Sequence record: NC_049947.1
Reading direction: 5' to 3' (one strand)
DNA: 46,703 nucleotides
Source: Escherichia phage 1H12
The notes below the pieces were generated by a model. It saw only the letters and a program-made list of their open reading frames with translations. It ran no database searches and was not told the origin of the DNA. A program made the position numbers and the translations under genes. Below are positions 1 to 46,703 of the stretch, one piece after another. Positions within the stretch are counted from its first letter, which is position 1, and each line of letters starts with the position of its first letter.

Positions 1-12
1 GGGGCGGCGACC
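1..12. other. cos: left cohesive end (12-nt cos overhang sequence)
   Basis: Window starts with gggcggcgacct, the canonical lambda left end, and ends with cgacaggttacg, the lambda right end. Confidence 0.85.
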
Positions 13-190
13 TCGCGGGTTTTCGCTATTTATGAAAATTTTCCGGTTTAAGGTGTTTCCGTTCTTCTTCGTCGTAACTTAATGTATTTATTTAAAATAC
101 CCCCTGAAAAGAAAGGAAACGACAGGTGCTGAAAGCGAGCTTTTTGGCCTCTGTCGTTTCCTTTCTCTGTTTTTGTCCGTGGAATGAGCA
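13..190 (+). promoter_or_regulatory. cosB: cosB region (terminase small-subunit binding sites) upstream of nu1
   Basis: Sequence between the cohesive end and nu1 is near-identical to the lambda cosB region as recalled; individual R and IHF sites not mapped. Confidence 0.6.
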
Positions 191-710
191 ATGGAAGTCA
201 ACAAAAAGCAGCTGGCTGACATTTTCGGTGCGAGTATCCGTACCATTCAGAACTGGCAGGAACAGGGAATGCCCGTTCTGCGAGGCGGTGGCAAGGGTAA
301 TGAGGTGCTTTATGACTCTGCCGCCGTCATAAAATGGTATGCCGAAAGGGATTCTGAAATTGAGAACGAAAAGCTGCGCCGGGAGGTTGAAGAACTGCGG
401 CAGGCCAGCGAGGCAGATCTCCAGCCAGGAACTATTGAGTACGAACGCCATCGACTTACGCGTGCGCAGGCCGACGCACAGGAACTGAAGAATGCCAGAG
501 ACTCCGCTGAAGTGGTGGAAACCGCATTCTGTACTTTCGTGTTGTCGCGGATCGCAGGTGAAATTGCCAGTATTCTCGACGGGCTCCCCCTGTCGGTGCA
601 GCGGCGTTTTCCGGAACTGGAAAACCGACATGTTGATTTCCTGAAACGGGATATCATCAAAGCCATGAACAAAGCAGCCGCGCTGGATGAACTGATACCG
701 GGGTTGCTGA

Positions 711-736
<26 letters not shown>
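191..736 (+). CDS. nu1: terminase small subunit Nu1
   Basis: ORF 191..736; protein MEVNKKQLADIFGASIRTIQNWQEQGMPV matches lambda Nu1 with an N-terminal HTH. Confidence 0.95.
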
Positions 737-4417
<3,681 letters not shown>

Positions 4418-4437
<20 letters not shown>

Positions 4438-5737
4438 TCTCCCGCATATTGCCAGTATGGCCTTTAATGAGCCGCTGATGCTTGAACCCGCCTATGCGCG
4501 GGTTTTCTTTTGTGCGCTTGCAGGCCAGCTTGGGATCAGCCGCCTGACGGATGCGGTATCCGGCGACAGCCTGACTGCCGGAGAGGCACCCGCGGCGCTG
4601 GCGTTATCCGTTGATGATGACGGACCACGACAGGCCCGCAGTTATCAGGTCATGAACGGCATCGCCGTGCTGCCGGTGTCCGGCACGCTGGTCAGTCGGA
4701 CGCGAGCGCTGCAGCCGTATTCGGGGATGACCGGTTACAACGGCATTATCGCCCGTCTGCAACAGGCTGCCAGCGACCCGATGGTGGACGGCATTCTGCT
4801 CGATATGGATACGCCAGGCGGGATGGTGGCAGGGGCATTTGACTGCGCTGACATCATCGCCCGTGTGCGTGACATAAAGCCGGTATGGGCGCTGGCCAAC
4901 GACATGAACTGCAGTGCAGGTCAGTTGCTTGCCAGTGCCGCCTCCCGGCGTCTGGTCACGCAGACCGCCCGGACAGGCTCCATCGGCGTCATGATGGCTC
5001 ACAGTAATTACGGTGCTGCGCTGGAGAAACAGGGTGTGGAAATCACGCTGATTTACAGCGGCAGCCATAAGGTGGATGGCAACCCCTACAGCCATCTTCC
5101 GGATGACGTCCGGGAGACACTGCAGTCCCGGATGGACGCAACCCGCCGGATGTTTGCACAGAAGGTGTCGGCATATACCGGCCTGTCCGTGCAGGCTGTG
5201 CTGGATACCGAGGCTGCAGTGTACAGCGGTCAGGAGGCCATTGATGCCGGACTGGCTGATGAACTTGTTAACAGTACCGATGCGATCACCGTCATGCGTG
5301 ATGCACTGGATGCACGTAAATCCCGTCTCTCAGGAGGGCGAATGACCAAAGAGACTCAATCAACAACTGTTTCAGCCACTGCTTCGCAGGCTGACGTTAC
5401 TGAGGTGGTGCAAGCGACGGAGGGCGAGAACGCCAGCGCGGCGCAGCCGGACGTGAACGCGCAGATCACCGCAGCGGTTGCGGCAGAAAACAGTCGCATT
5501 ATGGGGATCCTCAACTGTGAGGAGGCTCACGGACGCGAAGAACAGGCACGCGTGCTGGCCGAAACCCCCGGTATGACCGTGGAAACGGCCCGCCGCATTC
5601 TGGCAGCTGCACCACAGAGTGCACAGGCGCGCAGTGACACTGCGCTGGATCGTCTGATGCAGGGGGCACCGGCACCGCTGGCTGCAGGTAACCCGGCATC
5701 TGATGCCGTTAACGATTTGCTGAACACACCAGTGTAA
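4418..5737 (+). CDS. C: head maturation protease / minor capsid protein C
   Basis: GTG start at 4418 in frame with ORF 4304..5737; MTAELRNLPHIASMAFNEP matches lambda gpC (ClpP/S49-like). Confidence 0.9.
5132..5737 (+). CDS. nu3: capsid scaffolding protein Nu3 (in-frame internal start within C)
   Basis: ATG at 5132 in the C frame (MDATRRMFAQKV...), as in lambda. Confidence 0.8.
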   Translation: MDATRRMFAQKVSAYTGLSVQAVLDTEAAVYSGQEAIDAGLADELVNSTDAITVMRDALDARKSRLSGGRMTKETQSTTVSATASQADVTEVVQATEGENASAAQPDVNAQITAAVAAENSRIMGILNCEEAHGREEQARVLAETPGMTVETARRILAAAPQSAQARSDTALDRLMQGAPAPLAAGNPASDAVNDLLNTPV

Positions 5738-5746
5738 GGGATGTTT

Positions 5747-6079
5747 ATGACGAGCAAAGAAACCTTTACCCATTACCAGCCGCTGGGCAACAGTGACCCG
5801 GCACATACGGCAACCGCGCCCGGCGGATTGAGTGCGAAAGCGCCTGCAATGACCCCGCTGATGCTGGACACCTCCACCCGTAAGCTGGTTGTGTGGGATG
5901 GCACCACCGACGGTGCTGCCGTTGGCATTCTGGCGGTTGCTGCTGACCAGACCAGCACCACGCTGACGTTCTACAAGTCCGGCACGTTCCGTTATGAGGA
6001 TGTGCTCTGGCCGGAGGCTGCCAGCGACGAGACGAAAAAACGGACCGCGTTTGCCGGAACGGCAATCAGCATCGTTTAA
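5747..6079 (+). CDS. D: head decoration protein D
   Basis: ATG at 5747; [22 protein letters not shown] matches lambda gpD. Confidence 0.95.
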
Positions 6080-6134
6080 CCTTACCCTTCATCACTAAAG
6101 GCCGCCTGTGCGGCTTTTTTTACGGGATTTTTTT

Positions 6135-7160
6135 ATGTCGATGTACACAACCGCCCAGCTGCTGGCGGCAAATGAGAAGAAATTTAAGTTTGATCCGCTG
6201 TTTCTGCGTCTCTTTTTCCGTGAGAGCTATCCCTTCACCACGGAGAAAGTCTATCTCTCACAAATTCCGGGACTGGTAAACATGGCGCTGTACGTTTCGC
6301 CGATTGTTTCCGGTGAGGTTATCCGCTCCCGTGGCGGCTCCACCTCTGAATTTACACCGGGATATGTCAAGCCGAAGCATGAGGTGAATCCGCAGATGAC
6401 CCTGCGTCGCCTGCCGGATGAAGATCCACAGAATCTGGCGGACCCGGCTTACCGCCGCCGTCGCATCATTCTGCAGAACATGCGAGACGAAGAGCTGGCC
6501 ATTGCTCAGGTCGAAGAGATGCAGGCCGTTTCTGCCGTGCTTAAGGGCAAATATACCATGACCGGTGAAGCCTTCGATCCGGTTGAAGTGGATATGGGCC
6601 GCAGTGTGGCGAACAACATCACGCAGTCCGGCGGTACGGAGTGGAGCAAGCGTGACAAGTCCACGTATGACCCGACCGACGATATCGAAGCCTACGCGCT
6701 GAACGCCAGCGGTGTGGTGAATATCATCGTGTTTGATCCGAAAGGCTGGGCGCTGTTCCGTTCCTTCAAAGCCGTCAAGGAGAAGCTGGATACCCGTCGC
6801 GGCTCTCATTCCGAGCTGGAGACAGCGGTAAAAGATCTGGGCGAAGCGGTGTCCTATAAGGGGATGTATGGCGATACGGCGATCGTCGTGTATTCCGGAC
6901 AGTACGTGGAAAACGACGTCAAAAAGAACTTCCTGCCGGACAACACGATGGTGCTGGGGAACACTCAGGCACGCGGTCTGCGCACCTATGGCTGCATTCA
7001 GGATGCGGACGCACAGCGCGAAGGTATTAACGCCTCTGCCCGCTACCCGAAAAACTGGGTGACCACCGGCGATCCGGCGCGTGAGTTCACCATGATTCAG
7101 TCAGCACCGCTGATGCTGCTGGCTGACCCTGATGCGTTCGTGTCCGTACAACTGGCGTAA
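6135..7160 (+). CDS. E: major capsid protein E
   Basis: ATG at 6135 in frame with ORF 6108..7160; MSMYTTAQLLAANEKKFKFDPLF matches lambda gpE. Confidence 0.95.
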   Translation: MSMYTTAQLLAANEKKFKFDPLFLRLFFRESYPFTTEKVYLSQIPGLVNMALYVSPIVSGEVIRSRGGSTSEFTPGYVKPKHEVNPQMTLRRLPDEDPQNLADPAYRRRRIILQNMRDEELAIAQVEEMQAVSAVLKGKYTMTGEAFDPVEVDMGRSVANNITQSGGTEWSKRDKSTYDPTDDIEAYALNASGVVNIIVFDPKGWALFRSFKAVKEKLDTRRGSHSELETAVKDLGEAVSYKGMYGDTAIVVYSGQYVENDVKKNFLPDNTMVLGNTQARGLRTYGCIQDADAQREGINASARYPKNWVTTGDPAREFTMIQSAPLMLLADPDAFVSVQLA

Positions 7161-7201
7161 TCATGGCCCTTCGGGGCCATTTTCTCTCTGTGGAGGAGTC
7201 C

Positions 7202-7597
7202 ATGACGAAAGATGAACTGATTGCCCGTCTTCAGGTGCTGGGTGAGCAACTGAACCGTGATGTCAGCCTGACGGGGACGAAAGAAGAACTGGCACTCCGT
7301 GTGGCAGAGCTGGAAGAGGAGCTTGATGACACGGATGACGCTGCTGGTCAGGACACATCTGTCAGCCCGGAAAATGCGCTGACCGGACATGAAAATGAGG
7401 TGGTATCAGCGCAGCCGGATACCGTGACTGATACGGCTGATCTGGTCACGGTTGTGGCACTGGTGACGCTGCATACTGATGCACTTCACGCCACGCGGGA
7501 TGAGGCTGTGGCATTTGTGCTGCCGGGAACGGCGTTCCGTGTCTCTGCCGGTGTGGCAGCTGAAATGACAGAGCGCGGCCTGGCCAGAATGCAATAA
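7202..7597 (+). CDS. FI: DNA packaging protein FI
   Basis: ATG at 7202 (MTKDELIARLQV...) after an RBS; one codon shorter than lambda FI. Confidence 0.9.
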   Translation: MTKDELIARLQVLGEQLNRDVSLTGTKEELALRVAELEEELDDTDDAAGQDTSVSPENALTGHENEVVSAQPDTVTDTADLVTVVALVTLHTDALHATRDEAVAFVLPGTAFRVSAGVAAEMTERGLARMQ

Positions 7598-7608
7598 CGG
7601 GAGGCGCT

Positions 7609-7962
7609 GTGGCTGATTTCGATAACCTGTTCGATGCTGCCATTGCCCGCGCCGATGAAACGATACGCGGGTACATGGGAACGTCAGCCACCATGACATC
7701 CGGTGAGCAGTCCGGTGCTGTGATACGTGGTGTTTTTGATGATCCTGAAAATATCAGCTATGCCGGACAGGGCGTGCGCGTTGAAGGCTCCAGCCCGTTC
7801 CTGTTTGTCCGGACTGATGATGTGCGGCAGCTGCGGCGCGGCGACACGCTGACCATCGGTGAGGAAAACTTCTGGATAGACCGGATTTCGCCGGATGATG
7901 GCGGAAGCTGTCATCTCTGGCTTGGGCGGGGCGTACCGCCTGCCGTTAACCGTCGCCGCTGA
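7609..7962 (+). CDS. FII: head-tail connector protein FII
   Basis: 117-aa ORF with GTG start; lambda gpFII position and sequence. Confidence 0.9.
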   Translation: MADFDNLFDAAIARADETIRGYMGTSATMTSGEQSGAVIRGVFDDPENISYAGQGVRVEGSSPFLFVRTDDVRQLRRGDTLTIGEENFWIDRISPDDGGSCHLWLGRGVPPAVNRRR

Positions 7963-7973
7963 AAGGGGGATGT

Positions 7974-8552
7974 ATGGCCATAAAAGGTCTTGAGCAGGCC
8001 GTTGAAAACCTCAGCCGTATCAGCAGAACGGCGGTGCCCGGTGCCGCCGCAATGGCCATTAACCGCGTTGCTTCATCCGCGATATCGCAGTCGGCGTCAC
8101 AGGTTGCCCGTGAGACAAAGGTACGCCGGAAACTGGTAAAGGAAAGGGCCAGGCTGAAAAGGGCCACGGTCAAAAATCCGCAGGCCAGAATCAGGGTTAA
8201 CCGGGGGGATTTGCCCGTAATAAAGCTGGGTAACGCGCGGATTGTCCTGTCCCGACGCAGGCGTCGTAAAAAGGGGCAGCGTTCAGCCCTGAAAGGTGGC
8301 GGCAGCGTGCTTGTGGTGGGAAACCGTCGTATTCCCGGCGCGTTTATTCAGCAACTGAAAAATGGCCGCTGGCATGTTATGCAGCGTGTGGCCGGGAAAA
8401 ATCGTTACCCCATTGATGTGGTGAAAATTCCGATGGCGGTGCCGCTGACCACGGCGTTTAAACAGAATATTGAGCGGATACGGCGTGAGCGTCTTCCGAA
8501 AGAGCTGGGCTATGCGCTGCAGCATCAACTGAGGATGGTAATAAAGCGATGA
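7974..8552 (+). CDS. Z: tail completion protein Z
   Basis: 192-aa ORF; lambda gpZ order and sequence. Confidence 0.9.
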   Translation: MAIKGLEQAVENLSRISRTAVPGAAAMAINRVASSAISQSASQVARETKVRRKLVKERARLKRATVKNPQARIRVNRGDLPVIKLGNARIVLSRRRRRKKGQRSALKGGGSVLVVGNRRIPGAFIQQLKNGRWHVMQRVAGKNRYPIDVVKIPMAVPLTTAFKQNIERIRRERLPKELGYALQHQLRMVIKR

Positions 8553-8944
8553 AACATACTGAACTCCGTGCAGCCGTACTGGATGCACTGGAGAAGCATG
8601 ACACCGGGGCGACGTTTTTTGATGGTCGCCCCGCTGTTTTTGATGAGGCGGATTTTCCGGCAGTTGCCGTTTATCTCACCGGCGCTGAATACACGGGCGA
8701 AGAGCTGGACAGCGATACCTGGCAGGCGGAGCTGCATATTGAAGTTTTCCTGCCTGCTCAGGTGCCGGATTCAGAGCTGGATTCGTGGATGGAGTCCCGG
8801 ATTTATCCGGTGATGAGCGATATCCCGGCACTGTCAGATTTGATCACCAGTATGGTGGCCAGTGGCTATGACTACCGGCGCGACGATGATGCGGGCCTGT
8901 GGAGTTCAGCCGATCTGACTTATGTCATTACCTATGAAATGTGA
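8549..8944 (+). CDS. U: tail terminator protein U
   Basis: 131-aa ORF overlapping the Z stop; lambda gpU. Confidence 0.9.
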
Positions 8945-8951
8945 GGACGAT

Positions 8952-9692
8952 ATGCCAACACCAAATCCTCTGGCACCGGTGAAAGGGGCCGGGACCACAC
9001 TGTGGGTTTATAAGGGGAACGGTGACCCTTATGCGAACCCGCTTTCAGACGTTGACTGGTCGCGTCTGGCTAAAGTTAAAGACCTGACGCCCGGCGAACT
9101 GACCGCTGAGTCCTATGACGACAGTTATCTCGATGATGAAGATGCGGACTGGACCGCGACCGGACAGGGGCAGAAATCTGCCGGAGATACCAGCTTCACG
9201 CTGGCGTGGATGCCCGGAGAGCAGGGGCAGCAGGCGCTGCTGGCGTGGTTTAATGAAGGGGATACCCGAGCCTATAAAATCCGCTTCCCGAACGGCACGG
9301 TCGATGTGTTCCGCGGCTGGGTCAGCAGTATCGGTAAGGCGGTGACGGCGAAGGAAGTGATCACCCGCACGGTGAAGGTCACCAATGTGGGCCGTCCGTC
9401 GATGGCAGAAGATCGCAGCACGGTGACGGCGACAACCGGCATGACGGTGACACCCGCCAGTGCTTCCGTAGTGAAAGGGCAGAGCACCACGCTGACCGTG
9501 GCATTCCAGCCGGAGGGCGCAACCGACAAGAGCTTCCGTGCGGTGTCTGCGGATAAAACAAAAGCCACCGTGTCGGTCAGTGGTATGACCATCACCGTGA
9601 AAGGTGTTGCTGCAGGCAAGGTCAACATTCCGGTCGTATCCGGTAATGGTGAGTTTGCTGCGGTTGCAGAAATCAACGTCACCGCCAGTTAA
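8952..9692 (+). CDS. V: major tail tube protein V
   Basis: ATG at 8952 ([22 protein letters not shown]...), 246 aa as in lambda gpV. Confidence 0.95.
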
Positions 9693-9707
9693 TCCGGAGA
9701 GTCAGCG

Positions 9708-10130
9708 ATGTTCCTGAAAACCGAATCATTTGAACATAACGGTGTGACCGTCACGCTTTCTGAACTGTCAGCCCTGCAGCGTATTGAGCATCTCGCCCTG
9801 ATGAAACGGCAGGCAGAACAGGCGGAGTCAGACAGCAACCGGAAGTTTACTGTGGAAGACGCCATCAGAACCGGCGCGTTTCTGGTGGCGATGTCCCTGT
9901 GGCATAACCATCCGAAGAAGACAAAGCTGCCTTCCATGAATGAAGCCGTTAAACAGATTGAGCAGGAAGTGCTTACCACCTGGCCCACAGAGGCAATTTC
10001 TCATGCTGAAAACGTGGTGTACCGGCTGTCCGGTATGTATGAGTTTGTGGTGAATGATGCCCCTGAACAGGCAGAGGACGCCGGGTCTGCAGAGCCTGTT
10101 TCTGCGGGAAAGTGTTCGACGGTGAGCTGA
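9708..10130 (+). CDS. G: tail assembly chaperone G
   Basis: 140-aa ORF MFLKTESFEHNGVTVTLSEL matching lambda gpG; slippery GGGAAAG at 10106..10112 near its 3' end. Confidence 0.95.
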   Translation: MFLKTESFEHNGVTVTLSELSALQRIEHLALMKRQAEQAESDSNRKFTVEDAIRTGAFLVAMSLWHNHPKKTKLPSMNEAVKQIEQEVLTTWPTEAISHAENVVYRLSGMYEFVVNDAPEQAEDAGSAEPVSAGKCSTVS

Positions 10131-10546
10131 GTTTTGCCCTGAAACTGGCGCGTGAGATGGGGCGACCTGACTGGCGCGCCATGCTTGCCGGGATGTCATC
10201 CACAGAGTATGCCGACTGGCACCGCTTTTACAGTACCCATTATTTTCATGATGTTCTGCTGGATATGCACTTTTCCGGGCTGACGTACACCGTGCTCAGC
10301 CTGTTTTTCAGCGATCCGGATATGCATCCGCTGGATTTCAGTCTGCTGAACCGGCGTGAGGCTGACGAAGAGCCTGAAGATGATGTGCTGATGCAGAAAG
10401 CGGCAGGGCTTGCCGGAGGCGTCCGCTTTGCCCCGGACGGAAATGAAGTTATCCCCGCTTCCCCGGATATGGCGGGCATGACGGAGGATGACGTAATGCT
10501 GATGACAGTATCAGAAGGGATCGCAGGAGGAGTCCGGTATGGCTGA
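10112..10546 (+). CDS. T: T portion of the G-T tail assembly fusion (made by -1 programmed frameshift from G; full product 9708..10546)
   Basis: ORF in the -1 frame beginning at the GGGAAAG slippery heptamer, as in lambda G/GT. Confidence 0.85.
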   Translation: MFDGELSFALKLAREMGRPDWRAMLAGMSSTEYADWHRFYSTHYFHDVLLDMHFSGLTYTVLSLFFSDPDMHPLDFSLLNRREADEEPEDDVLMQKAAGLAGGVRFAPDGNEVIPASPDMAGMTEDDVMLMTVSEGIAGGVRYG

Positions 10547-10772
10547 ACCGGTAGGCGATCTGGTCGTTGATTTAAGTCTGGATGCGGCCAGATTTGACGA
10601 GCAGATGGCCAGAGTCAGGCGTCATTTTTCCGGTACGGAAAGTGATGCGAAAAAAACAGCGGCAGTCGTTGAACAGTCGCTGAGCCGACAGGCGCTGGCT
10701 GCACAGAAAGCGGGGATTTCCGTCGGGCAGTATAAAGCCTGCCATGCGTATGCTGCCTGCGCAGTTCACTGA
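10539..10772 (+). pseudogene. H: tape measure protein H, N-terminal fragment (first ~66 codons match lambda gpH, then frame is lost)
   Basis: MAEPVGDLVVDLSLDAARFDEQ...GQYKA matches the lambda gpH N-terminus; an extra nucleotide near 10737-10741 (gcctgcc versus lambda gccgcc) shifts the frame to a stop at 10770..10772. Confidence 0.7.
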
Positions 10773-13119
10773 CGTGGCCACGCAGCTTGCAGGCGGGCAA
10801 AGTCCGTGGCTGATCCTGCTGCAACAGGGTGGTCAGGTGAAGGACTCCTTCGGCGGGATGATCCCCATGTTCAGGGGGCTTGCCGGTGCGATCACCCTGC
10901 CGATGGTCGGGGCCACCTCGCTGGCGGTGGCGACCGGTGCGCTGGCGTATGCCTGGTATCAGGGCAACTCAACCCTGTCCGATTTCAATAAAACGCTGGT
11001 CCTTTCCGGTAATCAGGCGGGACTGACGGCAGATCGTATGCTGGCCCTGTCCAGATCCGGGCAGGCGGCAGGGCTGACGTTTAACCAGACCAGCGAGTCA
11101 CTGACGGCGCTGGTGAATGCCGGTGTGCGTGGTGGTGAGCAGTTTGAGGCAATCAGCCAGAGTGTGGCGCGTTTCTCCTCTGCATCCGGCGTGGAGGTGG
11201 ACAAGGTCGCTGAAGCCTTCGGGAAGCTGACCACTGACCCGACGTCTGGGTTGACGGCGATGGCGCGCCAGTTCCATAACGTGACGGCGGAACAGATTGC
11301 GTATGTTGCTCAGTTGCAGCGTTCCGGCGATGGGGCCGGGGCATTGCAGGCGGCGAACGAGGCCGCAACGAAAGGGTTTGATGACCAGACCCGTAAACTG
11401 AAAGATAACATGGGTACGCTGGAGACCTGGGCAGACAAGACTGCACAGGCATTCAAATCCATGTGGGATGCGGTGCTGGATATTGGTCGCCCGGACTCCT
11501 CTGCAGATATGCTCGCCAAAGCTGAAAAGGCTTTTGATGAAGCGGATAAAAAATGGCAGTGGTATCAGAGCCGAAGCCACCGGCGCGGTAAAACGTCAGC
11601 ATTTCTTGCCAATCTCCGGGGGGCATGGGAGAAGAGAGAGAATGCGCGACTTGGGCTTTCAGCCGCCACGTTGCAGGCAGATCTTGAAAAGGCCAGTGAG
11701 ATGGCAGCAAAAGATCGGGCCGAGTCTGAGGCATCACGGCTGAAATATACCGAAGAGGCGCAGAAGGCTTACGAACGCCTGCAGACACCGCTGGAGAAAT
11801 ATACCGCCCGCCAGGAGGAACTGAATAAGGCACTGAAAGACGGAAAAATCCTGCAGGCAGATTACAACACGCTGATGGCGGCGGCGAAAAAGGACTATGA
11901 AGCGACGCTGAAAAAGCCGAAGCAGTCCGGCGTGAAAGTGTCTGCGGGCGATCGTCAGGAAGACAGTGCTCATGCTGCCCTGCTGACGCTTCAGGCAGAA
12001 CTCCGGACACTGGAGAAGCATGCCGGAGCGAATGAGAAAATCAGCCAGCAGCGCCGGGATTTGTGGAAGGCGGAAAGTCAGTTCGCGGTACTGGAGGAGG
12101 CGGCGCAACGTCGCCAGCTGTCCGCACAGGAGAAATCCCTGCTGGCGCATAAAGATGAGACGCTGGAGTACAAACGCCAGCTGGCTGCACTTGGCGATAA
12201 GGTCACGTATCAGGAGCACCTGAACGCGCTGGCGCAGCAGGCGGATAAATTCGCACAGCAGCAACGGGCAAAACGGGCAGCCATTGAGGCGAAAAACCGG
12301 GGGCTGACTGACCGGCAGGCAGCGCGGGACGCCACGGAACAGCGCCTGAAGGAACAGTATGGCGATAATCCGCTGGCGCTGAATAGCGTCATGTCAGAGC
12401 AGAAAAAGACCTGGGCGGCTGAAGACCAGCTTCGCGGGAGCTGGATGGCAGGCCTCAGGTCAGGCTGGAGTGAGTGGGAAGAGAGCGCCACGGACAGTAT
12501 GTCGCAGGTTAAAAGTGCAGCCACGCAGACCTTTGATGGTATTGCACAGAATATGGCGGCGATGCTGACCGGCAGTGAACAGAACTGGCGCAGCTTCACC
12601 CGTTCCGTGCTGTCCATGATGACAGAAATTCTGCTTAAGCAGGCAATGGTGGGGATTGTCGGGAGTATCGGCAGCGCCATTGGAGGTGCTACCGGTGGCG
12701 GCTCATCAGCGTCAGGTGGTGCAGCCATTCAGGCCGCTGCGGCGAAACTCCATTTTGCGACCGGAGGATTTACGGGAACCGGCGGCAAATATGAGCCAGC
12801 AGGGATTGTTCACCGTGGTGAATTTGTCTTCACGAAGGAGGCAACCAGCCGGATTGGCGTGGGGAATCTTTACCGGCTGATGCGCGGCTATGCCACCGGC
12901 GGTTATGTCGGTACACCGGGCAGCATGGCGGACAGTCGGTCGCAGGCGTCCGGGAAGTTTGAGCAGAATAACCATGTGGTGATTAACAACGACGGCACGA
13001 ACGGTCAGATAGGGCCACAGGCGCTGAAGGCGGTTTATGACGTAGCCCGTAAGGCGGCAATGGATGTTGTGACCGGGCAGATGCGTGATGGTGGTCTGTT
13101 CTCCGGAGGTGGACGATGA
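10744..13119 (+). CDS. H: tail tape measure protein H (main body, 791 aa)
   Basis: MRMLPAQFTDVATQLAGGQSPWLILLQQGG continues lambda gpH from residue ~68; C-terminus ends GGLFSGGGR as in lambda. Confidence 0.9.
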   Translation: MRMLPAQFTDVATQLAGGQSPWLILLQQGGQVKDSFGGMIPMFRGLAGAITLPMVGATSLAVATGALAYAWYQGNSTLSDFNKTLVLSGNQAGLTADRMLALSRSGQAAGLTFNQTSESLTALVNAGVRGGEQFEAISQSVARFSSASGVEVDKVAEAFGKLTTDPTSGLTAMARQFHNVTAEQIAYVAQLQRSGDGAGALQAANEAATKGFDDQTRKLKDNMGTLETWADKTAQAFKSMWDAVLDIGRPDSSADMLAKAEKAFDEADKKWQWYQSRSHRRGKTSAFLANLRGAWEKRENARLGLSAATLQADLEKASEMAAKDRAESEASRLKYTEEAQKAYERLQTPLEKYTARQEELNKALKDGKILQADYNTLMAAAKKDYEATLKKPKQSGVKVSAGDRQEDSAHAALLTLQAELRTLEKHAGANEKISQQRRDLWKAESQFAVLEEAAQRRQLSAQEKSLLAHKDETLEYKRQLAALGDKVTYQEHLNALAQQADKFAQQQRAKRAAIEAKNRGLTDRQAARDATEQRLKEQYGDNPLALNSVMSEQKKTWAAEDQLRGSWMAGLRSGWSEWEESATDSMSQVKSAATQTFDGIAQNMAAMLTGSEQNWRSFTRSVLSMMTEILLKQAMVGIVGSIGSAIGGATGGGSSASGGAAIQAAAAKLHFATGGFTGTGGKYEPAGIVHRGEFVFTKEATSRIGVGNLYRLMRGYATGGYVGTPGSMADSRSQASGKFEQNNHVVINNDGTNGQIGPQALKAVYDVARKAAMDVVTGQMRDGGLFSGGGR

Positions 13120-13445
13120 AAACCTTCCGCTGGAAAGTGAAACCGGGTATGGATGTGGCTTCGACTCCTTCCGTCAGGGAGGTGCGCTTTGGTGATGGCT
13201 ATTCCCAGCGAGCGCCTGCCGGGCTGAATGCCAACCTGAAAACGTACAGCGTGACGATTTCTGTCCCCCGTTGGGAGGCCACGGCGCTGGAATCGTTTCT
13301 GGCAGAGCACGGAGGCTGGAAAGCCTTTCTGTGGACGCCGCCTTATGACTGGCGGCAGATAAAGGTGACCTGCGCAAAATGGACGTCGCGGGTCAGTATG
13401 CTGCGTGTTGAGTTCAGCGCAGAGTTTAAACAGGTGGTGAACTGA
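13116..13445 (+). CDS. M: minor tail protein M
   Basis: 109-aa ORF overlapping the H stop; lambda gpM. Confidence 0.9.
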   Translation: MKTFRWKVKPGMDVASTPSVREVRFGDGYSQRAPAGLNANLKTYSVTISVPRWEATALESFLAEHGGWKAFLWTPPYDWRQIKVTCAKWTSRVSMLRVEFSAEFKQVVN

Positions 13446-14143
13446 TGCAGGATATCCGGCAGGAAACACTGAATGAATGCACCCGTGCGGAGCAGTCGGC
13501 CAGCGTGGTGCTCTGGGAAATCGATCTGACAGAGGTCGGTGGTGAACGTTATTTTTTCTGTAATGAGCAGAACGAAAAAGGTGAGCCTGTCACCTGGCAG
13601 GGGCGGCAGTATCTGGCGTATCCCATTCAGGGGAGTGGTTTTGAACTGAATGGCAAAGGCACCAGTACGCGCCCCACGCTGGCAGTCTCTAACCTGTACG
13701 GCATGGTCACCGGGATGGCGGAAGACCTGCAGAGTCTGGTCGGCGGAACGGTGGTCAGGCGTAAGGTTTACGCCCGTTTTCTGGATGCGGTGAACTTCGT
13801 CAACGGAAACAGCGATGCCGATCCGGAGCAGGAGGTGATCAGCCGCTGGCGCATCGAGCAGTGCAGCGAACTGAGCGCGGTAAGTGCCTCCTTTGTACTG
13901 TCCACGCCGACGGAAACGGATGGTGCTGTTTTTCCGGGGCGCATCATGCTGGCCAACACCTGTACCTGGACCTATCGCGGTGATGAGTGCGGTTATAGCG
14001 GTCCGGCGGTCGCGGATGAATATGACCAGCCGACGTCCGATATCACGAAGGATAAATGCAGCAAATGCCTGAGTGGCTGTAAGTTTCGCAATAATGTCGG
14101 CAACTTTGGCGGCTTCCTTTCCATTAACAAACTTTCGCAGTAA
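13445..14143 (+). CDS. L: minor tail protein L
   Basis: 232-aa ORF; lambda gpL with the C-terminal Cys cluster. Confidence 0.9.
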   Translation: MQDIRQETLNECTRAEQSASVVLWEIDLTEVGGERYFFCNEQNEKGEPVTWQGRQYLAYPIQGSGFELNGKGTSTRPTLAVSNLYGMVTGMAEDLQSLVGGTVVRRKVYARFLDAVNFVNGNSDADPEQEVISRWRIEQCSELSAVSASFVLSTPTETDGAVFPGRIMLANTCTWTYRGDECGYSGPAVADEYDQPTSDITKDKCSKCLSGCKFRNNVGNFGGFLSINKLSQ

Positions 14144-14148
14144 ATCCC

Positions 14149-14892
14149 ATGACAGAGACAGAATCAGCGATTCTGGCGCACGCCCGGCGATGTGCGCCAG
14201 CGGAGTCGTGCGGCTTCGTGGTGAGAACGCCGGAGGGGGAAAGATATTTTCCCTGCGTGAATATCTCCGGTGAGCCGGAGGATTATTTCCGGATGTCGCC
14301 GGAGGACTGGCTGCAGGCAGAGATGCAGGGTGAGATTGTGGCGCTGGTCCACAGTCATCCCGGTGGTCTGCCCTGGCTGAGTGAGGCCGACCGGCGGCTG
14401 CAGGTGCAGAGTGATTTGCCGTGGTGGCTGGTCTGCCGGGGGGCGATTCACAAGTTCCGCTGTGTGCCGCATCTCACCGGGCGGCGCTTTGAGCACGGGG
14501 TGACGGACTGTTACACGCTGTTCCGGGACGCTTACCATCTGGCGGGGATTGAGATGCCGGATTTTACGCGGGAGGATGACTGGTGGCGTCACGGTCAGAA
14601 TCTCTATCTGGATAATCTGGAGGCAACGGGGCTGTATCAGGTGCCGTTGTCAGCGGCGCAGCCGGGCGATGTGCTGCTGTGCTGCTTTGGTTCATCGGTG
14701 CCGAATCATGCCGCTATTTACTGTGGTGACGGCGAGCTGCTGCACCATATTCCTGAACAACTGAGCAAACGAGAGAGGTATACCGACAAATGGCAGCGAC
14801 GCACACACTCCCTCTGGCGTCACCGGGCATGGCACGCATCTGCCTTTACGGGGATTTGCAACGATTTGGCCGCCGCATCGATCTTCGTGTGA
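14149..14892 (+). CDS. K: tail tip assembly protein K
   Basis: 247-aa ORF with HSHPGG motif and a C-terminal Cys-His region; the classic lambda K annotation starts at the internal Met (14293). Confidence 0.85.
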   Translation: MTETESAILAHARRCAPAESCGFVVRTPEGERYFPCVNISGEPEDYFRMSPEDWLQAEMQGEIVALVHSHPGGLPWLSEADRRLQVQSDLPWWLVCRGAIHKFRCVPHLTGRRFEHGVTDCYTLFRDAYHLAGIEMPDFTREDDWWRHGQNLYLDNLEATGLYQVPLSAAQPGDVLLCCFGSSVPNHAAIYCGDGELLHHIPEQLSKRERYTDKWQRRTHSLWRHRAWHASAFTGICNDLAAASIFV

Positions 14893-15461
14893 AAACGGGG
14901 GCTGAAGCTATCCGGGCGCTGGCCACACAGCTCCCGGCGTTTCGTCAGAAACTGAGCGACGGCTGGTATCAGGTACGGATTGCCGGGCGGGACGTCAGCA
15001 CGTCCGGGTTAACGGCGCAGTTACATGAGACTCTGCCTGATGGCGCTGTGATTCATATTGTTCCCAGAGTCGCCGGGGCCAAGTCAGGTGGCGTATTCCA
15101 GGTTGTCCTGGGGGCTGCCGCCATTGCCGGATCATTCTTTACCGCCGGAGCCACCCTTGCAGCATGGGGGGCAGCCATTGGGGCCGGTGGTATGACCGGC
15201 ATCCTGTTTTCTCTCGGTGCCAGTATGGTGCTCGGTGGTGTGGCGCAGATGCTGGCACCGAAAGCCAGAACTCCCCGTACACAGACAACGGATAACGGCA
15301 AACAGAACACCTATTTCTCCTCACTGGATAACATGGTTGCCCAGGGCAATGTTCTGCCGGTTCTGTACGGTGAAATGCGCGTGGGGTCACGCGTGGTTTC
15401 TCAGGAGATCAGCACGGCAGACGAAGGGGATGGTGGTCAGGTTGTGGTGATTGGTCGCTGA
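14790..15461 (+). CDS. I: tail tip assembly protein I
   Basis: 223-aa ORF overlapping K; lambda gpI. Confidence 0.9.
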   Translation: MAATHTLPLASPGMARICLYGDLQRFGRRIDLRVKTGAEAIRALATQLPAFRQKLSDGWYQVRIAGRDVSTSGLTAQLHETLPDGAVIHIVPRVAGAKSGGVFQVVLGAAAIAGSFFTAGATLAAWGAAIGAGGMTGILFSLGASMVLGGVAQMLAPKARTPRTQTTDNGKQNTYFSSLDNMVAQGNVLPVLYGEMRVGSRVVSQEISTADEGDGGQVVVIGR

Positions 15462-15521
15462 TGCAAAATGTTTTATGTGAAACCGCCTCCGGGCGGTTTT
15501 GTCGTTTATGGAGCATGACGA

Positions 15522-18500
15522 ATGGGTAAAGGCAGCAGTAAGGGGCATACCCCGCGCGAAGCGAAGGACAACCTGAAGTCCACGCAGCTGCTGAGTGTGA
15601 TCGATGCCATCAGCGAAGGGCCGGTTGAAGGTCCGGTGGATGGATTAAAAAGCGTGCTGCTGAACAGTACGCCGGTGCTGGACAGTGAGGGGAATACCAA
15701 TATCTTCGGTGTCACGGTGGTGTTCCGGGCAGGTGAGCAGGAGCAGACTCCGCCGGAGGGGTTTGAATCCTCCGGCTCCGAGACGGTGCTGGGTACGGAA
15801 GTGAAATATGACATGCCGATCACCCGCACCATCACGTCGGCAAACATCGACCGTCTGCGCTTTACTTTCGGCGTGCAGGCACTGGTGGAAACTACCTCAA
15901 AGGGGGACAGGAATCCGTCGGAAGTCCGTCTGCTGGTTCAGATACAGCGTAATGGTGGCTGGGTGACGGAAAAAGACATCACCATTAAAGGCAAAACCAC
16001 CTCGCAGTATCTGGCCTCGGTGGTGGTGGATAACCTGCCGCCGCGCCCGTTTAATATCCGGATGCGCAGGATGACGCCGGACAGCACCACAGACCAGCTG
16101 CAGAACAAAACGCTCTGGTCGTCATACACCGAAATCATCGATGTGAAACAGTGCTACCCGAACACGGCACTGGTCGGCGTGCAGGTGGACTCGGAACAGT
16201 TCGGCAGTCAGCAGGTGAGCCGTAATTATCATCTTCGCGGGCGCATTCTGCAGGTGCCGTCGAACTATAACCCGCAGACGCGGCAATACAGCGGTATCTG
16301 GGACGGAACGTTAAAACCGGCATACAGCAACAACATGGCCTGGTGTCTGTGGGATATGCTGACCCATCCGCGCTACGGCATGGGAAAACGTCTTGGTGCG
16401 GCGGATGTGGATAAATGGGCGCTGTATGTCATCGGCCAGTACTGCGACCAGTCGGTGCCGGACGGCTTTGGCGGCACGGAGCCGCGCATTACCTGTAATG
16501 CGTACCTGACCACACAGCGCAAGGCGTGGGATGTGCTCAGTGATTTCTGCTCGGCGATGCGCTGTATGCCGGTATGGAACGGGCAGACGCTGACGTTCGT
16601 GCAGGACCGACCATCAGATAAGGTGTGGACCTATAACCGCAGTAATGTGGTGATGCCGGATGATGGCGCGCCGTTCCGCTACAGCTTCAGCGCCCTGAAG
16701 GACCGCCATAATGCCGTTGAGGTGAACTGGATTGACCCGGATAACGGCTGGGAGACGGCGACAGAGCTCGTGGAGGATACGCAGGCCATTGCCCGTTACG
16801 GTCGTAATGTCACGAAGATGGATGCCTTTGGCTGTACCAGTCGGGGGCAGGCACACCGCGCCGGGCTGTGGCTGATTAAAACGGAACTGCTGGAAACGCA
16901 GACCGTGGATTTCAGCGTCGGCGCAGAAGGGCTTCGCCATGTACCGGGCGATGTTATTGAAATCTGTGATGATGACTATGCCGGTATCAGCACCGGTGGT
17001 CGTGTGCTGGCGGTGAACAGCCAGACCCGGACGCTGACGCTCGACCGTGAAATCACGCTGCCATCCTCCGGTACCACGCTGATAAGCCTGGTTGACGGAA
17101 GTGGCAATCCGGTCAGCGTGGAGGTTCAGTCCGTCACCGACGGCGTGAAGGTAAAAGTGAGCCGTGTTCCTGACGGTGTTGCTGAATACAGCGTATGGGG
17201 GCTGAAGCTGCCGACGCTGCGCCAGCGCCTGTTCCGCTGTGTGAGTATCCGGGAGAACGATGACGGTACGTATGCCATCACCGCCGTGCAGCATGTACCG
17301 GAAAAAGAAGCCATCGTGGATAACGGGGCGCACTTTGACGGCGACCAGAGCGGCACGGTGAATGGTGTCACGCCGCCAGCGGTGCAGCACCTGACCGCCG
17401 AAGTCACCACAGACAGCGGGGAATATCAGGTGCTGGCGCGATGGGACACGCCGAAGGTGGTGAAGGGCGTGAGCTTCCTGCTTCGCCTTACCGTGGCAGC
17501 GGACGACGGCAGTGAGCGGCTGGTCAGCATGGCCCGGACGACGGAAACCACATACCGCTTCAGGCAACTGGCGCTGGGGAACTACAGGCTGACAGTCCGG
17601 GCGGTAAATGCGTGGGGGCAGCAGGGCGATCCGGCATCGGTATCGTTCCGGATTGCCGCACCGGCAGCGCCGTCGCAGATTGAGCTGACACCGGGGTATT
17701 TTCAGATAACCGCCACGCCCCATCTTGCCGTTTATGATCCGACGGTACAGTTTGAGTTCTGGTTCTCGGAAAAGCGGATTGCGGATATCAGGCAGGTTGA
17801 AACCACAGCCCGCTATCTTGGCACGGCGCTGTACTGGATAGCTGCCAGTATCAATATCAAACCGGGCCATGATTATTATTTTTACATCCGCAGTGTGAAC
17901 ACCGTTGGCAAATCGGCATTTGTGGAGGCTGTTGGCCAGCCGAGTGATGATGCATCCGGCTATCTGGATTTTTTCAAAGGCGAGATAGGGAAAAGCCATC
18001 TGGCTCAGGAGCTGTGGACGCAGATTGATAACGGTCAGCTTGCGCCTGACCTGGCTGAAATCAGGACGTCCATTACGGATGTCAGCAATGAAATCACGCA
18101 GACCGTCAATAAGAAACTGGAAGACCAGAGTGCGGCAATTCAGCAGATACAGAAGGTTCAGGTTGATACAAATAATAACCTGAACAGCATGTGGGCTGTG
18201 AAGCTGCAGCAGATGCAGGACGGACGCCTTTATATCGCGGGTATTGGTGCCGGTATTGAGAACACCCCTGACGGCATGCAGAGTCAGGTGCTGCTGGCGG
18301 CGGACAGGATTGCGATGATTAATCCTGCGAATGGCAATACAAAGCCGATGTTTGTTGGGCAGGGCGATCAGATATTCATGAACGAAGTGTTCCTGAAATA
18401 TCTGACGGCTCCCACCATTACCAGCGGTGGCAATCCCCCAACGTTTTCACTGACACCTGATGGTCGACTTTCTGCGAGAAATGCGGATATCAGCGGTAAC

Positions 18501-19004
18501 GTGAATGCGAACTCCGGGACGCTCAATAATGTCACGATTAACCAGAACTGTCGGATTCTGGGAAAACTGTCAGCTAACCAGATTGAAGGTGATATTGTCA
18601 AAACGGTGGGAAAAGCCTTTCCGAGAAATGGCAGTTATGCCAGCGGTACAATAACGGTCACTGTGTACGATGACCAGGCTTTTGACCGTCAGATAGTCGT
18701 CCCCCCCGTTCTGTTTCGCGGTGGTAAGCATGAAAACTTCAACAGCAACAACCAACAGTCATACTGGTATTCAACCTGTAAGCTGCAGGTGCTGAAGAAC
18801 GGACAGGAAATCTTTCAGCAACCCGCGACGGATGTCAGCAGGGTATTTTCATCAGTCATTGATATGCCTGCCGGACACGGCCATGTCACCCTGACTTTCA
18901 ATGTTTCTTCATATGGTGCAAATAACTGGACGCCAACGACCAGTATCAGCGACCTTCTTGTTGTCGTGATGAAGAAATCAACAGCCGGCATCAGTATCAG
19001 TTGA
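15522..19004 (+). CDS. J: tail tip / host specificity protein J (central fiber)
   Basis: 1160-aa ORF; lambda gpJ-like over most of its length but with a divergent last ~150 residues (receptor-binding region). Confidence 0.95.
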
Positions 19005-19023
19005 ATTTTAAAACCCAAATTCG

Positions 19024-19049
19024 GGCACCAGAAATGGTGCCTTTTTTAT
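19024..19049 (+). terminator. putative rho-independent terminator after J
   Basis: Hairpin ggcacc-agaaat-ggtgcc followed by a T-run. Confidence 0.55.
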
Positions 19050-19062
19050 TTGTGGAGTGAAT

Positions 19063-21084
19063 ATGGCAGTACAGATTTCAGGTGTGCTGAAAGACGGTGC
19101 AGGAAAACCGATACAGAACTGCACCATTCAGCTCAAAGCAAAACGTAACAGCACCACAGTTGTGGTGAACACGGTGGCCTCAGAAAATCCGGATGAAGCC
19201 GGACGTTACAGCATGGATGTTGAGTATGGCCAGTACAGCGTCGCCCTGCTGGTTGAAGGTTTTCCGCCTTCACATGCCGGGACCATCACCGTGTATGAGG
19301 ATTCTAAGCCGGGGACATTGAATGATTTTCTGGGCGCTGCAACAGAAGATGATGTTTGTCCGGAGGCACTGTATCGTTTTGAAAAGATGGTGGAAGAGGC
19401 GGCACGCAACGCTGAAGCCGCCTCTCAGAGCGCAGCGGCAGCAAAGAAATCAGAAACAGCAGCGGCATCGTCCAGGAACGCGGCGAAAACATCAGAGACG
19501 AATGCAGGTAACAGCGCGAAAGCGGCAGCTTCTTCAAAAACAGCCGCACAAAACGCAGCAACAGCGGCAGAACGTTCAGAGACAAATGCCCGTGCGTCAG
19601 AAGAAGCCTCCGCAGACAGTGAAGAGGCTTCCCGCCGTAATGCAGAGTCAGCCGCTGAAAATGCCGGAGTCGCCACCACAAAAGCGCGGGAGGCCGCAGC
19701 AGACGCAACAAAGGCCGGGCAGAAAAAGGATGAGGCTCTGTCGGCAGCGACACGAGCTGAAAAGGCGGCAGACCGCGCAGAAGCCGCAGCGGAAGTGACT
19801 GCAGAGCCCTGTGCGAATATAGTGCCGCCGCTGCCTGATGTGTGGATACCGTTTAACGATTCACTGGATATGATTACGGGTTTTTCGCCATCTTATAAAA
19901 AGATAGTTATTGGTGACGATGAAATAACAATGCCAGGCGACAAGATTGTTAAGTTTAAACGTGCTTCAACAGCAACGTATATTAATAAGTCCGGCCAACT
20001 CAAGCTTGCTGAAGTTGACGAACCGCGATTTGAGCGCGATGGCTTATTGATTGAAGGACAGAGGACAAATTATCTGAGGAACTCAAATAAACCAGACTCA
20101 TGGACTGTTCATTCCGCACTGAATAAAACATTTGGCACTGATAAACAGGGGTTCAATTATGCCACGGTGACACCCACGGAAAGTATAGTGGGAACAACAG
20201 GTGGCTATACTGTGCATGGTGTGGTTGCAGCAGACAGATTCCCGCTGGCAAGTGGTGAATGTTTCACTTTTTCGTGCCGGGTTAAAGGCGCTAAAGCACG
20301 ATGCAGGTTAAGAGTTTCAGTTATTATTGGTGGAACAGATACCTTCTCTGCTGACTCTTATCTTGATCTGGATACCCGGATCGCAACAGTAAGCGGTAAT
20401 ACATCCCTTATAACAGCCAAAGCTGAACAACAGGGCGAGTGGACCTACTATGAGGCCACTTATACAGCTAATACGGACATTGATACCGTTAACTGTGCTT
20501 TTTATATGACAAATAAAATAAGTAATGAGCCATTCTATGATGACTCAACATTAACCATGACGACGCCGCAAATTGAACTGGGCAATACGGCATCGTCATT
20601 TATTGTAACTACAATGCCAACAACACGCGCAAGTGATGTAGTTACTATCCCATCGCAGAATAACCTGTCAACACGGCCTTTTACGGTATTGTGCGAAGTA
20701 AGCAGGAACTGGAGTACACCGCCCAATGTTGCGCCAAGGATATTTGATGTTGGAGGGCACAGTATTGATGATAATTATTTATCGCTGGGGTTTGTTGCAA
20801 CAGGAAAGATAAGCGCCAACGTAGGAATGGTTCAGCCACAAATTGCCTCAGATGGAGAAAGGTTCATTGTGGGTGTGAGAGCTAAATCTGATTTATCAGT
20901 AAATGCAATATGCAATGGTAATTATACAACAAACCTTAATGGTAAAATATTTGGAGTTACAGCAACATCGTACCGGTTTGGTGGGCAGACCGCAGCAGGA
21001 ACGCGTCATTTGTTTGGACACATCAGAAATTTCAGAGTCTGGTTTAAAGAATTAAATGACAGGCAAATCAAGGAGGCAGTATGA
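19063..21084 (+). CDS. stf: side tail fiber protein (lambda Stf-like N-terminus, unrelated C-terminal domain)
   Basis: MAVQISGVLKDGAGKPIQNCTIQLKAKRNSTTVVVNTV matches the lambda Stf N-terminus; Ala/Ser-rich low-complexity middle; C-terminal ~430 aa not lambda-like. Confidence 0.85.
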   Translation: MAVQISGVLKDGAGKPIQNCTIQLKAKRNSTTVVVNTVASENPDEAGRYSMDVEYGQYSVALLVEGFPPSHAGTITVYEDSKPGTLNDFLGAATEDDVCPEALYRFEKMVEEAARNAEAASQSAAAAKKSETAAASSRNAAKTSETNAGNSAKAAASSKTAAQNAATAAERSETNARASEEASADSEEASRRNAESAAENAGVATTKAREAAADATKAGQKKDEALSAATRAEKAADRAEAAAEVTAEPCANIVPPLPDVWIPFNDSLDMITGFSPSYKKIVIGDDEITMPGDKIVKFKRASTATYINKSGQLKLAEVDEPRFERDGLLIEGQRTNYLRNSNKPDSWTVHSALNKTFGTDKQGFNYATVTPTESIVGTTGGYTVHGVVAADRFPLASGECFTFSCRVKGAKARCRLRVSVIIGGTDTFSADSYLDLDTRIATVSGNTSLITAKAEQQGEWTYYEATYTANTDIDTVNCAFYMTNKISNEPFYDDSTLTMTTPQIELGNTASSFIVTTMPTTRASDVVTIPSQNNLSTRPFTVLCEVSRNWSTPPNVAPRIFDVGGHSIDDNYLSLGFVATGKISANVGMVQPQIASDGERFIVGVRAKSDLSVNAICNGNYTTNLNGKIFGVTATSYRFGGQTAAGTRHLFGHIRNFRVWFKELNDRQIKEAV

Positions 21085-21359
21085 AAGATTTAACTTTGAA
21101 ATTTCCTGGTAACAGAGAGTTTAAATCCTTCCTGTCATCTCTTGACTGGGAGGAGGATGAAGACCTCCAGAATAAACTGTTAGTCGATGAAATTGGTTTC
21201 ACCTACACAGAAACAGGGGTAACAGAAGAGGGAGAACCTGTCTGTGTCCGGAATGACGGTTATTTTGTCAACATTCGCATTCTTGATGACTTGTTTGATG
21301 TTTCTGTATTCTCTGATTATGTCGTGGAGCTGGAAACACCGCTTCGGGAATGGAGCTGA
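21081..21359 (+). CDS. hypothetical acidic protein, start overlaps stf stop (possible fiber assembly factor)
   Basis: 92-aa ORF whose ATG overlaps the stf TGA (ATGA); no recognisable lambda Tfa sequence. Confidence 0.5.
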   Translation: MKDLTLKFPGNREFKSFLSSLDWEEDEDLQNKLLVDEIGFTYTETGVTEEGEPVCVRNDGYFVNIRILDDLFDVSVFSDYVVELETPLREWS

Positions 21360-21371
21360 AAGGAGGAAATA

Positions 21372-21665
21372 ATGGATATAAGCCCCTTACTTCATGCACT
21401 TTGTGCTGTGGCTGCGCAGATACTGGTTGGTCTTTTTACCGGAAACTGGGCTTACGGAGCGATAGCCGGTTGTACGTTCTTCATTGCGCGTGAACATACC
21501 CAGGCAGAATATCGCTGGATTGAAATGTTCGGGCATGGCAAGCGAATGAATATGCCGTGGTGGGGCGGTTTTGATCCGCGAGCTTGGGATGTGGCAAGCC
21601 TGATGGATTTTGCTGTGCCGGTGGTGGCGTGTCTGCTGGTCTGGCTGTTGGTTAATCGTGGGTGA
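21372..21665 (+). CDS. hypothetical small membrane protein (two predicted hydrophobic helices)
   Basis: 97-aa ORF with RBS ggaggaaat 4 nt upstream; hydrophobic N- and C-terminal segments. Confidence 0.5.
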   Translation: MDISPLLHALCAVAAQILVGLFTGNWAYGAIAGCTFFIAREHTQAEYRWIEMFGHGKRMNMPWWGGFDPRAWDVASLMDFAVPVVACLLVWLLVNRG

Positions 21666-21756
21666 AAAAAGGTGAGCTGTATATGCAACGGAGGAAGAAA
21701 CCCCGTTGCTGGAAGCCAGGAAAAAGTATCGGGTGTTGCTGTCCTCGGATGTTGTG

Positions 21757-22614
21757 CTAATTGGGTGATAACAGATCCTGTGTATGGGAGTTTCCCTTTT
21801 TGCGTGCGTTGATGCTGGTAACGGCAAACGTCATGATGAACAAAACCGCGAATAAGACGACAATCGTCGGAGCTGGTGCGCTGTCGATAAAAAAGGACAA
21901 CCAGACACCAGTCATTGACACTATTACCGATATGCCAGTCGCCAGTAGGAGCGCAATATGAAAGCGTTGTGTCAGGAGTACCGCAATGGCGCCAGGCGCA
22001 ATGAGCAGAGAAATGGAGAGAATGATACCTACCGCTTTCAGCGTCGCCACAATGGTCAGAGAGACCATGCACAGCAGCCCATAATGCAGCCATCTCGTAT
22101 GCAAACCGCTTACCTGCGCCTGTTGATAATCAAAGCTGAACAGCAAAAAATCCCGCCATTTTACGCTAATAACAAGTGTAACCAGCCCGGCAATAATCAT
22201 CGTCTGGATTATATCGCCGATGGTTATCCCGAGCATGTCGCCGAAAAGAATATGGTCAAGATGTACGTCTGGTTTGACTGCAATATACAAGATCAGACCT
22301 GCGGCAAACATGCCAGAAAAAACAATCCCCATCACTGTATCTTGCTTGATTCGGCTGTTGTCTTTCAGGTATCCCGTCGCCACCGCGCAGAATACTCCGG
22401 CGACGAATGCCCCTGTAGCCAAAGGTAACCCCAGAATCCAGGCAAGCACGATGCCAGGAAAAACCGCATGACTCATCGCGTCACCCATCAGTGCCCAACC
22501 TTTCAGGACCAGAAAGACCGACAGCAGCGCACAGGGTATGGAAACTACCAGTGAAATCAGCAGTGCGTGACTCATAAAGGTGAACTGCAGTGGCTCCAGT
22601 AATAATGCCATCAT
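21757..22614 (-). CDS. sitD: manganese/iron ABC transporter permease SitD
   Basis: 285-aa polytopic membrane ORF; ABC-3 metal permease family; fourth gene of a sitABCD-like operon. Confidence 0.85.
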   Translation of the reverse strand: MMALLLEPLQFTFMSHALLISLVVSIPCALLSVFLVLKGWALMGDAMSHAVFPGIVLAWILGLPLATGAFVAGVFCAVATGYLKDNSRIKQDTVMGIVFSGMFAAGLILYIAVKPDVHLDHILFGDMLGITIGDIIQTMIIAGLVTLVISVKWRDFLLFSFDYQQAQVSGLHTRWLHYGLLCMVSLTIVATLKAVGIILSISLLIAPGAIAVLLTQRFHIALLLATGISVIVSMTGVWLSFFIDSAPAPTIVVLFAVLFIMTFAVTSINARKKGNSHTQDLLSPN

Positions 22615-23468
22615 GAGCGATCCTCCAGCGCCTTATGCGCACGCCGACGATTTGCCAAAAGCCCATGGGTGGGCGCAAAGACAAATGCTAAAAGAAACAG
22701 CAGTGTCTGCGCCACCACGATGATTCCACCTGTCGCGCCGTCCAGAAAGTAACTGACCCACGCGCCGAGGAAACTGGTTACACTGCCAATAGTTACAGCA
22801 ATCATGAGCAGGCGGGGAAAACGATCGGTTAACAACCATGCTGTTGCACCGGGAGTCACCACCAGACAGATCACCAGAAAGGCACCAACCGTTTGCAGCG
22901 CCGCAACGGTCGAAACCGACAGCAGGGTGAAGAAGAGGAGTTTTAATCTGCCCGGATGCAATCCAATAGCACGGGCGTGATTCTCGTCGAAAAAGGTCAC
23001 CATAAGATCTTTCCATTTGAAAAAAAGCACGATGATCGAGAGAATGCCAATGATAGTGAGTTGCAGGATATCCGCCGGATCGATTGCCAGAATATTGCCC
23101 AGGACGATGGTCTGAATGTTCACAGATGTCGGGTTCAATGACACCATAAACAGCCCCAGGCCAAAAAAGGACGAGAAGATCAGACCGATGATGGCATCTT
23201 CTTTTAAGCGGGTGCGTTGGTTAAGAAACAGCATGCTGCCCGCAGCCAGTCCGCCGGAAAAGAAGGCTCCCAGAGAAAACGGAAGCCCCAGCATATATGC
23301 CCCCGCAACACCCGGGACAATAGAGTGCGACAACGCATCGCCAATCAGCGACCAGCCTTTTAGCATCAGATAGCATGACAGGAAAGCGCAGAGACCGCCG
23401 ACCATCGCCGAGACCCACATCGCATTGAGCATATATTCATAGCTGAAGGGTTCCAGTAGCACGTTCAT
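22611..23468 (-). CDS. sitC: manganese/iron ABC transporter permease SitC
   Basis: 285-aa polytopic membrane ORF, stop/start overlap with neighbours. Confidence 0.85.
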
Positions 23469-24292
23469 CTTTCTTCCCTCTGCACCGCTGACGGTCGATG
23501 AGCCACAAAAGGGCGTTCATCGTCAGTAATAATGCTTTCTTCCGAGCCGTTAAGTGTGACATGGCGCAGTACGCCGCTAAAAGCCAGCTCTAGGTTCTCG
23601 GCTGTAAAAGTGGTGTCTGTCGGCCCGCTTGCCAGGACGGTGCCTTTGACCATGACCGTATAATCGCAAAATGTCGTGACGGATCCGAGATTGTGTGTTG
23701 AGACAAGCATCGTTTTGCCTTCCGCGCGTAACTCCCTCAACAGGCTGATGATTTTGGCTTCGGTTTTCACATCAACGCCAGTAAAAGGTTCATCCAGCAG
23801 GATCACATCACCCTGCTGTGCAATCGCTCTCGCCAGAAAGACGCGTTTCTTTTGTCCACCGGAAAGCTCGCCGATTTGTCGATGGCGAAAATTCACCATA
23901 TCGACACGTTCCAGCGCATCGGTGACAATTTGACGATCCCTCTTTTTGGCGATACGCAACATACCCATATGCCCATAGCGGCCCATCATCACCACATCTT
24001 CCACCAGTACAGGAAATGACCAGTCAACATCTTCTGACTGAGGGACGTAGGCAACCAGGTTTTTCTGTAACGCCTGTCGCGTGGGAATACCCAGAACAGA
24101 TATCTTTCCGCTGGTCAGACGCACAAATCCCATAATCGCTTTAAACAACGTCGATTTTCCGGAACCGTTTACCCCAACCAGAGCGGCAATAGATCCACTT
24201 GGTACTGTGAAGGATGCATCGCGCAGTGCTGTGTGCCCGTTACGCCAGGTGACAGTAACATCATTAACGACAATGCCTGCAGATTGCATCAT
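23465..24292 (-). CDS. sitB: manganese/iron ABC transporter ATP-binding protein SitB
   Basis: 275-aa ORF with Walker [10 protein letters not shown] and an ABC signature motif. Confidence 0.9.
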
Positions 24293-25206
24293 TATTTCTC
24301 CCTTTTCCCAGCTTTAATTCCCTGTACCAGCGTACTGGTAGTAACCTTAAGAAGGTCGATATACGTCGGTACCGGGCCGTTTTCTGTGCTCAGGGAATCG
24401 ACATAGAGCACACCGCCGTAGTGTGCGCCGGTTTCACGCGCAACCTGACGCGCTGGTTTATCGGAAATCGTACTCTCGCTAAAGACTGCCGGGATATGAT
24501 TTTTCTTAACTATATCAACAACCTTACGTACCTGCTGCGGTGTTCCTTGTTGATCGGCATTAATCGGCCACAGATAAAGCTCTTTTAGCCCCAAATCGCG
24601 TGCGAGATAAGAAAAAGCCCCTTCACTGGTGACCATCCATCGCTGATTCTCAGGGAGTTCCGTAATCTGCTTACGCAGGGGGGCAAGGGTTTGGGTAATC
24701 TTGGCTTTATAAGTATCGGCATTGCGTTGGTAGGTTTGTGCATTTGCCGGATCGTATTTTATCAACGCATCACGAATATTATCGACGTAAATCAGAGCAT
24801 TATCTGGCGACATCCATGCATGGGGGTTAGGTTTGCCCTCATAGGGTCCTTCGGTGATCCCTACAGGCGTCACACCCGAAGAGACAATTACTTCTGGAAC
24901 CCCATTGAGATGCTGGTAAAAGCGTTGGAACCACAATTCCAGATTCATACCATTGGCGAGAATCAGTTGTGCCCCCTGCGCACGTTTAATATCGCCAGGG
25001 GTAGGCTGATACTCATGAATTTCTGCACCAGGCTTGGTTATGGATGAGACTTCTGCAGCATCTCCCGCCACGTTTTTGGCCATATCCGCGATGATGGTAA
25101 ATGTTGTAATGACCTTGAATTTTTCAGTTGCACTTGCCTGAAATGCGATCGAGCAGGTGAGTGCGAGCCCCCCCAAGAGCATGGTTACTTTTTTTATCGA
25201 GTGCAT
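24292..25206 (-). CDS. sitA: manganese/iron ABC transporter periplasmic substrate-binding protein SitA
   Basis: 304-aa ORF with an N-terminal signal peptide; TroA/PsaA-like metal-binding protein. Confidence 0.85.
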
Positions 25207-25238
25207 AATTTAGTACCTATAGTGAGCAAAATTAGAAC

Positions 25239-25260
25239 AAACATAGCAACGGCTATGTTT
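25239..25260 (-). promoter_or_regulatory. putative MntR box in the sitA promoter
   Basis: Near-perfect inverted repeat AACATAGC-aacg-GCTATGTT 33-54 bp upstream of the sitA start, resembling the MntR operator as recalled. Confidence 0.6.
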
Positions 25261-25280
25261 TATAGCACAGCCTATACAAA

Positions 25281-25299
25281 ATGAAAATGATTATCATTA
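25281..25299 (-). promoter_or_regulatory. putative Fur box in the sitA promoter
   Basis: tgaaaatgattatcattag matches the Fur 19-mer consensus GATAATGATAATCATTATC at about 16 of 19 positions. Confidence 0.6.
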
Positions 25300-25607
25300 G
25301 CAGCTTTGAGGCCCAAAACAGGGATTAGGTTGTTTCCTGCTGGCGACGCGTTATTGAGGAAAAAAGTAAGGCAGCTAGTAGGCTTTGAAATAACGTTTTG
25401 CGGTTGGCTGATGCAATTTCGAGAGTGCATGTATTGAATGATTTCTAGCCGTTACTGATTTTCGTATTTTTTGTATGGGAGGATTTGCACCTCCCCCCAC
25501 CGAGCCTCCATGACTTTACTCCACTGTCTCTAGGGCTGCTGTGTGCCAGGAGCGGAAGCAGGGGGGGCCAGAGACTCCTTAAAAGTTGATAGCTCGTTTT
25601 GCAGGGA

Positions 25608-25690
25608 GACTTACACGGTAAGCGTTATTCCGAAGAGCTTAAAATTGAAGCAGTCAAACGGGTTGTTGAGCGTGTTTATGCGCTGCCATC
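25608..25690 (+). mobile_element. possible remnant of an IS3-family transposase orfA (N-terminal fragment only)
   Basis: Frame translating to GKRYSEELKIEAVKRVVERV resembles the conserved N-terminus of IS3-family OrfA; no intact ORF or inverted repeats found. Confidence 0.3.
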
Positions 25691-25893
25691 TGATTAATCG
25701 ACGGAAGCAGTTCCGTTTGGTCTATGATGCAGTTGTCCGGCAGGCGCTCTGTGACGCAAAAGAACGATAGGAGTAGCATTGAAGTGAACGAGGTTATGCT
25801 TGTCTTATATTATCCTCTATTTTAAAAACATCAGCTGGTTGTGTAAGAGTTTTTATTGTTTTATCTTGTTGACTTTGCTTTTATGAAAACAGA

Positions 25894-26664
25894 GTGATTG
25901 ATACAATGAAAACCTTAAGTGGGAAAGAGTTTAGGAAATTATTTAATCGTTATGAGACAGGATTCTATCTAAGTGAGTTTGAATACTTAAAGGACTTTGA
26001 TCCTTTGTTTCCTGAATGCGTAGGGAAAGAATTAAAGTTGGGTTATAAACGAAAAGTTGATGTATGGTGCGAAGAGGATGCTGCGCTATATGCAGAATTT
26101 ATAGCTACAAAAGAAAGGCTGAAAAGAGGCCGGTTAATCCTAAAAATAAACCAAGTGTGGTCGCGTGTATATCCTGCTTATATTTATGCAATTGAAGAAA
26201 GAATAAATGTCAGGGCAAAGGGGAGAGAGTCATTTAAGTATGAAACTGTGCAAGAAAAACAATGTAAACTTTCCATAATGTTAGATGGTCTGAAAGACCT
26301 TGAATGTGAAATAGCTATGATTTCAAGTGAGTTTGAAATTGAAAAACACTCTATGCACTATTTTTATATGATTTTTGATATTGAACGCTATATAAATGAC
26401 TGCAGTTACTTTGTTTTTTCTGCTGCTAAAGTTGTTAAAGGCGTGATTCAATGCATTGGTTACATTGACAAAAATAACAAAGCAAGTTGCGATGAATTTT
26501 ATTCAGGCAGCTATGAATGCTTGGATGATGATCAGGAAACACTGAACTATTTAAATGAATCATGCGCAGAGGGTATAGACGCTGATAAAGATCTCATCAG
26601 GAAGAATGAGTTATTAGCCTTATCCCTGAAGGAATTGTATCAACTTCTCGTTTCAAAAAAATAA
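25894..26664 (+). CDS. hypothetical protein (AT-rich orphan cargo gene, soluble, Cys-rich)
   Basis: 256-aa ORF in a low-GC island between the sit operon and attP; GTG at 25894 or ATG at 25906; no family recognised. Confidence 0.6.
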   Translation: MIDTMKTLSGKEFRKLFNRYETGFYLSEFEYLKDFDPLFPECVGKELKLGYKRKVDVWCEEDAALYAEFIATKERLKRGRLILKINQVWSRVYPAYIYAIEERINVRAKGRESFKYETVQEKQCKLSIMLDGLKDLECEIAMISSEFEIEKHSMHYFYMIFDIERYINDCSYFVFSAAKVVKGVIQCIGYIDKNNKASCDEFYSGSYECLDDDQETLNYLNESCAEGIDADKDLIRKNELLALSLKELYQLLVSKK

Positions 26665-26990
26665 CAAGTAATACGGCGAGCGATATGACGTGCCATGGGA
26701 TATCCGCACCCAGCAGCATGTTGTCTCCACGATGTCCGCAGTTCGCTCATAATAGACATTCACTACAGTTATAGTAGAAGGTATGCATGCTGCTGAGTGG
26801 GGAAAGTGTGAAAGAAAAGAAGACAGCTGCTTTGTTTGTCGTCACGTTTATCTTCATTGGCTATGCAAGTCGTAATACAAGGCGGGACAAAACTGAGACA
26901 CATAAGGCCTCGCAATGGCTTGCAAGGCCACACATGTATTGAGATGTTAATAAAATGTAGACTTGTAATTTTGATATAAATGGTAGAGAA

Positions 26991-27003
26991 AATCTTTCCC
27001 CAA
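26991..27003 (+). repeat. arm-type repeat (ctttccccaaaa), putative Int arm-binding site on the P arm
   Basis: Copy of the ttccccaaaa motif that recurs three times in tandem next to int. Confidence 0.45.
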
Positions 27004-27123
27004 AATAAAAACGAACGTCAATGAAATCAAACGGTTGAATAAAGTTGATTTTGGCTAATACAAAGACAAGAAAATAATATTTATGATTAAATATCAGCGA
27101 GTTGAATACATAATTTTTATATA

Positions 27124-27288
27124 CTGTTACGCCATATGGGCTGGACTGAAGCCGCAGACCTGATTGTTAAAGGTATGGAAGGCGCAATCAACGCCAAGAC
27201 TGTAACCTATGACTTCGAACGTCTGATGGAAGGCGCTAAATTGCTGAAATGTAGCGAGTTTGGCGACGCGATCATCAAGAACATGTAA
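27124..27288 (+). other. icd: attP core region carrying the 3'-terminal ~55 codons of host icd (isocitrate dehydrogenase)
   Basis: Translates to [53 protein letters not shown], the Icd C-terminus with a few substitutions; no upstream icd sequence, so it is a phage-borne att fragment. Confidence 0.8.
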
Positions 27289-27310
27289 TCACTACATGTG
27301 TTAAATATTT

Positions 27311-27335
27311 AAACGGGCGTGTTATACGCCCGTTG
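27311..27335 (+). terminator. icd-type rho-independent terminator carried within attP
   Basis: Hairpin gggcgtgtta-tacgcccg followed by ttgtttt, directly after the icd stop. Confidence 0.6.
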
Positions 27336-27351
27336 TTTTATGATGATGTAA

Positions 27352-27392
27352 AATCTTCCCCAAAACTTTCCCCAAAACCCTTCCCCAAAACT
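27352..27392 (+). repeat. three tandem arm-type repeats (cttccccaaaac), putative Int arm-binding sites on the P' arm
   Basis: cttccccaaaac ttt ccccaaaac cc ttccccaaaac immediately next to the int gene. Confidence 0.6.
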
Positions 27393-27401
27393 GGCTATTT
27401 T

Positions 27402-28544
27402 CTATGCTGTTTTGATATCTACGATAACCCAGTCTTTACCACGATCATCATTGTATCGGTCGGTCATTTTTCTGGATTTATGGCCTAACAACTTTTGCGT
27501 ATCCAGACCCTGTTCCCGATATAACCGTTCTGACAGAGATCGCTGCTCATGAAATGTGGGCGCAGTTCCTTGCTCCCATTTTATGCCACATTTTTCCCTG
27601 GCCTTTTTAAAAGCCGTTGTCAGAGTATTTGCAGAAACCTGGTCTCCTCTGTTTGCTTGAGAGGTAGTGTGACGGTAATGGACCAGATATTTACTAACAA
27701 CAGCATCCCTGCACTGAGATATAACTTCACGAAGGGTAATATTCAGAGCATCGCATTTCAGGTTAAGCGGAATAGCAAGTTTTGAACCGGTTTTTTCCTG
27801 AGTAATGTGCAACATGTCGTCCCAGATATCAGAGAATTTCAAATTGCAGATATCACCTAAACGTTGTCCAGTAACAAGAGCAAGTAGCATGCCGCATTTT
27901 AAATAGGGCTGCCGTCTGCTTACGCTTTCAAATATTGCCTGCCATTCGGGCAGTGACAATCTTTGGCGGTTTACTCGATTTCGCGGTTGTTTTGTTGCCT
28001 GCGCTGGGTTAAATCCTGGCGGAACATGTCCTGCGTGTTGTGCTTCTTTGAAGACGTCGATCAACACCATTCTCACGACTTGCGCCATCCTGTTATGACC
28101 TTCAGCCTTTACAGCATCAATTATTTCGGCAATATCAAGTGCGGTAATATCCTTGAGGTGTTGCATTCCACAATGCTCACGGAAAAGACGAATGGGTTTG
28201 CCTTTTTGCCGATAGGAGTTGGGTCTTAGTTCATTATGTTGCAGCCTGTCCTCCTGGATAGAAATATATTTATCAAGCCATTCTGTCACCGTAATTTCTG
28301 AGCGCCTGCCTTTCATTCTTTCCAGACGCTCATTGACGCTTAATATTTGTCGGGTACGTTGTTCAGCAATAATGGTATTTGCTTCAGTAGCAACTTGTTT
28401 TGCTTCATTCTCATCAGTTCCTAAGCTATGAAAACGACCGGATAGTGGATGTTTGTATTGCCAATATACCTTTCCGGTTCGCTTATCTAATTTGCAATAT
28501 AAATTGGGTATAGAGATTTTGTGAGATCGGGGTCTAGCAGCCAT
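27402..28544 (-). CDS. int: tyrosine site-specific integrase (icd-targeting)
   Basis: 380-aa ORF with a C-terminal tyrosine recombinase catalytic region (HxxR...Y), adjacent to attP. Confidence 0.9.
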   Translation of the reverse strand: MAARPRSHKISIPNLYCKLDKRTGKVYWQYKHPLSGRFHSLGTDENEAKQVATEANTIIAEQRTRQILSVNERLERMKGRRSEITVTEWLDKYISIQEDRLQHNELRPNSYRQKGKPIRLFREHCGMQHLKDITALDIAEIIDAVKAEGHNRMAQVVRMVLIDVFKEAQHAGHVPPGFNPAQATKQPRNRVNRQRLSLPEWQAIFESVSRRQPYLKCGMLLALVTGQRLGDICNLKFSDIWDDMLHITQEKTGSKLAIPLNLKCDALNITLREVISQCRDAVVSKYLVHYRHTTSQANRGDQVSANTLTTAFKKAREKCGIKWEQGTAPTFHEQRSLSERLYREQGLDTQKLLGHKSRKMTDRYNDDRGKDWVIVDIKTA

Positions 28545-28770
28545 CAGCGATTATCCGTTGGAGTTTTGGGTTTGCGTTTATTGGGAGTTGCGGTTCTGCA
28601 AGCGTTCCTACAAAACGGGAATTTCGGTCAATCATCCAGTAGCGACCAACTTTTATAGCGGGTGGGGCCATCATTTTCCCTTGCGCGTATTTTTTCAGAA
28701 CTCGCTCACTTGGTGCTAAGTCCCCAAATTCTTCTTTAGCCCAGTCCTGTAAAGTGATTAGTCGAGACAT
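28534..28770 (-). CDS. xis: excisionase
   Basis: 78-aa ORF overlapping the int start; small basic DNA-binding protein at the canonical position. Confidence 0.75.
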   Translation of the reverse strand: MSRLITLQDWAKEEFGDLAPSERVLKKYAQGKMMAPPAIKVGRYWMIDRNSRFVGTLAEPQLPINANPKLQRIIADGC

Positions 28771-28909
28771 TTGTCCTCCTCTTAGCTGCTGAGGGAGTTT
28801 GTGACCGATATATCTGACATGATATTAAGCTCATGGCAGGTACATCTCTTGACTGGTCATAGAGATAAATTTAATGCTGAGAAATGCAGTATTGAATTTA
28901 TCAATTTTT

Positions 28910-29149
28910 CTATTTCCTGCGTATGGCACGTAACTTCTTAATGTGTTCTGCCGTTTCGATCTCTTCTGCTATCCGATCTGCATCAGCTTTATTCACAGGT
29001 TCAAAGTCATGATTAAAGCGGAACATGCTGGCGATACATGTTCTGCCTTTTCGGATGTAGTGAACTTTGTTGTAGGTAGAACGCAGGATTTTGCAGGGAG
29101 TGCCGTGGTGGTCGACGTACCAGGTGTTAGGAAAAATGATTCTGAGCAT
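28910..29149 (-). CDS. hypothetical protein
   Basis: 79-aa ORF in the region between xis and exo. Confidence 0.45.
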   Translation of the reverse strand: MLRIIFPNTWYVDHHGTPCKILRSTYNKVHYIRKGRTCIASMFRFNHDFEPVNKADADRIAEEIETAEHIKKLRAIRRK

Positions 29150-29196
29150 TTTTACACCTCAGTTGGACGATGTTGAAATTTGCTGCTTTGAGGCCA

Positions 29197-29415
29197 TCAC
29201 AATCCCCATTGTTTGTTCTTAAGTTCGATCTCCTCCTGGCAACTTGCACAAGTCCGACAACCCTGAACGACCAGGCGTCTTCGCTCATCTATCGGATCGC
29301 CACACTCACAACAATGAGTGGCAGATACAGTCTGGTAGTTCAGACGACGCATTTTTATTGCTGTATTGCGCTGTAATTCTTCGATTTCTGATGCTGAATC
29401 AATGATGTCTGCCAT
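29197..29415 (-). CDS. DksA/TraR-family C4 zinc-finger protein
   Basis: 72-aa ORF with CxxC...CxxC (CCECGDPIDERRRLVVQGCRTCASC). Confidence 0.75.
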   Translation of the reverse strand: MADIIDSASEIEELQRNTAIKMRRLNYQTVSATHCCECGDPIDERRRLVVQGCRTCASCQEEIELKNKQWGL

Positions 29416-29513
29416 CTTCCATTAATCCCTGAATTGTTGGTTAATACGCTTGAGGGTGAATGCGAATAATAAAAAAGGAGCCTGTAGCTCCCTGATGATT
29501 TTGCTTTTCATGT

Positions 29514-29813
29514 TCATCGCTCCTTAAAGACGCCGTTTAACATGCCGATCGCCAGGCTTAAATGAGTCGGTGTGAATCCCATCAGCGTTACCGTTTCGCG
29601 GTGCTTCTTCAGTACGCTACGGCAAATGTCATCGACGTTTTTATCCGGAAACTGCTGTCTGGCTTTTTTGATTTCAGAGTTAGCTTGACGGGCAATGCTG
29701 CGAAGGGCGTTTTTCTGCTGAGGTGTCACTGAACAAGCCCCATGCCGGAAAGCATAAGCACACAGAATATGAAGCCCGCCGCCAGAAAAATGCATTCTGT
29801 TGTTGTCATGCAA
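29514..29813 (-). CDS. hypothetical protein (lambda early-left small ORF-like; start uncertain)
   Basis: 99-aa ORF in the position of the small lambda ORFs between xis and exo. Confidence 0.5.
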   Translation of the reverse strand: MHDNNRMHFSGGGLHILCAYAFRHGACSVTPQQKNALRSIARQANSEIKKARQQFPDKNVDDICRSVLKKHRETVTLMGFTPTHLSLAIGMLNGVFKER

Positions 29814-29997
29814 GCTCTCTCTCGTTTGCCTCTGCTTTCGCCGCCATCATTTCCAGCTTTTGTGAAAGGGATGCGGCTAACGTATGAAATTCTTCGTCTG
29901 TTTCTGCTGGTATTGGCACAAACCTGACTCCAATTTGAGCAAGGCTATGTGCCATCTCAATGCTCGTTCTTAACTCAACAGGAGATGCTTTGTGCAT
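29806..29997 (-). CDS. hypothetical protein (lambda orf63-like)
   Basis: 63-aa ORF, same size and position as lambda orf63. Confidence 0.55.
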   Translation of the reverse strand: MHKASPVELRTSIEMAHSLAQIGVRFVPIPAETDEEFHTLAASLSQKLEMMAAKAEANERELA

Positions 29998-30158
29998 ACA
30001 GCCCCTCGTTTATTATTTATCTCCTCAGCCAGCCGCTGGGCTTTCAGTGGATTTTGGATAACAGAAAGGCCGGGAAATACCCAGCCTCGCTTTGTAACGG
30101 AGTAGACGAAAGTGATCGCGCCTACCCGGATATTATCGTGAGGATGCGTCATCGCCAT
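29970..30158 (-). CDS. hypothetical protein (lambda orf60a-like)
   Basis: 62-aa ORF immediately before exo in transcription order. Confidence 0.5.
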
Positions 30159-30829
30159 TGCTCCCCAAATACAAAACCAATTTCAGCCAGTGCCTCGTCC
30201 ATTTTTTCGATGAACTCCGGCACCATCTCGTCAAAACTCGCCATGTACTTTTCATCCCGCTCAACCACGACATAATGCAGTCCTTCACGCTTCATACGCG
30301 GGTCATAGTTGGCAAAGTACCAGGCATCTTTTCGTGTCACCCACATGCTGTACTGCACCTGGGCCATGTAAGCCGACTTTATGGCCTCGAAACCACCGAG
30401 CCGGAACTTCATGAAATCCCGGGAGGTAAACGGGCATTTCAGCTCAAGGCCATTGCCGTCACTGCATAAACCATCGGGAGAGCAGGCGGTGCGCATACTT
30501 TCGTCGCGATAGATGATCGGGGATTCAGTAACATTCACGCCGGAAGTGAATTCAAACAGAGTTCTGGCGTCGTTCTCGTACTGTTTTCCCCAGGCCAGCG
30601 CCTTAGCATTAACTTCCGGAGCCACACCGGTGCAAACCTCAGCCAGCAGGGTGTGGAAGTAGGACATTTTCATGTCAGGCCACTTCTTTCCTGAGCGGGG
30701 CTTTGCTATCACGTTGTGAACTTGTGAAGCGGTGATGACGCCGAGCCGTAATTTGTGCCACGCATCATCTCCCTGCTCGATAGCTCTCACGTCGATCCCG
30801 GTACGCTGCAGGATAATGTCCGGTGTCAT
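30149..30829 (-). CDS. exo: lambda exonuclease (Red-alpha)
   Basis: 226-aa [38 protein letters not shown], near-identical to lambda Exo. Confidence 0.95.
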
Positions 30830-31611
30830 GCTGCCACCTTCTGTTCAGTGGCTTTTTGTTTCAGGAATCCAAGAGCTTTCACTGCTTCGTCCTGTGTCAG
30901 TTCTGACGATGCACGAATGTCGCGGCGAAATATCTGGGAACAGAGCGGCAATAAGTCGTCATCCCATGTTTTATCCAGGGCGATCAGCAGAGTGTTAATC
31001 TCCTGCATGGTTTCATCGTTAACCGGAGTGATGTCGCGTTCCGGCTGACGTTCTGCAGTGTATGCGGTATTTTCGACAATGCGCTCGGCTTCATCCTTGT
31101 CATAGATACCAGCAAATCCGAAGGCGAGACGGGCACACTGAATCATGGCTTTATGCCGTAACATCCGTTTGGGATGCGACTGCCACGGCCCCGTGATTTC
31201 TCTGCCTTCGCGAGTTTTGAATGGTTCGCGGCGGCATTCATCCATCCATTCGGTAACGCAGATCGGATGATTACGGTCCTTGCGGTAAATCCGGCATGTA
31301 CAGGATTCATTGTCCTGCTCAAAGTCCATGCCATCAAACTGCTGGTTTTCATTGATGATGCGGGACCAGCCATCAACGCCCACCACCGGAACGATGCCGT
31401 TCTGCTTATCAGGGAAGGCGTAAATTTCTTTCGTCCACGGATTAAGGCCGTACTGGTTGGCGACGATCAACAATGCGATGAACTGCGCATCGCTGGCATC
31501 ACCTTTAAATGCCGTCTGGCGAAGAGTGGTGATCAGTTCCTGTGGGTCGACAGAATCCATGCCGACACGTTCAGCCAGCTTCCCTGCCAGCGTTGCGAGT
31601 GCTGTACTCAT
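30826..31611 (-). CDS. bet: recombination protein Bet (Red-beta)
   Basis: 261-aa [40 protein letters not shown] matching lambda Bet. Confidence 0.95.
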
Positions 31612-31616
31612 CCGTT

Positions 31617-32033
31617 TTATACCTCTGAATCAATATCAACCTGGTGGTGAGCAATGGTTTCAACCATGTACCGGATGTGTTCTGCCATGCGCTCCTGAAA
31701 CTCAACATCGTCATCAAACGCACGGGTAATGGCTTTTTTGCTGGCCCCGTGGCGTTGCAAATGATCGATGCATAGCGATTCAAACAGGTGCTGGGGCAGG
31801 CCTTTTTCCATGTCGTCTGCCAGTTCTGCCTCTTTCTCTTCACGGGCGATCTGCTGGTAGTGACGCGCCCAGCTCTGAGCCTCAAGACGATCCTGAATGT
31901 AATAAGCGTTCATGGCTGAACTCCTGAAATAGCTGTGAAAATATCGCCCGCGAAATGCCGGGCTGATTAGGAAAACAGGAAAGGGGGTTAGTGAATGCTT
32001 TTGCTTGATCTCAGTTTCAGTATTAATATCCAT
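31617..32033 (-). CDS. gam: host-nuclease (RecBCD) inhibitor Gam
   Basis: 138-aa ORF matching the long form of lambda Gam. Confidence 0.9.
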
Positions 32034-32131
32034 TTTTTATAAGCGTCGACGGCCTCACGAAACATCTTTTCATCGCCAATAAAAGTGGCGATAGTGAATT
32101 TAGTCTGGATAGCCATAAGTGTTTGATCCAT
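31988..32131 (-). CDS. kil: host cell-division inhibitor Kil
   Basis: Internal ATG gives a 47-aa product [47 protein letters not shown], as lambda Kil. Confidence 0.8.
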
Positions 32132-32264
32132 TTTTTGGGACTCCTGGCTGATTAAGTATGTCGATAAGGCGTTTCCATCCGTCACGTAATTTACGGGTGA
32201 TTCGTTCAAGTAAAGATTCGGAAGGGCAGCCAGCAACAGGCCACCCTGCAATGGCATATTGCAT
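32100..32264 (-). CDS. cIII: CIII, FtsH (HflB) protease inhibitor that stabilises CII
   Basis: Reverse-strand translation gives [54 protein letters not shown] (54 aa, below the ORF-track cutoff), matching lambda CIII. Confidence 0.8.
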   Translation of the reverse strand: MQYAIAGWPVAGCPSESLLERITRKLRDGWKRLIDILNQPGVPKNGSNTYGYPD

Positions 32265-32336
32265 GGTGTGCTCCTTATTTATACATAACGAAAAACGCCT
32301 CGAGTGAAGCGTTATTGGTATGCGGTAACGCCGCGC

Positions 32337-32705
32337 TCAGGCGGCTTTGATAGTCATATCATCTGAATCAAATATTCCTGATGTATCGATATCGGTAATT
32401 CTTATTCCTTCGCTACCATCCATTGGAGGCCATCCTTCCTGACCATTTCCATCATTCCAGTCGAACTCACACACAACACCATATGCATTTAAGTCGCTTG
32501 AAATTGCTATAAGCAGAGCATGTTGCGCCAGCATGATTAATACAGCATTTAATACAGAGCCGTGTTTATTGAGTCGGTATTCAGAGTCTGACCAGAAATT
32601 ATTAATCTGGTGAAGTTTTTCCTCTGTCATTACGTCATGGTCGATTTCAATTTCTATTGATGCTTTCCAGTCGTAATCAATGATGTATTTTTTGATGTTT
32701 GACAT
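32337..32705 (-). CDS. ea10: Ea10-like protein
   Basis: 122-aa ORF MSNIKKYIIDYDWKASIEIEIDHDVMTEEK matching lambda Ea10. Confidence 0.85.
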   Translation of the reverse strand: MSNIKKYIIDYDWKASIEIEIDHDVMTEEKLHQINNFWSDSEYRLNKHGSVLNAVLIMLAQHALLIAISSDLNAYGVVCEFDWNDGNGQEGWPPMDGSEGIRITDIDTSGIFDSDDMTIKAA

Positions 32706-32722
32706 CTATTCATATCCTCACA

Positions 32723-32752
32723 GATAAAAAATCGCCCTCACATTGGAGGGCA
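32723..32752 (-). terminator. putative rho-independent terminator in the leftward early transcript (tL-like)
   Basis: Hairpin gccctc-acattg-gagggc with a U-run on the reverse strand. Confidence 0.55.
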
Positions 32753-32965
32753 AAGAAGATTTCCAATAATCAGAACAAGTCGGCTCCTGTTTAGTTACGA
32801 GCGACATTGCTCAGTGTATTCACTCGTTGGAATGAATACACAGTGCAGTGTTTATTAGTATGCCTGTCTTTTAACCACATCAGGCTCGGTGGTTCTCGTG
32901 TACCCCTACAGCGAGAAATCGGATAAACTCTATTCACCCCTACAGAGAGCAAAAGAGAAACGCCG

Positions 32966-33547
32966 ATGAACAACTCATGGTGGCAGGAACTAATGCATTT
33001 TTTCCTGCAAGGAATGACACTTAAACAGTTGATTCATATGCTAATCATCCTGATCATATTGATTATTGTTATGCCTGTAAGCGTAAAAGAATGGATAAAC
33101 CTGCATAATCCAGAAATCCTTCCTCATTACTGGATGTATTACATCCTGTTGTTTTGCGTTAGCTATGTGCTTAACGGCGTTGTTAATTCCGCTTATCACG
33201 CTGTGACTGTAAGAATTGAGATATTCGCTGCTCAGAAGCGCAAATCTAAAGAAGAGAAATACGTGCAAGATTTGTTTGATTCGTTAACTCTTGGAGAAAG
33301 AGCGTATTTGGCATTCGCTGTAGCCGCTAATAACCAGCTAAAGACAGAAAAGGGAAGCCCTGAAGCAATCTCATTGCTCGAAAAAGGGCTTCTTATTCGG
33401 GTACCTTCTGCTACTGGATATCCTGAAATCGACCGTTTTGTTATCCCGGAACGCTATAGAAATGAGTGCTACATTAGGTTTGCTGGGAAGAAAGACAGTC
33501 TTATGGATGAACTTATCGCTCAGGATAAGCATGGCAAAAACAAGTAA
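32966..33547 (+). CDS. sieB: superinfection exclusion protein B
   Basis: 193-aa ORF with an N-terminal membrane segment (MNNSWWQELMHFFLQGMTLKQLIHMLIILIILIIV), matching lambda/Rac SieB; transcribed opposite to the early-left operon. Confidence 0.85.
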   Translation: MNNSWWQELMHFFLQGMTLKQLIHMLIILIILIIVMPVSVKEWINLHNPEILPHYWMYYILLFCVSYVLNGVVNSAYHAVTVRIEIFAAQKRKSKEEKYVQDLFDSLTLGERAYLAFAVAANNQLKTEKGSPEAISLLEKGLLIRVPSATGYPEIDRFVIPERYRNECYIRFAGKKDSLMDELIAQDKHGKNK

Positions 33548-33563
33548 TTAGCAAATGAATTTA

Positions 33564-33872
33564 TCATCTCGCCGTCAGTTGTTTTGATTTCCGGTAGCCT
33601 GCCGCGTAAATAGCTACGTTTGGCAGGCAAACACTTCCACTGCATTCATCTACTTTCTTGCAGCGAAGGCTTCCGAGTGATATTGCTTTTTCAGAAAGGC
33701 TTAACCGCTTTCTCGGGTCTTCCTGAACAGGTTCCTCACTGTCTGTGCCGAAGATCGAATCGATGATGTTGCAGATGGAATCACGCTCGATGGCCAGCTT
33801 TCTGCGCCGCTCATGACGGCGAGTTTTGGCATTTCCTGCAAATGTTGATTTTCCGTACACGATTACCGTCAT
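33564..33872 (-). CDS. N: antitermination protein N (P22 gene 24 type)
   Basis: Internal ATG gives MTVIVYGKSTFAGNAKTRRHERRRKLAIERD..., an arginine-rich motif closely resembling P22 gp24. Confidence 0.8.
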   Translation of the reverse strand: MTVIVYGKSTFAGNAKTRRHERRRKLAIERDSICNIIDSIFGTDSEEPVQEDPRKRLSLSEKAISLGSLRCKKVDECSGSVCLPNVAIYAAGYRKSKQLTAR

Positions 33873-33990
33873 GATGTTTTCCTCATGTGAAATGGCTTTG
33901 GTGGTGATGCGCCAGATGCTGATCTTCTGGTTGCTGTCGTTACTGCTGCAATTCACATCACCCCAAACCCATCTCGTTTGGTATCTGTTC

Positions 33991-34023
33991 GCGCTTTGTC
34001 AGCGCATCATCGAAGTTAAAGAG
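33991..34023 (-). promoter_or_regulatory. nutL: nutL (boxA and boxB), P22-type
   Basis: Reverse strand reads boxA-like gctctttaa then boxB hairpin gcgctgacaaagcgc upstream of N. Confidence 0.6.
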
Positions 34024-34288
34024 CCTGCCAATCTGTTCCGTTTGGCTGCCAGCGTCCTGCTGATGGCGATTATAATGAACCAATAGTTCGATATTATCAA
34101 GAACTATAAGTACGAATTGTTTGTGGTTCATTAACTTAATGAGATATGTTTTTGATATGTAAAGGAATTTATTTTTGTAAAGATTGAAGATTGGTCAGTA
34201 GGAGAGAAAGAATTGTTTGCTGGCGTGTTAGTTCGTGGGTTAGCACATGTGCGGATGTTAAATAAGGTAGACGATCGTGAGGAAAAGA

Positions 34289-34311
34289 AAAACCGGCGCT
34301 GAGGCCGGGTA
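34289..34311 (-). terminator. putative rho-independent terminator after the 299-aa gene
   Basis: Reverse strand: cccggcc-tcagc-gccgg then tttttcttttcc, starting 4 nt past the stop codon. Confidence 0.55.
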
Positions 34312-34314
34312 TAA

Positions 34315-35214
34315 TTATTTGATTATTTCTTTTATAAAGACTTCTTTCGGTTGGTATTTTTTATCTGATGATTTGAGCTGGTACGTTATTGTTATATCAG
34401 CACGTACAGAAAATTTACCTGCAAAATCTGATGGGTTTACGTTGGGGCCAAGAACCATATTTACTCTTCGATCTATTAATCCAGGGATAACAGCAGCCCA
34501 ACCTTTCTCTGGATTGTCGAGGTCTAATGCACGGATTTCAACATCAACATCAAAATGATCCTGAGTATATGACTCTGGTGTGAAGACAACTTCAGTTGGG
34601 GCTTTTTTAATGGTTTCAGCGGGAATGGTCACTGTACCACCCCCTGTACCTATGACCATCGTAGATCCTTCGTCTGCCCTAGCTGGGGCAAGCGTCTTAA
34701 TGGAACTTTTGGCAAGAGTCTTCTTATTGGTTACCGTGCTTTCTATGATTGCTTGAAGACGGTCAGGTGAAATATTAGCCTCACCGGCACCAATATTGAT
34801 GATTGTATTGTTATTTGCTTCAAAGTGGGAGGTGTTGCTTGGAGCCATAGCCTTAGTTGCTAGAACTAAGCCATATCCAACCAGACCAATAACAACAGCA
34901 CCAACGAGAGCGTTTCTCATTTTCCCATTTCCGATCTTTGCATGAGCGCCAGCAAGAAACTTGTCCATTTCTTCTTGGCTACCAAAGAGGAGTTTAATAA
35001 CAATATCTTCATAAAGGCTTCCTGCTTCTAATCGCGCAACATGCACCGATATATCAAGGATATTAGCCCCTGTCAGTTCCTGCAAAACACCTTCTGATTG
35101 TTTTGCGATGGCCTCCCACCCTTGAAGGGAGGTAATCACATCTTTGATGCTTACAGGTTCTTTAGTTGAATAATATATGTTTTCGGTAAAGGTTAAAGAT
35201 AATTCTTGGGACAT
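34315..35214 (-). CDS. hypothetical single-pass membrane protein at the rexAB-equivalent position (candidate phage exclusion / abortive-infection protein)
   Basis: 299-aa ORF with RBS gaggg 5 nt upstream; one hydrophobic segment (~residues 100-122, NALVGAVVIGLVGYGLVLATKAM); AT-rich; lies between cI and the pL/nutL/N region. Confidence 0.65.
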   Translation of the reverse strand: MSQELSLTFTENIYYSTKEPVSIKDVITSLQGWEAIAKQSEGVLQELTGANILDISVHVARLEAGSLYEDIVIKLLFGSQEEMDKFLAGAHAKIGNGKMRNALVGAVVIGLVGYGLVLATKAMAPSNTSHFEANNNTIINIGAGEANISPDRLQAIIESTVTNKKTLAKSSIKTLAPARADEGSTMVIGTGGGTVTIPAETIKKAPTEVVFTPESYTQDHFDVDVEIRALDLDNPEKGWAAVIPGLIDRRVNMVLGPNVNPSDFAGKFSVRADITITYQLKSSDKKYQPKEVFIKEIIK

Positions 35215-35343
35215 CCGAGCCCTCGCTGTTTCTTTCGATTTGCTGTGTTAAGCTAATATTTTAATATCCATGTTTCTGTTTGCTTGCAGTGTGTTTCTCA
35301 CCACCATCCAAACGTACTGGTTACTAGCTATGTGATGATGAAG

Positions 35344-36051
35344 TCATGAACTTTTCAGCCATTCCCTGGCCTCGATGTCATCTAGGTGGCGAGATTGCTT
35401 CAGAATACCAGCTACATACTCCACCTTTGCTACTTGATGATAAGGCAACGTTATTGGCCTGTGGTCTTGGTTGATGCTTGTAAATTGGTATTCTCCGTCT
35501 CTGTCATAGCCAAGAACCTTGATCATGTTGTGCCCTTCAATGGTTCTGACAAACACCTCATCACCTGGGAATACTTTGGTGTTAGGCTCAATGAGTACAT
35601 ATTCTCCTGATTTTATTCTGGGCCACATGCTGTCTCCTTTTACACGAAGACCAAAGGCATCTGGATCATCGCTATAAATCTTGAGCCACCCATCGCGCTC
35701 TTCGGTCATCTCGATGGCACCATCAACACCAAGAATTGCCTCACCAACCACGCGCACTAACCCTTTTTTTAATTTGCCAACAATTGAAAAAGTATCTTCA
35801 TCATTCGCTCCATTTAACGAAGTGCCGTGCTGAAGCCAAACAACATCAACGTTTAGAAATTTCGCAAGCGCATTCATTTTTTCCTGGCGTGGTAAAGACT
35901 CAGCATTAAACCATTTGCTAACGCCTTTGGACGAAAGAGAAAGGGCACGGGCTATGGCCATTCCCCTACCATGTTCATCAAGACCAGCTTCTTTACAGGC
36001 TTGCGCTAGCCGCTGGGCGAATTCTTTGCGCACTTTTTCATTCTGAACCAT
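35344..36051 (-). CDS. cI: CI prophage repressor (HTH plus S24 LexA-like autopeptidase)
   Basis: 235-aa ORF with an N-terminal HTH and C-terminal S24 Ser/Lys region (GDSMWPRI...K), divergent from cro. Confidence 0.85.
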   Translation of the reverse strand: MVQNEKVRKEFAQRLAQACKEAGLDEHGRGMAIARALSLSSKGVSKWFNAESLPRQEKMNALAKFLNVDVVWLQHGTSLNGANDEDTFSIVGKLKKGLVRVVGEAILGVDGAIEMTEERDGWLKIYSDDPDAFGLRVKGDSMWPRIKSGEYVLIEPNTKVFPGDEVFVRTIEGHNMIKVLGYDRDGEYQFTSINQDHRPITLPYHQVAKVEYVAGILKQSRHLDDIEAREWLKSS

Positions 36052-36129
36052 GAGTACGATACTAAAGCACTTGCAAAAACTTTCAGTTCAACCATAATGC
36101 GTACTGAAAGTACGAAAAAGGACATTCCT
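36052..36129. promoter_or_regulatory. OR: OR operator / pRM-pR divergent promoter region
   Basis: Intergenic between divergent cI and cro; perfect palindrome cgtactgaaagtacg (36100..36114) and related half-site actttcagt (36079..36087). Confidence 0.6.
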
Positions 36130-36357
36130 ATGCAAAATCTTGATGAGCCGATTAAAGGTGTCGGCATCCCTGAAGTTGCGAAGGCTTGTGGAGTTAGCGA
36201 AAGGGCTGTCTATAAGTGGCTCAAAAACGGCTTCCTCCCTAAGACTGAGTTTTTTGGGAAAACGAAATACGCATCAAAAATCGAAGAGATTTCTGGTGGC
36301 AAATATCAAGCAAGCGAAATGCTTGAAATAAGCAAAAAGAACCTTCTGGCAGCATAA
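36130..36357 (+). CDS. cro: Cro repressor
   Basis: ATG at 36130 after RBS aaaaagga; 75-aa HTH protein (GIPEVAKACGVSERAVYKWL), divergent from cI. Confidence 0.8.
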   Translation: MQNLDEPIKGVGIPEVAKACGVSERAVYKWLKNGFLPKTEFFGKTKYASKIEEISGGKYQASEMLEISKKNLLAA

Positions 36358-36363
36358 GTAACA

Positions 36364-36398
36364 CCGCTCTTTATCAATCTGCACCGCCGACAACGCGG
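36364..36398 (+). promoter_or_regulatory. nutR: nutR (boxA and boxB), P22-type
   Basis: boxA cgctcttta followed by boxB hairpin accgc-cgacaac-gcggt. Confidence 0.6.
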
Positions 36399-36463
36399 TA
36401 ACTAATTAAGAACTCATCGAAAGATGCGTATTAGTGATTATTTACCTATGGAAATAGTAAGAA

Positions 36464-36763
36464 ATGGAACAAACAAATTACAGCAAACTATCACAGCGCG
36501 ACGTTGATCGCGCAGAAACAGATTTACTTATCAACCTGTCAACGCTTACTCAGCGCGGTCTGGCAAAGATGATTGGCTGTCATGAATCGAAGATAAGCAG
36601 AACAGACTGGAGGTTTATAGCTTCGGTCTTGTGTGCTTTTGGCATGGCATCAGACATCAGTCCGATTAGCAGAGCTTTTAAGTATGCGCTTGATGAAATC
36701 ACCAATAAAAAACGCCCGGTGTGCAAGACCGAGCGTTCTGAACAAATCCAGATGGAGTTCTGA
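36464..36763 (+). CDS. cII: transcriptional activator CII
   Basis: 99-aa ORF; C-terminus TNKKRPVCKTERSEQIQMEF matches lambda CII. Confidence 0.85.
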   Translation: MEQTNYSKLSQRDVDRAETDLLINLSTLTQRGLAKMIGCHESKISRTDWRFIASVLCAFGMASDISPISRAFKYALDEITNKKRPVCKTERSEQIQMEF

Positions 36764-36785
36764 GGTCATTACTGGATCTATCAAC
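36707..36785 (-). ncRNA. oop: OOP antisense RNA (antisense to the 3' end of cII)
   Basis: Reverse strand reads gttgatagatccagtaatgacctcagaactccatctggatttgttcagaacgctcgg...caccgggcgttttttatt, matching lambda OOP including its terminator. Confidence 0.6.
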
Positions 36786-36795
36786 AGGAGTCATT

Positions 36796-37695
36796 ATGAC
36801 AAATACAGCAAAAATACTCAACTTCGGCAGAGGTAACTTTGCCGGACAGGAGCGTAATGTGGCAGATCTCGATGATGGTTACGCCAGACTATCAAATATG
36901 CTGCTTGAGGCTTATTCGGGCGCAGATCTGACCAAGCGACAGTTTAAAGTGCTGCTTGCCATTCTGCGTAAAACCTATGGGTGGAATAAACCAATGGACA
37001 GAATCACCGATTCTCAACTTAGCGAGATTACAAAGTTACCTGTCAAACGGTGCAATGAAGCCAAGTTAGAACTCGTCAGAATGAATATTATCAAGCAGCA
37101 AGGCGGCATGTTTGGACCAAACAAAAACATCTCAGAATGGTGCATCCCTCAAAACGAGGGAAAATCCCCTAAAACGAGGGATAAAACATCCCTCAAATTG
37201 GGGGATTGCTATCCCTCAAAACAGGGGGACACAAAAGACACTATTACAAAAGAAAAAAGAAAAGATTATTCGTCCGAGAATTCTGGCGAATCCTCTGACC
37301 AGCCAGAAAACGATCTTTCTGTGGTTAAACCGGATGCTGCAATTCAGAGCGGCAGTAAGTGGGGAACAGCAGAAGACCTGACCGCCGCAGAGTGGATGTT
37401 TGACATGGTGAAGACCATCGCGCCATCAGCCAGAAAACCGAATTTTGCTGGGTGGGCTAACGATATCCGCCTGATGCGTGAACGTGACGGACGTAACCAC
37501 CGCGATATGTGTGTGCTTTTCCGCTGGGCCTGCCAGGACAACTTCTGGTCCGGTAACGTGCTGAGTCCGGCCAAACTCCGCGACAAGTGGACCCAGCTCG
37601 AAATCAACCGTAACAAGCAACAGGCTGGCGTGACAGCCGGAAAACCAAAACTCGACCTGACAAACACTGACTGGATTTACGGGGTGGATCTATGA
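36796..37695 (+). CDS. O: replication initiator O
   Basis: 299-aa ORF MTNTAKILNFGRGNFAGQERNVADLDDGYARLSNMLLEAY matching lambda gpO. Confidence 0.95.
   Translation: MTNTAKILNFGRGNFAGQERNVADLDDGYARLSNMLLEAYSGADLTKRQFKVLLAILRKTYGWNKPMDRITDSQLSEITKLPVKRCNEAKLELVRMNIIKQQGGMFGPNKNISEWCIPQNEGKSPKTRDKTSLKLGDCYPSKQGDTKDTITKEKRKDYSSENSGESSDQPENDLSVVKPDAAIQSGSKWGTAEDLTAAEWMFDMVKTIAPSARKPNFAGWANDIRLMRERDGRNHRDMCVLFRWACQDNFWSGNVLSPAKLRDKWTQLEINRNKQQAGVTAGKPKLDLTNTDWIYGVDL
37144..37275 (+). repeat. ori: replication origin inside O: four iterons plus adjacent A/T-rich segment
   Basis: Four ~18-bp repeats of the type atccctcaaaacgaggga followed by A-rich sequence. Confidence 0.8.
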
Positions 37696-38393
37696 AAAAC
37701 ATCGCCGCACAGATGGTTAACTTTGACCGTGAGCAGATGCGTCGGATCGCCAACAACATGCCGGAACAGTACGACGAAAAGCCACAGGTACAGCAGGTAG
37801 CGCAGATCATCAACGGTGTGTTCAGCCAGTTACTGGCAACTTTCCCGGCGAGCCTGGCTAACCGTGACCAGAACGAACTGAACGAAATCCGCCGCCAGTG
37901 GGTTCTGGCTTTCCGGGAAAACGGGATCACCACAATGGAACAGGTTAACGCAGGAATGCGCGTAGCCCGTCGGCAGAATCGACCATTTCTGCCATCACCC
38001 GGGCAGTTTGTTGCATGGTGCCGGGAAGAAGCATCCGTTATCGCCGGACTGCCAAACGTCAGCGAGCTGGTTGATATGGTTTACGAGTATTGCCGGAAGC
38101 GAGGCCTGTATCCGGATGCGGAGTCTTATCCGTGGAAATCAAATGCGCACTACTGGCTGGTTACCAACCTGTATCAGAACATGCGGGCCAATGCGCTTAC
38201 TGATGCGGAATTACGCCGTAAGGCCGCAGATGAGCTTGTCCATATGACTGCGAGAATTAACCGTGGTGAGGCGATCCCTGAACCAGTAAAACAACTTCCT
38301 GTCATGGGCGGTAGACCTCTAAATCGTGCACAGGCTCTGGCGAAGATCGCAGAAATCAAAGCTAAGTTCGGACTGAAAGGAGCAAGTGTATGA
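37692..38393 (+). CDS. P: replication protein P (DnaB helicase loader)
   Basis: 233-aa ORF matching lambda gpP. Confidence 0.95.
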   Translation: MKNIAAQMVNFDREQMRRIANNMPEQYDEKPQVQQVAQIINGVFSQLLATFPASLANRDQNELNEIRRQWVLAFRENGITTMEQVNAGMRVARRQNRPFLPSPGQFVAWCREEASVIAGLPNVSELVDMVYEYCRKRGLYPDAESYPWKSNAHYWLVTNLYQNMRANALTDAELRRKAADELVHMTARINRGEAIPEPVKQLPVMGGRPLNRAQALAKIAEIKAKFGLKGASV

Positions 38394-38680
38394 CGGGCAA
38401 AGAGGCAATTATTCATTACCTGGGGACGCATAATAGCTTCTGTGCGCCGGACGTTGCCGCGCTAACAGGCGCAACAGTAACCAGCATAAATCAGGCCGCG
38501 GCTAAAATGGCACGGGCAGGTCTTCTGGTTATCGAAGGTAAGGTCTGGCGAACGGTGTATTACCGGTTTGCTACCAGGGAAGAACGGGAAGGAAAGATGA
38601 GCACGAACCTGATTTTTAAGGAGTGTCGCCAGAGTGCCGCGATGAAACGGGTATTGGCGGTATATGGAGTTAAAAGATGA
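38390..38680 (+). CDS. ren: Ren protein
   Basis: 96-aa ORF matching lambda Ren. Confidence 0.85.
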   Translation: MTGKEAIIHYLGTHNSFCAPDVAALTGATVTSINQAAAKMARAGLLVIEGKVWRTVYYRFATREEREGKMSTNLIFKECRQSAAMKRVLAVYGVKR

Positions 38681-38753
38681 CCATCTACATTACTGAGCTA
38701 ATAACAGGCCTGCTGGTAATCGCAGGCCTTTTTATTTGGGGGAGAGGGAAGTC

Positions 38754-39194
38754 ATGAAAAAACTAACCTTTGAAATTCGATCTCCAGCACATCAGCAAAA
38801 CGCTATTCACGCAGTACAGCAAATCCTTCCAGACCCAACCAAACCAATCGTAGTAACCATTCAGGAACGCAACCGCAGCTTAGACCAAAACAGGAAGCTA
38901 TGGGCCTGCTTAGGTGACGTCTCTCGTCAGGTTGAATGGCATGGTCGCTGGCTGGATGCAGAAAGCTGGAAGTGTGTGTTTACCGCAGCATTAAAGCAGC
39001 AGGATGTTGTTCCTAACCTTGCCGGGAATGGCTTTGTGGTAATAGGCCAGTCAACCAGCAGGATGCGTGTAGGCGAATTTGCGGAGCTATTAGAGCTTAT
39101 ACAGGCATTCGGTACAGAGCGTGGCGTTAAGTGGTCAGACGAAGCGAGACTGGCTCTGGAGTGGAAAGCGAGATGGGGAGATCGGGCTGCATGA
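38754..39194 (+). CDS. ninB: recombination protein NinB
   Basis: ATG at 38754 after RBS gagggaag; MKKLTFEIRSPAHQQNAIHAVQQILPDP matches lambda NinB. Confidence 0.85.
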   Translation: MKKLTFEIRSPAHQQNAIHAVQQILPDPTKPIVVTIQERNRSLDQNRKLWACLGDVSRQVEWHGRWLDAESWKCVFTAALKQQDVVPNLAGNGFVVIGQSTSRMRVGEFAELLELIQAFGTERGVKWSDEARLALEWKARWGDRAA

Positions 39195-39718
39195 CTATCA
39201 AATCAAATACGCCAGCACACGACAAGGACTGCTGGCAAACGCCGCTTTGGCTTTTTGATGCACTGGATATTGAGTTTGGATTCTGGCTGGATTCGGCAGC
39301 GAGCGACAAAAATGCTCTGTGTGCTCACTGGCTAACTGAGGCCGACGACGCGCTCAATTCTGAGTGGGTAAGCCACGGTGCAATCTGGAATAACCCACCG
39401 TACAGCAATATCAGGCCGTGGGTGGAAAAAGCCGCTGAGCAGTGCATACAACAGCGACAGACGGTAGTTATGCTTGTGCCAGAGGATATGTCAGTCGGAT
39501 GGTTCAGCAAGGCTCTGGAGAGTGTCGACGAAGTTCGCATTATCACTGATGGACGGATTAATTTTATCGAACCATCGACAGGGCTGGAGAAGAAGGGAAA
39601 CAGCAAAGGCTCCATGCTGCTGATTTGGCGACCGTTCATCAGTCCTCGACGGATGTTTACTACCGTATCCAAAGCGGCATTGATGGCGATCGGGCAGGGC
39701 GTCAGGAGGGCGGCATGA
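39191..39718 (+). CDS. phage Dam-like DNA N6-adenine methyltransferase
   Basis: 175-aa ORF with the NPPY catalytic motif; start overlaps the ninB stop. Confidence 0.7.
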
Positions 39719-39891
39719 GGCGACAGCGACGAAGTTTCACCGACATCATCTGCGAAAACTGCAAATACCTTCCAACGAAACGCTCCAGAAATAAACGCAA
39801 GCCAATCCCAAAAGAATCTGACGTAAAAACCTTCAATTACACAGCTCACCTGTGGGATATCCGGTGGCTAAGATATCGTGCGAGGAAATGA
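39715..39891 (+). CDS. ninE: NinE protein
   Basis: 58-aa product [30 protein letters not shown]; lambda NinE-like. Confidence 0.7.
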
Positions 39892-40235
39892 CAATGGATT
39901 ATTCACAGTTAAGTGATTTTGAAATTAACAGAATGGTAGGAGACATAATTTTTAAAGGCCTTTGGGCAAGTAAACCGGAAACATCAGGGAATAACACCAA
40001 CAAATGGTATTACGGAAATGCTGATACAACTTTTGAGCCATTAAATCATTTGCCTGACTACTGCAATGATCCGAGCGCTTCATGGCCGATTATTGAGAAA
40101 TACAGGATTTCTATCTTAGACCAGTTAACTGAATGGTGTGTGGATGCAAAAGGCGTAAGCCCAATATTTGATACCAGACCTCTCCGCGCCGCCATTATTG
40201 TCTTTCTCCTGATGCAGGAGGCCAATAATGCTTAG
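39888..40235 (+). CDS. hypothetical nin-region protein
   Basis: ATG at 39888 after RBS gaggaa, overlapping the ninE stop. Confidence 0.55.
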
Positions 40236-40422
40236 CCCATCTCAATCCCTTCAATACCTGAAAGGAAGCATAGAGCGGGCTTCAATGTGCACAGAGTGGA
40301 TTCTATCTAGGTTTAGCGCATACAGAAGATTGCCGGTAAAGGGCATGCCAAGCAAGTCGATGCTGCATATGCAAAAGAATGCGCGCGGGAAGGTATGGCG
40401 AGAACGCAGGTTATCTGGCTGA
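40228..40422 (+). CDS. ninF: NinF-like protein (diverged C-terminus)
   Basis: 64-aa ORF starting [10 protein letters not shown] like lambda NinF. Confidence 0.5.
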
Positions 40423-40441
40423 AAGAGGGGGTAATTAAGGC

Positions 40442-40804
40442 GTGAATACTTACCACATCACACTACCCTGGCCTCCGAGCAATAATCGCTATTATCGCCA
40501 TAATCGCGGGCGCACGCACGTCAGCGCAGAGGGGCAGGCATACCGCGATAACGTCGCCCGAATCATTAAAAACGCAATGCTGGATATCGGCCTGGCGATG
40601 CCTGTGAAAATCCGCATTGAGTGCCACATGCCGGATCGCCGTCGCCGTGACCTGGATAATCTGCAAAAAGCCGCTTTTGACGCACTCACCAAAGCAGGTT
40701 TCTGGCTGGATGATGCTCAGGTCGTTGATTACCGCGTTGTGAAGATGCCTGTTACCAAAGGTGGGAGGCTGGAATTGACCATCACCGAAATGGGGAATGA
40801 ATGA
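40442..40804 (+). CDS. rusA: Holliday junction resolvase RusA
   Basis: 120-aa [31 protein letters not shown] matching DLP12 RusA. Confidence 0.9.
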
Positions 40805-40941
40805 TGTTTGAGTTTTATATGGCAGAACGTCTTCGCCACCGCTGGGTGCGTCTGCGCTTATATCGTTTCCCCGGTTCTGTTTTGACCGATTACCGAATAC
40901 TGAAGAATTACGCCAAAACACTGACAGGAGCAGGAGTATGA
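40801..40941 (+). CDS. ylcG: small protein YlcG-like
   Basis: 46-aa [28 protein letters not shown] directly after rusA, as in DLP12; below the ORF-track size cutoff. Confidence 0.55.
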
Positions 40942-41026
40942 AGTCAGAGATAACAATCAACTAATACTGTTTTGCTGATTTTTGCTTGTAATTGGCGTTC
41001 TGGTCTGATTTTTGTGGAGTAAGTTG

Positions 41027-41404
41027 ATGCGTGATATTCAGATGGTTCTTGAGCGTTGGGGAGCGTGGGCGGCTAATAATCATGAAGATGTGACCTGGTC
41101 GTCCATTGCCGCCGGTTTTAAGGGATTAATTCCTTCAAAAGTAAAATCTCGCCCGCAATGTTGTGACGATGACGCGATGATCATTTGCGGGTGCATGGCC
41201 CGTCTGAAAAATAACAACAGCGATTTGCATGATTTGTTAGTGGACTATTATGTCGGCGGCATGACTTTTATGGCGCTTGCGCGTAAGCATGGTAGATCTG
41301 ATTGTTGGATTGGCAGGATGCTCCAAAAAGCTGAGGGCGTAGTGGAGGGCATGCTGATGGTGTTGGATCTCAGATTGGAGATGGATGCTGATTGTTTGAG
41401 ATAA
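41027..41404 (+). CDS. Q: late-gene antiterminator Q (DLP12 QuuD / phage 82 type)
   Basis: ATG at 41027 after RBS ggagtaag; [33 protein letters not shown]. Confidence 0.8.
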
Positions 41405-41495
41405 TTAAAGGAAAAGTTGCTGTCTGGTTATCATTAGACTAATGTTTCAAATGTTAGAATCGCAACGTAGTTATGATCATATAACAGCTTGTTCC

Positions 41496-41526
41496 CTGAT
41501 TTAGCCAGCCTCCCCAAAGGCTGGTT
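41496..41526 (+). terminator. putative tR'-like rho-independent terminator after the pR'/qut region
   Basis: Hairpin ccagcc-tccccaaa-ggctgg followed by tttttttt. Confidence 0.6.
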
Positions 41527-41560
41527 TTTTTTCTAATAAGTATCAATCCGGTTAGGTATT

Positions 41561-42085
41561 TTATTGTTTGACCCATAATAGTTCATTGACATTGAATCCC
41601 AATTTTTGAGCAGTACGCACATAGTCTGCTTTTACATTATCTGGAATAGTTGGAGTCCGTGCCAGAATCCATAGGTATTCTCTGTTCGGACCACTGACAA
41701 GAGCATATTTATACTCATCATCCAGTTTGATTACATTATAGCCACCATAGAAGGGGCCAAAAAACGAAACCTTCAACGCTGCAGTTGTATTATCTCCTGT
41801 AAAGTATGCTTTACCTTCGCTCTCGCTCCATTTGTTTTTCGTTGGGTCATATCCACGATTAAGTACACTAATCCCTCCGTCGTTCCGTTTCCCATAAGTG
41901 GCGCTGACCTGTTCCAGACCACGTTCAAATCGGTTCTCAAGCCGAGCTATTTCATACCATTTTCCGAGGTAGCGGTTGGTGTCAAAATTTGTAATCGGCT
42001 GCACACCTTTAGGTGGTGTCGGGGCCTTACATGCTATCAGAGTGAAAGAGAGTGCAATGCCAGTCAACACAGGCCATAACTTCAT
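41561..42085 (-). CDS. blc: outer-membrane lipoprotein, bacterial lipocalin Blc family
   Basis: 174-aa ORF with lipoprotein signal and lipobox LIAC; YLGKWYEIARLENRFERG and SFFGPFYGGYNVI match lipocalin motifs. Confidence 0.75.
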   Translation of the reverse strand: MKLWPVLTGIALSFTLIACKAPTPPKGVQPITNFDTNRYLGKWYEIARLENRFERGLEQVSATYGKRNDGGISVLNRGYDPTKNKWSESEGKAYFTGDNTTAALKVSFFGPFYGGYNVIKLDDEYKYALVSGPNREYLWILARTPTIPDNVKADYVRTAQKLGFNVNELLWVKQ

Positions 42086-42277
42086 AATATATCCTGTACT
42101 TTTGATAGTTGAGAGTAAGTATTAAAGATAGATGATTACTACCGATCACTTAAAGAACTTTCCTACTATATTAGGAATAGTCCATAACAAAAAAATTGTC
42201 AGTGATGACGGCAGAAAGGCAGTTTAGGTCGTGTACTACACTGTTAACCTGTTAATGAATTAGTCAAGGGGTAGGCA

Positions 42278-43237
42278 ATGATAAAAAAACCTGTCGTTGG
42301 GATCAGTGGTTGTTTGGCCGGTTCTTCTGTCCGTTTTGATGGTGGTCACAAAAGAGCTAGCTTTTTAATGGACAAATTACTGGAATGGGTAACATTCAAA
42401 CCAGTATGTCCGGAAATGGCTATAGGGCTTCCAGTTCCGCGTCCTGCTCTACGTCTTGTTCGCTCGGCGCAAGGAAATATACGGATGTGTTTCAGCCACG
42501 ACCAGAATGAGGATGTTACAGAGAAAATGACAGAGTTTAGTCGTTCTTATCTTGACAAATTAAAGGATGTATCGGGATTTGTGGTTTGTGCAAAATCTCC
42601 TAGCTGTGGTATGGAACGCGTGCGTGTATATGATGAAAATGGTAATCGTGGTCGTAAAGATGGAGTGGGACTATTTACGAGCACGTTGATGGAAAGGTTT
42701 TCCTGGCTACCGGTTGAAGAGGATGGGCGACTACATGATCCAGTGCTTCGTGAAAACTTTGTTGAAAGAGTATTTGCTTTACATGAGCTCAATCATCTTT
42801 ATAAAGCGAAATTATCAAGAAGGGAATTATTAGCTTTTCATAGCCGTTATAAGCTTCAGTTGTTGGCGCATAGCCAGGCCGGTTATAAAGAGATGGGGCC
42901 ATTTGTGGCTGCAATACATGAGTGGGCAGACCTTGAATCATACTTTGAGGTGTATCGTGAGAAGCTGATGGCGATTCTCAGAAAACCTGCATCACGTAAA
43001 AATCACACGAATGTGCTGATGCATATACAGGGATATTTTAGTAACTGCTTAAATACACGTCAGCGTAAAGAGTTGAGCGATGTTATACTTAACTATCGAG
43101 CTGGCACGCTACCTCTTCTTGCGCCATTAACTTTGCTGAAGCATTACTTGGCAGAGTATCCTGATGATTATTTGCTTATACAGAATTACTTCCACCCCTA
43201 TCCTGATGAACTGGCTCTAAGACTCTTGGTGAACTAG
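42278..43237 (+). CDS. DUF523 (TudS-like) / DUF1722 (YbgA-like) two-domain protein
   Basis: 319-aa ORF; N-terminal GISGCLAG...VCPE Cys pattern typical of DUF523, C-terminal half YbgA-like. Confidence 0.6.
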   Translation: MIKKPVVGISGCLAGSSVRFDGGHKRASFLMDKLLEWVTFKPVCPEMAIGLPVPRPALRLVRSAQGNIRMCFSHDQNEDVTEKMTEFSRSYLDKLKDVSGFVVCAKSPSCGMERVRVYDENGNRGRKDGVGLFTSTLMERFSWLPVEEDGRLHDPVLRENFVERVFALHELNHLYKAKLSRRELLAFHSRYKLQLLAHSQAGYKEMGPFVAAIHEWADLESYFEVYREKLMAILRKPASRKNHTNVLMHIQGYFSNCLNTRQRKELSDVILNYRAGTLPLLAPLTLLKHYLAEYPDDYLLIQNYFHPYPDELALRLLVN

Positions 43238-43546
43238 GCGTTTGGAATGCACCAACAAGATGATTTTCTCCTTAGAGAATGTTTACAATCGTAAAAACTT
43301 CACTATGATATCTATAGTTGTACAGTTTGTAAAAAAATTCGGTTCATGCTTAAGGTAATGTTAATATGTTAATTAATGATTAATAATCAAGCAAGCCAAA
43401 AATAGTTCTGTTTAATCTAGTATTACATAAATATTTTAAAGAAAATATCAAAGTTCATGATGATATAATGAGGTTTTTCTCATTGAAAATATGGCAATTT
43501 TAATATTTCCACCTATACTTACTTAACTCAAATCTAATTATGTCAG

Positions 43547-44287
43547 GTGGATGGTATGCCATGCATATGTTCTATCATTTTGGTTTTGAACTCGTTTGAT
43601 ATCCGGCTTGGTAAAGAAAAAATCTCTCTAAAAAAAGGAAGTGTTGTTGCTATAGAATACAATTTAAAAGTTTTCTTTTCTTCAAATAAAGATAATATAA
43701 TGATCGTGGATATTGAAGAGAAAACAGTTAATGACTTCTTTAAAAACAATACACTCTCACCTTTTTCTGTAAGAAGATTTTATTCAGCATACTTGATAGT
43801 AAACTGTACAGACTATTCATTGTTAAAGAACTTGATAGGTTGCTTGAATTGTGATGGTGAAACTACGGCTGTAGTTAAAAATTCAATATTATTTGCATGT
43901 CTTGCTATTTTATCCTCGGAAAAAATGTTTCAGAGTTTTTTGTTTGGGTGTCTTAATAGTTTAGGAAGCAAAGTTAAGGCTATTATTCACTCGGACATAT
44001 CTGCAGCATGGAGACTTTGTGATATTTCTTCAAGACTATGTCTGAGTGAAAGTTTGTTAAAAAGAAAACTAAAACACGAAGGCTTATCATTTAGCAAATT
44101 AATTCTTGAAGAACGAATGGTGATGGCTGAAAGGTTATTAAGCTACAATTTCTATCCTGTTGGGAAAGTTGCTAAAATATGTGGTTATGAAAGCGCGTCA
44201 TATTTTATAAGTGTTTTCAGAAGATATTTTGGTGTTCCCCCCCATGAATATTCATCAAGATTTTTTTTAGAAAAAGGCAAGATGTAA
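43547..44287 (+). CDS. AraC-family transcriptional regulator (AppY-like)
   Basis: 246-aa ORF in a very AT-rich island with a C-terminal AraC-type HTH (KVAKICGYESASYFISVFRRYFGVPPHEY). Confidence 0.75.
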   Translation: MDGMPCICSIILVLNSFDIRLGKEKISLKKGSVVAIEYNLKVFFSSNKDNIMIVDIEEKTVNDFFKNNTLSPFSVRRFYSAYLIVNCTDYSLLKNLIGCLNCDGETTAVVKNSILFACLAILSSEKMFQSFLFGCLNSLGSKVKAIIHSDISAAWRLCDISSRLCLSESLLKRKLKHEGLSFSKLILEERMVMAERLLSYNFYPVGKVAKICGYESASYFISVFRRYFGVPPHEYSSRFFLEKGKM

Positions 44288-44349
44288 CGTGATGCGTTTT
44301 GATGATTTTGTAATTTTCATATTTGATGATTATATGATGCTTTCAGCTA

Positions 44350-44378
44350 CGCCAGAATAATCGCTGGCGTTTTTCTTT
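44350..44378 (+). terminator. putative rho-independent terminator after the AraC-family gene
   Basis: Hairpin cgccag-aataat-cgctggcg followed by ttttt. Confidence 0.5.
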
Positions 44379-44454
44379 TCTAATGTAACTTCTGTATCTT
44401 TCCCTCTTTCATTCCAAACCGTGTACACCATCCGTTATTCGCGGAGGTGAGGCT

Positions 44455-44670
44455 ATGAAATCCATGGACAAGTTAACAACGGGCATTGCCTACGGCACCT
44501 CTGCAGGCAGTGCTGGCTACTGGTTTTTACAGTGGCTTGATCAGGTCAGTCCGTCACAGTGGGCGGCGATTGGAGTGCTTGGAAGCCTTGTGTTGGGTTT
44601 TCTCACTTATCTGACAAACCTTTATTTCAAGATTAAAGAAGATAAGCGTAAGGCTGCGAGAGGTGAATAA
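44455..44670 (+). CDS. S: pinholin S (phage 21 S21 type, dual-start Met1/Met4)
   Basis: 71-aa [43 protein letters not shown], near-identical to phage 21 S21. Confidence 0.9.
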
Positions 44671-45167
44671 TGTCGCCATCATTACGCAAGGCTGTAGCAG
44701 CTGCTATTGGTGGTGGGGCTGTTGCCATAGCGTCTGTGCTCATCACTGGTCCGAGTGGTGACGATGGTCTGGAAGGTGTCAGCTACATACCATATAAAGA
44801 TATTGTTGGTGTATGGACTGTATGTCACGGGCATACAGGAAAAGACATCATGCTCGGTAAAACGTATACCAAAGCAGAATGCAAAGCACTCTTGAATAAA
44901 GACCTTGCCACTGTCGCCAGACAAATTAACCCGTACATCAAAGTCGATATACCGGAAACAACGCGCGGCGCTCTTTACTCATTCGTTTACAACGTGGGTG
45001 CTGGCAATTTCAGAACATCGACGCTTCTTCGCAAAATAAACCAGGGCGATATCAAAGGCGCATGTGATCAGTTACGTCGCTGGACATATGCTGGCGGTAA
45101 GCAATGGAAAGGTCTCATGACTCGTCGTGAGATTGAGCGTGAAATCTGTTTGTGGGGTCAGCAATGA
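44670..45167 (+). CDS. R: SAR endolysin (signal-anchor-release lysozyme, phage 21 R21 type)
   Basis: 165-aa ORF with an N-terminal Gly/Ala-rich SAR segment followed by a T4-lysozyme-like domain. Confidence 0.9.
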
Positions 45168-45625
45168 ACAGAGTAACCGCGATTATCTCCGCTCTGGTTA
45201 TCTGCATCATCGTCTGCCTGTCATGGGCTGTTAATCATTACCGTGATAACGCCATTACCTACAAAGCCCAGCGCGACAAAAATGCCAGAGAACTGAAGCT
45301 GGCGAACGCGGCAATTACTGACATGCAGATGCGTCAGCGTGATGTTGCTGCGCTCGATGCAAAATACACGAAGGAGTTAGCTGATGCGAAAGCTGAAAAT
45401 GATGCTCTGCGTGATGATGTTGCCGCTGGTCGTCGTCGGTTGCACATCAAAGCAGTCTGTCAGTCAGTGCGTGAAGCCACCACCGCCTCCGGCGTGGATA
45501 ATGCAGCCTCCCCCCGACTGGCAGACACCGCTGAACGGGATTATTTCACCCTCAGAGAGAGGCTGATCACGATGCAAAAACAACTGGAAGGAACCCAGAA
45601 GTATATTAATGAGCAGTGCAGATAG
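45164..45625 (+). CDS. Rz: i-spanin Rz
   Basis: ATG at 45164; [30 protein letters not shown] matches lambda Rz. Confidence 0.9.
45384..45566 (+). CDS. Rz1: o-spanin Rz1 (embedded in the +1 frame of Rz)
   Basis: 60-aa lipoprotein with lipobox and proline-rich region (VVVGCTSKQ...PPPPPAW), as lambda Rz1. Confidence 0.85.
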
Positions 45626-45656
45626 AGCTGCCCATATCGATGGGCAACTCATGCAA

Positions 45657-45950
45657 TTATTGTGAGCAATAGACACGCGCTTCCAGCGGAGTATAAATGC
45701 CTAAAGTAATAAAACCGAGCAATCCATTTACGAATGTTTGCTGGGTTTCTGTTTTAACAACATTTTCTGCGCCGCCACAAATTTTGGCTGCATCAACAGT
45801 TTTCTCCTGTCCAATTCCCGAAACGAAGAAGTGATGGGTGATGGTTTCCTTTGGTGTTACTGCTGTCGGTTTGTTTCCAACAGTAAACGTCTGTTGAGCA
45901 CATCCTGTAATAAGCATTGCCAGAGCGGCAGAAAACAACATTTTTTTCAT
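45657..45950 (-). CDS. bor: Bor lipoprotein (serum-resistance-associated outer-membrane lipoprotein)
   Basis: Internal ATG gives a 97-aa product MKKMLFSAALAMLITGCAQQTFTV matching lambda Bor. Confidence 0.85.
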   Translation of the reverse strand: MKKMLFSAALAMLITGCAQQTFTVGNKPTAVTPKETITHHFFVSGIGQEKTVDAAKICGGAENVVKTETQQTFVNGLLGFITLGIYTPLEARVYCSQ

Positions 45951-46309
45951 CTTATTATCCTGCATTGTTAAAAACGGCAGAATCCTATGTGACAACAATT
46001 AAACGATAGTTAAATGGATTGATGAAAATTAAAACTATATAGGTGGATGCTCAGCCTATTGGAGGAGGGGGGCACTCAGAATCCTGTGGAATGAAATAAA
46101 CCGCTCTTTCTGTCCATTACCCTTTTAGCTGCGCTGTATCGTCGCCGTATTCCCGCATTAACCATGACCGTAGCCCGACGGGGAATTCCTTCTGCGTGAG
46201 TGTGCGGGAATAATCAAAAACGATGCACACCGGGTTTTACTGTGCTGACAGACGCAGGGTTACCCTCATAGTCGCTTTTCCGGTGCGATGGTGGAAGAAA
46301 CCGGGATGT

Positions 46310-46504
46310 TTATTCATCATCACTTTGGATTGATGTACATGCTCTCTTTTCTGACGTTAGTCTCCGACGGCAGGCTTCAATGACCCAGGCTGAGAAATTC
46401 CCAGACCCTTTTTGCTCAAGAGCGATGTTAATTTGTTCAATCATTTGGTTAGGAAAGCGGATGTTGCGGGTTGTTGTTCTGCGGGTTCTGTTCTTAGTTG
46501 ACAT
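46310..46504 (-). CDS. hypothetical small basic protein (possible ribbon-helix-helix DNA-binding protein) near the right end
   Basis: 64-aa ORF with an Arg/Thr-rich N-terminus; lambda right-end ORF-like. Confidence 0.5.
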   Translation of the reverse strand: MSTKNRTRRTTTRNIRFPNQMIEQINIALEQKGSGNFSAWVIEACRRRLTSEKRACTSIQSDDE

Positions 46505-46691
46505 GAGGTTGCCCCGTATTCAGTGTCGCTGATTTGTATTGTCTGAAGTTGTTTTTACGTTAAGTTGATGCAGATCAATTAATACGATACCTGCGTCATA
46601 ATTGATTATTTGACGTGGTTTGATGGCGTAGATGCACGTTGTGACATGTAGATGATAATTATTATCATTTTGTGGGTCCTTTCCGGCGATC

Positions 46692-46703
46692 CGACAGGTT
46701 ACG
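46692..46703. other. cos: right genome end adjoining cosN
   Basis: Terminal cgacaggttacg is the canonical lambda right end; joined to the window start it recreates cosN. Confidence 0.8.

What the first reader, a model, noticed from the sequence alone, without database searches (positions are those of the whole stretch)
10700..10780. Apparent +1 frameshift splitting tape measure gene H
The first 66 codons from 10539 match the lambda gpH N-terminus, then an extra nucleotide (gcctgcc here, gccgcc in lambda as recalled, near 10737-10741) shifts the frame to a stop at 10770..10772. The rest of H resumes in another frame at 10744. Either a homopolymer-independent sequencing error or a real inactivating mutation that would make the phage tail-defective.
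Basis: seen in the sequence. Interest (0 to 1): 0.45.

Follow-up and report, generated by a model that had tools for sequence, protein, structure and literature searches.

The report
Single-base error splitting a phage tail gene
The tail tape-measure gene of this lambda-like phage genome (Escherichia phage 1H12) is split by one extra C found in no other known copy of the gene; it is most likely a mistake in the deposited sequence, because the phage was isolated as a plaque-former.

Summary
Gene H (tape measure) runs from 10539, matches lambda gpH for 67 codons, then goes out of frame and stops at 10770-10772. The remaining 791 codons are read from the ATG at 10744, in the +1 frame, to 13119.

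The extra base is best described as a C (C to CC at 10738/10739). The closest relatives read GCTGCC, lambda reads GCCGCC, and the window reads GCCTGCC. Removing one C restores an 859-codon H whose protein is identical to that of sibling phage Lambda_2E9.

The window is Escherichia phage 1H12 (LR595850 and its RefSeq copy; exemplar of Jouyvirus jv1H12), where the two pieces are annotated as separate proteins. The insertion is unique:
- No match in 5,426 complete E. coli genomes or 50,697 phage records.
- No exact match in IMG/VR or in metagenome contigs, where the in-frame versions are common.

The sequenced phages of the source study were plaque-purified and amplified, and H is essential in lambda. 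A sibling record carries a similar private +C in essential gene M.

Best explanation: a sequencing, assembly or editing artefact (about 0.75). Main rival: a real private mutation in the sequenced stock (about 0.2). Only the reads or resequencing can settle it. Interest is low.

The parts
10539..13119 (+). Whole tape-measure gene H as it stands in the record. It is 2581 nt, one base too long to be a single reading frame.
   Evidence: Siblings annotate one 2580-nt CDS at the same place. Removing one C gives an 859-aa protein identical to the Lambda_2E9 H protein and 89% identical to lambda gpH over its full length.
10539..10772 (+). ORF1: the 5' fragment of H. It encodes 77 aa (67 genuine H residues plus 10 out-of-frame residues), including the stop.
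   Evidence: It has a strong Shine-Dalgarno site (GGAGGAG, -10.3 kcal/mol). It is annotated as a separate protein, VUA85643.1 / YP_009909507.1, of Escherichia phage 1H12.
10738..10739 (+). CC dinucleotide containing the extra C (window GCCTGCC; nearest relatives GCTGCC; lambda GCCGCC).
   Evidence: Alignments. It lies on the third position of Ala codon 67. That position is a common synonymous C/T polymorphism: the T allele has 73 exact hits in IMG/VR and the C allele at least 120.
10770..10772 (+). Premature TGA stop reached in the shifted frame.
10744..13119 (+). ORF2: the remaining 791 codons of H, in the +1 frame, starting at an internal Met codon (Met69 of H).
   Evidence: Pfam TMP_2 matches from profile position 17 of 208, so the domain is cut by the shift, and Tape_meas_lam_C also matches. 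There is no ribosome-binding site: -3.1 kcal/mol, at background level. It is annotated as VUA85644.1 / YP_009909508.1.

Best explanation
The extra C at 10738/10739 is most likely an error in the deposited genome of Escherichia phage 1H12 (LR595850 and its RefSeq copy). It would have been introduced during sequencing, assembly or manual finishing. On this reading the real phage carries an intact 859-codon tape-measure gene H like all its relatives.

Shown here:
- The base is present in the record.
- It splits H into two pieces.
- It is unique to this record.
- Removing it restores the sibling protein exactly.

Inferred, not shown: that the base is absent from the phage DNA itself.
For: 1. Uniqueness.
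- A 41-mer centred on the insertion has no match in 5,426 complete E. coli genomes or 50,697 phage records.
- The surrounding 61-mer finds 3,818 and 73 homologous places, and none of them matches it exactly; the best are 98.4%.
- The 33-mer with the insertion has 0 exact hits in IMG/VR and in metagenome contigs. The in-frame 32-mer has 73 and 63.

2. It is the only internal indel between the window and five near-identical whole genomes, and removing it gives an H protein identical to that of 2E9.

3. Provenance.
- The split products are exact matches to proteins of Escherichia phage 1H12 on a 46,703-bp contig.
- Lambda_1H12 / LR595850 is listed in the source data of PMC6969025.
- That paper's methods say the sequenced strain-derived phages were plaque-purified on an indicator strain, amplified, and DNase-treated before DNA extraction. 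The stock therefore made infectious tailed particles.

4. H is essential.
- H and M are both listed as essential in lambda (PMC10695390, Table 1).
- N-terminal deletions of the TP901-1 tape-measure protein abolish infectivity (PMC5099701).

5. The downstream piece has no ribosome-binding site, and no +1 slippery motif is visible in the overlap 10684-10772.

6. A sibling record from the same study project (PRJEB31591), Lambda_2E9, has its own private +C in essential tail gene M, again immediately before CTG (GACTGG to GACCTGG). In the 19-kb structural region of 11 genomes these are the only two coding indels. Two lethal-looking frameshifts of the same form in plaque-forming phages point to a technical cause.

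7. The assembly used SPAdes with --only-assembler --meta. That skips read error correction, and no polishing step is described. Some genomes were also joined by hand.
Against: - Consensus-level one-base insertions outside long homopolymers are uncommon in Illumina assemblies at good coverage (my own knowledge). No reads or coverage figures are available here.
- The paper's text does not name 1H12 individually, so plaque purification is inferred from the methods that apply to all 18 sequenced strain-derived phages.
- The similarity between the H and M insertions could be coincidence.
Confidence: 0.75

Rival explanations
1. The insertion is a real private mutation that was the majority sequence in the DNA that was sequenced. 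It could have arisen during stock amplification. H-defective genomes are still replicated and packaged into DNase-resistant heads, and can be helped in trans by wild-type co-infecting phage. Alternatively it is a leaky mutation tolerated at low fitness. Either way the genome as written would be tail-defective or nearly so.
For: - The base is in the deposited consensus.
- Illumina consensus indels at non-homopolymer sites are rare (own knowledge).
- The window also has one private substitution (2726, synonymous A to C in gene W), so this isolate does differ slightly from its siblings.
- In lambda, heads and tails assemble independently (established knowledge), so DNA of an H-minus mutant would survive the DNase step described.
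Against: - A tail-defective mutant cannot form plaques and cannot become the majority of a plaque-purified, amplified stock without a helper. The K-12 indicator strain is described as devoid of active prophage.
- Revertants would be strongly selected.
- No other copy anywhere carries the change.
- The parallel private +C in gene M of 2E9 would need a second such accident.
Confidence: 0.2
2. The insertion is real and the phage is fully viable because a working H is still made. Three routes are conceivable: a +1 ribosomal frameshift in the 10684-10772 overlap, reinitiation at ATG 10744 after termination at 10770-10772, or the 77-aa and 791-aa pieces working together as a two-part tape measure.
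For: - The two frames overlap for 89 nt with no stop in either.
- The stop at 10770 lies only 26 nt downstream of ATG 10744, so termination-reinitiation is physically conceivable (own knowledge of bacterial reinitiation).
- Only a few copies of H are needed per tail (own knowledge).
- Translational 'correction' of indels is a documented phenomenon (abstract of PMC5009743).
Against: - No +1 slippery pattern is present. The codon before the stop is CAC, which does not re-pair in +1, and there are no rare codons.
- ATG 10744 has no Shine-Dalgarno pairing.
- The upstream sequence is identical in relatives that have no frameshift, so nothing has been selected for recoding.
- The Pfam TMP_2 domain is cut in two.
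- N-terminal tape-measure deletions are lethal in TP901-1.
Confidence: 0.04

Closest known systems
Bacteriophage lambda gpH (tail tape-measure protein, 853 aa; J02459 coordinates 10542-13103)
   Same: - Same genome position: after V, G and T, and before M, L, K, I and J.
- Same start context.
- 89% protein identity over the full length once the extra base is removed.
- Pfam TMP_2 and Tape_meas_lam_C both match.
- The upstream G/GT slippery site GGGAAAG is conserved at 10106-10112.
   Different: - In this record the gene is interrupted after codon 67 by a +1 shift.
- The restored protein is 859 aa, 6 residues longer than lambda's, as in all its Jouyvirus siblings.
H genes of sibling infant-gut lambdoid phages from the same study (Lambda_2E9, 2G7a, ev245, ev087, ev203, ev110, ev066, ev058, 4B5, ev243)
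   Same: - Genomes about 99.98% identical for the closest siblings, roughly 10 differences in 46.7 kb.
- The H protein is identical to that of 2E9 after correction.
   Different: All ten siblings have an uninterrupted 2580-nt H. Only the window has the extra C.
Private +C frameshift in gene M of Lambda_2E9 (LR595860)
   Same: - Also a single C inserted directly before CTG.
- Also in an essential tail gene.
- Also private to one record from the same study project, PRJEB31591.
   Different: It is in a different gene and a different record. There the annotated M product is shortened (13114..13410 instead of ..13443) rather than split into two large pieces.
Programmed +1 ribosomal frameshifting (E. 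coli prfB type)
   Same: Two overlapping frames would need a +1 shift to give the full-length product.
   Different: - No slippery codon-plus-stop motif comparable to the CUU UGA C of prfB.
- No conservation: every relative is in frame.
- The prfB features cited here come from my own knowledge.

Membership tests
Lambda-type tail tape-measure protein (gpH) | Pfam TMP_2 (PF06791) and Tape_meas_lam_C (PF09718) domains | tested here: met
   ORF2 matches TMP_2 at E = 6e-66 and Tape_meas_lam_C at E = 3e-21. TMP_2 starts at profile position 17, so the frameshift cuts the domain.
Lambda-type tail tape-measure protein (gpH) | High full-length similarity to lambda gpH | tested here: met
   The restored 859-aa protein aligns to residues 1-853 of lambda gpH at 89% identity. 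The ORF1 prefix of 67 aa is identical.
Lambda-type tail tape-measure protein (gpH) | Position downstream of the G/GT chaperone pair (with its -1 slippery site) and upstream of M-L-K-I-J | tested here: met
   Gene order is shown. GGGAAAG lies at 10106-10112 as in lambda.
Lambda-type tail tape-measure protein (gpH) | One uninterrupted reading frame whose length sets the tail length | tested here: not met
   As deposited, the gene is split into 77-aa and 791-aa ORFs. The feature is met only after deleting one C.
Programmed +1 ribosomal frameshift | Frameshift conserved among relatives | tested here: not met
   All 10 siblings are in frame. None of the 3,818 E. coli places or 73 phage places matches the window's 61-mer exactly, and there is no match to the insertion-centred 41-mer.
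Programmed +1 ribosomal frameshift | Slippery P-site codon that re-pairs in +1, next to a stop or slowly decoded codon | tested here: not met
   The overlap 10684-10772 was read codon by codon. The codon before TGA is CAC (its +1 codon is ACT), and there are no rare Arg codons. This was judged by eye against the prfB pattern known to me.
Decaying gene of a defective prophage (pseudogene) | Lesion inherited by a lineage and accompanied by other disabling changes | tested here: not met
   The lesion is private to one record. It is the only internal indel against five whole-genome siblings, and the only other private change is synonymous.
Sequence-record artefact | The extra base is absent from the underlying reads or from resequenced DNA | not testable with these tools
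   No read data are available. Support is indirect only: uniqueness, plaque-forming provenance, and a parallel private frameshift in a sibling record.

The most novel reading that the evidence does not exclude
The extra C is real, and phage 1H12 still builds working tails from a frameshifted tape-measure gene. That would require either low-level +1 recoding or reinitiation, or the 77-aa N-terminal piece and the 791-aa remainder acting together as a two-part tape measure.
Probability: 0.04. Interest if true: 0.6.

Novelty: not a real feature. Interest (0 to 1): 0.08.

Why it matters
The value is mainly for database quality. This record is the exemplar genome of an ICTV species (Jouyvirus jv1H12) and sits in RefSeq. 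Anyone using it for tail-length inference, pangenome work or pseudogene counts would be misled. If the base were real, it would be an ordinary inactivating mutation. If it were real and the phage were still viable, it would show unexpected tolerance of a split tape measure, but nothing found here supports that.

Tried and rejected
1. GTDB species-representative scan. The insertion-bearing 33-mer gave 0 hits, but the in-frame control also gave 0. This collection therefore says nothing either way.

2. An apparent second occurrence. The 791-aa product is also called on a 331-kb bacterial contig (GCA_964043145.1). That contig begins exactly at the ATG, so the site of the insertion is not on it. 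With thousands of assemblies breaking in this conserved region, one starting at that base is an expected selection effect. They do not look like an independent sequence.

3. A mixed-template idea. GCCTGCC contains both common alleles (C, then T) of a synonymous polymorphism. That suggests a bad merge of two lambdoid templates. This is possible but untestable here. The parallel M insertion in 2E9 is a plain C duplication that this idea does not explain.

4. Literature. The source paper does not mention 1H12, frameshifts or the tape measure in its text. A search for Jouyvirus, 1H12 and LR595850 found nothing relevant.

5. An internal ribosome-binding site for ORF2 was rejected.

Full report
**What is in the sequence**

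The window is a complete lambda-like phage genome. Gene H, the tail tape measure, starts at 10539 behind a strong ribosome-binding site. It is identical to lambda gpH for 67 residues, then reads ten unrelated residues and stops at TGA 10770-10772.

The rest of H, 791 codons, lies in the +1 frame from ATG 10744 to 13119. It is 88% identical to lambda gpH residues 69-853.

Pfam TMP_2 matches the second piece only from profile position 17, so the shift cuts through that domain. Tape_meas_lam_C is intact.

**Which base is extra**

Whole-genome alignment shows about 10 differences in 46.7 kb from Lambda_2E9, Lambda_2G7a and Lambda_ev245. At the site these phages and an E. coli prophage read AAAGCTGCCATG. 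Lambda reads AAAGCCGCCATG. The window reads AAAGCCTGCCATG.

Against its own lineage, then, the change is C to CC at 10738/10739. Deleting one C gives a 2580-nt ORF whose 859-aa product is identical to the H protein of 2E9 and 89% identical to lambda gpH.

The site is the third position of Ala codon 67, a common synonymous C/T polymorphism. In IMG/VR the T-allele 32-mer has 73 exact hits and the C-allele 32-mer at least 120.

**Identity of the record**

The 77-aa and 791-aa products are exact matches to proteins annotated in Escherichia phage 1H12 (VUA85643.1 and VUA85644.1; RefSeq YP_009909507.1 and YP_009909508.1), on a contig of 46,703 bp. That phage is the exemplar of the species Jouyvirus jv1H12.

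Lambda_1H12 / LR595850 appears in the accession table of Mathieu et al. 2020 (PMC6969025). Of the 19 Lambda records in that table, LR595850 is the one look-up that failed in the phage collection; the 17 others I met in searches or look-ups are present, and ev099 and ev207 appear in the hit list.

The paper's methods state that:
- the 18 sequenced strain-derived phages were plaque-purified on an indicator strain and amplified;
- lysates were PEG-precipitated and DNase-treated;
- DNA was sequenced on a MiSeq;
- assembly used SPAdes with --only-assembler --meta;
- three genomes were finished by hand.

**How unique the insertion is**

| Test | Collection | Result |
|---|---|---|
| 562-nt query | phages; E. 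coli genomes | every best hit 99.8%, i.e. lacking one base |
| 61-mer around the site | 5,426 E. coli genomes | 3,818 homologous places, best 98.4% |
| 61-mer around the site | 50,697 phage records | 73 homologous places, best 98.4% |
| 41-mer centred on the extra C (can only seed a match if the insertion is present) | both | no match |
| 33-mer with the insertion | IMG/VR; metagenome contigs | 0 and 0 |
| In-frame 32-mer (control) | IMG/VR; metagenome contigs | 73 and 63 |
| Either version | GTDB species representatives | 0 and 0, so uninformative |

A second contig carrying the 791-aa product starts exactly at the ATG, so it does not cover the site.

**Context within the sibling set**

Against five whole-genome siblings, the window's only internal indel is this one. 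Its only other private change is a synonymous A to C in gene W at 2726.

In an 11-genome alignment of the roughly 19-kb structural region there are just three one-base indels, all private:
- +C in H of 1H12;
- +C in M of 2E9 (GACTGG to GACCTGG, which shortens the annotated M);
- loss of one T from a T4 run between I and J in ev058.

Both coding indels are a C inserted directly before CTG. Both hit genes listed as essential in lambda (PMC10695390, Table 1). Both records belong to the same study project.

**Could the split gene still work?**

The ATG at 10744 pairs with the anti-Shine-Dalgarno sequence at -3.1 kcal/mol. That is background level for ATGs in this genome; the true H start scores -10.3.

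The 89-nt overlap of the two frames (10684-10772) shows no +1 slippery pattern and no rare codons. The same sequence occurs in relatives that have no frameshift.

In the lactococcal phage TP901-1, deleting N-terminal parts of the tape measure abolishes infectivity (PMC5099701). That is an analogy, not a test on lambda.

**Conclusion**

The best explanation is an error in the deposited sequence (about 0.75), because:
- the lesion would be lethal;
- it is private among thousands of copies;
- the phage was isolated by plaque formation;
- the assembly pipeline skipped read error correction and describes no polishing step;
- a sibling record shows a matching lethal-looking insertion.

The main rival is a real private mutation in the sequenced stock (about 0.2). 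A viable phage with a recoded or two-piece tape measure is not excluded but has no positive support (about 0.04). Only the reads or resequencing can decide. Either way this is an ordinary finding, of use mainly for correcting a RefSeq/ICTV exemplar genome.

Noticed in passing
L001 (LR595860, Lambda_2E9) about 13347; corresponds to window 13348: The sibling record has a private extra C in essential tail gene M (GACTGG to GACCTGG). Its annotated M ends at 13410 instead of 13443. The insertion has the same form as the one in the window's H: a C before CTG.
   Followed up: partly
window 44261 (T8 run); L003 (LR597648, Lambda_ev245): ev245 has lost one T from a run of eight. This shortens the annotated hypothetical gene, which ends at 44267 rather than 44286 as in 2E9. 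It is a typical homopolymer length difference.
   Followed up: no
window 2726, 1177, 2058: The private substitutions of the three closest genomes are all A>C or T>G transversions: window 2726 (synonymous, in gene W), 2G7a at 1177, and ev245 at 2058. In contrast, 6 of the 7 polymorphisms shared between groups of isolates are transitions. This may point to uncorrected sequencing errors in the set.
   Followed up: partly
window 10106-10112: The lambda G/GT programmed -1 frameshift site GGGAAAG is conserved at the end of gene G. The T frame (10112-10546) is open, as in lambda.
   Followed up: partly
window about 21757-25206, minus strand: A sitABCD manganese/iron transporter operon sits in the phage's accessory region, as annotated in the near-identical siblings. 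The source paper already describes it as present in 70% of its lambda phages.
   Followed up: no
L154 (LR595863, Lambda_4B5) 19052-20398: An IS4 transposase gene is inserted between J and the side tail fibre gene in sibling phage 4B5. This accounts for part of its extra length.
   Followed up: no
L085 (LR597650, Lambda_ev203); window 15866-17530: ev203 is otherwise near-identical but carries a dense patch of substitutions across the middle of gene J, as expected from a recombinational exchange of part of the host-recognition gene.
   Followed up: no
L150 (GCA_964043145.1, contig CAXJOB010000045.1) position 1: A 331-kb bacterial contig begins exactly at the internal ATG of H (window 10744). Its edge-truncated gene call is therefore identical to the window's 791-aa ORF2. 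It looks like independent support for the frameshift but is not.
   Followed up: yes

Follow-up and report, generated by a model that had tools for sequence, protein, structure and literature searches.

Gene J of lambdoid phages encodes the central tail fibre, or tip attachment, protein, which carries a receptor-binding domain at its C-terminus. In the 46,703-nt stretch of DNA from Escherichia phage 1H12 that was analyzed here (NC_049947.1, hereafter the window), an earlier note described a J protein that seemed lambda-like over most of its length and divergent at its C-terminal end, and predicted from this a different or altered receptor specificity. The locus thus raises the question of what kind of J tip this is, and whether its divergence from lambda indicates a different receptor.

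Organization of gene J

The interval 18500-19004, on which the earlier note was focused, forms the 3' end of a single long open reading frame on the plus strand, as seen in the ORF list and its translation (Table 1). According to the annotations of Lambda_ev245, phage 21 and lambda, J is the final gene of the M-L-K-I-J tail-tip cluster. Pfam matches to the protein, all of them above the cut-offs, occur in the order FNIII-A_GpJ, Phage-tail_3, Ig_J, Ig_J_second, Phage_Tail_Tip (residues 872-1000) and finally Ig_GpJ_C (residues 1038-1160), which corresponds to the receptor-binding domain at the C-terminus. This is the domain order of the gpJ family, consisting of the hub, two FNIII/Ig domains, the tail-tip fibre and a C-terminal Ig-like receptor-binding domain. 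The divergent stretch is thus the receptor-binding part of the protein, as had been proposed.

A megablast search of deposited phage genomes showed that gene J has 100% DNA identity to its counterparts in Escherichia phages Lambda_ev245 and Lambda_ev066, where the product is named 'tail fiber protein', and 100.0% identity, as rounded, to those of Lambda_2E9, Lambda_4B5, Lambda_2G7a and Lambda_ev110. Judged by its sequence, the window is a phage 21-like lambdoid phage, in essence the infant-gut isolate Lambda_ev245; the records of Lambda_ev245 and phage 21 are both placed in the genus Jouyvirus. At the Rfam gathering threshold, nothing besides the cIII thermoregulator element (Table 1) was detected in the window. 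A search of the window for tRNA genes found none; two tRNA genes are given for phage 21 in its genome announcement (PMC9119081).

Table 1. Coordinates of gene J, its parts and other features of the window
Feature	Position	Strand	Basis or remark
J (central tail fibre / tip attachment protein)	15522..19004	+	1160 aa + stop; intact ORF
J residues 1-804, hub domains and two FNIII/Ig domains, lambda-like	15522..17933	+	Windowed identity; Pfam matches to residue 818
J residues 805-900, first divergent block, ~lambda alpha-helical shaft and start of straight fibre	17934..18221	+	BLASTP gaps, windowed identity, DNA alignment
J residues 901-1007, central straight fibre (beta-prism), moderately conserved	18222..18542	+	Alignment; Pfam Phage_Tail_Tip
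J residues 1008-1160, Ig-like receptor-binding domain, phage-21 type	18543..19001	+	Alignment, AlphaFold2, Foldseek
Terminator-like hairpin (19023-19042) and T-run	19023..19052	+	Scan; phage 21 has a terminator annotated there
stf, side tail fibre, second host-range determinant	19063..21084	+	BLASTP; Pfam phage_tail_N
First small ORF 3' of stf	21081-21359	+	
Second small ORF 3' of stf	21372-21665	+	
sitDCBA manganese/iron ABC transporter operon, phage cargo beside tail fibre genes	21757-25206	-	
Lambda cIII thermoregulator element (Lambda_thermo)	32219-32277	-	Rfam, 88.5 bits
Putative superinfection exclusion protein	~32964-33545		Annotation of near-identical Lambda_ev245
blc (lipocalin) moron	~41560-42085	-	Annotation of near-identical Lambda_ev245; coordinates from that record
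bor moron	~45655-45950	-	Annotation of near-identical Lambda_ev245; coordinates from that record

Divergence from lambda J

The window J was compared with lambda J (1132 aa, NP_040600) by global alignment and windowed identity. Overall identity was 83%, distributed very unevenly along the protein. Residues 1-804 were 97.5% identical to lambda J, whereas residues 805-900 were only 34% identical and contained 28 extra residues. Identity recovered to 73% over residues 901-1010, and to 88% over residues 961-1000, so that a better-conserved stretch separates two divergent blocks. Over residues 994-1160, which correspond to the interval flagged earlier, it was 50%, and over the final 150 residues it was 47%. 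The difference between the N-terminal and C-terminal parts (784/804 versus 70/150 identical residues; Fisher p = 6e-55) shows that the C-terminal divergence from lambda is far beyond chance, and real. The earlier observation that the last ~150 residues differ substantially from lambda J was therefore borne out by pairwise alignment, and the high identity across the C-terminus that would have spoken against it was absent (47-50%). The accompanying figure of about 1000 lambda-like residues did not hold, since the 97.5% identity ends at residue 804, some 200 residues earlier.

Similar transitions were observed in the DNA. Identity to lambda dropped from 90-98% to 23-35% at ~nt 17940-18000, rose to 72-88% at 18360-18540 and was 42-72% from there up to the end of the gene. 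The G+C content changed stepwise from ~0.60 to ~0.50 at ~17750-18000, coinciding with the junction of lambda-type and phage-21-type sequence in J, and was lower still (~0.41) over distal stf. The alignments point to a mosaic junction in J near residue 805 (nt ~17935). In lambda, the second FNIII domain gives way to the alpha-helical shaft (lambda 809-861) around this residue (PMC11101478). The 28 extra residues of the window J, seen as alignment gaps opposite residues 836-856 and 860-866 (~nt 18027-18119), map to where the lambda shaft has its second helix, which unfolds in lambda upon receptor binding (PMC11101478). The insertion is also present in phage 21 and in other J variants.

The tip of the window J is not of the lambda type. 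Over the corresponding part of lambda J (~985-1132), identity was 46-51% and loop lengths were altered by three indels: a 4-residue deletion at lambda 1010-1013 (including S1012), an insertion of 5 residues following lambda ~1052 and, near lambda 1100, a difference of a single residue. Indel hotspots among natural J homologues have been reported at lambda 1012, at 1048-1049 and near 1107 (PMC6646904, Maddamsetti et al. 2018); the first two indels of the window tip coincide with published hotspots, and the third does so approximately (near 1107). The 'specificity region' of J (lambda 960-1132) is known to be hypervariable (PMC6646904), and the divergence of the window tip adds nothing beyond the J diversity described by Maddamsetti et al. 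2018 (PMC6646904) and Mathieu et al. 2020 (PMC6969025).

Identity of the J tip with that of phage 21

As the phage 21 (Phi21) reference we used GenBank OL657228, in which J is CPT_21_21, 'central tail fibre'. This protein has the same length as the window J (1160 aa) and is 98.4% identical to it, with 18 substitutions; the DNA identity was 96.6% over the gene (megablast) and 97.6% over nt 17920-19004. Five of the substitutions lie in residues 805-1160 and none in residues 987-1160. The last 174 residues of the two proteins are therefore 100% identical, with K986R being the nearest substitution. Near-identity extends over the shaft, the fibre and the receptor-binding domain, as expected of a phage-21-type J allele. 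These results show that the divergent J tip is a known, common and experimentally characterized allele and is not new. J is a natural mosaic, with residues 1-804, comprising the hub and FNIII domains, held in common with lambda, and the shaft, straight fibre and receptor-binding domain derived from another, widespread lineage.

The comparison with phage 21 also bears on whether the divergence from lambda has any functional meaning, since it could in principle have arisen by decay within a defective prophage or by faulty sequencing. Codons 1-804 of the two genes differ by 77 synonymous and 13 non-synonymous changes. In codons 987-1160, all 12 differences are synonymous and none is non-synonymous, which shows that the J tip is under purifying selection and is not decaying. 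In addition, the 1160-codon reading frame is intact, the same sequence recurs in no fewer than six phage genomes that were deposited independently, and these phages were isolated as plaque formers (PMC6969025). We found no point in support of decay or artefact, an extremely improbable reading that was rejected on the intact frame and the substitution pattern.

Predicted fold of the tip and its A8 and phi330 relatives

Residues 986-1160 of J were modeled with AlphaFold2, using an input that included 21 natural homologues. The model had a beta-sandwich core and a mean pLDDT of 81.9. In a Foldseek search, the best matches were to A8 gpJ713, in the OmpC-bound (9wcb) and unbound (9wca) states, at 83% identity and E ~1e-21, followed by lambda gpJ, unbound (8xck) and LamB-bound (8xcj), at 51% identity and E ~1e-17. 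The C-terminal domain of the window J is thus predicted to have the gpJ receptor-binding fold, in agreement with its Pfam assignment.

The tip of A8, a natural allele, has been joined to lambda J at residue 964 (PMC11338833). The A8 gpJ chimera (PDB 9wca/9wcb) and phage vB_EcoS_phi330 belong to the same tip lineage as the window J, with 82% identity over residues 986-1160 and 81-82% over residues 1008-1160, and two segments, of 17 and 13 residues, are identical between the window tip and A8/phi330. The near-identity to the A8 domain that would mark an A8/phi330-type tip was not found. The 31 substitutions relative to A8 in these 175 residues are clustered at 1030-1037, 1047-1060, 1087-1107 and 1119-1131, and A8 matches the separate clusters P0032/P0033.

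The probable receptor

Phage 21 uses LamB as its native and sole receptor on E. coli K-12, and its ancestor forms plaques only with LamB; the single change I1025T in its J adds use of OmpC, and further changes add OmpF (PMC11336670; bioRxiv 10.1101/2023.04.13.536812; Meyer laboratory). Because the tip of the window J is identical to that of phage 21 and retains I1025, the earlier prediction of a different receptor is probably wrong. We conclude that the window J represents the phage-21 allele of this lambdoid protein and that it most probably recognizes the porin LamB, as in phage 21. Dependence on LamB would follow for the window phage by analogy, with phage 21 serving as its proxy. Three points define the scope of this analogy. 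The receptor of phage 21 was determined on K-12 porins only. Evidence on this receptor independent of the Meyer laboratory was sought in the literature and not found; the genome announcement (PMC9119081) is silent on receptors, and a paper from 2026 in which Phi21 is listed among LamB phages refers back to the Meyer-laboratory work. Likewise, a literature search for receptor data on Lambda_ev and related phages found none.

The inference of an altered receptor is likewise not supported. Since the loops of the window tip differ from those of lambda in length and sequence at the indel hotspots, its contacts with LamB must differ in detail. Given these loops and the single step by which phage 21 reaches OmpC, plausibly both the manner of LamB contact and the ease with which receptor use evolves are altered. 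The OmpC-binding A8/phi330 type, at 82% identity, indicates that receptor choice in the gpJ family can flip with few changes.

This relationship also leads to the main alternative, in which OmpC is the native receptor of the tip, either by itself or alongside LamB, and the LamB-only behavior of laboratory phage 21 reflects either a mutation of the tested stock or the K-12 variant of OmpC. The A8 chimera delivers DNA through OmpC into lamB-deleted cells (PMC11338833), the structure of the A8 gpJ-OmpC complex has been solved (9wcb), and phi330, with a tip nearly the same as that of A8, fails to lyse an ompC knockout (PMC12502783). These are the domains with which the window tip shares 82% identity and the two identical segments, and phage 21 itself is one change, I1025T, away from OmpC use. 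Furthermore, the phage 21 stock in which receptors were tested carries G18903A relative to the GenBank sequence (bioRxiv 10.1101/2023.04.13.536812). We computed that this mutation produces E1071K in the receptor-binding domain, so that the tested stock differs from the window J, GenBank phage 21 and A8, all of which have E at this position. On the other hand, ancestral phage 21, with 173 of the last 174 residues identical to those of the window J, failed on hosts with OmpC only or OmpF only, and the clustered substitutions separate the window tip from A8. On balance, we regard native binding of OmpC as unlikely.

A related possibility is that the wild-type phage-21-type tip, with the E1071 seen in the window and in about a thousand E. 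coli prophages, lies on the boundary between LamB and OmpC specificity and that, in natural hosts, particular OmpC variants are used beside or instead of LamB. This reading draws on the receptor data having come only from the E1071K stock on K-12 porins, and on the tip being 82% identical to two proven OmpC binders and ~50% identical to the LamB binder of lambda. We consider it quite unlikely.

LamB likewise remains preferred over an unrelated receptor, for example FhuA, OmpF or a sugar. The low identity to the lambda tip (47-51%) and the general diversity of lambdoid J tips would fit such a target. However, the tip is identical to that of a characterized LamB user, its structural neighbors are all porin-binding gpJ domains, and J is followed directly by stf, with the terminator-like hairpin in the 58-nt spacer (19005-19062) and no gene in between. 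A receptor of this kind is very improbable.

Prevalence and modularity of J tips

DNA of the tip (nt 18540-19004) gave a match of some degree in 2473 of the 5426 complete genomes of E. coli, and a match of 95% identity or more in ~1083 of 20,395 complete-genome records of this species. The tip DNA of lambda was found in 98 genomes; the matches listed include K-12 derivatives and BL21(DE3). In E. coli genomes, therefore, the phage-21 type of tip is common and that of lambda itself is rare. A protein search returned graded tip variants from 98% down to ~51% identity.

Several phages matched J at 94-96% DNA identity only as far as nt 3030-3101 of the gene (residues ~1010-1034) and diverged thereafter, and further phages matched it at both ends and not in the middle (megablast). 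Such partial sharing indicates that J behaves as at least three exchangeable modules. The conserved stretch in residues 901-1007 is a natural and engineered swap point for receptor-binding tips. Among the infant-gut lambda-like phages from which the Lambda_ev and Lambda_2E9-type isolates originate, four J clusters were described, and these did not match host range (PMC6969025, Mathieu et al. 2020).

Genes downstream of J

The Stf protein was 63% identical to phage 21 Stf overall. BLASTP showed that the N-terminal ~290 aa are nearly identical, whereas the distal ~380 aa have roughly 40% identity, as estimated by eye; residues 442-483 gave a weak Pfam match to CBM_4_9. With respect to the sequences of the two fibres, a difference in host range from phage 21, if there is any, would more likely reside in Stf than in J.

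Neither of the two small ORFs that follow stf had a Pfam match. Compared with phage 21, 6 of 92 residues are changed in the first, all of them near the N-terminus and adjoining the variable end of Stf. The second matches its phage 21 counterpart at 97/97 residues, and that counterpart carries the annotation of a putative membrane protein. The sitABCD genes found beyond them have been reported in 70% of infant-gut lambda-like phages (PMC6969025).

Proposed mechanism of tail-tip opening

The opening mechanism considered here is taken from the lambda structures (PMC11101478), and we infer the same behavior for the window phage from its homology to the gpJ structures of lambda and A8. The central fibre would be formed by three J chains, whose C-terminal Ig-like domains would enter, by way of four loops, the extracellular mouth of a trimeric porin of the outer membrane. 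On binding, the three tips would splay apart, while new hydrogen bonds would compact and twist the beta-prism. The helical shaft would then unfold and fold back. The FNIII domains would subsequently dissociate, and the tail tip would open for DNA ejection.

Significance and comparison with known systems

The locus itself has little discovery value, since earlier publications cover the allele, the receptor it uses, its evolvability and the hypervariable nature of the region. Its broader lesson is that the receptor can be predicted only poorly, in either direction, from the sequence divergence of a J tip. Tips that are only ~50% identical (lambda and phage-21 types) share LamB, whereas tips that are 82% identical (phage-21 and A8/phi330 types) use different porins. 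This calls for caution in genome-based prediction of host range and in the design of lambda-based delivery particles.

With lambda gpJ (NP_040600; PDB 8xcj/8xck, 8iyk), the window J shares the position of the gene, the domain order and the Ig-like receptor-binding fold. In contrast to the window J, lambda gpJ has a shaft that is 28 residues shorter, and in lambda the lom gene lies between J and stf, whereas the window lacks lom. The records of phage 21 and Lambda_ev245 have the gene order seen in the window, namely M-L-K-I-J followed by stf, two small ORFs and, on the opposite strand, sitDCBA. Like the window, phage 21 carries sitDCBA beside its tail fibre genes; the distal half of its side tail fibre, however, is a different module. 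The A8 and phi330 tips bind OmpC, whereas the phage 21 tip, which is identical to that of the window J, binds LamB.

Follow-up and report, generated by a model that had tools for sequence, protein, structure and literature searches.

The side-tail-fiber module of a phage 21-like lambdoid phage: a predicted lectin-like tip, a putative fiber accessory protein and an independent gene for a small predicted membrane protein

The side tail fiber of phage lambda (Stf, encoded by orf-401 and orf-314) and its partner Tfa are among the closest described counterparts of the locus considered here; they combine an N-terminal attachment domain, an Ala-rich shaft, a position behind J and a small co-transcribed accessory gene downstream of the fiber gene, all of which recur in this locus. 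Genes that act on the host cell are also found beside receptor-binding genes, such as those for Cor (phi80, N15 and T1), Llp (T5), gtrABC/oac (P22 and Sf6) and Z/fun (P2), and inner-membrane exclusion proteins include T4 Imm and HK97 gp15. The head spike fiber of the gene transfer agent RcGTA (Rcc01080, PDB 6tb9), a free protein anchored on the capsid spike base, has been reported to bind the capsular polysaccharide (PMC10218006). In the T5-like phage IrisVonRoten (Bas32), Gp22 is a proximal fiber for which a C-terminal galectin-like domain has been described (PMC11990801), and the O antigen is the target of the lateral fibers in siphoviruses of this type (PMC11990801 and PMC8594841).

The side-tail-fiber region of Escherichia phage 1H12 (sequence record NC_049947.1) was analysed within a stretch of 46,703 nucleotides, referred to here as the window; positions are counted from its first letter, and all features discussed below from the end of J to the tfa remnant lie on the plus strand. 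The anatomy of the locus, its homologies and synteny, and the co-variation and purifying selection of its genes are direct observations. The window is essentially Escherichia virus Lambda_2E9 (LR595860.1), a relative of phage 21 that is 100% identical over the side-fiber region, and the same cassette is present in phage 21 (OL657228.1: CPT_21_22, _23 and _24). The gene order J, terminator, fiber, 92-aa gene, 97-aa gene, tfa remnant and sitDCBA is common to the window, phage 21 and Lambda_2E9, and the three genes behind the terminator are annotated in both relatives merely as fiber, hypothetical protein and putative membrane protein. Phage 21 has the same 97-aa protein (100% identity), a 92-aa protein with 93.5% identity and almost the same fiber residues 1-270 (~100%), whereas its fiber tip is a different allele, 43% identical to that of the window over residues ~261-673. 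At least 80% of the cassette was found in 515 of 5,426 complete E. coli genomes (roughly one in ten), and the arrangement is not unusual but the one that phage 21-like lambdoid phages ordinarily have as their side-tail-fiber module. Searches of the literature for 'Ybl63' (the UniRef name of the 97-aa protein), for the FIGfam and PHROG identifiers and for phage 21 sitABCD together with side tail fiber returned nothing. We consider it fairly probable that the locus is the right end of a phage 21-type late operon, in which a lectin-type tip and its 92-aa partner replaced the distal part of stf together with tfa, the 97-aa protein being a separate membrane protein.

The J gene (15522-19004) is 83% identical to lambda J. 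Behind it, the terminator scan and the sequence revealed an intrinsic-terminator-like hairpin and T-run (19023-19042; the feature is delimited as 19023..19052), which stands where lambda has its lom-stf terminator; the letters between the T-run and the fiber start align with the lambda lom-stf gap, and the matching feature in phage 21 is annotated as a terminator. The gap between J and stf is only 58 nt, and lambda Lom had no tblastn match in the whole window. Both the terminator after J and the absence of lom, as claimed in the original prediction (made from the letters of the sequence), were therefore borne out, and the moron lom is simply missing from this late-operon end.

The fiber gene (19063..21084) encodes a side tail fiber of 673 aa (phrog_1419, PHROG E 1.5e-294) and starts with the ATG at 19063 behind GGAG, not with the GTG at 19057. 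Its product is 100% identical to that of Lambda_2E9 and to the fibers of many E. coli prophages. Residues 1-131 (19063..19455) form a lambda Stf-type N-terminal tail-attachment domain, which was identified by PF08400 (E 2.8e-67; 225 bits, with the cut-off at 26.6), by PDB 9e7m, the N-terminus of the lambda tail fiber (E 1.5e-49), and by 84.5% identity to residues 1-110 of lambda orf-401, the N-part of Stf, in agreement with the lambda Stf-like N-terminus that had been predicted. This domain would plug the fiber into the tail tip. An Ala/Glu/Lys-rich shaft (residues ~108-255; 19384..19827) is evident from the translation and from an AT skew and GC peak, has a low-grade match to the Ala-rich part of orf-401, and probably forms a trimeric coiled coil. 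Lambda orf-314, the distal part of Stf, had no tblastn match in the window at E<=1e-3. Thus, the claim of a C-terminal part unrelated to lambda holds, although its length is ~410 aa (residues ~261-673) instead of ~430 aa.

The domains of the tip were assigned by profile searches, and a homolog search of the tip returned only 100%-identical sequences among the matches listed. Residues ~265-527 (19855..20643) are homologous to RcGTA Rcc01080 over ~260 residues, based on NF048003 (residues 329-523; 66.8 bits, with the cut-off at 36) and on the fiber-family profile, which matches PDB 6tb9 at E 8.4e-33; a weak match to CBM_4_9 lies in the same domain. Residues ~524-670 (20632..21072) probably correspond to a LamG/concanavalin-A-like jelly roll, for which PF13385 (Laminin_G_3) scores 20.8 bits on the window fiber against a gathering threshold of 27.6 (E 4.5e-4, full model length); the same model was found in 13 of 22 members of the fiber family (best E 5.3e-10), and it matches the Chelativorans fiber homolog at E 9.6e-10. 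The tip would thus have two lectin-like domains, first a beta sandwich resembling the GTA head spike fiber and then a jelly roll of the LamG/ConA type. Unlike the free RcGTA protein, the first domain is fused here to a tail-fiber shaft, with the LamG-like domain after it. The Gp22 homolog of IrisVonRoten is 42.5% identical to the window fiber. We infer that the phage adsorbs rapidly and reversibly when the tip binds a polysaccharide on the cell surface (O antigen or capsule), and irreversible binding would be left to J. Over residues 330-640 the identity to the phage 21 fiber drops to 10-50%, and this part (~330 to ~640) is the exchangeable specificity region, a cassette that could be swapped between conserved flanking recombination arms. 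The fiber is common among the lambdoid prophages of E. coli and is a swappable determinant of their host range.

A decayed 3' remnant of a lambda-type tfa, ATEEETPLLEARKKYRVLL, was detected at 21685..21744 by tblastn and frame translation (lambda Tfa, 80% identity over 20 aa, E 3e-4), and an identical stretch is present in phage 21. Because this remnant lies just downstream of the two small genes, the cassette has literally replaced tfa, and the remnant is the right-hand junction of the replacement. The two small genes do stand in place of tfa as predicted, with the correction that tfa is not wholly gone, 20 codons of it being left. Recombination would have swapped the distal half of a lambda-type stf plus tfa, leaving these 20 codons behind. 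The GC content is 0.425 in the fiber tip, 0.420 in the 92-aa gene, 0.529 in the 97-aa gene and 0.56 in J.

The first small gene (21081..21359) encodes an acidic, cytoplasmic alpha/beta protein of 92 aa (phrog_1361; AF2 model with pLDDT 90). Its ATG overlaps the fiber stop (ATGA) and its product has a pI of 4.05 (22 D+E versus 8 K+R), which confirms the acidic and translationally coupled protein described from the sequence; through this coupling it would be made in step with the fiber. The gene occurs in 142 phage records and adjoins a fiber gene in every case among the matches listed, and its start is 0-3 nt from the fiber stop in 80 of 80 IMG/VR loci. At least six lineages have it behind this fiber type, namely lambdoid prophages, Drexlerviridae, T5-like phages, Queuovirinae, Dhillonvirus and rV5-like phages, with homologs after such fibers in rV5-like CarlMeissner (E 6e-18) and in T5-like SelmaRatti and IrisVonRoten; one Chelativorans fiber homolog has no counterpart beside it. 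The identities of 92-aa and fiber-tip alleles are correlated (Spearman 0.58), and wherever tips are at least 95% identical the 92-aa proteins are always at least 80% identical, so that the suggested check for co-variation with the fiber type gave a positive result for this gene. However, the 92-aa protein of phage 21 is 93% identical despite a tip with only 43% identity; since changes in the variable tip core are not mirrored in the protein, the co-variation may partly reflect linkage.

No family match to the 92-aa protein was found in Pfam, NCBIfam or PADLOC, including the Tfa families (Tfa of lambda, P2 and Mu; DUF4376); sequence and profile searches of the PDB gave nothing relevant, and no resemblance to a solved chaperone or to any solved fold was seen. 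A match to a known Tfa chaperone family had been named beforehand as the outcome that would speak against the prediction, and as no such match exists, the prediction stands on this point. On the other hand, the gene lies directly downstream of the fiber gene, is coupled to it and is co-inherited with it, which are the features of the Tfa functional class. Compared with lambda Stf and Tfa, this locus has no lom, an unrelated distal part of the fiber and a small protein outside the Tfa families and fold. The 92-aa protein would therefore be the tip's own accessory, a functional stand-in for Tfa unrelated in sequence and fold, and most likely aids the folding or solubility of the tip in the cytoplasm; that it remains bound on the virion is less likely. 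As a counterpoint, globular lectin domains may do without a dedicated chaperone. No match to the self-chaperone domain Peptidase_S74 (PF13884) was found in the window fiber, whereas this domain is present in the distal fibers that neighbouring genes encode in other phages. With regard to the earlier suggestion that both small genes encode fiber chaperones, the 92-aa protein fits as a fiber-cognate accessory, given its synteny, overlap, allele correlation and low GC content, and the 97-aa protein probably does not. A chimeric fiber with this tip would probably need the accompanying 92-aa gene, and knowledge of the GTA-spike/LamG tip, its conserved recombination arms and the 92-aa partner is of direct use in engineering lambda-based delivery particles and in host-range prediction.

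It is also conceivable, if rather unlikely, that the 92-aa protein is not a chaperone but a structural cap or connector on a proximal fiber, docking a second, distal fiber to give a branched fiber. In IrisVonRoten, a proximal fiber with the same lectin-type tip (Gp22) is followed by a 92-aa homolog overlapping the fiber stop (Gp23) and then by a distal, self-chaperoned fiber (Gp24), and similar loci exist in Drexlerviridae, Queuovirinae, Dhillonvirus and Vequintavirinae; these loci differ from the window in having that distal fiber and no 97-aa gene, and their fiber N-termini suit other tail types. A second fiber gene comes right after the 92-aa homolog in T5-like IrisVonRoten and SelmaRatti, in the Drexlerviridae phage KarlJaspers and in lambdoid PhiR63_1. 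This second fiber has a conserved N-terminal sequence (TxIPxDIxxLK) and a Peptidase_S74 chaperone domain of its own, and in the BASEL 2025 models the distal fiber is joined to the proximal one. Moreover, depositors have named the 92-aa homolog 'tail fiber protein', and the protein follows the last 30 residues of the fiber, which are conserved, and not the variable core. However, there is no second fiber gene in the window, in phage 21 or in any IMG/VR locus with both small genes, where the 97-aa gene starts ~16 nt after the 92-aa gene, and the 92-aa gene is nevertheless intact and under purifying selection. In addition, branched fibers of the DT57C type work without a gene of this kind, and no virion proteomics for the 92-aa protein was found.

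The second small gene (21372..21665) encodes a predicted three-helix inner-membrane protein of 97 aa (phrog_1443). Its AF2 model (pLDDT 93) contains helices at residues 4-23, 26-53 and 74-96, one more than the two hydrophobic helices originally described. The family comprises 577 clusters at 90% identity and 434 at 50%, and its representatives among the matches listed are all stand-alone proteins of 58-146 aa. R40, E41 and W72 are invariant, forming an RE(H)xQAEYRW...W face, and a polar cluster (H8, R40, E41, Q44, E46, W72, D79 and P83) is extremely conserved while the hydrophobic parts vary. Counts of K+R place residues 40-73, and with them the invariant face, on the cytoplasmic side in the predicted topology; the annotators of phage 21 predicted two TMDs with the loop outside, which is the opposite topology. 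Nothing was found for the protein in Pfam, NCBIfam or PADLOC, and 47 distant family members likewise gave no assignment when scanned; searches of the PDB by sequence and by profile were empty, and the family profile retrieved no PDB sequence at E<=10. Several other assignments were rejected. A holin function was discarded, the S21 holin, lysozyme and Rz/Rz1 cassette being located at 44455-45625 (one of 47 family members has a weak Phage_holin_8 match, E 0.0036). A Cor/Llp-like lipoprotein does not agree with the missing L-[AS]-[GA]-C lipobox, the three predicted helices and the lack of fiber co-variation. A Pfam match to the PhoR N-terminus (E 0.037) was attributed to transmembrane composition, and the UniRef name 'prolipoprotein diacylglyceryl transferase' of one Aeromonas member was likewise set aside in view of the empty PDB search with the family profile. 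A terminator proposed after the gene was dropped at a fold z-score of -0.54.

The 97-aa gene is an independent module, a rider that sits behind receptor-binding modules, at their 3' end and irrespective of their type; in lambdoid phages it stands at the end of the fiber genes. Its alleles do not co-vary with the fiber tip (Spearman 0.05), its GC content differs, and it is absent from the examined virulent phages that have the fiber and the 92-aa gene. Elsewhere, it lies directly after a P22-like tailspike, between tailspike and int; after tfa in the P2-like phiHAP-1, between tfa and the sheath gene; and after P2-type fibers (whose stop it overlaps in P2-like prophages, like a coupled partner), Tail_spike_N tailspikes, DUF4376 proteins and gpJ. 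Syntenic chromosomal copies are found in Aeromonas rivipollensis, A. aquatica, A. media (two genomes) and A. taiwanensis, chromosomal copies in sphingomonads adjoin ligA or pnp, and partial homologs occur in virulent and jumbo phages. The suggested check for co-variation with the fiber type accordingly gave a negative result for this gene, the two small genes are not a single unit, and the suggested exclusion or host-range role would apply at best to the 97-aa gene alone.

The target of the 97-aa protein is probably the host cell, at its inner membrane, rather than the assembly of the fiber; most plausibly, the protein would cause a receptor-type-independent block to incoming phage or a change in envelope synthesis. 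Tentatively, and as one possibility among several, the family may represent a new class of inner-membrane effectors that is tied to receptor-binding modules and acts on a conserved inner-membrane step, such as phage DNA entry or lipid-carrier-linked synthesis of surface glycans. This would lead to receptor-independent exclusion or keep progeny from re-adsorbing; alpha-, beta- and gamma-proteobacterial phages would place the gene after whatever receptor-binding gene they have, and the Aeromonas and sphingomonad copies would be domesticated. The gene resembles those for Cor, Llp, gtrABC/oac and Z/fun by analogy, in genomic position and as a small membrane protein, whereas it has no sequence or family relationship to these or to T4 Imm and HK97 gp15, is not a lipoprotein, is tied to no fixed receptor type, is far more conserved across host genera than they are and also occurs on chromosomes. 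No promoter or terminator-like site of its own was found here, which is unusual for an exclusion gene that needs to work in the lysogen. With its wide distribution, its absence from Pfam and NCBIfam and its striking genomic behaviour, the family is a candidate for a new exclusion or envelope-modifying function.

Alternatively, the protein could be a housekeeping-type membrane enzyme or regulator carried as phage cargo, which would serve to remodel the envelope in infected or lysogenic cells, with a lipid carrier, a lipid or a sensor kinase as its possible target, and would have no part in exclusion. The vertically inherited, syntenic chromosomal orthologs in Aeromonas and sphingomonads suggest such a role rather than an anti-phage one; the combination of a conserved polar cluster with variable hydrophobic parts is what one would expect if an active site or a binding site lay at the membrane interface, and the partial homologs of virulent and jumbo phages are in line with it. 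However, similarity to enzyme or regulator families was absent from Pfam, NCBIfam, PADLOC and PDB sequences, 97 residues are very few for an enzyme, and exclusion and conversion genes classically occupy the place directly behind receptor-binding genes in which this gene recurs, so that this explanation is regarded as unlikely.

Still less probable is that fiber, 92-aa and 97-aa proteins form one functional unit, in which the membrane protein matures or delivers the lectin fiber or shields the producing cell. In all IMG/VR loci whose length extends to the 97-aa gene, the trio is intact; the 97-aa gene has no promoter of its own here, and in Chelativorans the 97-aa homolog overlaps the fiber stop. 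Prophages of Comamonas and Pantoea also have a GTA-spike/LamG fiber, a small ORF and a 97-aa homolog in similar order, a recurrence that could mean a functional trio; the small ORF is weakly similar to the 92-aa protein, a relationship that rests on hhalign (P 0.0017) and synteny, as jackhmmer did not recover the Comamonas ORFs as homologs. Against this, five lineages of virulent phages have the fiber and the 92-aa gene without the 97-aa gene, and the missing allele co-variation, the different GC content, the occurrence after tailspikes, P2-type fibers, Tfa-like proteins and gpJ and the chromosomal copies in Aeromonas and sphingomonads all favour a separate module.

That one or both small ORFs are non-coding chance ORFs, as the lack of Pfam or NCBIfam families and the long antisense ORFs overlapping the 97-aa ORF might hint, is practically negligible, because both have strong ribosome-binding sites (AAAGGAGG before the 97-aa ORF), pairwise dN/dS values well below 1 (92-aa gene, 0.32-0.41; 97-aa gene, 0.14-0.25), PHROG families, confident AF2 folds and hundreds of protein-level homologs with conserved motifs, which also excludes the non-coding 97-aa ORF that had been named as evidence against the original prediction.

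The 2.7-kb region behind J is a standard phage 21-type fiber module and no peculiarity of the 1H12 genome (46,703 bp). Regions 100% identical to it are found in Escherichia virus Lambda_2E9 (LR595860.1, 46,702 bp) and eight further induced gut lambdoid phages, all of which belong to the genus Jouyvirus, the phage 21 group. Phage 21 (OL657228.1) has the same gene order, namely J, terminator, side tail fiber, hypothetical protein and putative membrane protein, likewise with sitDCBA on the opposite strand after the last of these. Among the 5,426 complete E. coli genomes, 515 carry 80% or more of the cassette, and for each of the three exact proteins (fiber, 92-aa and 97-aa) at least 1,000 contigs are recorded. 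These matches indicate that the arrangement is common and already deposited, the two small genes being annotated merely as hypothetical. The anatomy given in the original prediction (J, terminator, Stf-like fiber, two small genes) was accurate, and the finding is real. A phage 21-type lysis cassette at 44455-45625, comprising an S21-family holin (PF04971), phage lysozyme and Rz with embedded Rz1, confirms that the late region is related to phage 21. At least three kinds of IS elements (IS4, IS3 family and IS5) break the 2.7-kb region in different E. coli genomes and phages, such as NZ_CP071073.1, NZ_CP043406.1, NZ_CP058574.1, LR595863.1 and phage 4A7; in the last, a transposase block cuts the 3' end of the fiber gene, and both small genes are still intact.

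At the left-hand side, J (15522-19004) shares 83% identity with lambda J. The terminator proposed behind it was found as a hairpin and T-run at 19023-19042, within the 58-nt gap between J and the fiber gene. The reported absence of lom, a moron in lambda, was also borne out, as a search with lambda Lom gave no match in the whole window. Since the sequence that begins at the T-run, includes the ribosome-binding site and ends at the fiber start codon (ATG at 19063, preceded by GGAG) can be aligned with the lambda lom-stf gap, lom is simply missing. At the other side, a lambda-type tfa remnant of 20 codons lies directly 3' of the 97-aa gene (21685-21744, plus strand); one frame reads ATEEETPLLEARKKYRVLL, and the C-terminus of lambda Tfa is ATKEETSLLEAWKKYRVLL. 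This stretch, identical in phage 21, shows that an ancestral lambda-type stf-tfa pair was overwritten and locates the right-hand junction of the replacement at these positions. Thus, the idea that the small genes stand in place of tfa is supported as far as the replacement is concerned, although a short 3' piece of tfa was left behind.

The fiber itself (673 aa; 19063-21084, plus strand) is one of the lectin-tipped lateral fibers, a kind already known. Residues 1-131 form the Stf N-terminal domain (PF08400, E 3e-67; lambda tail fiber PDB 9e7m, E 1.5e-49), and residues 1-110 of lambda orf-401 match the fiber start at 84.5% identity, in agreement with the lambda Stf-like N-terminus described before. 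An Ala/Glu/Lys-rich shaft follows (residues ~108-255). The distal part is unrelated to that of lambda, as claimed, with no match to orf-314 in the window. The proposed domain search of this part identified the NCBIfam model GTA_spike_fiber at residues 329-523 (66.8 bits, cut-off 36) and then a probable LamG/ConA-like domain (PF13385) in the last ~150 residues. With a profile built from 22 diverse tips, ~260 positions could be matched to Rcc01080, the head spike fiber of RcGTA, whose structure has been solved (PDB 6tb9; E 8e-33). PF13385 was matched in 13 of the 22 tip-family members (best E 5e-10), and the window's own fiber covers the full model length at a sub-threshold E of 4.5e-4. No Peptidase_S74 self-chaperone domain was detected in the domain scan of the fiber.

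The tip family is present in 225 phage records. For the RcGTA head spike fiber, the ligand is capsular polysaccharide (PMC10218006). In T5-like IrisVonRoten, the homologous tip of Gp22 (42.5% identity) is a protruding domain that has been called 'galectin-like' (PMC11990801), and O antigen is the supposed target of the lateral fibers of these siphoviruses (PMC8594841). By analogy with these systems, we infer that the tip may bind a surface glycan reversibly. Compared with the phage 21 fiber, identity is ~100% to residue 270, falls to 10-50% over residues 330-640 and returns to 80% in the last 30 residues, which points to a tip core that is swapped as a specificity cassette between conserved arms. 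In the Ala-rich part of the phage 21 fiber gene, the minus strand has a motif (ttgyN6ttgy; 5544-5557 of L001, the phage 21 locus) that the depositors marked as resembling a CII-binding site and that may be a chance match.

The acidic 92-aa protein (phrog_1361; 21081-21359, plus strand) clearly represents a fiber-cognate accessory family of putative function. Its proposed translational coupling to the fiber was supported, the ATG overlapping the fiber stop (ATGA) behind an AAGGAGG. By tblastn, 142 phage records contain the protein, with a fiber gene abutting in all of the matches listed, and in 80 of 80 IMG/VR loci a fiber with a tip of this family precedes the gene at a distance of 0-3 nt. HMM matches after the same fiber type extend to the rV5-like CarlMeissner (E 6e-18) and the T5-like SelmaRatti (E 1e-14). 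The suggested check of co-variation was also positive: among 50 distinct trios, tip identity correlates with 92-aa identity (Spearman 0.58), and tips at least 95% identical never come with 92-aa identity below 80%. Moreover, the gene shares the low GC of the tip (0.42, versus 0.56 for J) and is under purifying selection (dN/dS 0.32-0.41). Synteny, co-variation, GC and selection together mark it as an accessory protein cognate to the fiber, one that would take the functional place of Tfa yet has no kinship to it. It follows the conserved 3' arm and not the variable tip core; between phage 21 and the window, the tips are only 43% identical whereas the 92-aa proteins are 93% identical. No 92-aa gene was found beside the Chelativorans fiber homolog.

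A live alternative is that the 92-aa protein acts as a connector in branched fibers. In several phages, the gene after its homolog encodes a second fiber (related loci L004 4292-5332, L005 4270-4947, L092 4566-6314, L093 4569-6293, L098 and L100). These second fibers share an N-terminus, M(A/V)T.T.IP.DI..LK, and each has its own Peptidase_S74 self-chaperone domain at the C-terminus, pointing to a docking motif that branched fibers may have in common. However, the 92-aa gene stays intact in many prophages that have no second fiber. Prophages of Comamonas and Pantoea have a small ORF that separates a GTA-spike/LamG fiber from the 97-aa homolog (L104 5714-6001; L113 5484-5999; L117 and L124 5432-5998). 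It shows a weak likeness to the 92-aa protein by hhalign (P 0.0017) and was not recovered by jackhmmer with that protein; three of these ORFs carry an additional C-terminal extension of ~75-95 residues.

The 97-aa gene (phrog_1443; 21372-21665, plus strand) begins 12 nt past the 92-aa ORF, preceded by AAAGGAGG. The two small genes had been taken as one set, which held for the 92-aa gene as a fiber partner but not for this one. Its allele identity does not track that of the fiber (Spearman 0.05), its GC (0.53) is higher than that of its neighbours (0.42), and it is absent from the virulent phages examined that have the fiber and 92-aa gene, so that by sequence comparison it is a separate module. 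The two genes are sometimes parted by a second fiber gene. Elsewhere, the 97-aa gene comes straight behind receptor-binding genes of several unrelated kinds: it lies between tailspike and int in P22-like Gally, overlaps the tfa stop in P2-like phiHAP-1 (sheath gene next), abuts P2-type fibers in Leclercia and Aeromonas prophages, and follows Tail_spike_N tailspikes, DUF4376 Tfa-like proteins and, in Comamonas, Pantoea and Chelativorans, GTA-spike/LamG fibers; it also occurs near a 2,520-aa gpJ. Non-prophage homologs were identified in Aeromonas (L007, L101, L103, L107, L108) and in sphingomonads and alphaproteobacterial MAGs (L136, L140, L143, L144). In A. rivipollensis, A. aquatica, A. media (two genomes) and A. 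taiwanensis, the chromosomal site is syntenic (pirin, 97-aa homolog, RIO1 kinase, two lipid A acyltransferases), and the homologs diverge in step with neighbouring genes; in sphingomonads, the homolog adjoins ligA or pnp.

The family (UniRef name 'Ybl63') comprises 577 clusters at 90% and 434 at 50% identity. The representatives among the matches listed are all stand-alone proteins of 58-146 aa, and no relative was found in Pfam, NCBIfam, PADLOC or PDB. Rather than the two hydrophobic helices first described, AF2 predicts three (4-23, 26-53 and 74-96; pLDDT 93). Alignments revealed a near-invariant polar set (H8, G29, R40, E41, Q44, E46, W72, D79, P83) and the motif (A/G)REHxQAEYRWI...MPWWGGFDPRxW, with variable hydrophobic segments around the set, and dN/dS is 0.14-0.25. 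The family mean of K+R is 5.2 in residues 40-73, compared with 0.02 in the turn between helices 1 and 2 and 0.3 in the C-tail; by the positive-inside rule, the conserved face is predicted to be cytoplasmic, opposite to the topology predicted by the phage 21 annotators. A holin was ruled out, the lysis genes having been located elsewhere.

Positions like these, next to receptor-binding genes, house phage genes whose products act on the host surface or on phage that arrive later; gtrABC, oac, Cor, Llp and Z/fun are examples. As the 97-aa protein is indifferent to receptor-binding protein type and its conservation extends over alpha-, beta- and gamma-proteobacteria, a target, if there is one, would have to be a conserved inner-membrane process. 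The best guess is a host-directed inner-membrane function, either a block to entry, which would be receptor-independent, or altered envelope synthesis. Exclusion specifically is possible but somewhat doubtful: neither a promoter nor a terminator of its own was found for the gene in the window, and chromosomal orthologs exist. It is rather unlikely that phages carry it as cargo, as a housekeeping-type small membrane enzyme or regulator. Least probable is a role in fiber maturation. The 97-aa protein, with its host-directed function as the favored reading, is the single cassette element that deserves follow-up.

Beyond the cassette, a complete sitDCBA iron/manganese ABC transporter operon (21757-25206, minus strand) is convergent with the fiber genes, placed between the late operon end and int (27402-28544). 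Like phage 21, this inducible lambdoid phage therefore carries as cargo a metal uptake system known to be associated with virulence. Between sitA and int lies a 256-aa ORF (25894-26664, plus strand) with no Pfam match, which is annotated as hypothetical in Lambda_2E9 and phage 21 as well.

Follow-up and report, generated by a model that had tools for sequence, protein, structure and literature searches.

Gene Organization of the sit Operon

In the genome of Escherichia phage 1H12 (sequence record NC_049947.1), which was analysed as a single stretch of 46,703 nucleotides (the window), four co-directional genes are located on the minus strand in the order substrate-binding protein, ATPase, permease, permease (sitA-sitB-sitC-sitD):

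24292..25206, minus strand: sitA, periplasmic metal-binding protein, 304 amino acids (ORF; Pfam PF01297, 8.9e-86)
23465..24292, minus strand: sitB, ABC ATPase, 275 amino acids (ORF; NCBIfam PRK15056)
22611..23468, minus strand: sitC, ABC-3 family permease, 285 amino acids (ORF; Pfam PF00950, 5.6e-83)
21757..22614, minus strand: sitD, second ABC-3 family permease, 285 amino acids (ORF; Pfam PF00950, 1.5e-76)

Four overlapping reverse-strand genes had been described in an earlier note on this DNA, and the ORFs do lie where that note placed them, with overlaps of 1 nt between sitA and sitB (TAATG) and of 4 nt (ATGA) at both the sitB/sitC and the sitC/sitD junctions; the four genes are translationally coupled. 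Likewise, the substrate-binding protein and the two permeases named there correspond to the PF01297 match of SitA and to the PF00950 matches of SitC and SitD, while the reported Walker motif of the ATPase is the Walker A sequence GVNGSGKS(T), which starts at residue 40 of SitB and is accompanied by LSGG at residue 143, the Walker B sequence VILLDE at residue 163, and an H-loop at residue 199. SitA carries a signal peptide with an ASA end at approximately residue 26. All four ORFs are intact and their motifs complete, and comparison with the ColV-plasmid allele points to purifying selection on the four genes (dN/dS 0.10, 0.10, 0.10, and 0.29). The stop codon of sitD is TAG. No canonical intrinsic terminator was listed 3' of sitD by the terminator scan, and on folding, this region forms no more than a modest hairpin, with the T-run some distance away.

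Family Assignment and Predicted Metal Specificity

The Pfam families found over the operon are ZnuA (PF01297), ABC_tran, and, twice, ABC-3 (PF00950). The earlier designation as a Sit-type metal transporter is upheld by more specific comparisons. Over its full length (1-274), SitB matches the NCBIfam model NF011630/PRK15056, "manganese/iron ABC transporter ATP-binding protein", with 592.8 bits at a cutoff of 393. In a PDB search, the best solved relative of SitA is YfeA of Yersinia pestis (E 4e-125, gapless over residues 24-297), with MntC of Synechocystis and a SitA fragment of Salmonella also among the best, while ZnuA structures give far weaker matches of approximately 1e-12. The predicted metal ligands of SitA, H64, H129, E195, and D270 (His-His-Glu-Asp), are conserved; in the gapless alignment they coincide with YfeA residues 76, 141, 207, and 282, which we take to be the ligands as numbered in the YfeA structure papers. 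A His-rich loop is absent from SitA, the whole protein of which contains six His residues. When the proteins were compared with characterised SitABCD systems, as the earlier note had advised, identities of 95-99% to the ColV-plasmid allele and of 70-86% to Salmonella were obtained; those to Phytobacter are 86-95%. The assignment of the proteins as Sit/Yfe-type and not Znu-type is thus supported at the level of sequence. For the orthologues of Salmonella, Shigella, and APEC, Mn2+ and Fe2+ are the known substrates (review PMC3852070).

It is exceedingly improbable that the importer is instead zinc-specific (ZnuABC- or AztABC-like) or dedicated to another metal. Such a reading could draw on the name "ZnuA" of the Pfam family to which SitA belongs, on the E-values of 1e-54 to 1e-58 obtained with the NCBIfam zinc models AztC, AztA, and AztB, and on the low-affinity transport of Zn2+ by Salmonella SitABCD (review PMC3852070). 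However, all Azt and Znu matches fall below the curated cutoffs (196.8 versus 350 for Azt; in the Znu equivalog models, 66.3 versus 268 for ZnuA and 78.4 and 70.5 versus 284 for ZnuB), whereas the Mn/Fe ATPase equivalog is passed; ZnuABC, considered in the earlier note as the contrary case, is not the best homolog. Ligands 3 and 4 of SitA are Glu and Asp, which is the Mn/Fe pattern, the His/acidic loop is missing, and the operator-like sites described below are of the MntR and Fur types and not of the Zur type. On the basis of the curated cutoffs and the PDB ranking, the zinc-transporter reading was rejected.

Predicted Promoter and Operator-Like Sites

Upstream of sitA, the following elements are predicted, of which the -35 and -10 hexamers were read directly from the sequence:

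25239..25260, no strand assigned: main predicted MntR operator, perfect palindrome AAACATAGC-CGTT-GCTATGTTT, -54 to -33 from the sitA ATG
25259..25267, minus strand: predicted extended -10, TGcTATAAA
25262..25275, no strand assigned: second inverted repeat of MntR type, located upstream of the main palindrome: ATAGG-CTGT-GCTAT, with one mismatch to ATAGC-n4-GCTAT and in overlap with the predicted -10
25282..25287, minus strand: predicted -35 hexamer TTTTCA, 4/6, 17-nt spacer to the -10
25283..25301, minus strand: predicted Fur box GCTAATGATAATCATTTTC, 17/19 to the consensus GATAATGATAATCATTATC, -95 to -77 from the sitA ATG

The palindrome at 25239-25260, AAACATAGCCGTTGCTATGTTT, had been called near-perfect and MntR-box-like; it is in fact a perfect 9+4+9 inverted repeat with 0 mismatches to AAACATAGC-n4-GCTATGTTT, and its 18 specified bases are those found at the mntH promoter of E. 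coli K-12. It covers the predicted transcription start, at approximately 25250-25254, and is the sole match of its type in the window even at three or fewer mismatches (0.03 expected). The Fur-box-like 19-mer of the earlier note was also recovered, ending at 25301, which is 1 nt beyond the 25300 given there; at three or fewer mismatches, 0.03 such matches would be expected in the window. It reaches into the predicted -35 with its 3' end and is kept in the plasmid allele, in phage 21, and in several Enterobacterales. Both the main palindrome and the Fur box are retained in the plasmid allele at approximately 3.3% divergence. The operator-like sites thus overlap the -35, the extended -10, and the start site of a predicted promoter for which the consensus promoter scanner gave no call, because its -10 ends in A; the GTGCTATA motif of the extended -10 is kept in eight of the ten aligned Enterobacterales sit promoters.

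The second MntR-type repeat, at 25262-25275, is absent from the earlier note. In the ColV-plasmid allele it is perfect (ATAGC-TTCT-GCTAT), and tandem MntR-type repeats in a fixed 19-bp register are present in all 20 Enterobacterales sit promoters compared, 0 of 300 shuffles matching each. Since the GCTAT half of the upstream repeat coincides with the -10 region, part of this conservation could reflect the promoter and not binding of MntR. Together with the adjacent Fur box, the two repeats span the region from the predicted -35 to approximately +10. It is tentatively proposed, with rather more doubt than confidence, that sit promoters in Enterobacterales, this phage copy included, follow the layout ATAGC-n4-GCTAT-n5-ATAGC-n4-GCTAT, with centres 19 bp apart, and that, if both repeats are occupied, two MntR dimers would be bound on roughly the same face of the DNA and could repress cooperatively. 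In that case, a horizontally carried importer would be shut off more sharply by Mn than the resident mntH. In relation to the literature covered by this analysis, the tandem layout may be new.

The main palindrome could also be regarded as an RNA hairpin, i.e., as a leader attenuator or a terminator in place of a protein operator. The terminator scan does list 25239-25260 (9-bp stem, 4-nt loop, followed by GTTCTAATTT), and the repeat is probably located at the extreme 5' end of the transcript; however, the stem contains just three G-C pairs, the T-tract is weak, and the predicted start lies inside the repeat, so that the full hairpin may not be transcribed. Across the species, moreover, the half-sites ATAGC/GCTAT are invariant, the spacer alone varies, and compensatory stem changes are absent, which is the signature of protein recognition; identical half-sites are found at mntH, and MntH is one of the importers that, according to a review, Mn-bound MntR represses (PMC3852070). 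The attenuator/terminator reading, highly improbable as it is, was rejected on this conservation pattern in favour of an operator. With a sitA-lacZ fusion of Salmonella, repression by Mn and Fe was seen to require mntR and fur (PMC8970401), and repression of sitABCD by MntR and Fur has been summarised for Shigella and E. coli (review PMC3852070). From the operator-like sites, metal-dependent regulation by MntR and Fur would be expected for the phage sit copy as well.

Genomic Context and Distribution

The sit operon is situated between the side tail fibre gene (19057-21084) plus two small ORFs on the one hand and attP on the other, in agreement with its earlier placement between the tail fibre genes and attP:

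21730..25394, minus strand: sit module common with ColV-type plasmids, approximately 96.7% identity (positions 31-3695 of the query 21700-25450)
27354..27390, plus strand: attP, which contains three YYTTCCCCAAAA subsites and does not differ from the attP annotated in phage 21

The int gene occupies 27402-28544 of the window (27401-28543 of record LR595860.1). Approximately 2 kb separate the sit promoter from attP; they comprise ORFs with no assigned function and, beside attP, a 3' fragment of icd. None of the five neighbouring ORFs (21081-21359, 21372-21665, 25543-25770, 25894-26664, and 26787-26942) has a Pfam match, and they belong to PHROGs of unknown function; among the three of them that were scanned with PADLOC, there was no credible match. 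A T-arm-like hairpin upstream of sit (approximately 25477-25495) was considered as a remnant of a tRNA-derived attachment site and rejected, with no tRNA predicted by ARAGORN in the window and no Rfam match at this position.

The homology with the plasmids extends from approximately 27 nt past the sitD stop codon to approximately 190 nt upstream of the sitA ATG. A sit operon is found in 2337 of 5426 complete E. coli genomes, and the module occurs, partially or in full, in 46 phage records. It is also found on plasmids, within islands flanked by IS elements, and in a different lambdoid prophage that occupies another site. In E. coli 118UI, an identical operon is located at the attR end of an icd-integrated prophage. 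Among lambda-like phages of the infant gut, 70% carry sitABCD, and a Fur box precedes the operon in each case (Mathieu et al. 2020, PMC6969025); in LF82/Perceval lysogens sitA-D are transcribed 4-13x above the prophage background (PMC9928086). Being located in the nonessential b region, having its own predicted promoter, and being present in some but absent from other related phages, sit is a lambdoid moron.

Proposed Function in the Lysogen

Gene content, family assignment, motif presence and conservation, purifying selection, and genomic context were computed in this analysis, while the literature supplied the transport specificity, the repression of sit orthologues by Fur and MntR, and the evidence that sit is transcribed in a lysogen; for the phage copy, we infer the position of the promoter, the occupancy of both MntR sites, and the benefit to the lysogen. 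Taken together, the locus is very probably a complete sitABCD operon, predicted to encode a functional Mn2+/Fe2+ importer repressible by MntR and Fur and carried as a moron in the b region of a phage-21-like lambdoid temperate coliphage. SitA would capture the metal in the periplasm via its His-His-Glu-Asp site, SitC and SitD would constitute the membrane channel, and ATP hydrolysis by SitB would drive import. The operon would be read in the direction opposite to the tail genes from a sigma-70 promoter of its own, with the Fur box covering the -35, and with the -10 and the start site lying under the two tandem MntR-type repeats. Since sites for host repressors cover the promoter, ample Fe and Mn should keep the operon silent in a lysogen, and scarcity of the two metals should derepress it. 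The lysogen would thereby gain a second route of Mn/Fe uptake and better tolerance of peroxide.

Two other roles have to be weighed against this. There is very little likelihood that the operon is inert baggage, that is, decaying or silent DNA which originates from imprecise excision and offers nothing to the lysogen. The proximity to attP, a position at which host DNA can be picked up by aberrant excision, the absence of sit from approximately 30% of related phages (PMC6969025), and the failure to find a clear terminator 3' of sitD would be in line with it, but the four intact ORFs with complete motifs and dN/dS values of 0.1-0.3 against the plasmid allele are not what decay would leave. Nor is sit contiguous with the host genes on the icd side, the intervening 2 kb or so including ORFs of unknown function; the same module recurs in the other settings listed above, and transcripts of a near-identical copy are present in LF82 lysogens (PMC9928086). 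The probability is also small that sit chiefly serves the phage in lytic growth, as an auxiliary metabolic function expressed by antiterminated pL read-through across attP, and not the lysogen. In the circular or vegetative genome, sit shares the strand of int and xis and comes downstream of them across attP, only weak terminator-like hairpins lie in between, and the minus-strand genes of the lambda b region are delayed-early pL transcripts. Against this stand the predicted promoter of sit itself with its host metal-repressor sites, which is kept wherever sit occurs, including nonphage contexts, the maintenance of the same module on plasmids and islands, and the expression of sit in uninduced lysogens (LF82 Perceval, PMC9928086).

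With a role in the lysogen, the locus would represent textbook-style lysogenic conversion, in which a temperate gut coliphage spreads a virulence-associated metal-uptake operon wired into the Fur and MntR regulons. The carriage of sit would bear on how well E. coli fares in the infant gut and inside macrophages.

Comparison with Known Systems

The earlier reading of the locus as phage-borne sit cargo is correct, and it agrees with the deposited SitABCD annotation and with the published description of this phage group; publication and annotation of sit in this very phage had, however, come first, and the confirmation therefore adds no new biology. That prior publication had escaped the earlier note. 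What is gained in practice is a clean annotation, in which the operators have exact coordinates, a second MntR-type repeat is recorded, and the limits of the module common with ColV plasmids are set.

Escherichia virus Lambda_2E9 (LR595860.1), in which SitA-D are annotated at the same location, matches 21500-25700 with 100% identity, the window numbering running one position ahead (+1). Apart from the starts of sitB and sitD, which the RAST annotation of that record places one codon later, there is essentially no difference; MntR is unmentioned in the main text of Mathieu et al. 2020 (PMC6969025). Phage 21 (OL657228.1) shows 99.7% nucleotide identity over the region, with identical SitB and SitD, and shares the order side tail fibre, two small ORFs, sitDCBA, attP, and int, as well as the same attP and integration at icd. 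It differs by a few substitutions, one of them in the upstream repeat (ATAGGTTGTGCTAT), and its annotation labels the sit system "iron/magnesium". In the Perceval prophage of the adherent-invasive E. coli LF82 (OV696612.1), the sit region is near-identical, whereas the phage backbone is another one, with a size of 50 kb and the extra morons nmpC and emrE.

The SitABCD systems of ColV/ColBM plasmids of APEC/ExPEC (represented by pMS1718-1, NZ_CP097717.1) consist of the same four genes at 95-99% protein identity and share the Fur box and the tandem MntR repeats with the phage copy, but they are located between crcB and IS1, differ by approximately 3.3% at the nucleotide level, and possess another C-terminal tail of SitD. 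Sit of APEC transports Fe and Mn and contributes to peroxide resistance and virulence (PMC3852070). SitABCD of Salmonella SPI-1 has the same order and family at 70-86% identity (locus of subsp. arizonae), including tandem MntR repeats, and is repressed by Fur and MntR (PMC8970401, PMC3852070); its context is a chromosomal pathogenicity island and not a phage. YfeABCD of Y. pestis, which includes the best solved structure, YfeA, is of the same operon order and family, while Yersinia is without MntR control (PMC3852070). At the mntH promoter of K-12, finally, the identical AAACATAGC-n4-GCTATGTTT operator is found with a Fur-like box approximately 20 nt upstream; a second tandem MntR repeat is absent there, giving a single site versus two at sit, and the gene, itself under MntR/Fur control, encodes an NRAMP Mn importer, which belongs to a transporter family unrelated to Sit.

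Gene Content and Transporter Family

Four overlapping reverse-strand genes had been proposed in an earlier note to form a metal uptake operon, and the open reading frames coincide exactly with the positions named there:

24292-25206, minus strand, sitA, substrate-binding protein, ORF of 304 aa
23465-24292, minus strand, sitB, ATPase, ORF of 275 aa
22611-23468, minus strand, sitC, permease, ORF of 285 aa
21757-22614, minus strand, sitD, permease, ORF of 285 aa

The junctions sitA/B, sitB/C, and sitC/D read TAATG, ATGA, and ATGA, that is, overlaps of 1, 4, and 4 nt, which are the usual sign of translational coupling. These overlaps are lost in the RAST annotation of Escherichia virus Lambda_2E9 (LR595860.1), where sitB and sitD start at the second of two adjacent ATGs; PGAP and the annotation of phage 21 (OL657228.1) choose the first ATG, which restores the TAATG and ATGA coupling. 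The Walker motif ascribed to the ATPase is found as Walker A GVNGSGKS at residue 40 of SitB; LSGG follows at residue 143, Walker B (VILLDE) at 163, and the H-loop at 199.

By Pfam, SitA belongs to PF01297 (8.9e-86) and SitB to ABC_tran, whereas both permeases, SitC and SitD, match ABC-3 PF00950 (5.6e-83 and 1.5e-76, resp.). In the NCBIfam search, SitB reaches 592.8 bits with the equivalog PRK15056 "manganese/iron ABC transporter ATP-binding protein" (cutoff 393), and each of the zinc models AztA/B/C and ZnuA/B scores under its own cutoff. The best solved structure for SitA is Yersinia pestis YfeA (4e-125, gapless over residues 24-297), followed by Synechocystis MntC (~3e-104) and a Salmonella SitA fragment (3e-86), while ZnuA chains reach only about 1e-11 to 1e-12. 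Residues H64, H129, E195, and D270 of SitA correspond to YfeA 76, 141, 207, and 282, the metal ligands of that protein. SitA has only six histidines, and its sequence contains no His/acidic loop. By tblastn, SitA/B/C/D are 98.0, 98.9, 99.3, and 94.7% identical to the allele of ColV-type plasmids, 86-95% to the Sit proteins of Phytobacter, and 74, 76, 86, and 70% to those of Salmonella enterica subsp. arizonae. From the NCBIfam cutoffs, the structure ranking, the ligand residues, and these identities it follows that the best homologues are Sit proteins and not ZnuABC; a zinc transporter is ruled out by the curated cutoffs together with the ranking of the structures.

Values of dN/dS against the plasmid allele (sitA, sitB, and sitC 0.10 each; sitD 0.29) indicate that the genes are under purifying selection. 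The higher value of sitD, against ~0.10 for sitA-C, is due to a C-terminal cluster, in which 8 of the 15 SitD substitutions fall within the last 14 residues (21757-21800); this suggests that the cytoplasmic tail, encoded next to the module boundary, may be relaxed or recombinant.

The sit Promoter Region

On the minus strand, the sequence 5' of sitA reads ...GCTAATGATAATCATTTTC ATTTTGT ATAGGCTGTGCTAT AAAAC ATAGCCGTTGCTAT GTTT... (31 nt) ATG, and contains the following elements:

25283-25301, minus strand, Fur-like 19-mer, 17/19 to consensus
25282-25287, minus strand, predicted -35 TTTTCA
25262-25275, second repeat ATAGG-CTGT-GCTAT, directly upstream of the main palindrome
25259-25267, minus strand, predicted extended -10 TGcTATAAA, 17-nt spacer from the -35
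25239-25260, main palindrome AAACATAGC-CGTT-GCTATGTTT

The MntR-box-like palindrome, previously called near-perfect, is in fact perfect, each arm being one base longer than reported; it is the sole match in the 46.7-kb window even at 3 mismatches (0.03 expected). The Fur-box-like 19-mer likewise stands (0.03 matches expected at ≤3 mismatches), running 1 nt past its former end coordinate. The K-12 mntH promoter holds AAACATAGC-AAAG-GCTATGTTT 13 nt upstream of the mntH ATG, with a Fur-like box ~20 nt farther upstream. All 18 specified bases are identical, so that the phage palindrome is an exact copy of that of host mntH, and the Fur-then-MntR order is shared.

The second repeat had been overlooked in the earlier note. 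In the ColV-plasmid allele, which keeps both Fur box and palindrome at ~3.3% divergence, it is perfect (ATAGC-TTCT-GCTAT). The tandem pattern ATAGC-n4-GCTAT-n5-ATAGC-n4-GCTAT, with its register fixed at 19 bp, was tested upstream of sitA in the window and in 20 Enterobacterales sit loci fetched with SitA, among them Phytobacter, Shimwellia, Pantoea, Erwinia, Buttiauxella, Atlantibacter, Salmonella, Klebsiella, Raoultella, Citrobacter, and Enterobacter. It is present in the window and in 20/20 loci with at most 2 mismatches per 20 specified bases, as a rule 62-78 nt 5' of the ATG, and at every locus 0/300 shuffles equalled the observed score. The repeat is absent from the non-enterobacterial relatives checked (a Rhizobium and several other genera). 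Half-site bases are constant and spacers variable across the Enterobacterales loci, and the aligned promoters show no compensatory stem changes, which fits recognition by a protein; that the palindrome at 25239-25260 acts as an RNA hairpin is unlikely in view of this pattern.

The hexamers TTTTCA/TGcTATAAA plausibly constitute the sigma-70 promoter of the operon; they are not among the calls of a consensus promoter scanner, because the -10 ends in A. The Fur box would then lie over the predicted -35, the upstream repeat over the predicted -10, and the main palindrome over the predicted start site. Both MntR repeats may be occupied.

Some 270 nt 5' of sitA, a short way beyond the plasmid-shared module, lies a G+C-rich, tRNA T-arm-like hairpin, GGGAGG-TGCAAAT-CCTCCC (25477-25495, minus strand), in which neither ARAGORN nor Rfam finds a tRNA; nearby, the annotators of phage 21 mark an unconvincing IS3-like fragment. 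A second Fur-box-like 19-mer, CAAAATGATAATAATTATC (46654-46672, minus strand, 16/19), is located towards the right end of the window, downstream of bor, among small hypothetical ORFs of the minus strand.

Position in the Phage and Distribution of the Module

The phage is a phage-21-like lambdoid of the genus Jouyvirus and essentially Lambda_2E9, to which the window shows 100% identity across 21500-25700, at a coordinate offset of +1, and in whose record SitA-D are annotated. The operon does lie between the tail fibre genes and attP, ~2 kb from the latter:

19057-21084, side tail fibre gene, separated from the operon by two small ORFs
27136-27288, icd 3' fragment
27354-27390, attP, same sequence as the attP annotated in phage 21
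27402-28544, int (27401-28543 in the record)

These neighbours place the operon in the b region, with transcription opposite to that of the late genes.

The module common to plasmids spans ~21730-25394 and occurs in at least four settings, the latter three from E. coli Z142-4, E. coli XH992, and pMS1718-1: an icd-integrated phage-21-like prophage (at whose attR end E. coli 118UI carries the identical operon); a different lambdoid prophage, which carries lom and borders on uspF/ompN; a chromosomal island close to sodC, littered with and flanked by IS elements; and plasmids of the ColV type, where its neighbours are crcB and IS1. The two prophages hold the module at the same place, behind the tail fibre genes, and in one orientation. 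With presence of ≥80% of the module as threshold, 2337 of 5426 complete E. coli genomes are carriers (1780 chromosomal and 1061 plasmid places); it is further found in 46 phage and 1066 plasmid records.

At 21663-21761 (plus strand), across the gap that separates a 97-aa ORF from the sitD stop, there is a partial Rfam match to the candidate E. coli intergenic sRNA IS009 (RF02111). It scores 51.7 bits (E 7e-10), under the gathering score of 117, and aligns with the ends of the model but lacks most of what lies between them; the match is probably due to intergenic sequence shared among prophages, not to a functional RNA. Between sit promoter and attP, an AT-rich stretch (GC about 0.38-0.42) contains a 256-aa ORF (25894-26664, plus strand), with conserved counterparts in phage 21 and in the icd prophage of E. 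coli 118UI. Pfam gives no match for it and PADLOC none that is credible; its sole assignment is to PHROG 20520, a family of unknown function. A further moron is one possibility, a defence gene another. Two deposited genes (record coordinates +1) run against late and nin gene flow and are likely further morons:

41561-42085, minus strand, Blc lipocalin
45657-45950, minus strand, Bor lipoprotein

Function and Comparison with Known Systems

Gene content, family, motifs, and context bear out both the observation and the interpretation of the earlier note. SitABCD carries Mn2+/Fe2+ in Salmonella, APEC, and Shigella and is repressed by Mn-MntR, with virulence phenotypes summarised (review PMC3852070); Fur and MntR both repress a Salmonella sitA-lacZ fusion (PMC8970401). 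In the LF82 prophage Perceval (OV696612.1), whose sit region is near-identical to that of the window, sitA-D are morons transcribed in the lysogen 4-13-fold over prophage background (Misson et al. 2023, PMC9928086). By analogy with these orthologues and near-identical copies, the phage operon would encode Mn/Fe transport, be repressed by Fur and MntR, and be expressed in a lysogen, which would presumably benefit.

That the operon is inert cargo is unlikely: its motifs are intact, its dN/dS values lie at 0.1-0.3, and the near-identical copy in LF82 is transcribed. It may play a role in the lytic cycle, during which extra sit transcription from pL across attP would be possible; against such a role, the cassette retains in every context its own promoter with predicted metal regulation.

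The sitABCD operon of this phage is already known, being annotated in GenBank and described in print. The source paper of this infant-gut collection of lambda-like coliphages is Mathieu et al. 2020 (PMC6969025), which reports sitABCD in 70% of these phages together with a Fur box 5' of the operon, and the main text of which does not mention MntR; the sibling ev/Lambda_ev records carry an operon identical to that of the window. The only detail possibly under-described is the conserved tandem MntR-type operator, two repeats at sit in contrast to the single one at K-12 mntH.

Follow-up and report, generated by a model that had tools for sequence, protein, structure and literature searches.

What kind of gene occupies the AT-rich stretch between the sit operon and the attachment site of Escherichia phage 1H12, and what might its product do? 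The original prediction for this locus was of an orphan cargo gene in the b-region, encoding a soluble, cysteine-rich protein with an acidic C-terminal half and belonging to no recognised family. We have followed up this description by homology and structure searches, and by comparing the locus among related phages and unrelated elements. The window, as the term is used here, is the whole stretch of DNA analysed (46,703 nucleotides; NC_049947.1), and the features discussed below are collected in Table 1.

Table 1. Features of the cargo region and its surroundings in the window
Feature	Position	Strand	Basis or remark
sitA, first gene of the divergent sitABCD iron/manganese transporter operon	24292..25206	-	Left neighbour, outside the cassette
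IS3-family orfA-type debris, between the sit promoter region and the cassette	25520..25790	+	Plasmid-record matches
Upstream non-coding block	25791..25905	+	Conserved with the gene in unrelated genomes
Orphan protein CDS	25906..26664	+	Shared MKT start; intact alleles; identity to phage 21 CPT_21_31
Predicted N-terminal domain, aa 1-55, beta-alpha-alpha-beta-beta	25906..26070	+	AlphaFold2
Predicted C-terminal domain, aa 56-251, four-helix bundle	26071..26661	+	AlphaFold2; conservation
Downstream block	26665..26750	+	Conserved with the gene in most contexts
Resumed phage backbone	26735..26930	-	About 81% identity to the lambda region just left of attP
Duplicate of the last ~50 host icd codons	27136..27288	+	Right edge of the cargo region
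int	27402..28544	-	Right of attP
xis	28534..28770	-	Adjoins int

An intact gene in an AT-rich island

The predicted reading frame was present as claimed: a six-frame listing gives a mechanical ORF with a GTG start at 25894..26664 on the plus strand (256 aa). However, all 20 of the 20 full-length homologues begin at the ATG at 25906, which lies four codons inside this frame (MKTLSGKEF). Since every full-length homologue starts with MKT, the CDS most likely begins there and comprises 252 aa and a stop codon. The GC content is 0.341 over the CDS and 0.34 at 26001-26500, compared with 0.53-0.63 across the head and tail module (1-18000), so that the low-GC island and its contrast with the structural module both stand. 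The described character of the protein was borne out as well. It contains nine cysteines (3.6%), and its peak 19-residue Kyte-Doolittle hydropathy is 1.46, so that no membrane-like segment is present. Its charge is clearly split, residues 1-110 being basic (pI 8.6-9.5) and residues 111-252 acidic (pI 4.3-5.0).

The surroundings were also as described, with the sit operon and insertion-sequence debris to the left and the icd' copy, attP and int to the right. The sitDCBA genes run on the minus strand and reach 25206. Pieces of the segment at 25520-25790 are matched by 2,225 plasmid records, and it is on account of these more than 2,000 matches that we regard the segment as insertion-sequence debris; its similarity to IS3 had already been remarked in the annotation of phage 21, and the same debris is found upstream of the Citrobacter copy of the gene. 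To the right, a minus-strand hairpin that resembles a terminator (26929-26906) faces int transcription, and the icd' copy is followed in order by a terminator (27312-27334), attP and int.

Several lines of evidence indicate that this is a real gene under purifying selection, beyond a chance reading frame. All nine of nine alleles from different hosts are intact, and the window copy shows none of the decay that would have spoken against the original prediction. The median pairwise dN/dS among these nine alleles is 0.24, with pairwise dS reaching 0.9, and all of them keep a GC content of 34-38%. The gene has been lost from some lineages of E. coli: IS1 interrupts it in ZJ3920 and in at least six other complete genomes, and shortened alleles are also on record. 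The near-100% identity seen inside E. coli reflects clonal spread, not selection.

A narrow family on a mobile cassette

The protein shares 100% identity with CPT_21_31 (UMO75446.1) from Escherichia phage 21 (OL657228.1), the gene for which occupies the same site, between sitA and the icd', attP and int series. The same protein is recorded as WP_000567449.1 in RefSeq and as Q2LD86 and A0A066SWV1 in UniProt. The annotators of phage 21, who used InterProScan, BLAST and HHpred, left CPT_21_31 as "hypothetical" (PMC9119081). Including phage 21, 18 complete phage genomes carry the same protein, for example those of Lambda_2E9, ev207, ev017, Perceval and PhiR47_2. At the DNA level, the gene is present at 99% identity or above in 760-772 of 5,426 complete E. 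coli genomes (about 14%), and it is 100% conserved in at least 758. The carriers include Nissle 1917, the E. coli type strain, NC101 and O25b:H4-ST131 strains; where we examined the region in Nissle 1917, the gene is the last one of an icd-integrated prophage. The gene has been deposited thousands of times as a hypothetical protein, and literature searches on the accession numbers returned no paper on WP_000567449 or Q2LD86.

In spite of this abundance in databases, the family is extremely narrow. The protein matches PHROG 20520 (function unassigned) over ORF residues 5-256 and profile positions 1-252 of 252 (E 1.4e-177). A word-indexed search of 5.8 billion proteins returned about 20 clusters at 63-88% identity, with homologues in Citrobacter, Klebsiella variicola, Mangrovibacter and an Aeromonadaceae metagenome-assembled genome (MAG). 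A full HMMER pass over 1.84 billion representative proteins found one other full-length cluster and added only a single distant homologue, P0035, at 26% identity, and neither profile searches nor a search seeded with P0035 led beyond the same small family. Only three of 185,579 species-representative genomes are carriers, and scans of viral and metagenome contigs returned almost exclusively the E. coli allele. Neither the whole protein nor any of 12 N-terminal fragments matched a Pfam family at E values up to 10, and there was no match in NCBIfam or among PDB sequences, the latter even when a profile of the N-terminal domain was used. The protein is therefore a near-orphan, essentially a single cluster among the 1.84 billion representatives. 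The remote homology search thus confirmed the predicted lack of a recognisable family, PHROG 20520 being the only family matched, and no characterised family emerged from the homology searches.

Outside E. coli, the gene is found in markedly different settings. The Citrobacter telavivensis copy lies in an island that also encodes an integrase, DUF1963 and a T5orf172 protein, the last of which matches the PD-Lambda-1 and PDC-S57 models. The K. variicola copy adjoins a 200-aa recombinase, whereas that of C. sedlakii is located between the conjugation modules of an integrative and conjugative element (ICE). In the Aeromonadaceae MAG, Imm50 and a type I restriction-modification system are encoded next to the gene; in Mangrovibacter and on another enterobacterial contig it lies in small islets; and the gene for P0035 is about 2 kb from the repA of an IncFII plasmid. 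Most homologues have no adjacent integrase, and most of the neighbouring genes are not defence genes; apart from the settings with the T5orf172 protein and with the restriction-modification system and Imm50, the contexts hold no recognisable ones. We considered the idea of a partner gene and rejected it, as the flanking genes are unrelated between contexts. Indeed, no neighbour is common to seven different neighbourhoods and, since the immediate neighbours are mutually unrelated, this is not a two-gene system.

A comparison of icd-integrating phages led to the same picture. Phages 3W, 1W, D2, 4A7 and Lambda_4C10 are sit+ and integrate at icd without carrying the gene. They match the window through 25343 and again from 26844, and hold in the slot about 500 bp of other AT-rich DNA, which appears to be a cargo remnant. 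The existence of such related phages identifies the slot as variable cargo. The predicted reading of the gene as cargo near the att/int module is upheld both by this replacement DNA and by the homologues that occur alone in an ICE, in islands and on a plasmid. We conclude that the gene is a self-contained moron cassette of about 960 bp (25791-26750), outside the lytic and integration machinery, and that it has been acquired independently by different types of element, namely prophage, ICE, islands and plasmid.

The mobile unit is the whole cassette, flanks included: about 115 nt upstream and about 85 nt downstream travel with the gene between unrelated genomes. Within the upstream block, mean pairwise identity is 82% over a 45-nt core (25831-25875) and 61% over the adjacent 30 nt (25876-25905), compared with 33-39% further out. 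Given that dS in the gene itself reaches 0.9, this pattern fits a constrained regulatory site, and the block is a candidate promoter or operator. It includes a weak sigma-70-like sequence, TTGTGT-17 nt-TATCTT, at 25839-25867. A consensus scan at the gene found no convincing sigma-70 promoter and no plus-strand terminator, and the segment 25770-25910 contains no promoter with a 19-20 bp spacer and no clear dyad or repeat operator. The upstream motif does not recur elsewhere in the phage. A CII-dependent promoter was rejected: the TTGYN6TTGY motif of the phage 21 record corresponds to window positions 25856-25869, and its occurrence is attributable to chance, as there are nine such motifs in the window against 12 ± 3.8 in shuffled sequences, and the first half-site is not conserved among homologues.

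The downstream block ends at a junction motif, TCCGC-N4-TCGCTCA. Two interpretations of this block were discarded. It does not look like an insertion-sequence end or transposase remnant, because it matches only cassette copies and lambda-like backbone; nor does it resemble a terminator or structured RNA, RNAalifold giving -4 kcal/mol with nine weak pairs, no T-run and no Rfam match.

Predicted fold and possible functions

An AlphaFold2 monomer model, built on an alignment of 20 sequences, reached a mean pLDDT of 92.5 and a pTM of 0.84, and resolves the protein into two domains. At the level of fold, the N-terminal domain is predicted to be a winged helix-turn-helix of the AlpA/excisionase/MerR type. 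It displays a basic wing tip (G46-Y-K-R-K50) and an F35-P36...V53-W54 motif. Conserved basic residues are found in the KRK wing tip and in helix 1 (K7 and R10), while helix 2, presumed to be the helix that would read the groove, has the conserved acidic residues E24, E26, D30 and D32. The structural neighbours of this domain are mostly true DNA binders, and the protein binders CbpM and RppC are also among the matches.

A 55-residue helix follows the wing, and in the monomer model it packs into a bundle of four long antiparallel helices (56-110, 115-147, 153-189 and 206-251). The first helix of the bundle is basic, and the far end is acidic and contains cysteines. The best-conserved feature is an acidic loop and helix start, C195-DEFYSGSYE-C205-LDDD. 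Cys166, Cys183 and Cys195 are invariant in the close family, but the cysteines are not kept in the distant P0035, for which reason a Cys4 cluster was rejected. A CZB-type zinc site was likewise set aside. The CZB motif of zinc-binding four-helix bundles reads Hxx[WFYL]x21-28Cx[LFMVI]Gx[WFLVI]x18-27HxxxH; as judged by eye, H151-x-x-Y154 and C183 fit its first part, but the glycine is out of register and no HxxxH comes after it. In searches with the whole model, the PDB yielded only generic helical bundles (the CorA cytosolic domain, spectrin repeats and PhoU) and predicted viral structures yielded no match. The structure search thus reached no characterised family, and its contribution to the original picture is the predicted AlpA/MerR-type winged-helix head.

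Pfam, NCBIfam, PADLOC and hydropathy gave no nuclease, NTPase, toxin or transmembrane signature, and a pore-forming or membrane role was rejected since there is no hydrophobic segment. We tentatively favour a model, which we would place somewhat short of an even chance, in which the moron encodes a stand-alone regulator or sensor that binds DNA and works without catalysis. The 252-aa, two-domain protein would be soluble and cytoplasmic, and its winged helix would dock on DNA, chiefly via the KRK wing and the basic first helices. The protein would probably bind the conserved upstream block, and so regulate its own gene, as well as host sites or sites on other mobile elements. In MerR-type regulators a long helix and a sensor module come after the DNA-binding head; on that analogy, the bundle would mediate oligomerisation and might perhaps also act as a switch that responds to redox state or metals. 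In the lysogen, the gene would be transcribed from a promoter of its own, and the protein would alter transcription or DNA transactions in ways that favour the element or its host. Three observations count against parts of this model. The acidic residues E24, E26, D30 and D32 on the presumed reading helix are unusual for DNA reading and weigh against DNA binding; the lack of a clear promoter, dyad or repeat operator upstream weighs against a regulator; and the idea of a sensor is weakened by the loss of the cysteines in P0035.

A rather unlikely alternative to this regulator is a single-protein phage-exclusion or abortive-infection factor that blocks competitors of the prophage, ICE or plasmid, with a logic comparable to that of the prophage protein BstA or lambda RexA. 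In this view, the winged helix would detect incoming DNA, or an intermediate of replication or packaging, on which the bundle would then oligomerise to stall the infection. The sporadic occurrence of an AT-rich, stand-alone gene in variable cargo slots of such different elements is consistent with this, as are the different AT-rich remnant in the slot of the sister phages, the copy beside the type I restriction-modification system and Imm50 gene, that near the T5orf172 protein, and a weak match to PDC-M13C over residues 5-29 (E 0.0034, 15.6 bits). However, defence genes make up only a minority of the neighbours, searches for an effector domain (nuclease, NADase, pore or kinase) were negative, and the PDC-M13C match, the sole one in PADLOC-DB 2.0, is not significant. 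Furthermore, WP_000567449 is absent from those supplementary files of the DefensePredictor paper that were searched. We are similarly doubtful of a more pointed version, in which the cassette is a new, non-enzymatic, single-gene weapon between elements that recognises either competitor DNA or an excisionase, integrase or small terminase, and so blocks development. A protein target is also central to the distinctly improbable idea of a modulator or mimic, whose partner could be an integrase, the small subunit of a terminase, a chaperone, or a regulator belonging to a competitor or the host; the acidic bundle would then act as a decoy or inhibitor, possibly in counter-defence. The same fold does bind protein in CbpM (which binds CbpA) and RppC (which binds phage TerS). 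Nevertheless, the preponderance of true DNA binders among the structural neighbours, the conserved basic residues of the wing tip and of helix 1, and the lack of a co-occurring partner gene all argue in the other direction.

Two further explanations seem to us more remote. An element-maintenance or nucleoid-associated protein, binding repeats near its own gene and organising or segregating DNA, has precedents that combine a winged helix with a helical rod or bundle, namely pSK1 Par, RacA and DdrC (a winged helix-turn-helix with a four-helix bundle), and we consider it very improbable here. Finally, the ORF might be an inert passenger, decaying or silenced, carried along with sitABCD and the prophage. 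Silencing is common for AT-rich DNA in E. coli, and the IS1 disruptions in at least seven complete E. coli genomes, the shortened alleles and the clonal nature of the near-100% identity in this species would all agree with such a fate. In contrast, the gene is intact, with a dN/dS of about 0.24 at dS values up to 0.9, in at least six genera and in unrelated contexts; the two-domain fold is predicted with confidence and has strongly conserved surface motifs; and the cassette has been gained independently by different types of element. We therefore find a mere passenger scarcely credible.

Significance and relation to known systems

What is new here is the identity with CPT_21_31 of phage 21, the narrowness of the family, the mobile cassette of about 0.96 kb and its natural minus-variants, to which can be added a confident two-domain model with a predicted AlpA/MerR-type winged helix. 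The gene is thus present in a founding model phage and in about a seventh of the complete E. coli genomes; the probiotic Nissle 1917 is one carrier, and pandemic extraintestinal pathogenic E. coli (ExPEC) clones are others. The family is very narrow, yet it combines purifying selection and a confident predicted fold with repeated pick-up by elements. As a single 0.96-kb cassette that some phages naturally carry and others lack, and that can be studied in a model host, it also makes a well-defined target. If the protein is a regulator, as we tentatively favour, it may link prophage carriage to the physiology of the ExPEC host. An exclusion factor would add a non-enzymatic mechanism and, were the weapon reading true, phage 21 and the sit prophages of ExPEC lineages (ST131 and Nissle 1917 among others) would carry an undescribed exclusion system that is also found on ICEs and plasmids.

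Among known families, the closest likeness of the predicted head is to the AlpA/excisionase proteins (HTH_17; for example the GIsul2 excisionase, PDB 8c3t), with which it has in common the fold and the FP...W motif. These are single-domain proteins of about 60-80 aa that are encoded beside an integrase and act as recombination directionality factors or small regulators. The orphan protein, in contrast, has 252 aa and two domains; its wing hairpin is six residues longer, its second helix is acidic, and a helical bundle of 195 aa follows. Its phage also has a separate xis. There was no significant match to the AlpA, HTH_17 or Phage_AlpA models of Pfam, and no similarity to the phage's own Xis.

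The regulator that we propose would be MerR-like in its logic, not in membership. The MerR and MerR_1 signatures are absent from the N-terminal head in Pfam, NCBIfam and PDB sequences. MerR proteins dimerise through an antiparallel coiled coil, whereas in our monomer model the long helix packs into a four-helix bundle within one chain; and the region upstream of the orphan gene lacks the target promoter typical of this type, with its 19-20 bp spacer and dyad operator. Since the sequence tests failed, and size and genomic habits differ, we have not filed the protein in either AlpA/HTH_17 or MerR. In overall architecture, the predicted combination of a winged helix with a helical bundle or coiled coil is also seen in Deinococcus DdrC and staphylococcal pSK1 Par.

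As a genetic element, the cassette resembles the lambdoid morons and the cargo of the lambda b-region, such as lom, bor and, in phage 21, sitABCD. Like these, it is a non-essential insertion of foreign composition between conserved modules, is carried by some but not all of a set of phages that are otherwise alike, and has an orientation independent of its neighbours. It is thus an ordinary kind of object that encodes an unusual protein: the known lambdoid morons have mostly envelope or transport functions, whereas the product here is a predicted cytoplasmic winged-helix protein and, unlike known lambdoid morons of this kind, its cassette occurs outside phages too.

Boundaries of the cassette

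The DNA immediately upstream of the cassette is a mosaic of debris resembling orfA of IS3-family elements, reading '...GKRYSEELKIEAVKRVVER...' in one frame and '...IEVNEVMLVLYY...' closer to the gene. In Citrobacter, Mangrovibacter and the Aeromonadaceae MAG, too, the cassette comes after debris of this kind, so an insertion sequence may have contributed to its movement. The gene itself is interrupted by IS1 in E. coli ZJ3920 and in at least six further complete E. coli genomes, and the truncated alleles on record are 127-179 aa long.

At the right-hand end is a motif of about 20 nt that the window shares with lambda and with phage 3W, a phage devoid of the gene. Copies of the cassette outside phages, in Citrobacter and Klebsiella, have it too, with weak similarity extending roughly 25 nt past the motif, which may represent a recombination joint. 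In 3W, as in the other sister phages 1W, D2, 4A7 and Lambda_4C10, the slot is filled by about 500 bp of other AT-rich DNA, within which lies a truncated ORF ending '...ELRILIEIRNKLAHGQW...'. Its R-x4-H motif looks HEPN-like by eye; the ORF had no Pfam match.

Features of the window and of related loci (coordinates are those of the window unless a locus is named)
Feature	Position	Strand	Detail
IS3-family orfA-like debris	25520-25790		mosaic
CII binding site	25856-25869		TTGYN6TTGY; annotated in phage 21 GenBank record
Junction motif	26727-26745		TCCGC-N4-TCGCTCA
Terminator-like hairpin	26929-26906	-	within 26877-26930
AraC-type ORF	43547-44287	+	246 aa; C-terminal helix-turn-helix, '...GYESASYFISVFRRYFGVPPHEY'
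IS1 insertion	722-1533 of L018 (E. coli ZJ3920)		corresponds to roughly codon 72 of the gene
Replacement DNA	6503-7000 of L016 (phage 3W)		equivalent to window 25344-26843
P0035	10001-10783 of L006 (Logan SRR32281524 contig)		260 aa

A distant relative and a second AT-rich gene

The sole distant relative, P0035, is 26% identical to the gene product and carries the same N-terminal motifs. It is encoded in a same-strand string of genes roughly 2 kb downstream from an IncFII repA, preceded by three small ORFs (one a DUF2913 protein) and followed by an HNH-like ORF. A search of 5.8 billion proteins returned no relatives of P0035's own.

The lowest GC content anywhere in the window (0.30-0.36) falls in the stretch that holds the AraC-type ORF, which is flanked by the late-regulation region on one side and by the genes for holin (44455) and lysozyme (44670) on the other. 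This ORF looks like a second AT-rich moron, here encoding a regulator.

Candidate transcription signals flanking the gene

The CII site annotated about 37 nt 5' of the start codon is probably a chance match: the window contains 9 instances of the pattern, against 12 ± 3.8 in shuffled sequences, and the first half-site of the annotated site is not kept in homologues. On the other side of the gene, the minus-strand hairpin is terminator-like and lies in a stretch sharing 81% identity with the lambda sequence to the left of attP. Because it is positioned to halt transcription running in the int direction short of the cargo gene, it may be the phage's counterpart of tI/sib.

What the first reader, a model, noticed from the sequence alone, without database searches (positions are those of the whole stretch)
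26990..27400. attP contains the 3' end of host icd flanked by repeated arm-type motifs
Positions 27124..27288 encode the last ~55 residues of isocitrate dehydrogenase with its stop and terminator, but no upstream icd sequence. This is the arrangement of phages that integrate into the 3' end of icd and rebuild the gene end with phage sequence. The few substitutions (for example ...LMEGAK...IIKNM versus host ...LMDGAK...IIENM as recalled) would become icd 3'-end polymorphisms in a lysogen. The motif ttccccaaaac occurs three times in tandem at 27352..27392 and once at 26991..27003, consistent with Int arm-binding sites.
Basis: partly seen in the sequence, partly recalled or inferred. Interest (0 to 1): 0.5.

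Follow-up and report, generated by a model that had tools for sequence, protein, structure and literature searches.

The report
Phage 21-type attP inside icd
This is the attachment site of a phage 21-like lambdoid phage, which inserts into the end of the host isocitrate dehydrogenase gene and carries a spare copy of that gene end so the gene keeps working; the arrangement has been known since the 1990s, so the finding is correct but ordinary.

Summary
The window is a complete cos-to-cos lambdoid phage genome. Its Int is 376/380 identical to phage 21 Int, and its Xis is identical (78/78).

Positions 27125-27341 (217 bp) copy the last 164 nt of E. coli icd plus the icd terminator. TTCCCCAAAA occurs exactly four times in 46.7 kb (0.09 expected): once at 26996 and three times in tandem at 27356, 27368 and 27381, next to int.

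Lysogen junctions show that the prophage is this genome opened at 27125. attL is host icd fused to the phage-borne end. attR keeps the displaced host end. Seven attL/attR pairs bound the crossover to 27125-27134.

In Int-homologue loci from other Enterobacterales, a terminator followed by two to four (usually three) tandem repeats lies between icd and int. The repeat sequence changes with the Int arm-binding domain. A single copy sits about 130 bp left of the core, followed by an IHF consensus.

This phage causes no amino-acid change, only silent and non-coding differences.

GenBank records M61865 and OL657228 already annotate these features.

The parts
26994..27005 (+). P-arm arm-type site (dodecamer CTTTCCCCAAAA; 10-nt core at 26996-27005), 129 nt left of the crossover region
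   Evidence: Exact copy of the motif. A class-specific copy lies at the same distance (-130) in five of the six other P arms compared, which are otherwise diverged: E. coli N1420, K-12 e14, Providencia L035, Proteus L048 and L019. The sixth (L023) has a different motif.
27025..27037 (+). IHF consensus site (AATCAAACGGTTG), H1-like
   Evidence: One of only 3 exact WATCAANNNNTTR matches in the window. An exact consensus lies at the same offset, about -88 (within one base in L035), in the same five other P arms. Binding was not tested.
27092..27104 (+). IHF-like site (TATCAGCGAGTTG, 1 mismatch), H2-like, next to the core
   Evidence: The same position is a perfect consensus (TATCAATGAGTTG) in the N1420 prophage P arm. 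Weak evidence.
27125..27134 (.). Crossover (core/overlap) region, TGTTACGCCA; corresponds to icd codons 362-365
   Evidence: Phage/host identity starts at 27125. In 7 lysogens, attL and attR are identical here. They first differ at 27135 in NC101 (21-type Int), PAR and K-12 e14, at 27141 in N1420, and at 27192-27201 in D8, BA22372 and WP8. The exact cleavage positions were not determined.
27124..27288 (+). Promoterless icd 3' end (54 codons plus stop). It becomes the end of the functional icd in attL.
   Evidence: attL of lysogen WP8 is identical to the window from 27125 onward.
27312..27341 (+). icd intrinsic terminator (10-bp stem, then T tract). The homology to the host ends at 27341.
   Evidence: (I9). 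The hairpin is the exact reverse complement of the host and phage 21 hairpin, meaning the loop is inverted.
27354..27390 (+). P'-arm: three tandem arm-type dodecamers (YYTTCCCCAAAA) at 27354-27365, 27366-27377 and 27379-27390
   Evidence: The same stretch is annotated in phage 21 (OL657228) as 'attP P1P2P3, consensus YYTTCCCCAAAA'. Tandem repeats (usually three) occupy the same place beside int in 46 loci from other genera, and their sequence tracks the Int class.
27402..28544 (-). int: lambda-family heterobivalent tyrosine integrase, phage 21 type
   Evidence: PF09003 Arm-DNA-bind_1 E=1.7e-28 and PF00589. Full-length match to lambda Int PDB 1z1b, E=1e-55, with R, K, H, R, H and Y conserved. 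376/380 identical to phage 21 Int.
28534..28770 (-). xis: excisionase, overlapping the start of int
   Evidence: PF07825. 78/78 identical to phage 21 Xis.

Best explanation
Positions about 26994-27390 are the roughly 400-bp attP of a phage 21-type integration module carried by a lambda-like, sitABCD-bearing phage.

Int is a lambda-family tyrosine recombinase with a separate N-terminal arm-binding domain. It recombines a short core at 27125-27134 with the identical sequence at codons 362-365 of the host icd gene.

The break falls inside an essential-pathway gene. To compensate, the phage carries the remaining 164 nt of icd and its terminator (27125-27341) to the right of the core. After integration:
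- attL reads host icd 5' part + phage-borne 3' end + terminator + P' arm + int, so icd stays intact.
- attR reads P arm + core + the displaced host 3' end, a pseudogene like K-12 icdC.

The TTCCCCAAAA dodecamers are the arm-type sites bound by the Int N-domain, one in the P arm and three in tandem in the P' arm. IHF site(s) in the P arm supply the bend that lets arm-bound Int reach the core.

Shown here: the homology, the junction structure in lysogens, the crossover bound, the Int domain content, and the conservation and covariation of the repeats. Inferred: physical binding of Int and IHF, and the exact cleavage positions.
For: - The window is a complete free phage genome. It has lambda cos ends at both termini and is collinear with the 46,702-bp phage record LR595860.
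- Int/Xis/attP are 98% identical in DNA to phage 21 (M61865, OL657228). Int is 376/380 identical and Xis 78/78.
- Int has the PF09003 arm-binding domain and the full catalytic set.
- In lysogen WP8-S17-ESBL-12, attL and attR lie 46,701 bp apart (coordinates), matching the window's 46,703 bp. Its attL equals host icd up to 27124 and the window from 27125 on, at all 8 marker positions. Its attR equals the window's P arm and then the host alleles.
- In seven attL/attR pairs, the two junctions never differ before 27135.
- 1624 of 5426 complete E. coli genomes carry this icd-end/P'-arm/int arrangement.
- Among 80 Int-homologue loci from other Enterobacterales, 46 show an icd end 104-173 nt from the int stop (41 with full icd, 5 with the fragment only). 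In those, the spacer is a terminator hairpin followed by tandem repeats, usually three.
- The repeat class (TTCCCCAAAA, GTTATCAAAA, TTCTGCAAAA, TCAGTAAAA) follows the Int N-domain. The 22 loci with TTCCCCAAAA-type repeats have N-domains at least 74% identical to the window's, and there it is the best-conserved Int domain. Every locus assigned another repeat class is at or below 63%.
- The P arm holds one class-matched copy at -130 and an IHF consensus at about -88 in five other P arms that have otherwise diverged.
Against:
- Motif class and Int N-domain identity are also correlated with overall phylogeny. The covariation is therefore supportive, not proof.
- The P' sites lie about 222 bp from the core, far more than in lambda (own recollection, about 50 bp). 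No IHF consensus with one mismatch or fewer lies between them, so how the P' arm is brought to the core is unexplained.
- No clear inverted core-type sites could be picked out by eye around 27125-27134.
Confidence: 0.93

Rival explanations
1. The repeats are not Int arm sites. They serve another purpose beside int, such as binding sites for Xis or another regulator, or a signal at the end of the int transcript.
For: No binding data exist here. The repeats sit immediately downstream of the int stop codon, where 3'-end regulatory elements could also lie. The phage 21 record labels them simply 'integration site attP'.
Against: A fourth copy lies about 360 bp away on the other side of the core. 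It keeps a conserved distance in P arms that share little else, and it always has the same sequence class as a P' repeat class. Int carries a lambda-type arm-binding domain, and divergence in that domain tracks the repeat class. The layout of one to two P sites and three tandem P' sites is that of lambda.
Confidence: 0.05
2. The phage enters icd mainly by RecA-dependent homologous recombination across the 217-bp icd homology. The 'core' would then be only an apparent feature.
For: 217 bp at 90-96% identity is enough for homologous recombination. The icd fragments of different phages are mosaics of host alleles. For example, the phage 21 sequence is 100% identical over 841 bp to the attR of strain D8, which suggests occasional homologous exchange.
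Against: In all seven lysogens the switch between phage and host markers lies at the far left of the homology. It is never detected right of 27134 in the three most informative pairs. Homologous crossovers would be spread along the 217 bp. The same boundary (Icd residue about 362) appears in tandem junctions in Proteus, although the two in Providencia and Erwinia align from residues 357 and 359.
Confidence: 0.02
3. The segment is not a working attP. It would be a chromosomal scar, either an attR or a tandem-prophage junction, captured in an assembly.
For: attP-like junctions (P arm + icd fragment + P' arm + int) do occur inside chromosomes where two prophages sit in tandem, for example E. coli FXCREC028 and Proteus columbae.
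Against: The window starts and ends with lambda cos termini and contains no host genes flanking the site. At least nine independently sequenced phage records carry the identical 1-kb region. A prophage of the same length, permuted at 27125, exists in WP8.
Confidence: 0.01

Closest known systems
Coliphage 21 attP-int-xis (GenBank M61865, AF017626, OL657228; Campbell laboratory work, e.g. Wang et al. 1997, J Bacteriol 179:5705, listed in the references of PMC12803456)
   Same: The whole 1-kb region is 98.1% identical. Int is 376/380 identical and Xis 78/78. Both have the same 165-nt icd pseudogene, the same terminator position, and the same four TTCCCCAAAA dodecamers. It targets the same site in icd.
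   Different: There are 15 nucleotide differences inside the 217-bp homology. Two of them (27127 T/C, 27129 A/G) lie inside the 10-bp crossover region, giving TGTTACGCCA here against TGCTGCGCCA in phage 21. The terminator loop is inverted. The rest of the genome is a different lambda-like mosaic: 46.7 kb against 42.9 kb.
Defective prophage e14 of E. coli K-12 (attL in icd, attR at icdC)
   Same: Same target and same crossover region. K-12 attL and attR share only ATGCTGCGCCA, which corresponds to 27124-27134. It uses the same strategy of supplying a replacement icd end plus terminator. Its layout also matches: three tandem repeats right of the terminator, one repeat at -130 in the P arm, and an IHF consensus at -88.
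   Different: Its arm repeat is GTTATCAAAA, not TTCCCCAAAA. IntE is about 61% identical in the N-domain and 64% in the catalytic domain. The e14 replacement end changes one Icd residue (E to D in LMDGAK), while this phage's changes none. e14 has cargo genes between attL and int.
Bacteriophage lambda attP/Int/Xis/IHF intasome
   Same: Int is homologous over its full length, including the arm-binding domain and the catalytic residues. Xis is adjacent and overlaps int. Arm-type sites lie on both sides of the core, with three in tandem in the P' arm next to int. An IHF consensus lies in the P arm. The gene order of tail fibres, b-region morons, attP, int and xis matches, at about 27 kb from cos.
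   Different: The target is inside a protein-coding gene rather than the intergenic gal-bio attB. attP is about 400 bp rather than about 240 bp (own recollection for lambda), because 217 bp of host gene lie between the core and the P' sites. Only one clear P-arm site is present. The arm motif is unrelated in sequence.
Integrative elements that target the 3' ends of tRNA or tmRNA genes and carry a replacement 3' end (e.g. P4, P22, HP1; own knowledge)
   Same: The logic is the same. The crossover lies inside a gene, and the element carries a duplicate of the downstream part so the gene is restored at one junction.
   Different: Here the restored part is 54 codons of a protein-coding gene plus its terminator, rather than a few dozen nucleotides of an RNA gene.

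Membership tests
Phage 21-type icd-targeting integration module | Integrase orthologous to phage 21 Int, with adjacent Xis | tested here: met
   Int 376/380 and Xis 78/78 identical to OL657228. DNA is 98.1% identical to M61865 and OL657228.
Phage 21-type icd-targeting integration module | attP contains a promoterless copy of the last about 165 nt of icd, abutting the crossover point | tested here: met
   Homology spans 27125-27341. 53/54 residues are identical to Icd. It is annotated as an icd pseudogene in M61865 and OL657228.
Phage 21-type icd-targeting integration module | Prophages sit in icd with an intact icd at attL and a displaced icd 3' remnant at attR | tested here: met
   Junctions from WP8, D8, N1420, NC101 and BA22372. 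Icd at attL is the same protein as in an unoccupied strain.
Phage 21-type icd-targeting integration module | Repeated YYTTCCCCAAAA dodecamers at both ends of attP | tested here: met
   Four exact copies against 0.09 expected, at the positions annotated in phage 21.
Phage 21-type icd-targeting integration module | Int binds the dodecamers and needs them for recombination | not testable with these tools
   Only indirect support is available: positional conservation and covariation with the Int N-domain.
Lambda-family heterobivalent tyrosine integrases | N-terminal arm-type DNA-binding domain | tested here: met
   PF09003, E=1.7e-28, residues 1-71. It aligns with lambda Int from residue 4.
Lambda-family heterobivalent tyrosine integrases | Catalytic residues R-K-H-R-H-Y | tested here: met
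   All six align with lambda R212, K235, H308, R311, H333 and Y342 in the 1z1b alignment.
Lambda-family heterobivalent tyrosine integrases | IHF-bent arms on both sides of the core | tested here: inconclusive
   The P arm has an exact IHF consensus at 27025-27037, conserved in position across relatives, and a second near-consensus at 27092-27104. No site with one mismatch or fewer lies in the 222 bp between the core and the P' sites.
e14-type att site | Arm repeats of the GTTATCAAAA class, recognised by IntE | tested here: not met
   The window has no TTATCAAAA copies in the att region. Its repeats are TTCCCCAAAA. It shares the core with e14, but not the arm specificity.

The most novel reading that the evidence does not exclude
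The icd-targeting Int family may be partitioned by two independent specificity layers.

The first layer is an arm-site code. At least four repeat classes share one core, which allows different phages to stack in tandem at icd without excising each other.

The second layer is two natural alleles of the crossover region itself: TGTTACGCCA in this phage and TGCTGCGCCA in phage 21 and e14. These mirror a synonymous Leu-codon polymorphism (TTA or CTG) in E. coli icd.

Position 27129 falls inside any 6-8-bp overlap that fits in 27125-27134, and lambda-type recombination needs overlap identity. This phage would therefore integrate efficiently only into TTA-allele hosts, and phage 21 only into CTG-allele hosts. 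That would make them natural site-affinity variants.

All seven attL/attR pairs examined carry matching alleles: 2 TTA/TTA and 5 CTG/CTG. Both alleles are common in unoccupied icd genes and in attR sites: 5 TTA against 18 non-TTA in a spread sample.
Probability: 0.3. Interest if true: 0.35.

Novelty: already known. Interest (0 to 1): 0.12.

Why it matters
This is a clean, well-preserved example of how a temperate phage can use an essential-pathway gene as its landing site without harming the host. It also explains why the 3' end of icd is unusually polymorphic in E. coli: about 30% of complete E. coli genomes carry this module at icd.

For annotation, three points are useful:
- The 50-54-codon 'isocitrate dehydrogenase' ORF in such phages is part of attP, not a gene.
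- The icd end in reference strain K-12 is itself prophage-derived.
- The true attP spans about 400 bp, not only the three repeats labelled attP in the phage 21 record.

None of this changes current understanding.

Tried and rejected
- **Primary papers.** I tried to read Wang et al. 1997 (PubMed 9294425, PMC179457) and Mehta et al. 2004 (PMC331406). Neither is held. What I say about the 'repeated dodecamers' and the minimal attP of 366-418 bp is my own recollection of the 1997 abstract, not a checked citation. It fits the 397-bp span measured here.
- **Literature searches.** Searches on phage 21, icd and attP gave only incidental mentions.
- **Prophage sRNA svsR.** I checked whether the svsR sRNA of an icd-integrated relative lies in this region. 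It does not; it lies in cI.
- **Rfam.** A scan of 26400-27700 gave nothing near any gathering score.
- **IHF sites in the P' arm.** I looked between the core and the P' sites and found none with one mismatch or fewer.
- **Core-type Int sites.** I tried to pick out inverted core-type Int sites by eye around 27125-27134. Only a weak ATAT...ATAT symmetry is visible, so no cleavage positions are claimed.
- **Degenerate inverted arm-like copy.** The copy at 27049-27058 (TTAGCCAAAA on the - strand, 2 mismatches) is too weak to call a site.
- **ORF across the repeats.** ORF 27333-27488, which runs across the repeats, is treated as an artefact of the repeats.
- **Allele pairing.** Pairing attL and attR alleles genome-wide was not possible with the search tool. 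Only seven pairs were fetched by hand, so the allele-matching result is suggestive only.

Full report
**What is in the sequence.** The region reads, left to right:
- an AT-rich arm
- a 165-nt open frame at 27124-27288
- a G+C-rich hairpin followed by a T tract
- three tandem repeats
- the 3' end of a 380-codon ORF on the minus strand, 27402-28544

The frame translates to [54 protein letters not shown]. It is 53/54 identical to residues 363-416 of Icd from an E. coli strain whose icd is unoccupied (C21; BLASTP E=2e-36). A tblastn of full-length Icd against the window finds only this piece.

At the DNA level, identity to host icd begins at 27125 and ends at 27341. It covers the stop codon and the icd terminator hairpin at 27312-27334.

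TTCCCCAAAA occurs exactly four times in the 46.7-kb window, against 0.09 expected. All copies are on the + strand, at 26996, 27356, 27368 and 27381 (repeat family D1). The left copy lies at 26996-27005 and ends in T rather than C.

**What the window is.** It begins GGGGCGGCGACCT... and ends ...ACAGGTTACG, the lambda cohesive-end sequences. It is collinear to within one base with the 46,702-bp phage record LR595860. Eight other infant-gut 'Lambda' isolates share the identical 1-kb region. The paper describing that collection reports sitABCD on 70% of its lambda phages (PMC6969025). So the window is free phage DNA, and the site is a true attP rather than a chromosomal junction.

The attP-int-xis region is 98.1% identical to coliphage 21 (M61865, OL657228). 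Int is 376/380 identical and Xis 78/78. GenBank M61865 is titled 'Bacteriophage 21 isocitrate dehydrogenase (icd) pseudogene, excisionase (xis), and integrase (int) genes'. OL657228 annotates the icd-like pseudogene, the terminator, and the three repeats as 'attP ... P1P2P3; consensus YYTTCCCCAAAA'. [quoted passage not shown] It cites the primary work of Wang et al. 1997, Hill et al. 1989 and Brody & Hill 1988 (PMC12803456).

**The recombinase.** The minus-strand ORF has the lambda Arm-DNA-binding domain (PF09003, E=1.7e-28, residues 1-71) and the phage integrase catalytic domain. It aligns over its full length with lambda Int structures (1z1b, E=1e-55). The residues matching lambda R212, K235, H308, R311, H333 and Y342 are all conserved. 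An Exc-family excisionase overlaps its start. This is a heterobivalent, lambda-type Int that is expected to bind arm sites as well as a core.

**Integration products.** I looked for lysogens among 5,426 complete E. coli genomes. 1,624 carry the icd-end/P'-arm/int arrangement over at least 80% of a 1.5-kb query. About 1,460 carry the P arm next to an icd remnant.

In strain WP8-S17-ESBL-12 the two junctions are 46,701 bp apart (coordinates), against a window length of 46,703. So the prophage is this genome opened at attP. Its attL is host icd up to 27124 and then identical to the window at every position, through the P' repeats and int. Its attR is the window's P arm, followed by an icd remnant that differs from the window at 27201, 27264, 27267, 27291, 27310 and the three loop positions, and then by host iraM. 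All phage markers end up in the working icd and all host markers in the remnant, so the exchange lies left of 27201.

**Crossover bound.** Six further attL/attR pairs tighten this bound. The two junctions first differ at these positions:

| Lysogen | First attL/attR difference |
|---|---|
| N1420 | 27141 |
| NC101 (21-type Int) | 27135 |
| PAR | 27135 |
| K-12 e14 | 27135 |
| D8 | 27192 |
| BA22372 | 27195 |

Phage and host are unlike left of 27125. The crossover therefore lies in the 10 bp at 27125-27134 (TGTTACGCCA), which are icd codons 362-365. I could not determine the cleavage positions.

That is K-12 Icd. K-12 carries e14 in this same site, so its icd end is prophage-derived. K-12's displaced remnant icdC reads LMEGAK...GEAIIENM.

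Icd of the unoccupied strain C21 and of lysogens WP8, D8, N1420, NC101, BA22372 and PAR is one and the same protein, WP_000444487.1. Its last 53 residues equal the phage fragment. The phage's first codon (CTG) lies left of the crossover and is not transferred. So this phage introduces only silent and non-coding polymorphisms.

**Are the repeats arm sites?** A scan of one genome per species found 80 Int homologues (51-99% identical) across Enterobacterales. In 46 of them an icd end lies 104-173 nt from the int stop, with full-length icd in 41 and only the 3' fragment in 5. In these loci the spacer has the same plan: icd stop, terminator hairpin, then tandem repeats at 11-13-nt spacing, usually three and occasionally two or four.

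The repeat sequence falls into classes:
- TTCCCCAAAA, including some degenerate copies (Escherichia, Kosakonia, Buttiauxella, Proteus, Morganella, Edwardsiella, Pantoea and others)
- GTTATCAAAA (e14, Klebsiella, Xenorhabdus, Proteus mirabilis and others)
- TTCTGCAAAA (Xenorhabdus, Providencia, Serratia)
- TCAGTAAAA (Pectobacterium, Symbiopectobacterium)

The 22 loci with TTCCCCAAAA-type repeats have Int N-domains at least 74% identical to the window's (mean 82%). That is higher than for their core-binding (71%) or catalytic (74%) parts. Every locus assigned to another repeat class is at or below 63% in the N-domain, although their catalytic domains stay at 55-67%.

On the other side of the core, one class-matched copy lies at -130 from the crossover. 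An exact IHF consensus lies at about -88 (within one base in L035). Both features are present in the window, in the N1420 prophage, in e14, and in Providencia and Proteus junctions. A sixth P arm (L023) lacks them and carries a different motif.

Position is therefore conserved while sequence changes with the Int arm-binding domain, on both arms. That is what arm-type sites should look like. It also explains the known poor cross-excision between 21 and e14 despite their shared attB (my recollection of Wang et al. 1997). Binding itself remains untested.

**Anatomy of attP.**
- P1: 26994-27005
- IHF consensus: 27025-27037
- second IHF-like site: 27092-27104 (one mismatch here, perfect in N1420)
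- crossover region: 27125-27134
- icd end and terminator: to 27341
- P'1-P'3: 27354-27390
- int stop: 27402

The outermost dodecamers span 397 bp. The odd feature is the 222 bp between the core and P'1, with no recognisable IHF site. How that arm is folded back is not explained by anything I found.

**A point that may go beyond the literature.** The 10-bp crossover region exists in two versions, TGTTACGCCA (this phage) and TGCTGCGCCA (phage 21, e14). These mirror a synonymous TTA/CTG polymorphism in E. coli icd.

P arms 100% identical to the window occur with either version. In a spread sample of attR sites, 5 of 23 were TTA. Unoccupied icd genes show both alleles in roughly equal numbers in a spread sample. 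In all seven lysogens examined, attL and attR carry the same version: 2 TTA and 5 CTG.

Position 27129 must fall inside any 6-8-bp overlap that fits in 27125-27134. This is consistent with the usual need for overlap identity, and it hints at host-allele-specific integration. The sample is small and not corrected for shared ancestry, so I treat this as a hypothesis only.

**Verdict.** The finding is correct and well described, apart from the K-12 comparison. It describes the phage 21 attachment site, characterised in the 1990s and annotated in public records. The comparative results here extend that picture modestly: the 10-bp crossover bound, the arm-motif classes across Enterobacterales, and the conserved P1/IHF spacing.

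Noticed in passing
window 27312-27334: The icd terminator hairpin in the window (AACGGGCGTGTTATACGCCCGTT) is the exact reverse complement of the hairpin in host icd and in phage 21 (AACGGGCGTATAACACGCCCGTT). The three apparent SNPs at 27321, 27323 and 27325 are therefore one event, an inversion of the loop, probably by template switching within the palindrome.
   Followed up: partly
window 26898-26937, minus strand: A strong hairpin (17 pairs in two stacked helices, -23.5 kcal/mol, z = -5.0) lies just outside the P arm, on the strand that int is transcribed from. It is linked to int only while attP is intact and is separated from it in the prophage. That is the geometry of lambda's sib/tI retroregulator. 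Function not tested.
   Followed up: partly
window 24292-26664: The b-region left of attP carries sitA (24292-25206, minus strand; part of the sitABCD iron/manganese transporter moron) and a 256-codon ORF (25894-26664) with no Pfam match. The ORF is conserved next to attR in many E. coli lysogens as WP_000567449.1.
   Followed up: no
L005 (E. coli FXCREC028); L019 and L048 (Proteus columbae NZ_NGVR01000027.1); L035 and L036 (Providencia alcalifaciens): attP-like junctions occur inside chromosomes, indicating tandem prophages at icd. In Proteus and Providencia the neighbours are of different arm classes: a TTATCAAAA P arm next to a TTCCCCAAAA P' arm, and the reverse. So phages with the same core but different arm specificity stack at one site.
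   Followed up: partly
L090 (E. coli D8 attR) versus L001 (phage 21): Phage 21's P arm, icd fragment and terminator are 100% identical over 841 bp to the attR of strain D8 and several other strains. In those strains attL carries a different icd end. The icd fragments of these phages thus look like mosaics exchanged with host alleles, probably by occasional homologous recombination within the 217-bp homology.
   Followed up: partly
L096 (E. coli BA22372) and L097-L099 (strain PAR): Some icd-site elements are short remnants. BA22372 has about 11.3 kb between attL and attR, with IS1 and an mcrC-containing restriction cluster. PAR has about 29 kb, with an e14-like icd end at attL but a 21-type P arm at attR, suggesting a decayed or fused tandem array.
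   Followed up: no
L009 (contig labelled uncultured Sutterella sp.) and L011 (labelled Vagococcus sp. WN89Y): Both contigs carry an Enterobacterales-type icd next to a 21-type int with TTCCCCAAAA repeats. Int is 99% and 82% identical; icd is 83% and 86% identical in DNA to E. coli icd. These are most likely mis-binned or contaminating Enterobacterales DNA in those assemblies.
   Followed up: partly
L023 (Proteus penneri), P arm of the tandem junction: This P arm has neither TTCCCCAAAA nor TTATCAAAA. It contains two copies of CCCTACAAA, hinting at a further arm-specificity class among icd-targeting phages.
   Followed up: no

Follow-up and report, generated by a model that had tools for sequence, protein, structure and literature searches.

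Introduction

The closest described counterparts of the early control region analysed here are those of the Stx2 phage 933W and of P22. Published work on 933W reports non-cooperative repressor binding, a low repressor level, immunity to 933W superinfection, and the lack of an OL3 operator. The 933W operators span 15 bp. Their half-sites have G at position 2, apart from one half-site of OR2, do not vary at positions 4 and 5, and have T at position 6 in seven cases of ten and C in the other three (PMC3317979). OR2 carries a single core mismatch, and residues S41, K42 and K46 belong to the recognition helix of the 933W repressor, CI (PMC3317979). In lambda, the operators are 17 bp long, three of them in OL, and the gene order is N-nutL-OL/PL-rexBA-cI-OR-cro-nutR-cII. 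This order and its logic are kept in the region described below.

We analysed a stretch of 46,703 nucleotides from Escherichia phage 1H12 (NC_049947.1), hereafter the window. A sequence-only reading of positions 33564-36400 had proposed a mosaic, in which P22-type N and nut sites are combined with a non-lambda cI/cro pair. All the features it described are present, and our results support the mosaic. The early control region is very likely that of a natural lambdoid phage, in which a 933W switch and a P22-class N/nut module are combined with lambda recombination and replication genes.

Results

A lambda backbone with an exchanged control region

The whole window matches LR595860.1 (Escherichia virus Lambda_2E9, genus Jouyvirus) and eight sister phages at 100%. 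Its backbone is 95-99% identical to lambda, with positions 32861-36698 exchanged. The flanking recombination and replication genes had been described as lambda-like, and indeed the identity to lambda is 97.5% on the left (29220-32856) and 98.7% on the right (36699-39194, with the C-terminus of cII, O, and P). Positions 32946-36698 gave no match to lambda DNA, and the block at 32861-34067 is 80% identical to the sieB-gene 24-nutL segment of P22. The genes and the site at the two ends of the exchanged segment are:

32966..33547, + strand: sieB (superinfection exclusion B; Pfam SieB, E 3e-25), the leftmost gene of the P22-like block, which extends through N and nutL
36464..36763, + strand: cII (Pfam Phage_CII, E 7e-34), 933W-like in its 5' part and lambda-like in its 3' part, from 36699
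36486-36473, - strand: putative PRE cII site, TTGC-N6-TTGT, read from the sequence by analogy with lambda

The module junctions fall at short sequences common to phage families, namely the PL transcript start and boxA. An Rfam search of 33500-36500 with E up to 1 gave no matches, and the only Rfam match in the whole window was the lambda cIII thermoregulator. A literature search by phage names returned nothing relevant.

Repressor and Cro of the 933W type

35344..36051, - strand: cI repressor, 933W type, with helix-turn-helix (HTH) and S24 autopeptidase domains (Pfam HTH_3, Peptidase_S24)
36130..36357, + strand: cro, 933W type, 75 aa, identical to 933W Cro in 75/75 residues

The claim that cI and cro are not of lambda immunity was borne out, and the pair could be assigned further: judged by its sequence, it is specifically that of 933W. 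CI is identical to its 933W counterpart at 232 of 235 positions. The DNA-binding domain (residues 1-87) is identical throughout, including the recognition-helix residues S41, K42 and K46, and the three substitutions (L88F, F90I, V171I) all lie outside it. Lambda CI shows a weak similarity, restricted to the S24 domain, and no alignment was obtained between Cro and lambda Cro. Together with the DNA of 32946-36698, both proteins thus set the region apart from imm-lambda. P22 immunity (immC: c2/cro) does not fit either, with P22 c2 being 24% identical to CI over part of its length, and the alignment of the two Cro proteins being limited to a 15-residue HTH stretch. A PDB sequence search with CI gave no meaningful match.

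The right operator

36100..36114, unstranded: OR1, CGTACTGAAAGTACG, identical to the oR1 annotated in 933W
36076..36090, unstranded: OR2, AAAACTTTCAGTTCA, identical to the oR2 annotated in 933W, with one core mismatch
36044..36058, unstranded: OR3, TGAACCATGAGTACG, identical to the oR3 annotated in 933W, overlapping both the start codon of cI and the start of PRM
36071..36098, + strand: PR, with a -35 TTGCAA, a 16-nt spacer and a -10 CATAAT, found by consensus scan and coinciding with the annotated 933W pR
36059..36086, - strand: PRM, with a -10 TAGTAT at 36064-36059, transferred from the 933W pM annotation (NC_000924, HM208303), where the sequence is identical

All three OR operators occupy the same positions as those annotated in 933W (NC_000924), and the core mismatch of OR2 is the one found in 933W OR2 (PMC3317979). 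OR1 corresponds to what had been called a perfect palindrome. The repeat is present, but strictly it consists of 6-bp inverted arms around a 3-bp asymmetric center, and 3 of its 15 positions change in the reverse complement. The OR1 15-mer occurs once in the window (36100-36114), and nowhere else in it even if three mismatches are allowed. By analogy with 933W, the cI mRNA from the predicted PRM would be essentially leaderless.

The left operator

34076..34090, unstranded: OL1, TGAACCAATAGTTCG, matching both 933W and the OL1 annotated in GQ499361 at 15/15 positions, with a perfect core
34100..34114, unstranded: OL2, AGAACTATAAGTACG, with a perfect core, 13/15 identical to 933W OL2 (AGAACTATTGGTACG)
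34072..34100, - strand: predicted PL, with a -35 TTGATA (34100-34095), a 17-nt spacer and a -10 CATTAT (34077-34072), found by consensus scan and homologous to the PL/OL region of 933W

The sequence-only reading had left OL unmapped or of different sequence, having searched 34090-34290 with the OR1 15-mer. An exact search confirms that this 15-mer is absent there. OL1 and OL2 were nevertheless found, with the 933W core, OL beginning about 14-15 bp to the left of the searched interval; the five operators have in common only their 4-bp half-site cores. OL2 deviates from 933W at the non-core positions 7' and 6'. Position 6' is T, not the C favoured by the 933W repressor, and therefore the repression of PL could differ quantitatively from that in 933W. 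The scan for a third OL operator, with one core mismatch allowed, found none. Its only extra match (34110-34122) was rejected as OL3, because it shares 5 bp with OL2 and lacks conservation in 933W. Transcription from PL would start near 34064-34065, and the annotated 5' end of the P22 PL RNA aligns to about 34064.

The operators as a set

A search for the half-site motif across the window showed that the operator core, GWAC-N5-GTWC, is enriched, with eight matches against 1.6 expected and none of 100 shuffles reaching eight. Four of the eight lie within two short intervals flanking the cI operon, and OR2 adds a fifth site with one mismatch. These five 15-bp operators, with positions 2-5 conserved (G, A/T, A, C), reproduce the properties of the 933W operators stated in PMC3317979; their positions rest on GenBank annotations and on that study. 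They do not lie outside the promoters but overlap the predicted PR, PRM and PL. The predicted PR hexamers overlap OR2 and OR1, and those of PL overlap OL1 and OL2, all as consensus matches from a scan that overall found no more promoters than expected from shuffles. The 933W DNA-binding domain in CI and the 933W-type Cro complete the sequence features by which the switch is assigned to the 933W type.

A probable P22-class antitermination module

33564..33872, - strand: N antiterminator, 102 aa (Pfam N_peptide, E 4e-40), starting with the ATG at 33872, not with the GTG of the open reading frame at 33956
33889..33975, - strand: long leader-RNA hairpin of N, with nutL on one side and the ribosome-binding site of N on the other
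34015..34024, - strand: nutL boxA, GCTCTTTAAC, the same as in P22, as is the 9-nt spacer that separates it from boxB
33991..34005, - strand: nutL boxB, GCGCTGACAAAGCGC, identical to P22 nutL boxB and folding into a 5-bp stem with a GACAA loop
36365-36373, + strand: nutR boxA, CGCTCTTTA, part of nutR (36365..36399)
36383-36399, + strand: nutR boxB, ACCGCCGACAACGCGGT, an exact match to P22

N aligns far better with P22 gp24 (71/101 identities, 70%, E 2e-48) than with lambda N (E 0.023). Its N-terminal arginine-rich motif (residues 13-31, GNAKTRRHERRRKLAIERD) had been called P22 gp24-like, and it aligns with that of gp24 without a mismatch. The middle part of the protein is moderately similar to P22, and the last 22 residues are of the 933W/HK97 type, being 100% identical to the N of 933W and phi24B. 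As these alignments indicate, N is itself a mosaic that joins an arginine-rich motif of the P22 gp24 type to a C-terminus of the 933W/HK97 type. Since the C-terminus is not P22-like, N may contact host factors and RNA polymerase in the manner of 933W/HK97 instead of that of P22. No meaningful match to N came from a PDB sequence search.

A boxA and a boxB with a GACAA loop are present both downstream of PL and downstream of cro, and both boxB hairpins, read earlier as P22-like, are identical to those of P22. Over the whole of nutR about 36 of 38 positions are identical to P22 (a manual count from the alignment), the two differences lying in boxA and the spacer. Because the nutL of 933W has an identical boxB, boxB alone does not separate P22 from 933W ancestry. 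The P22 type of the nut sites instead appears in the flanking boxA and spacer, taken together with the arginine-rich motif. The immunity block lies between N with nutL on one side and nutR on the other.

The N leader folds with a z of -4.2, and its stem is kept relative to P22 through four compensatory pair changes. By analogy with the lambda N leader, it may act as an RNase III or translational-control hairpin.

ORF299 and the end of the cI operon

34315..35214, - strand: ORF299, 299 aa, with a hydrophobic, probably membrane-spanning central helix, in the rexAB/stk slot downstream of cI
34293..34308, - strand: intrinsic terminator of the cI operon, found by terminator scan and folding, a homologue of 933W tM that aligns with the annotated tM

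No terminator was predicted between cI and ORF299. The protein matches phrog_4506, annotated as of unknown function, and was assigned to no family in Pfam or PADLOC. Its AlphaFold model (pLDDT 83) had no named or convincing match in BFVD, the two best TM-scores being at most 0.43. In Pectobacterium prophages, homologues are located immediately downstream of the gene for a CI-like repressor. ORF299 is conserved and prophage-borne, and it is the lone unexplained element of the interval. Tentatively, it could be a new superinfection-exclusion or abortive-infection determinant expressed in the lysogen.

Discussion

The region can be described as three known modules joined on a lambda backbone, with lambda-type recombination and replication genes on both sides. 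From published 933W and P22 work we infer DNA binding, repression, lack of cooperativity, and immunity specificity for CI, and antitermination for N. In the lysogen, CI dimers would bind the 15-bp operators through the core G(A/T)AC-N5-GT(A/T)C. OR1 and OR2 would cover PR, OR3 would cover the starts of PRM and cI, and OL1 and OL2 would cover PL, with OL3 absent. Cro, identical to 933W Cro, would act at the same operators. Transcription of cI, and probably of ORF299, would proceed from PRM and end at the tM-like terminator. Induction of the prophage would follow from RecA-stimulated self-cleavage of CI, whose S24 domain is LexA-like. The PL and PR transcripts would carry nutL and nutR, each with a boxA and a boxB hairpin. 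N would bind boxB via its gp24-type arginine-rich motif and make RNA polymerase pass terminators toward the recombination genes and toward cII-O-P.

Relative to 933W, and likewise to phi24B and Stx2 phage I, the likeness extends beyond cI, Cro, OR1-3 and OL1 to the 24/32/24-bp operator spacing, the lack of OL3, the positions of PR and PRM, and a homologous tM. The differences lie around this core. The two non-core substitutions in OL2 distinguish the phage from 933W, and the segment from OL to the terminator is only 73% identical. Between cI and tM, 933W has stk and other genes, whereas here a single unrelated gene of 299 aa is found, so that OL and OR are 2.0 kb apart, compared with about 3.1 kb in 933W. 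N and nutR are of the HK97/933W type in 933W, where nutR has a longer spacer and another boxB, and of the P22 type here. Furthermore, the phage has a lambda backbone and no stx. With P22 it shares the arginine-rich motif, the boxA-spacer-boxB of nutL, the boxB of nutR, and the N-leader hairpin, but its N/nut module is linked to 933W operators, not to P22 c2/immC. With lambda it shares the flanks, and the rexAB slot again holds an accessory gene; it differs in having 15-bp operators, two OL sites, an N of another specificity class, a Cro without detectable similarity, and a CI alike only in the S24 domain.

The same combination is found in the Stx2a phages LC616031-LC616076 (e.g. Stx2_EH1965), which carry a P22-class N-terminus of N (97% identical over residues 1-73), P22-type nutL and nutR, and the 933W cI/OR/cro. 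Their cI-cro-nutR-cII segment is 97.3% identical to ours, with an exact match of the nutR 38-mer. They differ in having the 933W version of OL2, another 3' end of N and another cargo between OL and cI, and they are Sepvirinae Stx phages, not lambda-backbone phages. In total, about 50 Stx2a phage records have N/nut combined with imm933W. The whole 2.8 kb is present at >=99% identity in 150 of 5426 complete E. coli genomes (about 3%), from humans, chickens and water. The combination of N/nut and imm933W is viable in nature, as these Stx2a phages and E. coli genomes demonstrate.

Exchanging the immunity region of lambda is a classical way of making hybrids, and a backbone 95-99% identical to lambda would suit a laboratory hybrid or an assembly chimera. 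Such an origin is hardly credible. Nine phage genomes, deposited independently, and the 150 complete E. coli chromosomes contain the identical 2.8 kb, and a hybrid or artefact is rejected because of this distribution in natural genomes; the location of the junctions at short sequences common to phage families also speaks against it. We regard it as improbable, though less so, that the antitermination module belongs functionally to the 933W/HK97 class and that the P22-type label overstates the mosaicism. The nutL boxB GCGCTGACAAAGCGC is exactly the same in 933W and phi24B, their nutR boxB has the same GACAA loop, the 933W arginine-rich motif (GNSRSRRRERLKAKAL) resembles that of P22, and the last 22 residues of N are entirely 933W-type. 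On the other hand, N at full length is 70% identical to gp24 and 43% to phi24B N (by MAFFT; BLAST aligns just the 22-residue tail), its arginine-rich motif has no mismatch to P22, boxA-spacer-boxB at nutL and nutR match P22 and not 933W, and the sieB-N-nutL block around N has 80% identity to P22 DNA.

A drift of the immunity specificity from 933W to a new immunity type would be compatible with the 73% identity of the OL region, the two of 15 positions changed in OL2, and the three substitutions in cI. We consider this very unlikely, given that the DNA-binding domain of CI, Cro, OR1-3 and OL1 are all identical to 933W, and that the OL2 changes, at 6' and 7', lie outside the invariant core, with T being the commonest natural base at position 6. 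A natural phage with the 933W switch and a P22-class N/nut module stays the preferred reading. For this phage we predict homoimmunity with 933W, and heteroimmunity with lambda and with P22.

The mechanistic gain is small, since all the working parts closely copy elements already characterised in 933W and P22. The region is, however, a clean case of modular exchange, in which the arginine-rich motif of N, nutL and nutR travel together across a foreign immunity block. As far as its sequence indicates, a non-toxigenic lambda-backbone prophage has the immunity specificity of the Stx2 phage 933W. Commensal lysogens of this prophage would thus be immune to Stx phages of the 933W type, and would also offer them homology for recombination. 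Both predictions bear on the spread of Stx phages in the gut.

Mosaic composition of the control region

As judged by sequence comparison, the control region is set within a 3.75-kb substitution in lambda-like surroundings. A DNA match to lambda is absent from 32946-36698, and the closest relative changes along the segment.

Composition of the control region and its surroundings (window positions)
2-18018, structural genes: 95-97% identity to lambda
29220-32856, exo-bet-gam-kil-cIII-ea10: 97.5% identity to lambda
32861-34067, sieB, gene 24 (N), nutL, up to the aligned 5' end of the P22 PL RNA: closest to P22 (80%)
33564-33634, 3' end of N: closest to 933W (93%)
34052-34309, PL/OL through the tM terminator: closest to 933W (73%)
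34310-35315, 299-codon ORF: matches none of the four compared relatives
35316-36368, cI, OR, cro: closest to 933W (about 97%)
36365-36402, nutR: closest to P22 (about 36/38)
about 36445-36698, 5' part of cII: 933W-like
36699-39194, 3' end of cII, O, P, ren, ninB: 98.7% identity to lambda

The identities on either side bear out the lambda-like flanks described in a sequence-only reading, whose view of the region as a mosaic is supported. The left joint lies within a short stretch, ATCAGCAGGACGCTGG, at the PL transcript start, common to P22 and in part to 933W, and the right joint lies within boxA, directly past the cro stop codon. Lambdoid module exchange typically leaves joints at short common sequences of this sort. 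A match to the lambda cIII thermoregulator RNA (Rfam RF01804, 88.5 bits) at 32219-32277 on the minus strand confirms a lambda-type cIII leader.

Immunity and operators

On the sequence evidence, the immunity type is imm933W, that of the Shiga-toxin phage 933W.

Genes, operators and promoters of the switch
34076-34090, OL1: identical to 933W
34100-34114, OL2 (AGAACTATAAGTACG): departs from 933W only at 7' and 6'
34100-34072, minus strand, predicted PL: TTGATA-17-CATTAT, consensus scan
35344-36051, minus strand, cI: 232/235 identical to 933W cI
36044-36058, OR3: identical to 933W
36059-36086, PRM: annotation transfer from 933W
36071-36098, predicted PR: TTGCAA-16-CATAAT, consensus scan
36076-36090, OR2: identical to 933W
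36100-36114, OR1: identical to 933W
36130-36357, cro: 75/75 identical to 933W Cro

None of the three cI substitutions (L88F, F90I, V171I) falls in the N-terminal DNA-binding domain. The protein consists of HTH_3 and Peptidase_S24 domains, and 37 residues separate Ser141 (in GDSM) from Lys178, the same spacing as in the LexA catalytic dyad. The lambda and P22 repressors resemble it only in the S24 and HTH folds, and lambda offers no match for Cro, in line with the non-lambda cI/cro pair seen previously. The 75-aa Cro start at 36130 has an AAGGA ribosome-binding site and agrees with the 933W cro annotation. In LR595860.1, Cro is annotated as 86 aa (36097-36357, plus strand), from an ATG inside PR -10/OR1 that would be located upstream of the predicted PR start. 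At the cII 5' end, TTGC-TGTAAT-TTGT (36473-36486, minus strand) is followed 13 nt further on by TACTAT, a geometry like that of the lambda PRE cII-binding site and its -10; it is a putative PRE site.

The 933W-type operator reference set was taken from GenBank record annotations (OR1, CGTACTGAAAGTACG; OR2, AAAACTTTCAGTTCA; OR3, TGAACCATGAGTACG; OL1, TGAACCAATAGTTCG; OL2, AGAACTATTGGTACG). It agrees with all properties stated for the five natural 933W sites, which are 15 bp each and do not include an OL3, carry G at position 2 in every half-site but one, which belongs to OR2, are invariant at positions 4-5, and have T (7/10 half-sites) or C (3/10) at position 6 (Bullwinkle et al. 2012, PMC3317979). 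In a 111-bp alignment of OR with three 933W-type phages, the operators were all unchanged. The core G(A/T)AC-N5-GT(A/T)C occurs eight times in 46.7 kb, with 1.6 expected and 0/100 shuffles reaching eight; four of these matches belong to the five operators, and OR2 is a one-mismatch site. Centre-to-centre distances are 24 bp for both OL1-OL2 and OR1-OR2, and 32 bp for OR2-OR3. The core scan, with one mismatch allowed, found no OL3 at the expected location, and the only extra one-mismatch match was rejected because it overlaps OL2.

The palindrome noticed earlier in OR is OR1; the "related half-site" is accounted for by OR2, whose 9-nt inverted core is shared with OR1, and by OR3. OL had been called unmapped or of different sequence. 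It is now located at 34076-34114. The sites were missed because the query was the OR1 15-mer and the search began at 34090, where OL1 ends. The published preference of the 933W repressor amounts to a more than 2.5-fold difference when positions 6 and 6' are both C. The 6' C-to-T change in OL2 loses a favoured base, thus at most a modest weakening is predicted at this site.

OL2 lies over the -35 hexamer of predicted PL and OL1 over its spacer and -10; at predicted PR, the -35 and spacer are covered by OR2, with OR1 directly downstream of the -10. OR3 covers the PRM start and the cI ATG. The total count of the consensus scan was not above shuffle expectation; the promoters are predictions supported by homology to features that have been mapped or annotated in 933W and P22. 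For example, predicted PR falls at the position of annotated 933W pR, and the P22 PL RNA 5' end aligns near 34064. A non-coding, AT-rich segment of about 180 bp (34115-34290) separates OL2 from the operon terminator and is alignable with 933W as part of the 73%-identical 34052-34309; a promoter, an Rfam family and an ORF were sought there, and none accounts for the segment.

N antiterminator and nut sites

33564-33872, minus strand, N: 102 aa
33991-34005, nutL boxB: GCGCTGACAAAGCGC
34015-34024, nutL boxA: GCTCTTTAAC
36365-36373, nutR boxA
36383-36399, nutR boxB: ACCGCCGACAACGCGGT

N resembles the P22 antiterminator gp24 (71/101 identical, E 2e-48) rather than lambda N (E 0.023 only), as had been proposed. 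It matches Pfam N_peptide (E 4e-40), and its GNAKTRRHERRRKLAIERD has zero mismatches to gp24. N is itself mosaic, because the final 22 residues are 100% those of phi24B/933W N, while N from a set of Stx2a phages shares 97% identity with residues 1-73. An upstream GTG start from a mechanical ORF list was rejected in favour of an ATG that matches the gp24 start in the alignment and is preceded by a GAGGA ribosome-binding site.

In nutL, boxA, the 9-nt spacer and boxB are all identical to P22. nutR agrees with P22 and not with 933W, which has a longer spacer and a different boxB. Both boxB sequences fold into 5-bp hairpins and match P22 as anticipated, although the 933W nutL boxB is exactly that of phage 1H12 nutL. 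Therefore, boxB alone cannot tell the P22 from the 933W lineage; in this comparison, the nut flanks and the N arginine-rich motif do separate them.

A long hairpin follows nutL in the N leader and precedes the ribosome-binding site of N (33889-33975, minus strand). The leader folding has a z of -4.2, and compensatory changes, four in number, preserve the stem relative to P22; the RNase III hairpin of the lambda N leader is a possible equivalent. In the predicted fold, the boxA-boxB spacer CUUCGAUG also pairs with CAUGAGG at the ribosome-binding site, but this pairing shows no variation among the three sequences compared. Antisense to nutL and the leader, LR595860.1 annotates a "hypothetical protein" (phrog_6589; 33891-34086, plus strand), which is probably an annotation artefact carried among P22-like genomes. 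The same record names N "putative regulatory protein", labels Cro 933W-like, and annotates neither operators nor nut sites.

The gene downstream of cI

34315-35214, minus strand, ORF299: between cI and a tM-like terminator (34293-34308)

This 299-aa protein gene fills the rexAB/stk slot of the cI operon and is probably co-transcribed with cI from PRM, since the terminator scan predicted none between the two. The product, which has a hydrophobic central helix, is hydrophobic over about residues 100-122 and contains a conserved NNNTIINIGAGE motif. Searches of Pfam and PADLOC families gave no match, nor was a recognisable fold found; it matches only phrog_4506, a PHROG without assigned function, and all 56 homologues are unnamed or uninformatively named, mostly "hypothetical protein". 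In Pectobacterium prophages, a CI-like repressor gene again immediately precedes the homologue, both being on one strand, and in an Accumulibacter Mu-like prophage one adjoins the capsid protease gene. A reasonable guess is that ORF299 is a lysogen-expressed exclusion or defence determinant, like rexAB.

Proposed working and distribution

The switch would operate as the 933W type, with CI repressing PR and PL via the five sites. Upon induction, N would join the PL and PR transcripts at their P22-type nut sites, and these transcripts would then extend into the recombination and replication genes, which are of lambda type. Sequence identity and geometry are what the analysis shows; the rest of this working we infer from the 933W and P22 literature. 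933W CI binds non-cooperatively, without an OL3-dependent loop, and its level in lysogens is low (Koudelka laboratory).

About 50 Stx2a phage records, LC616031-LC616076 among them, contain the combination of P22-class N/nut with 933W cI/OR/cro, and the full 2.8 kb is present at at least 99% identity in 150/5426 complete E. coli genomes. The arrangement therefore belongs to known kinds rather than to a new one, and the region is ordinary. Nine deposited phage genomes match the 2.8-kb interval at 100%, the first being Escherichia virus Lambda_2E9 (LR595860.1, 46,702 bp, genus Jouyvirus; window coordinate = record coordinate + 1). Two of the 150 carrier chromosomes (NZ_CP090319.1 and NZ_OZ546993.1) have an IS1 or IS5 element inserted within the interval.
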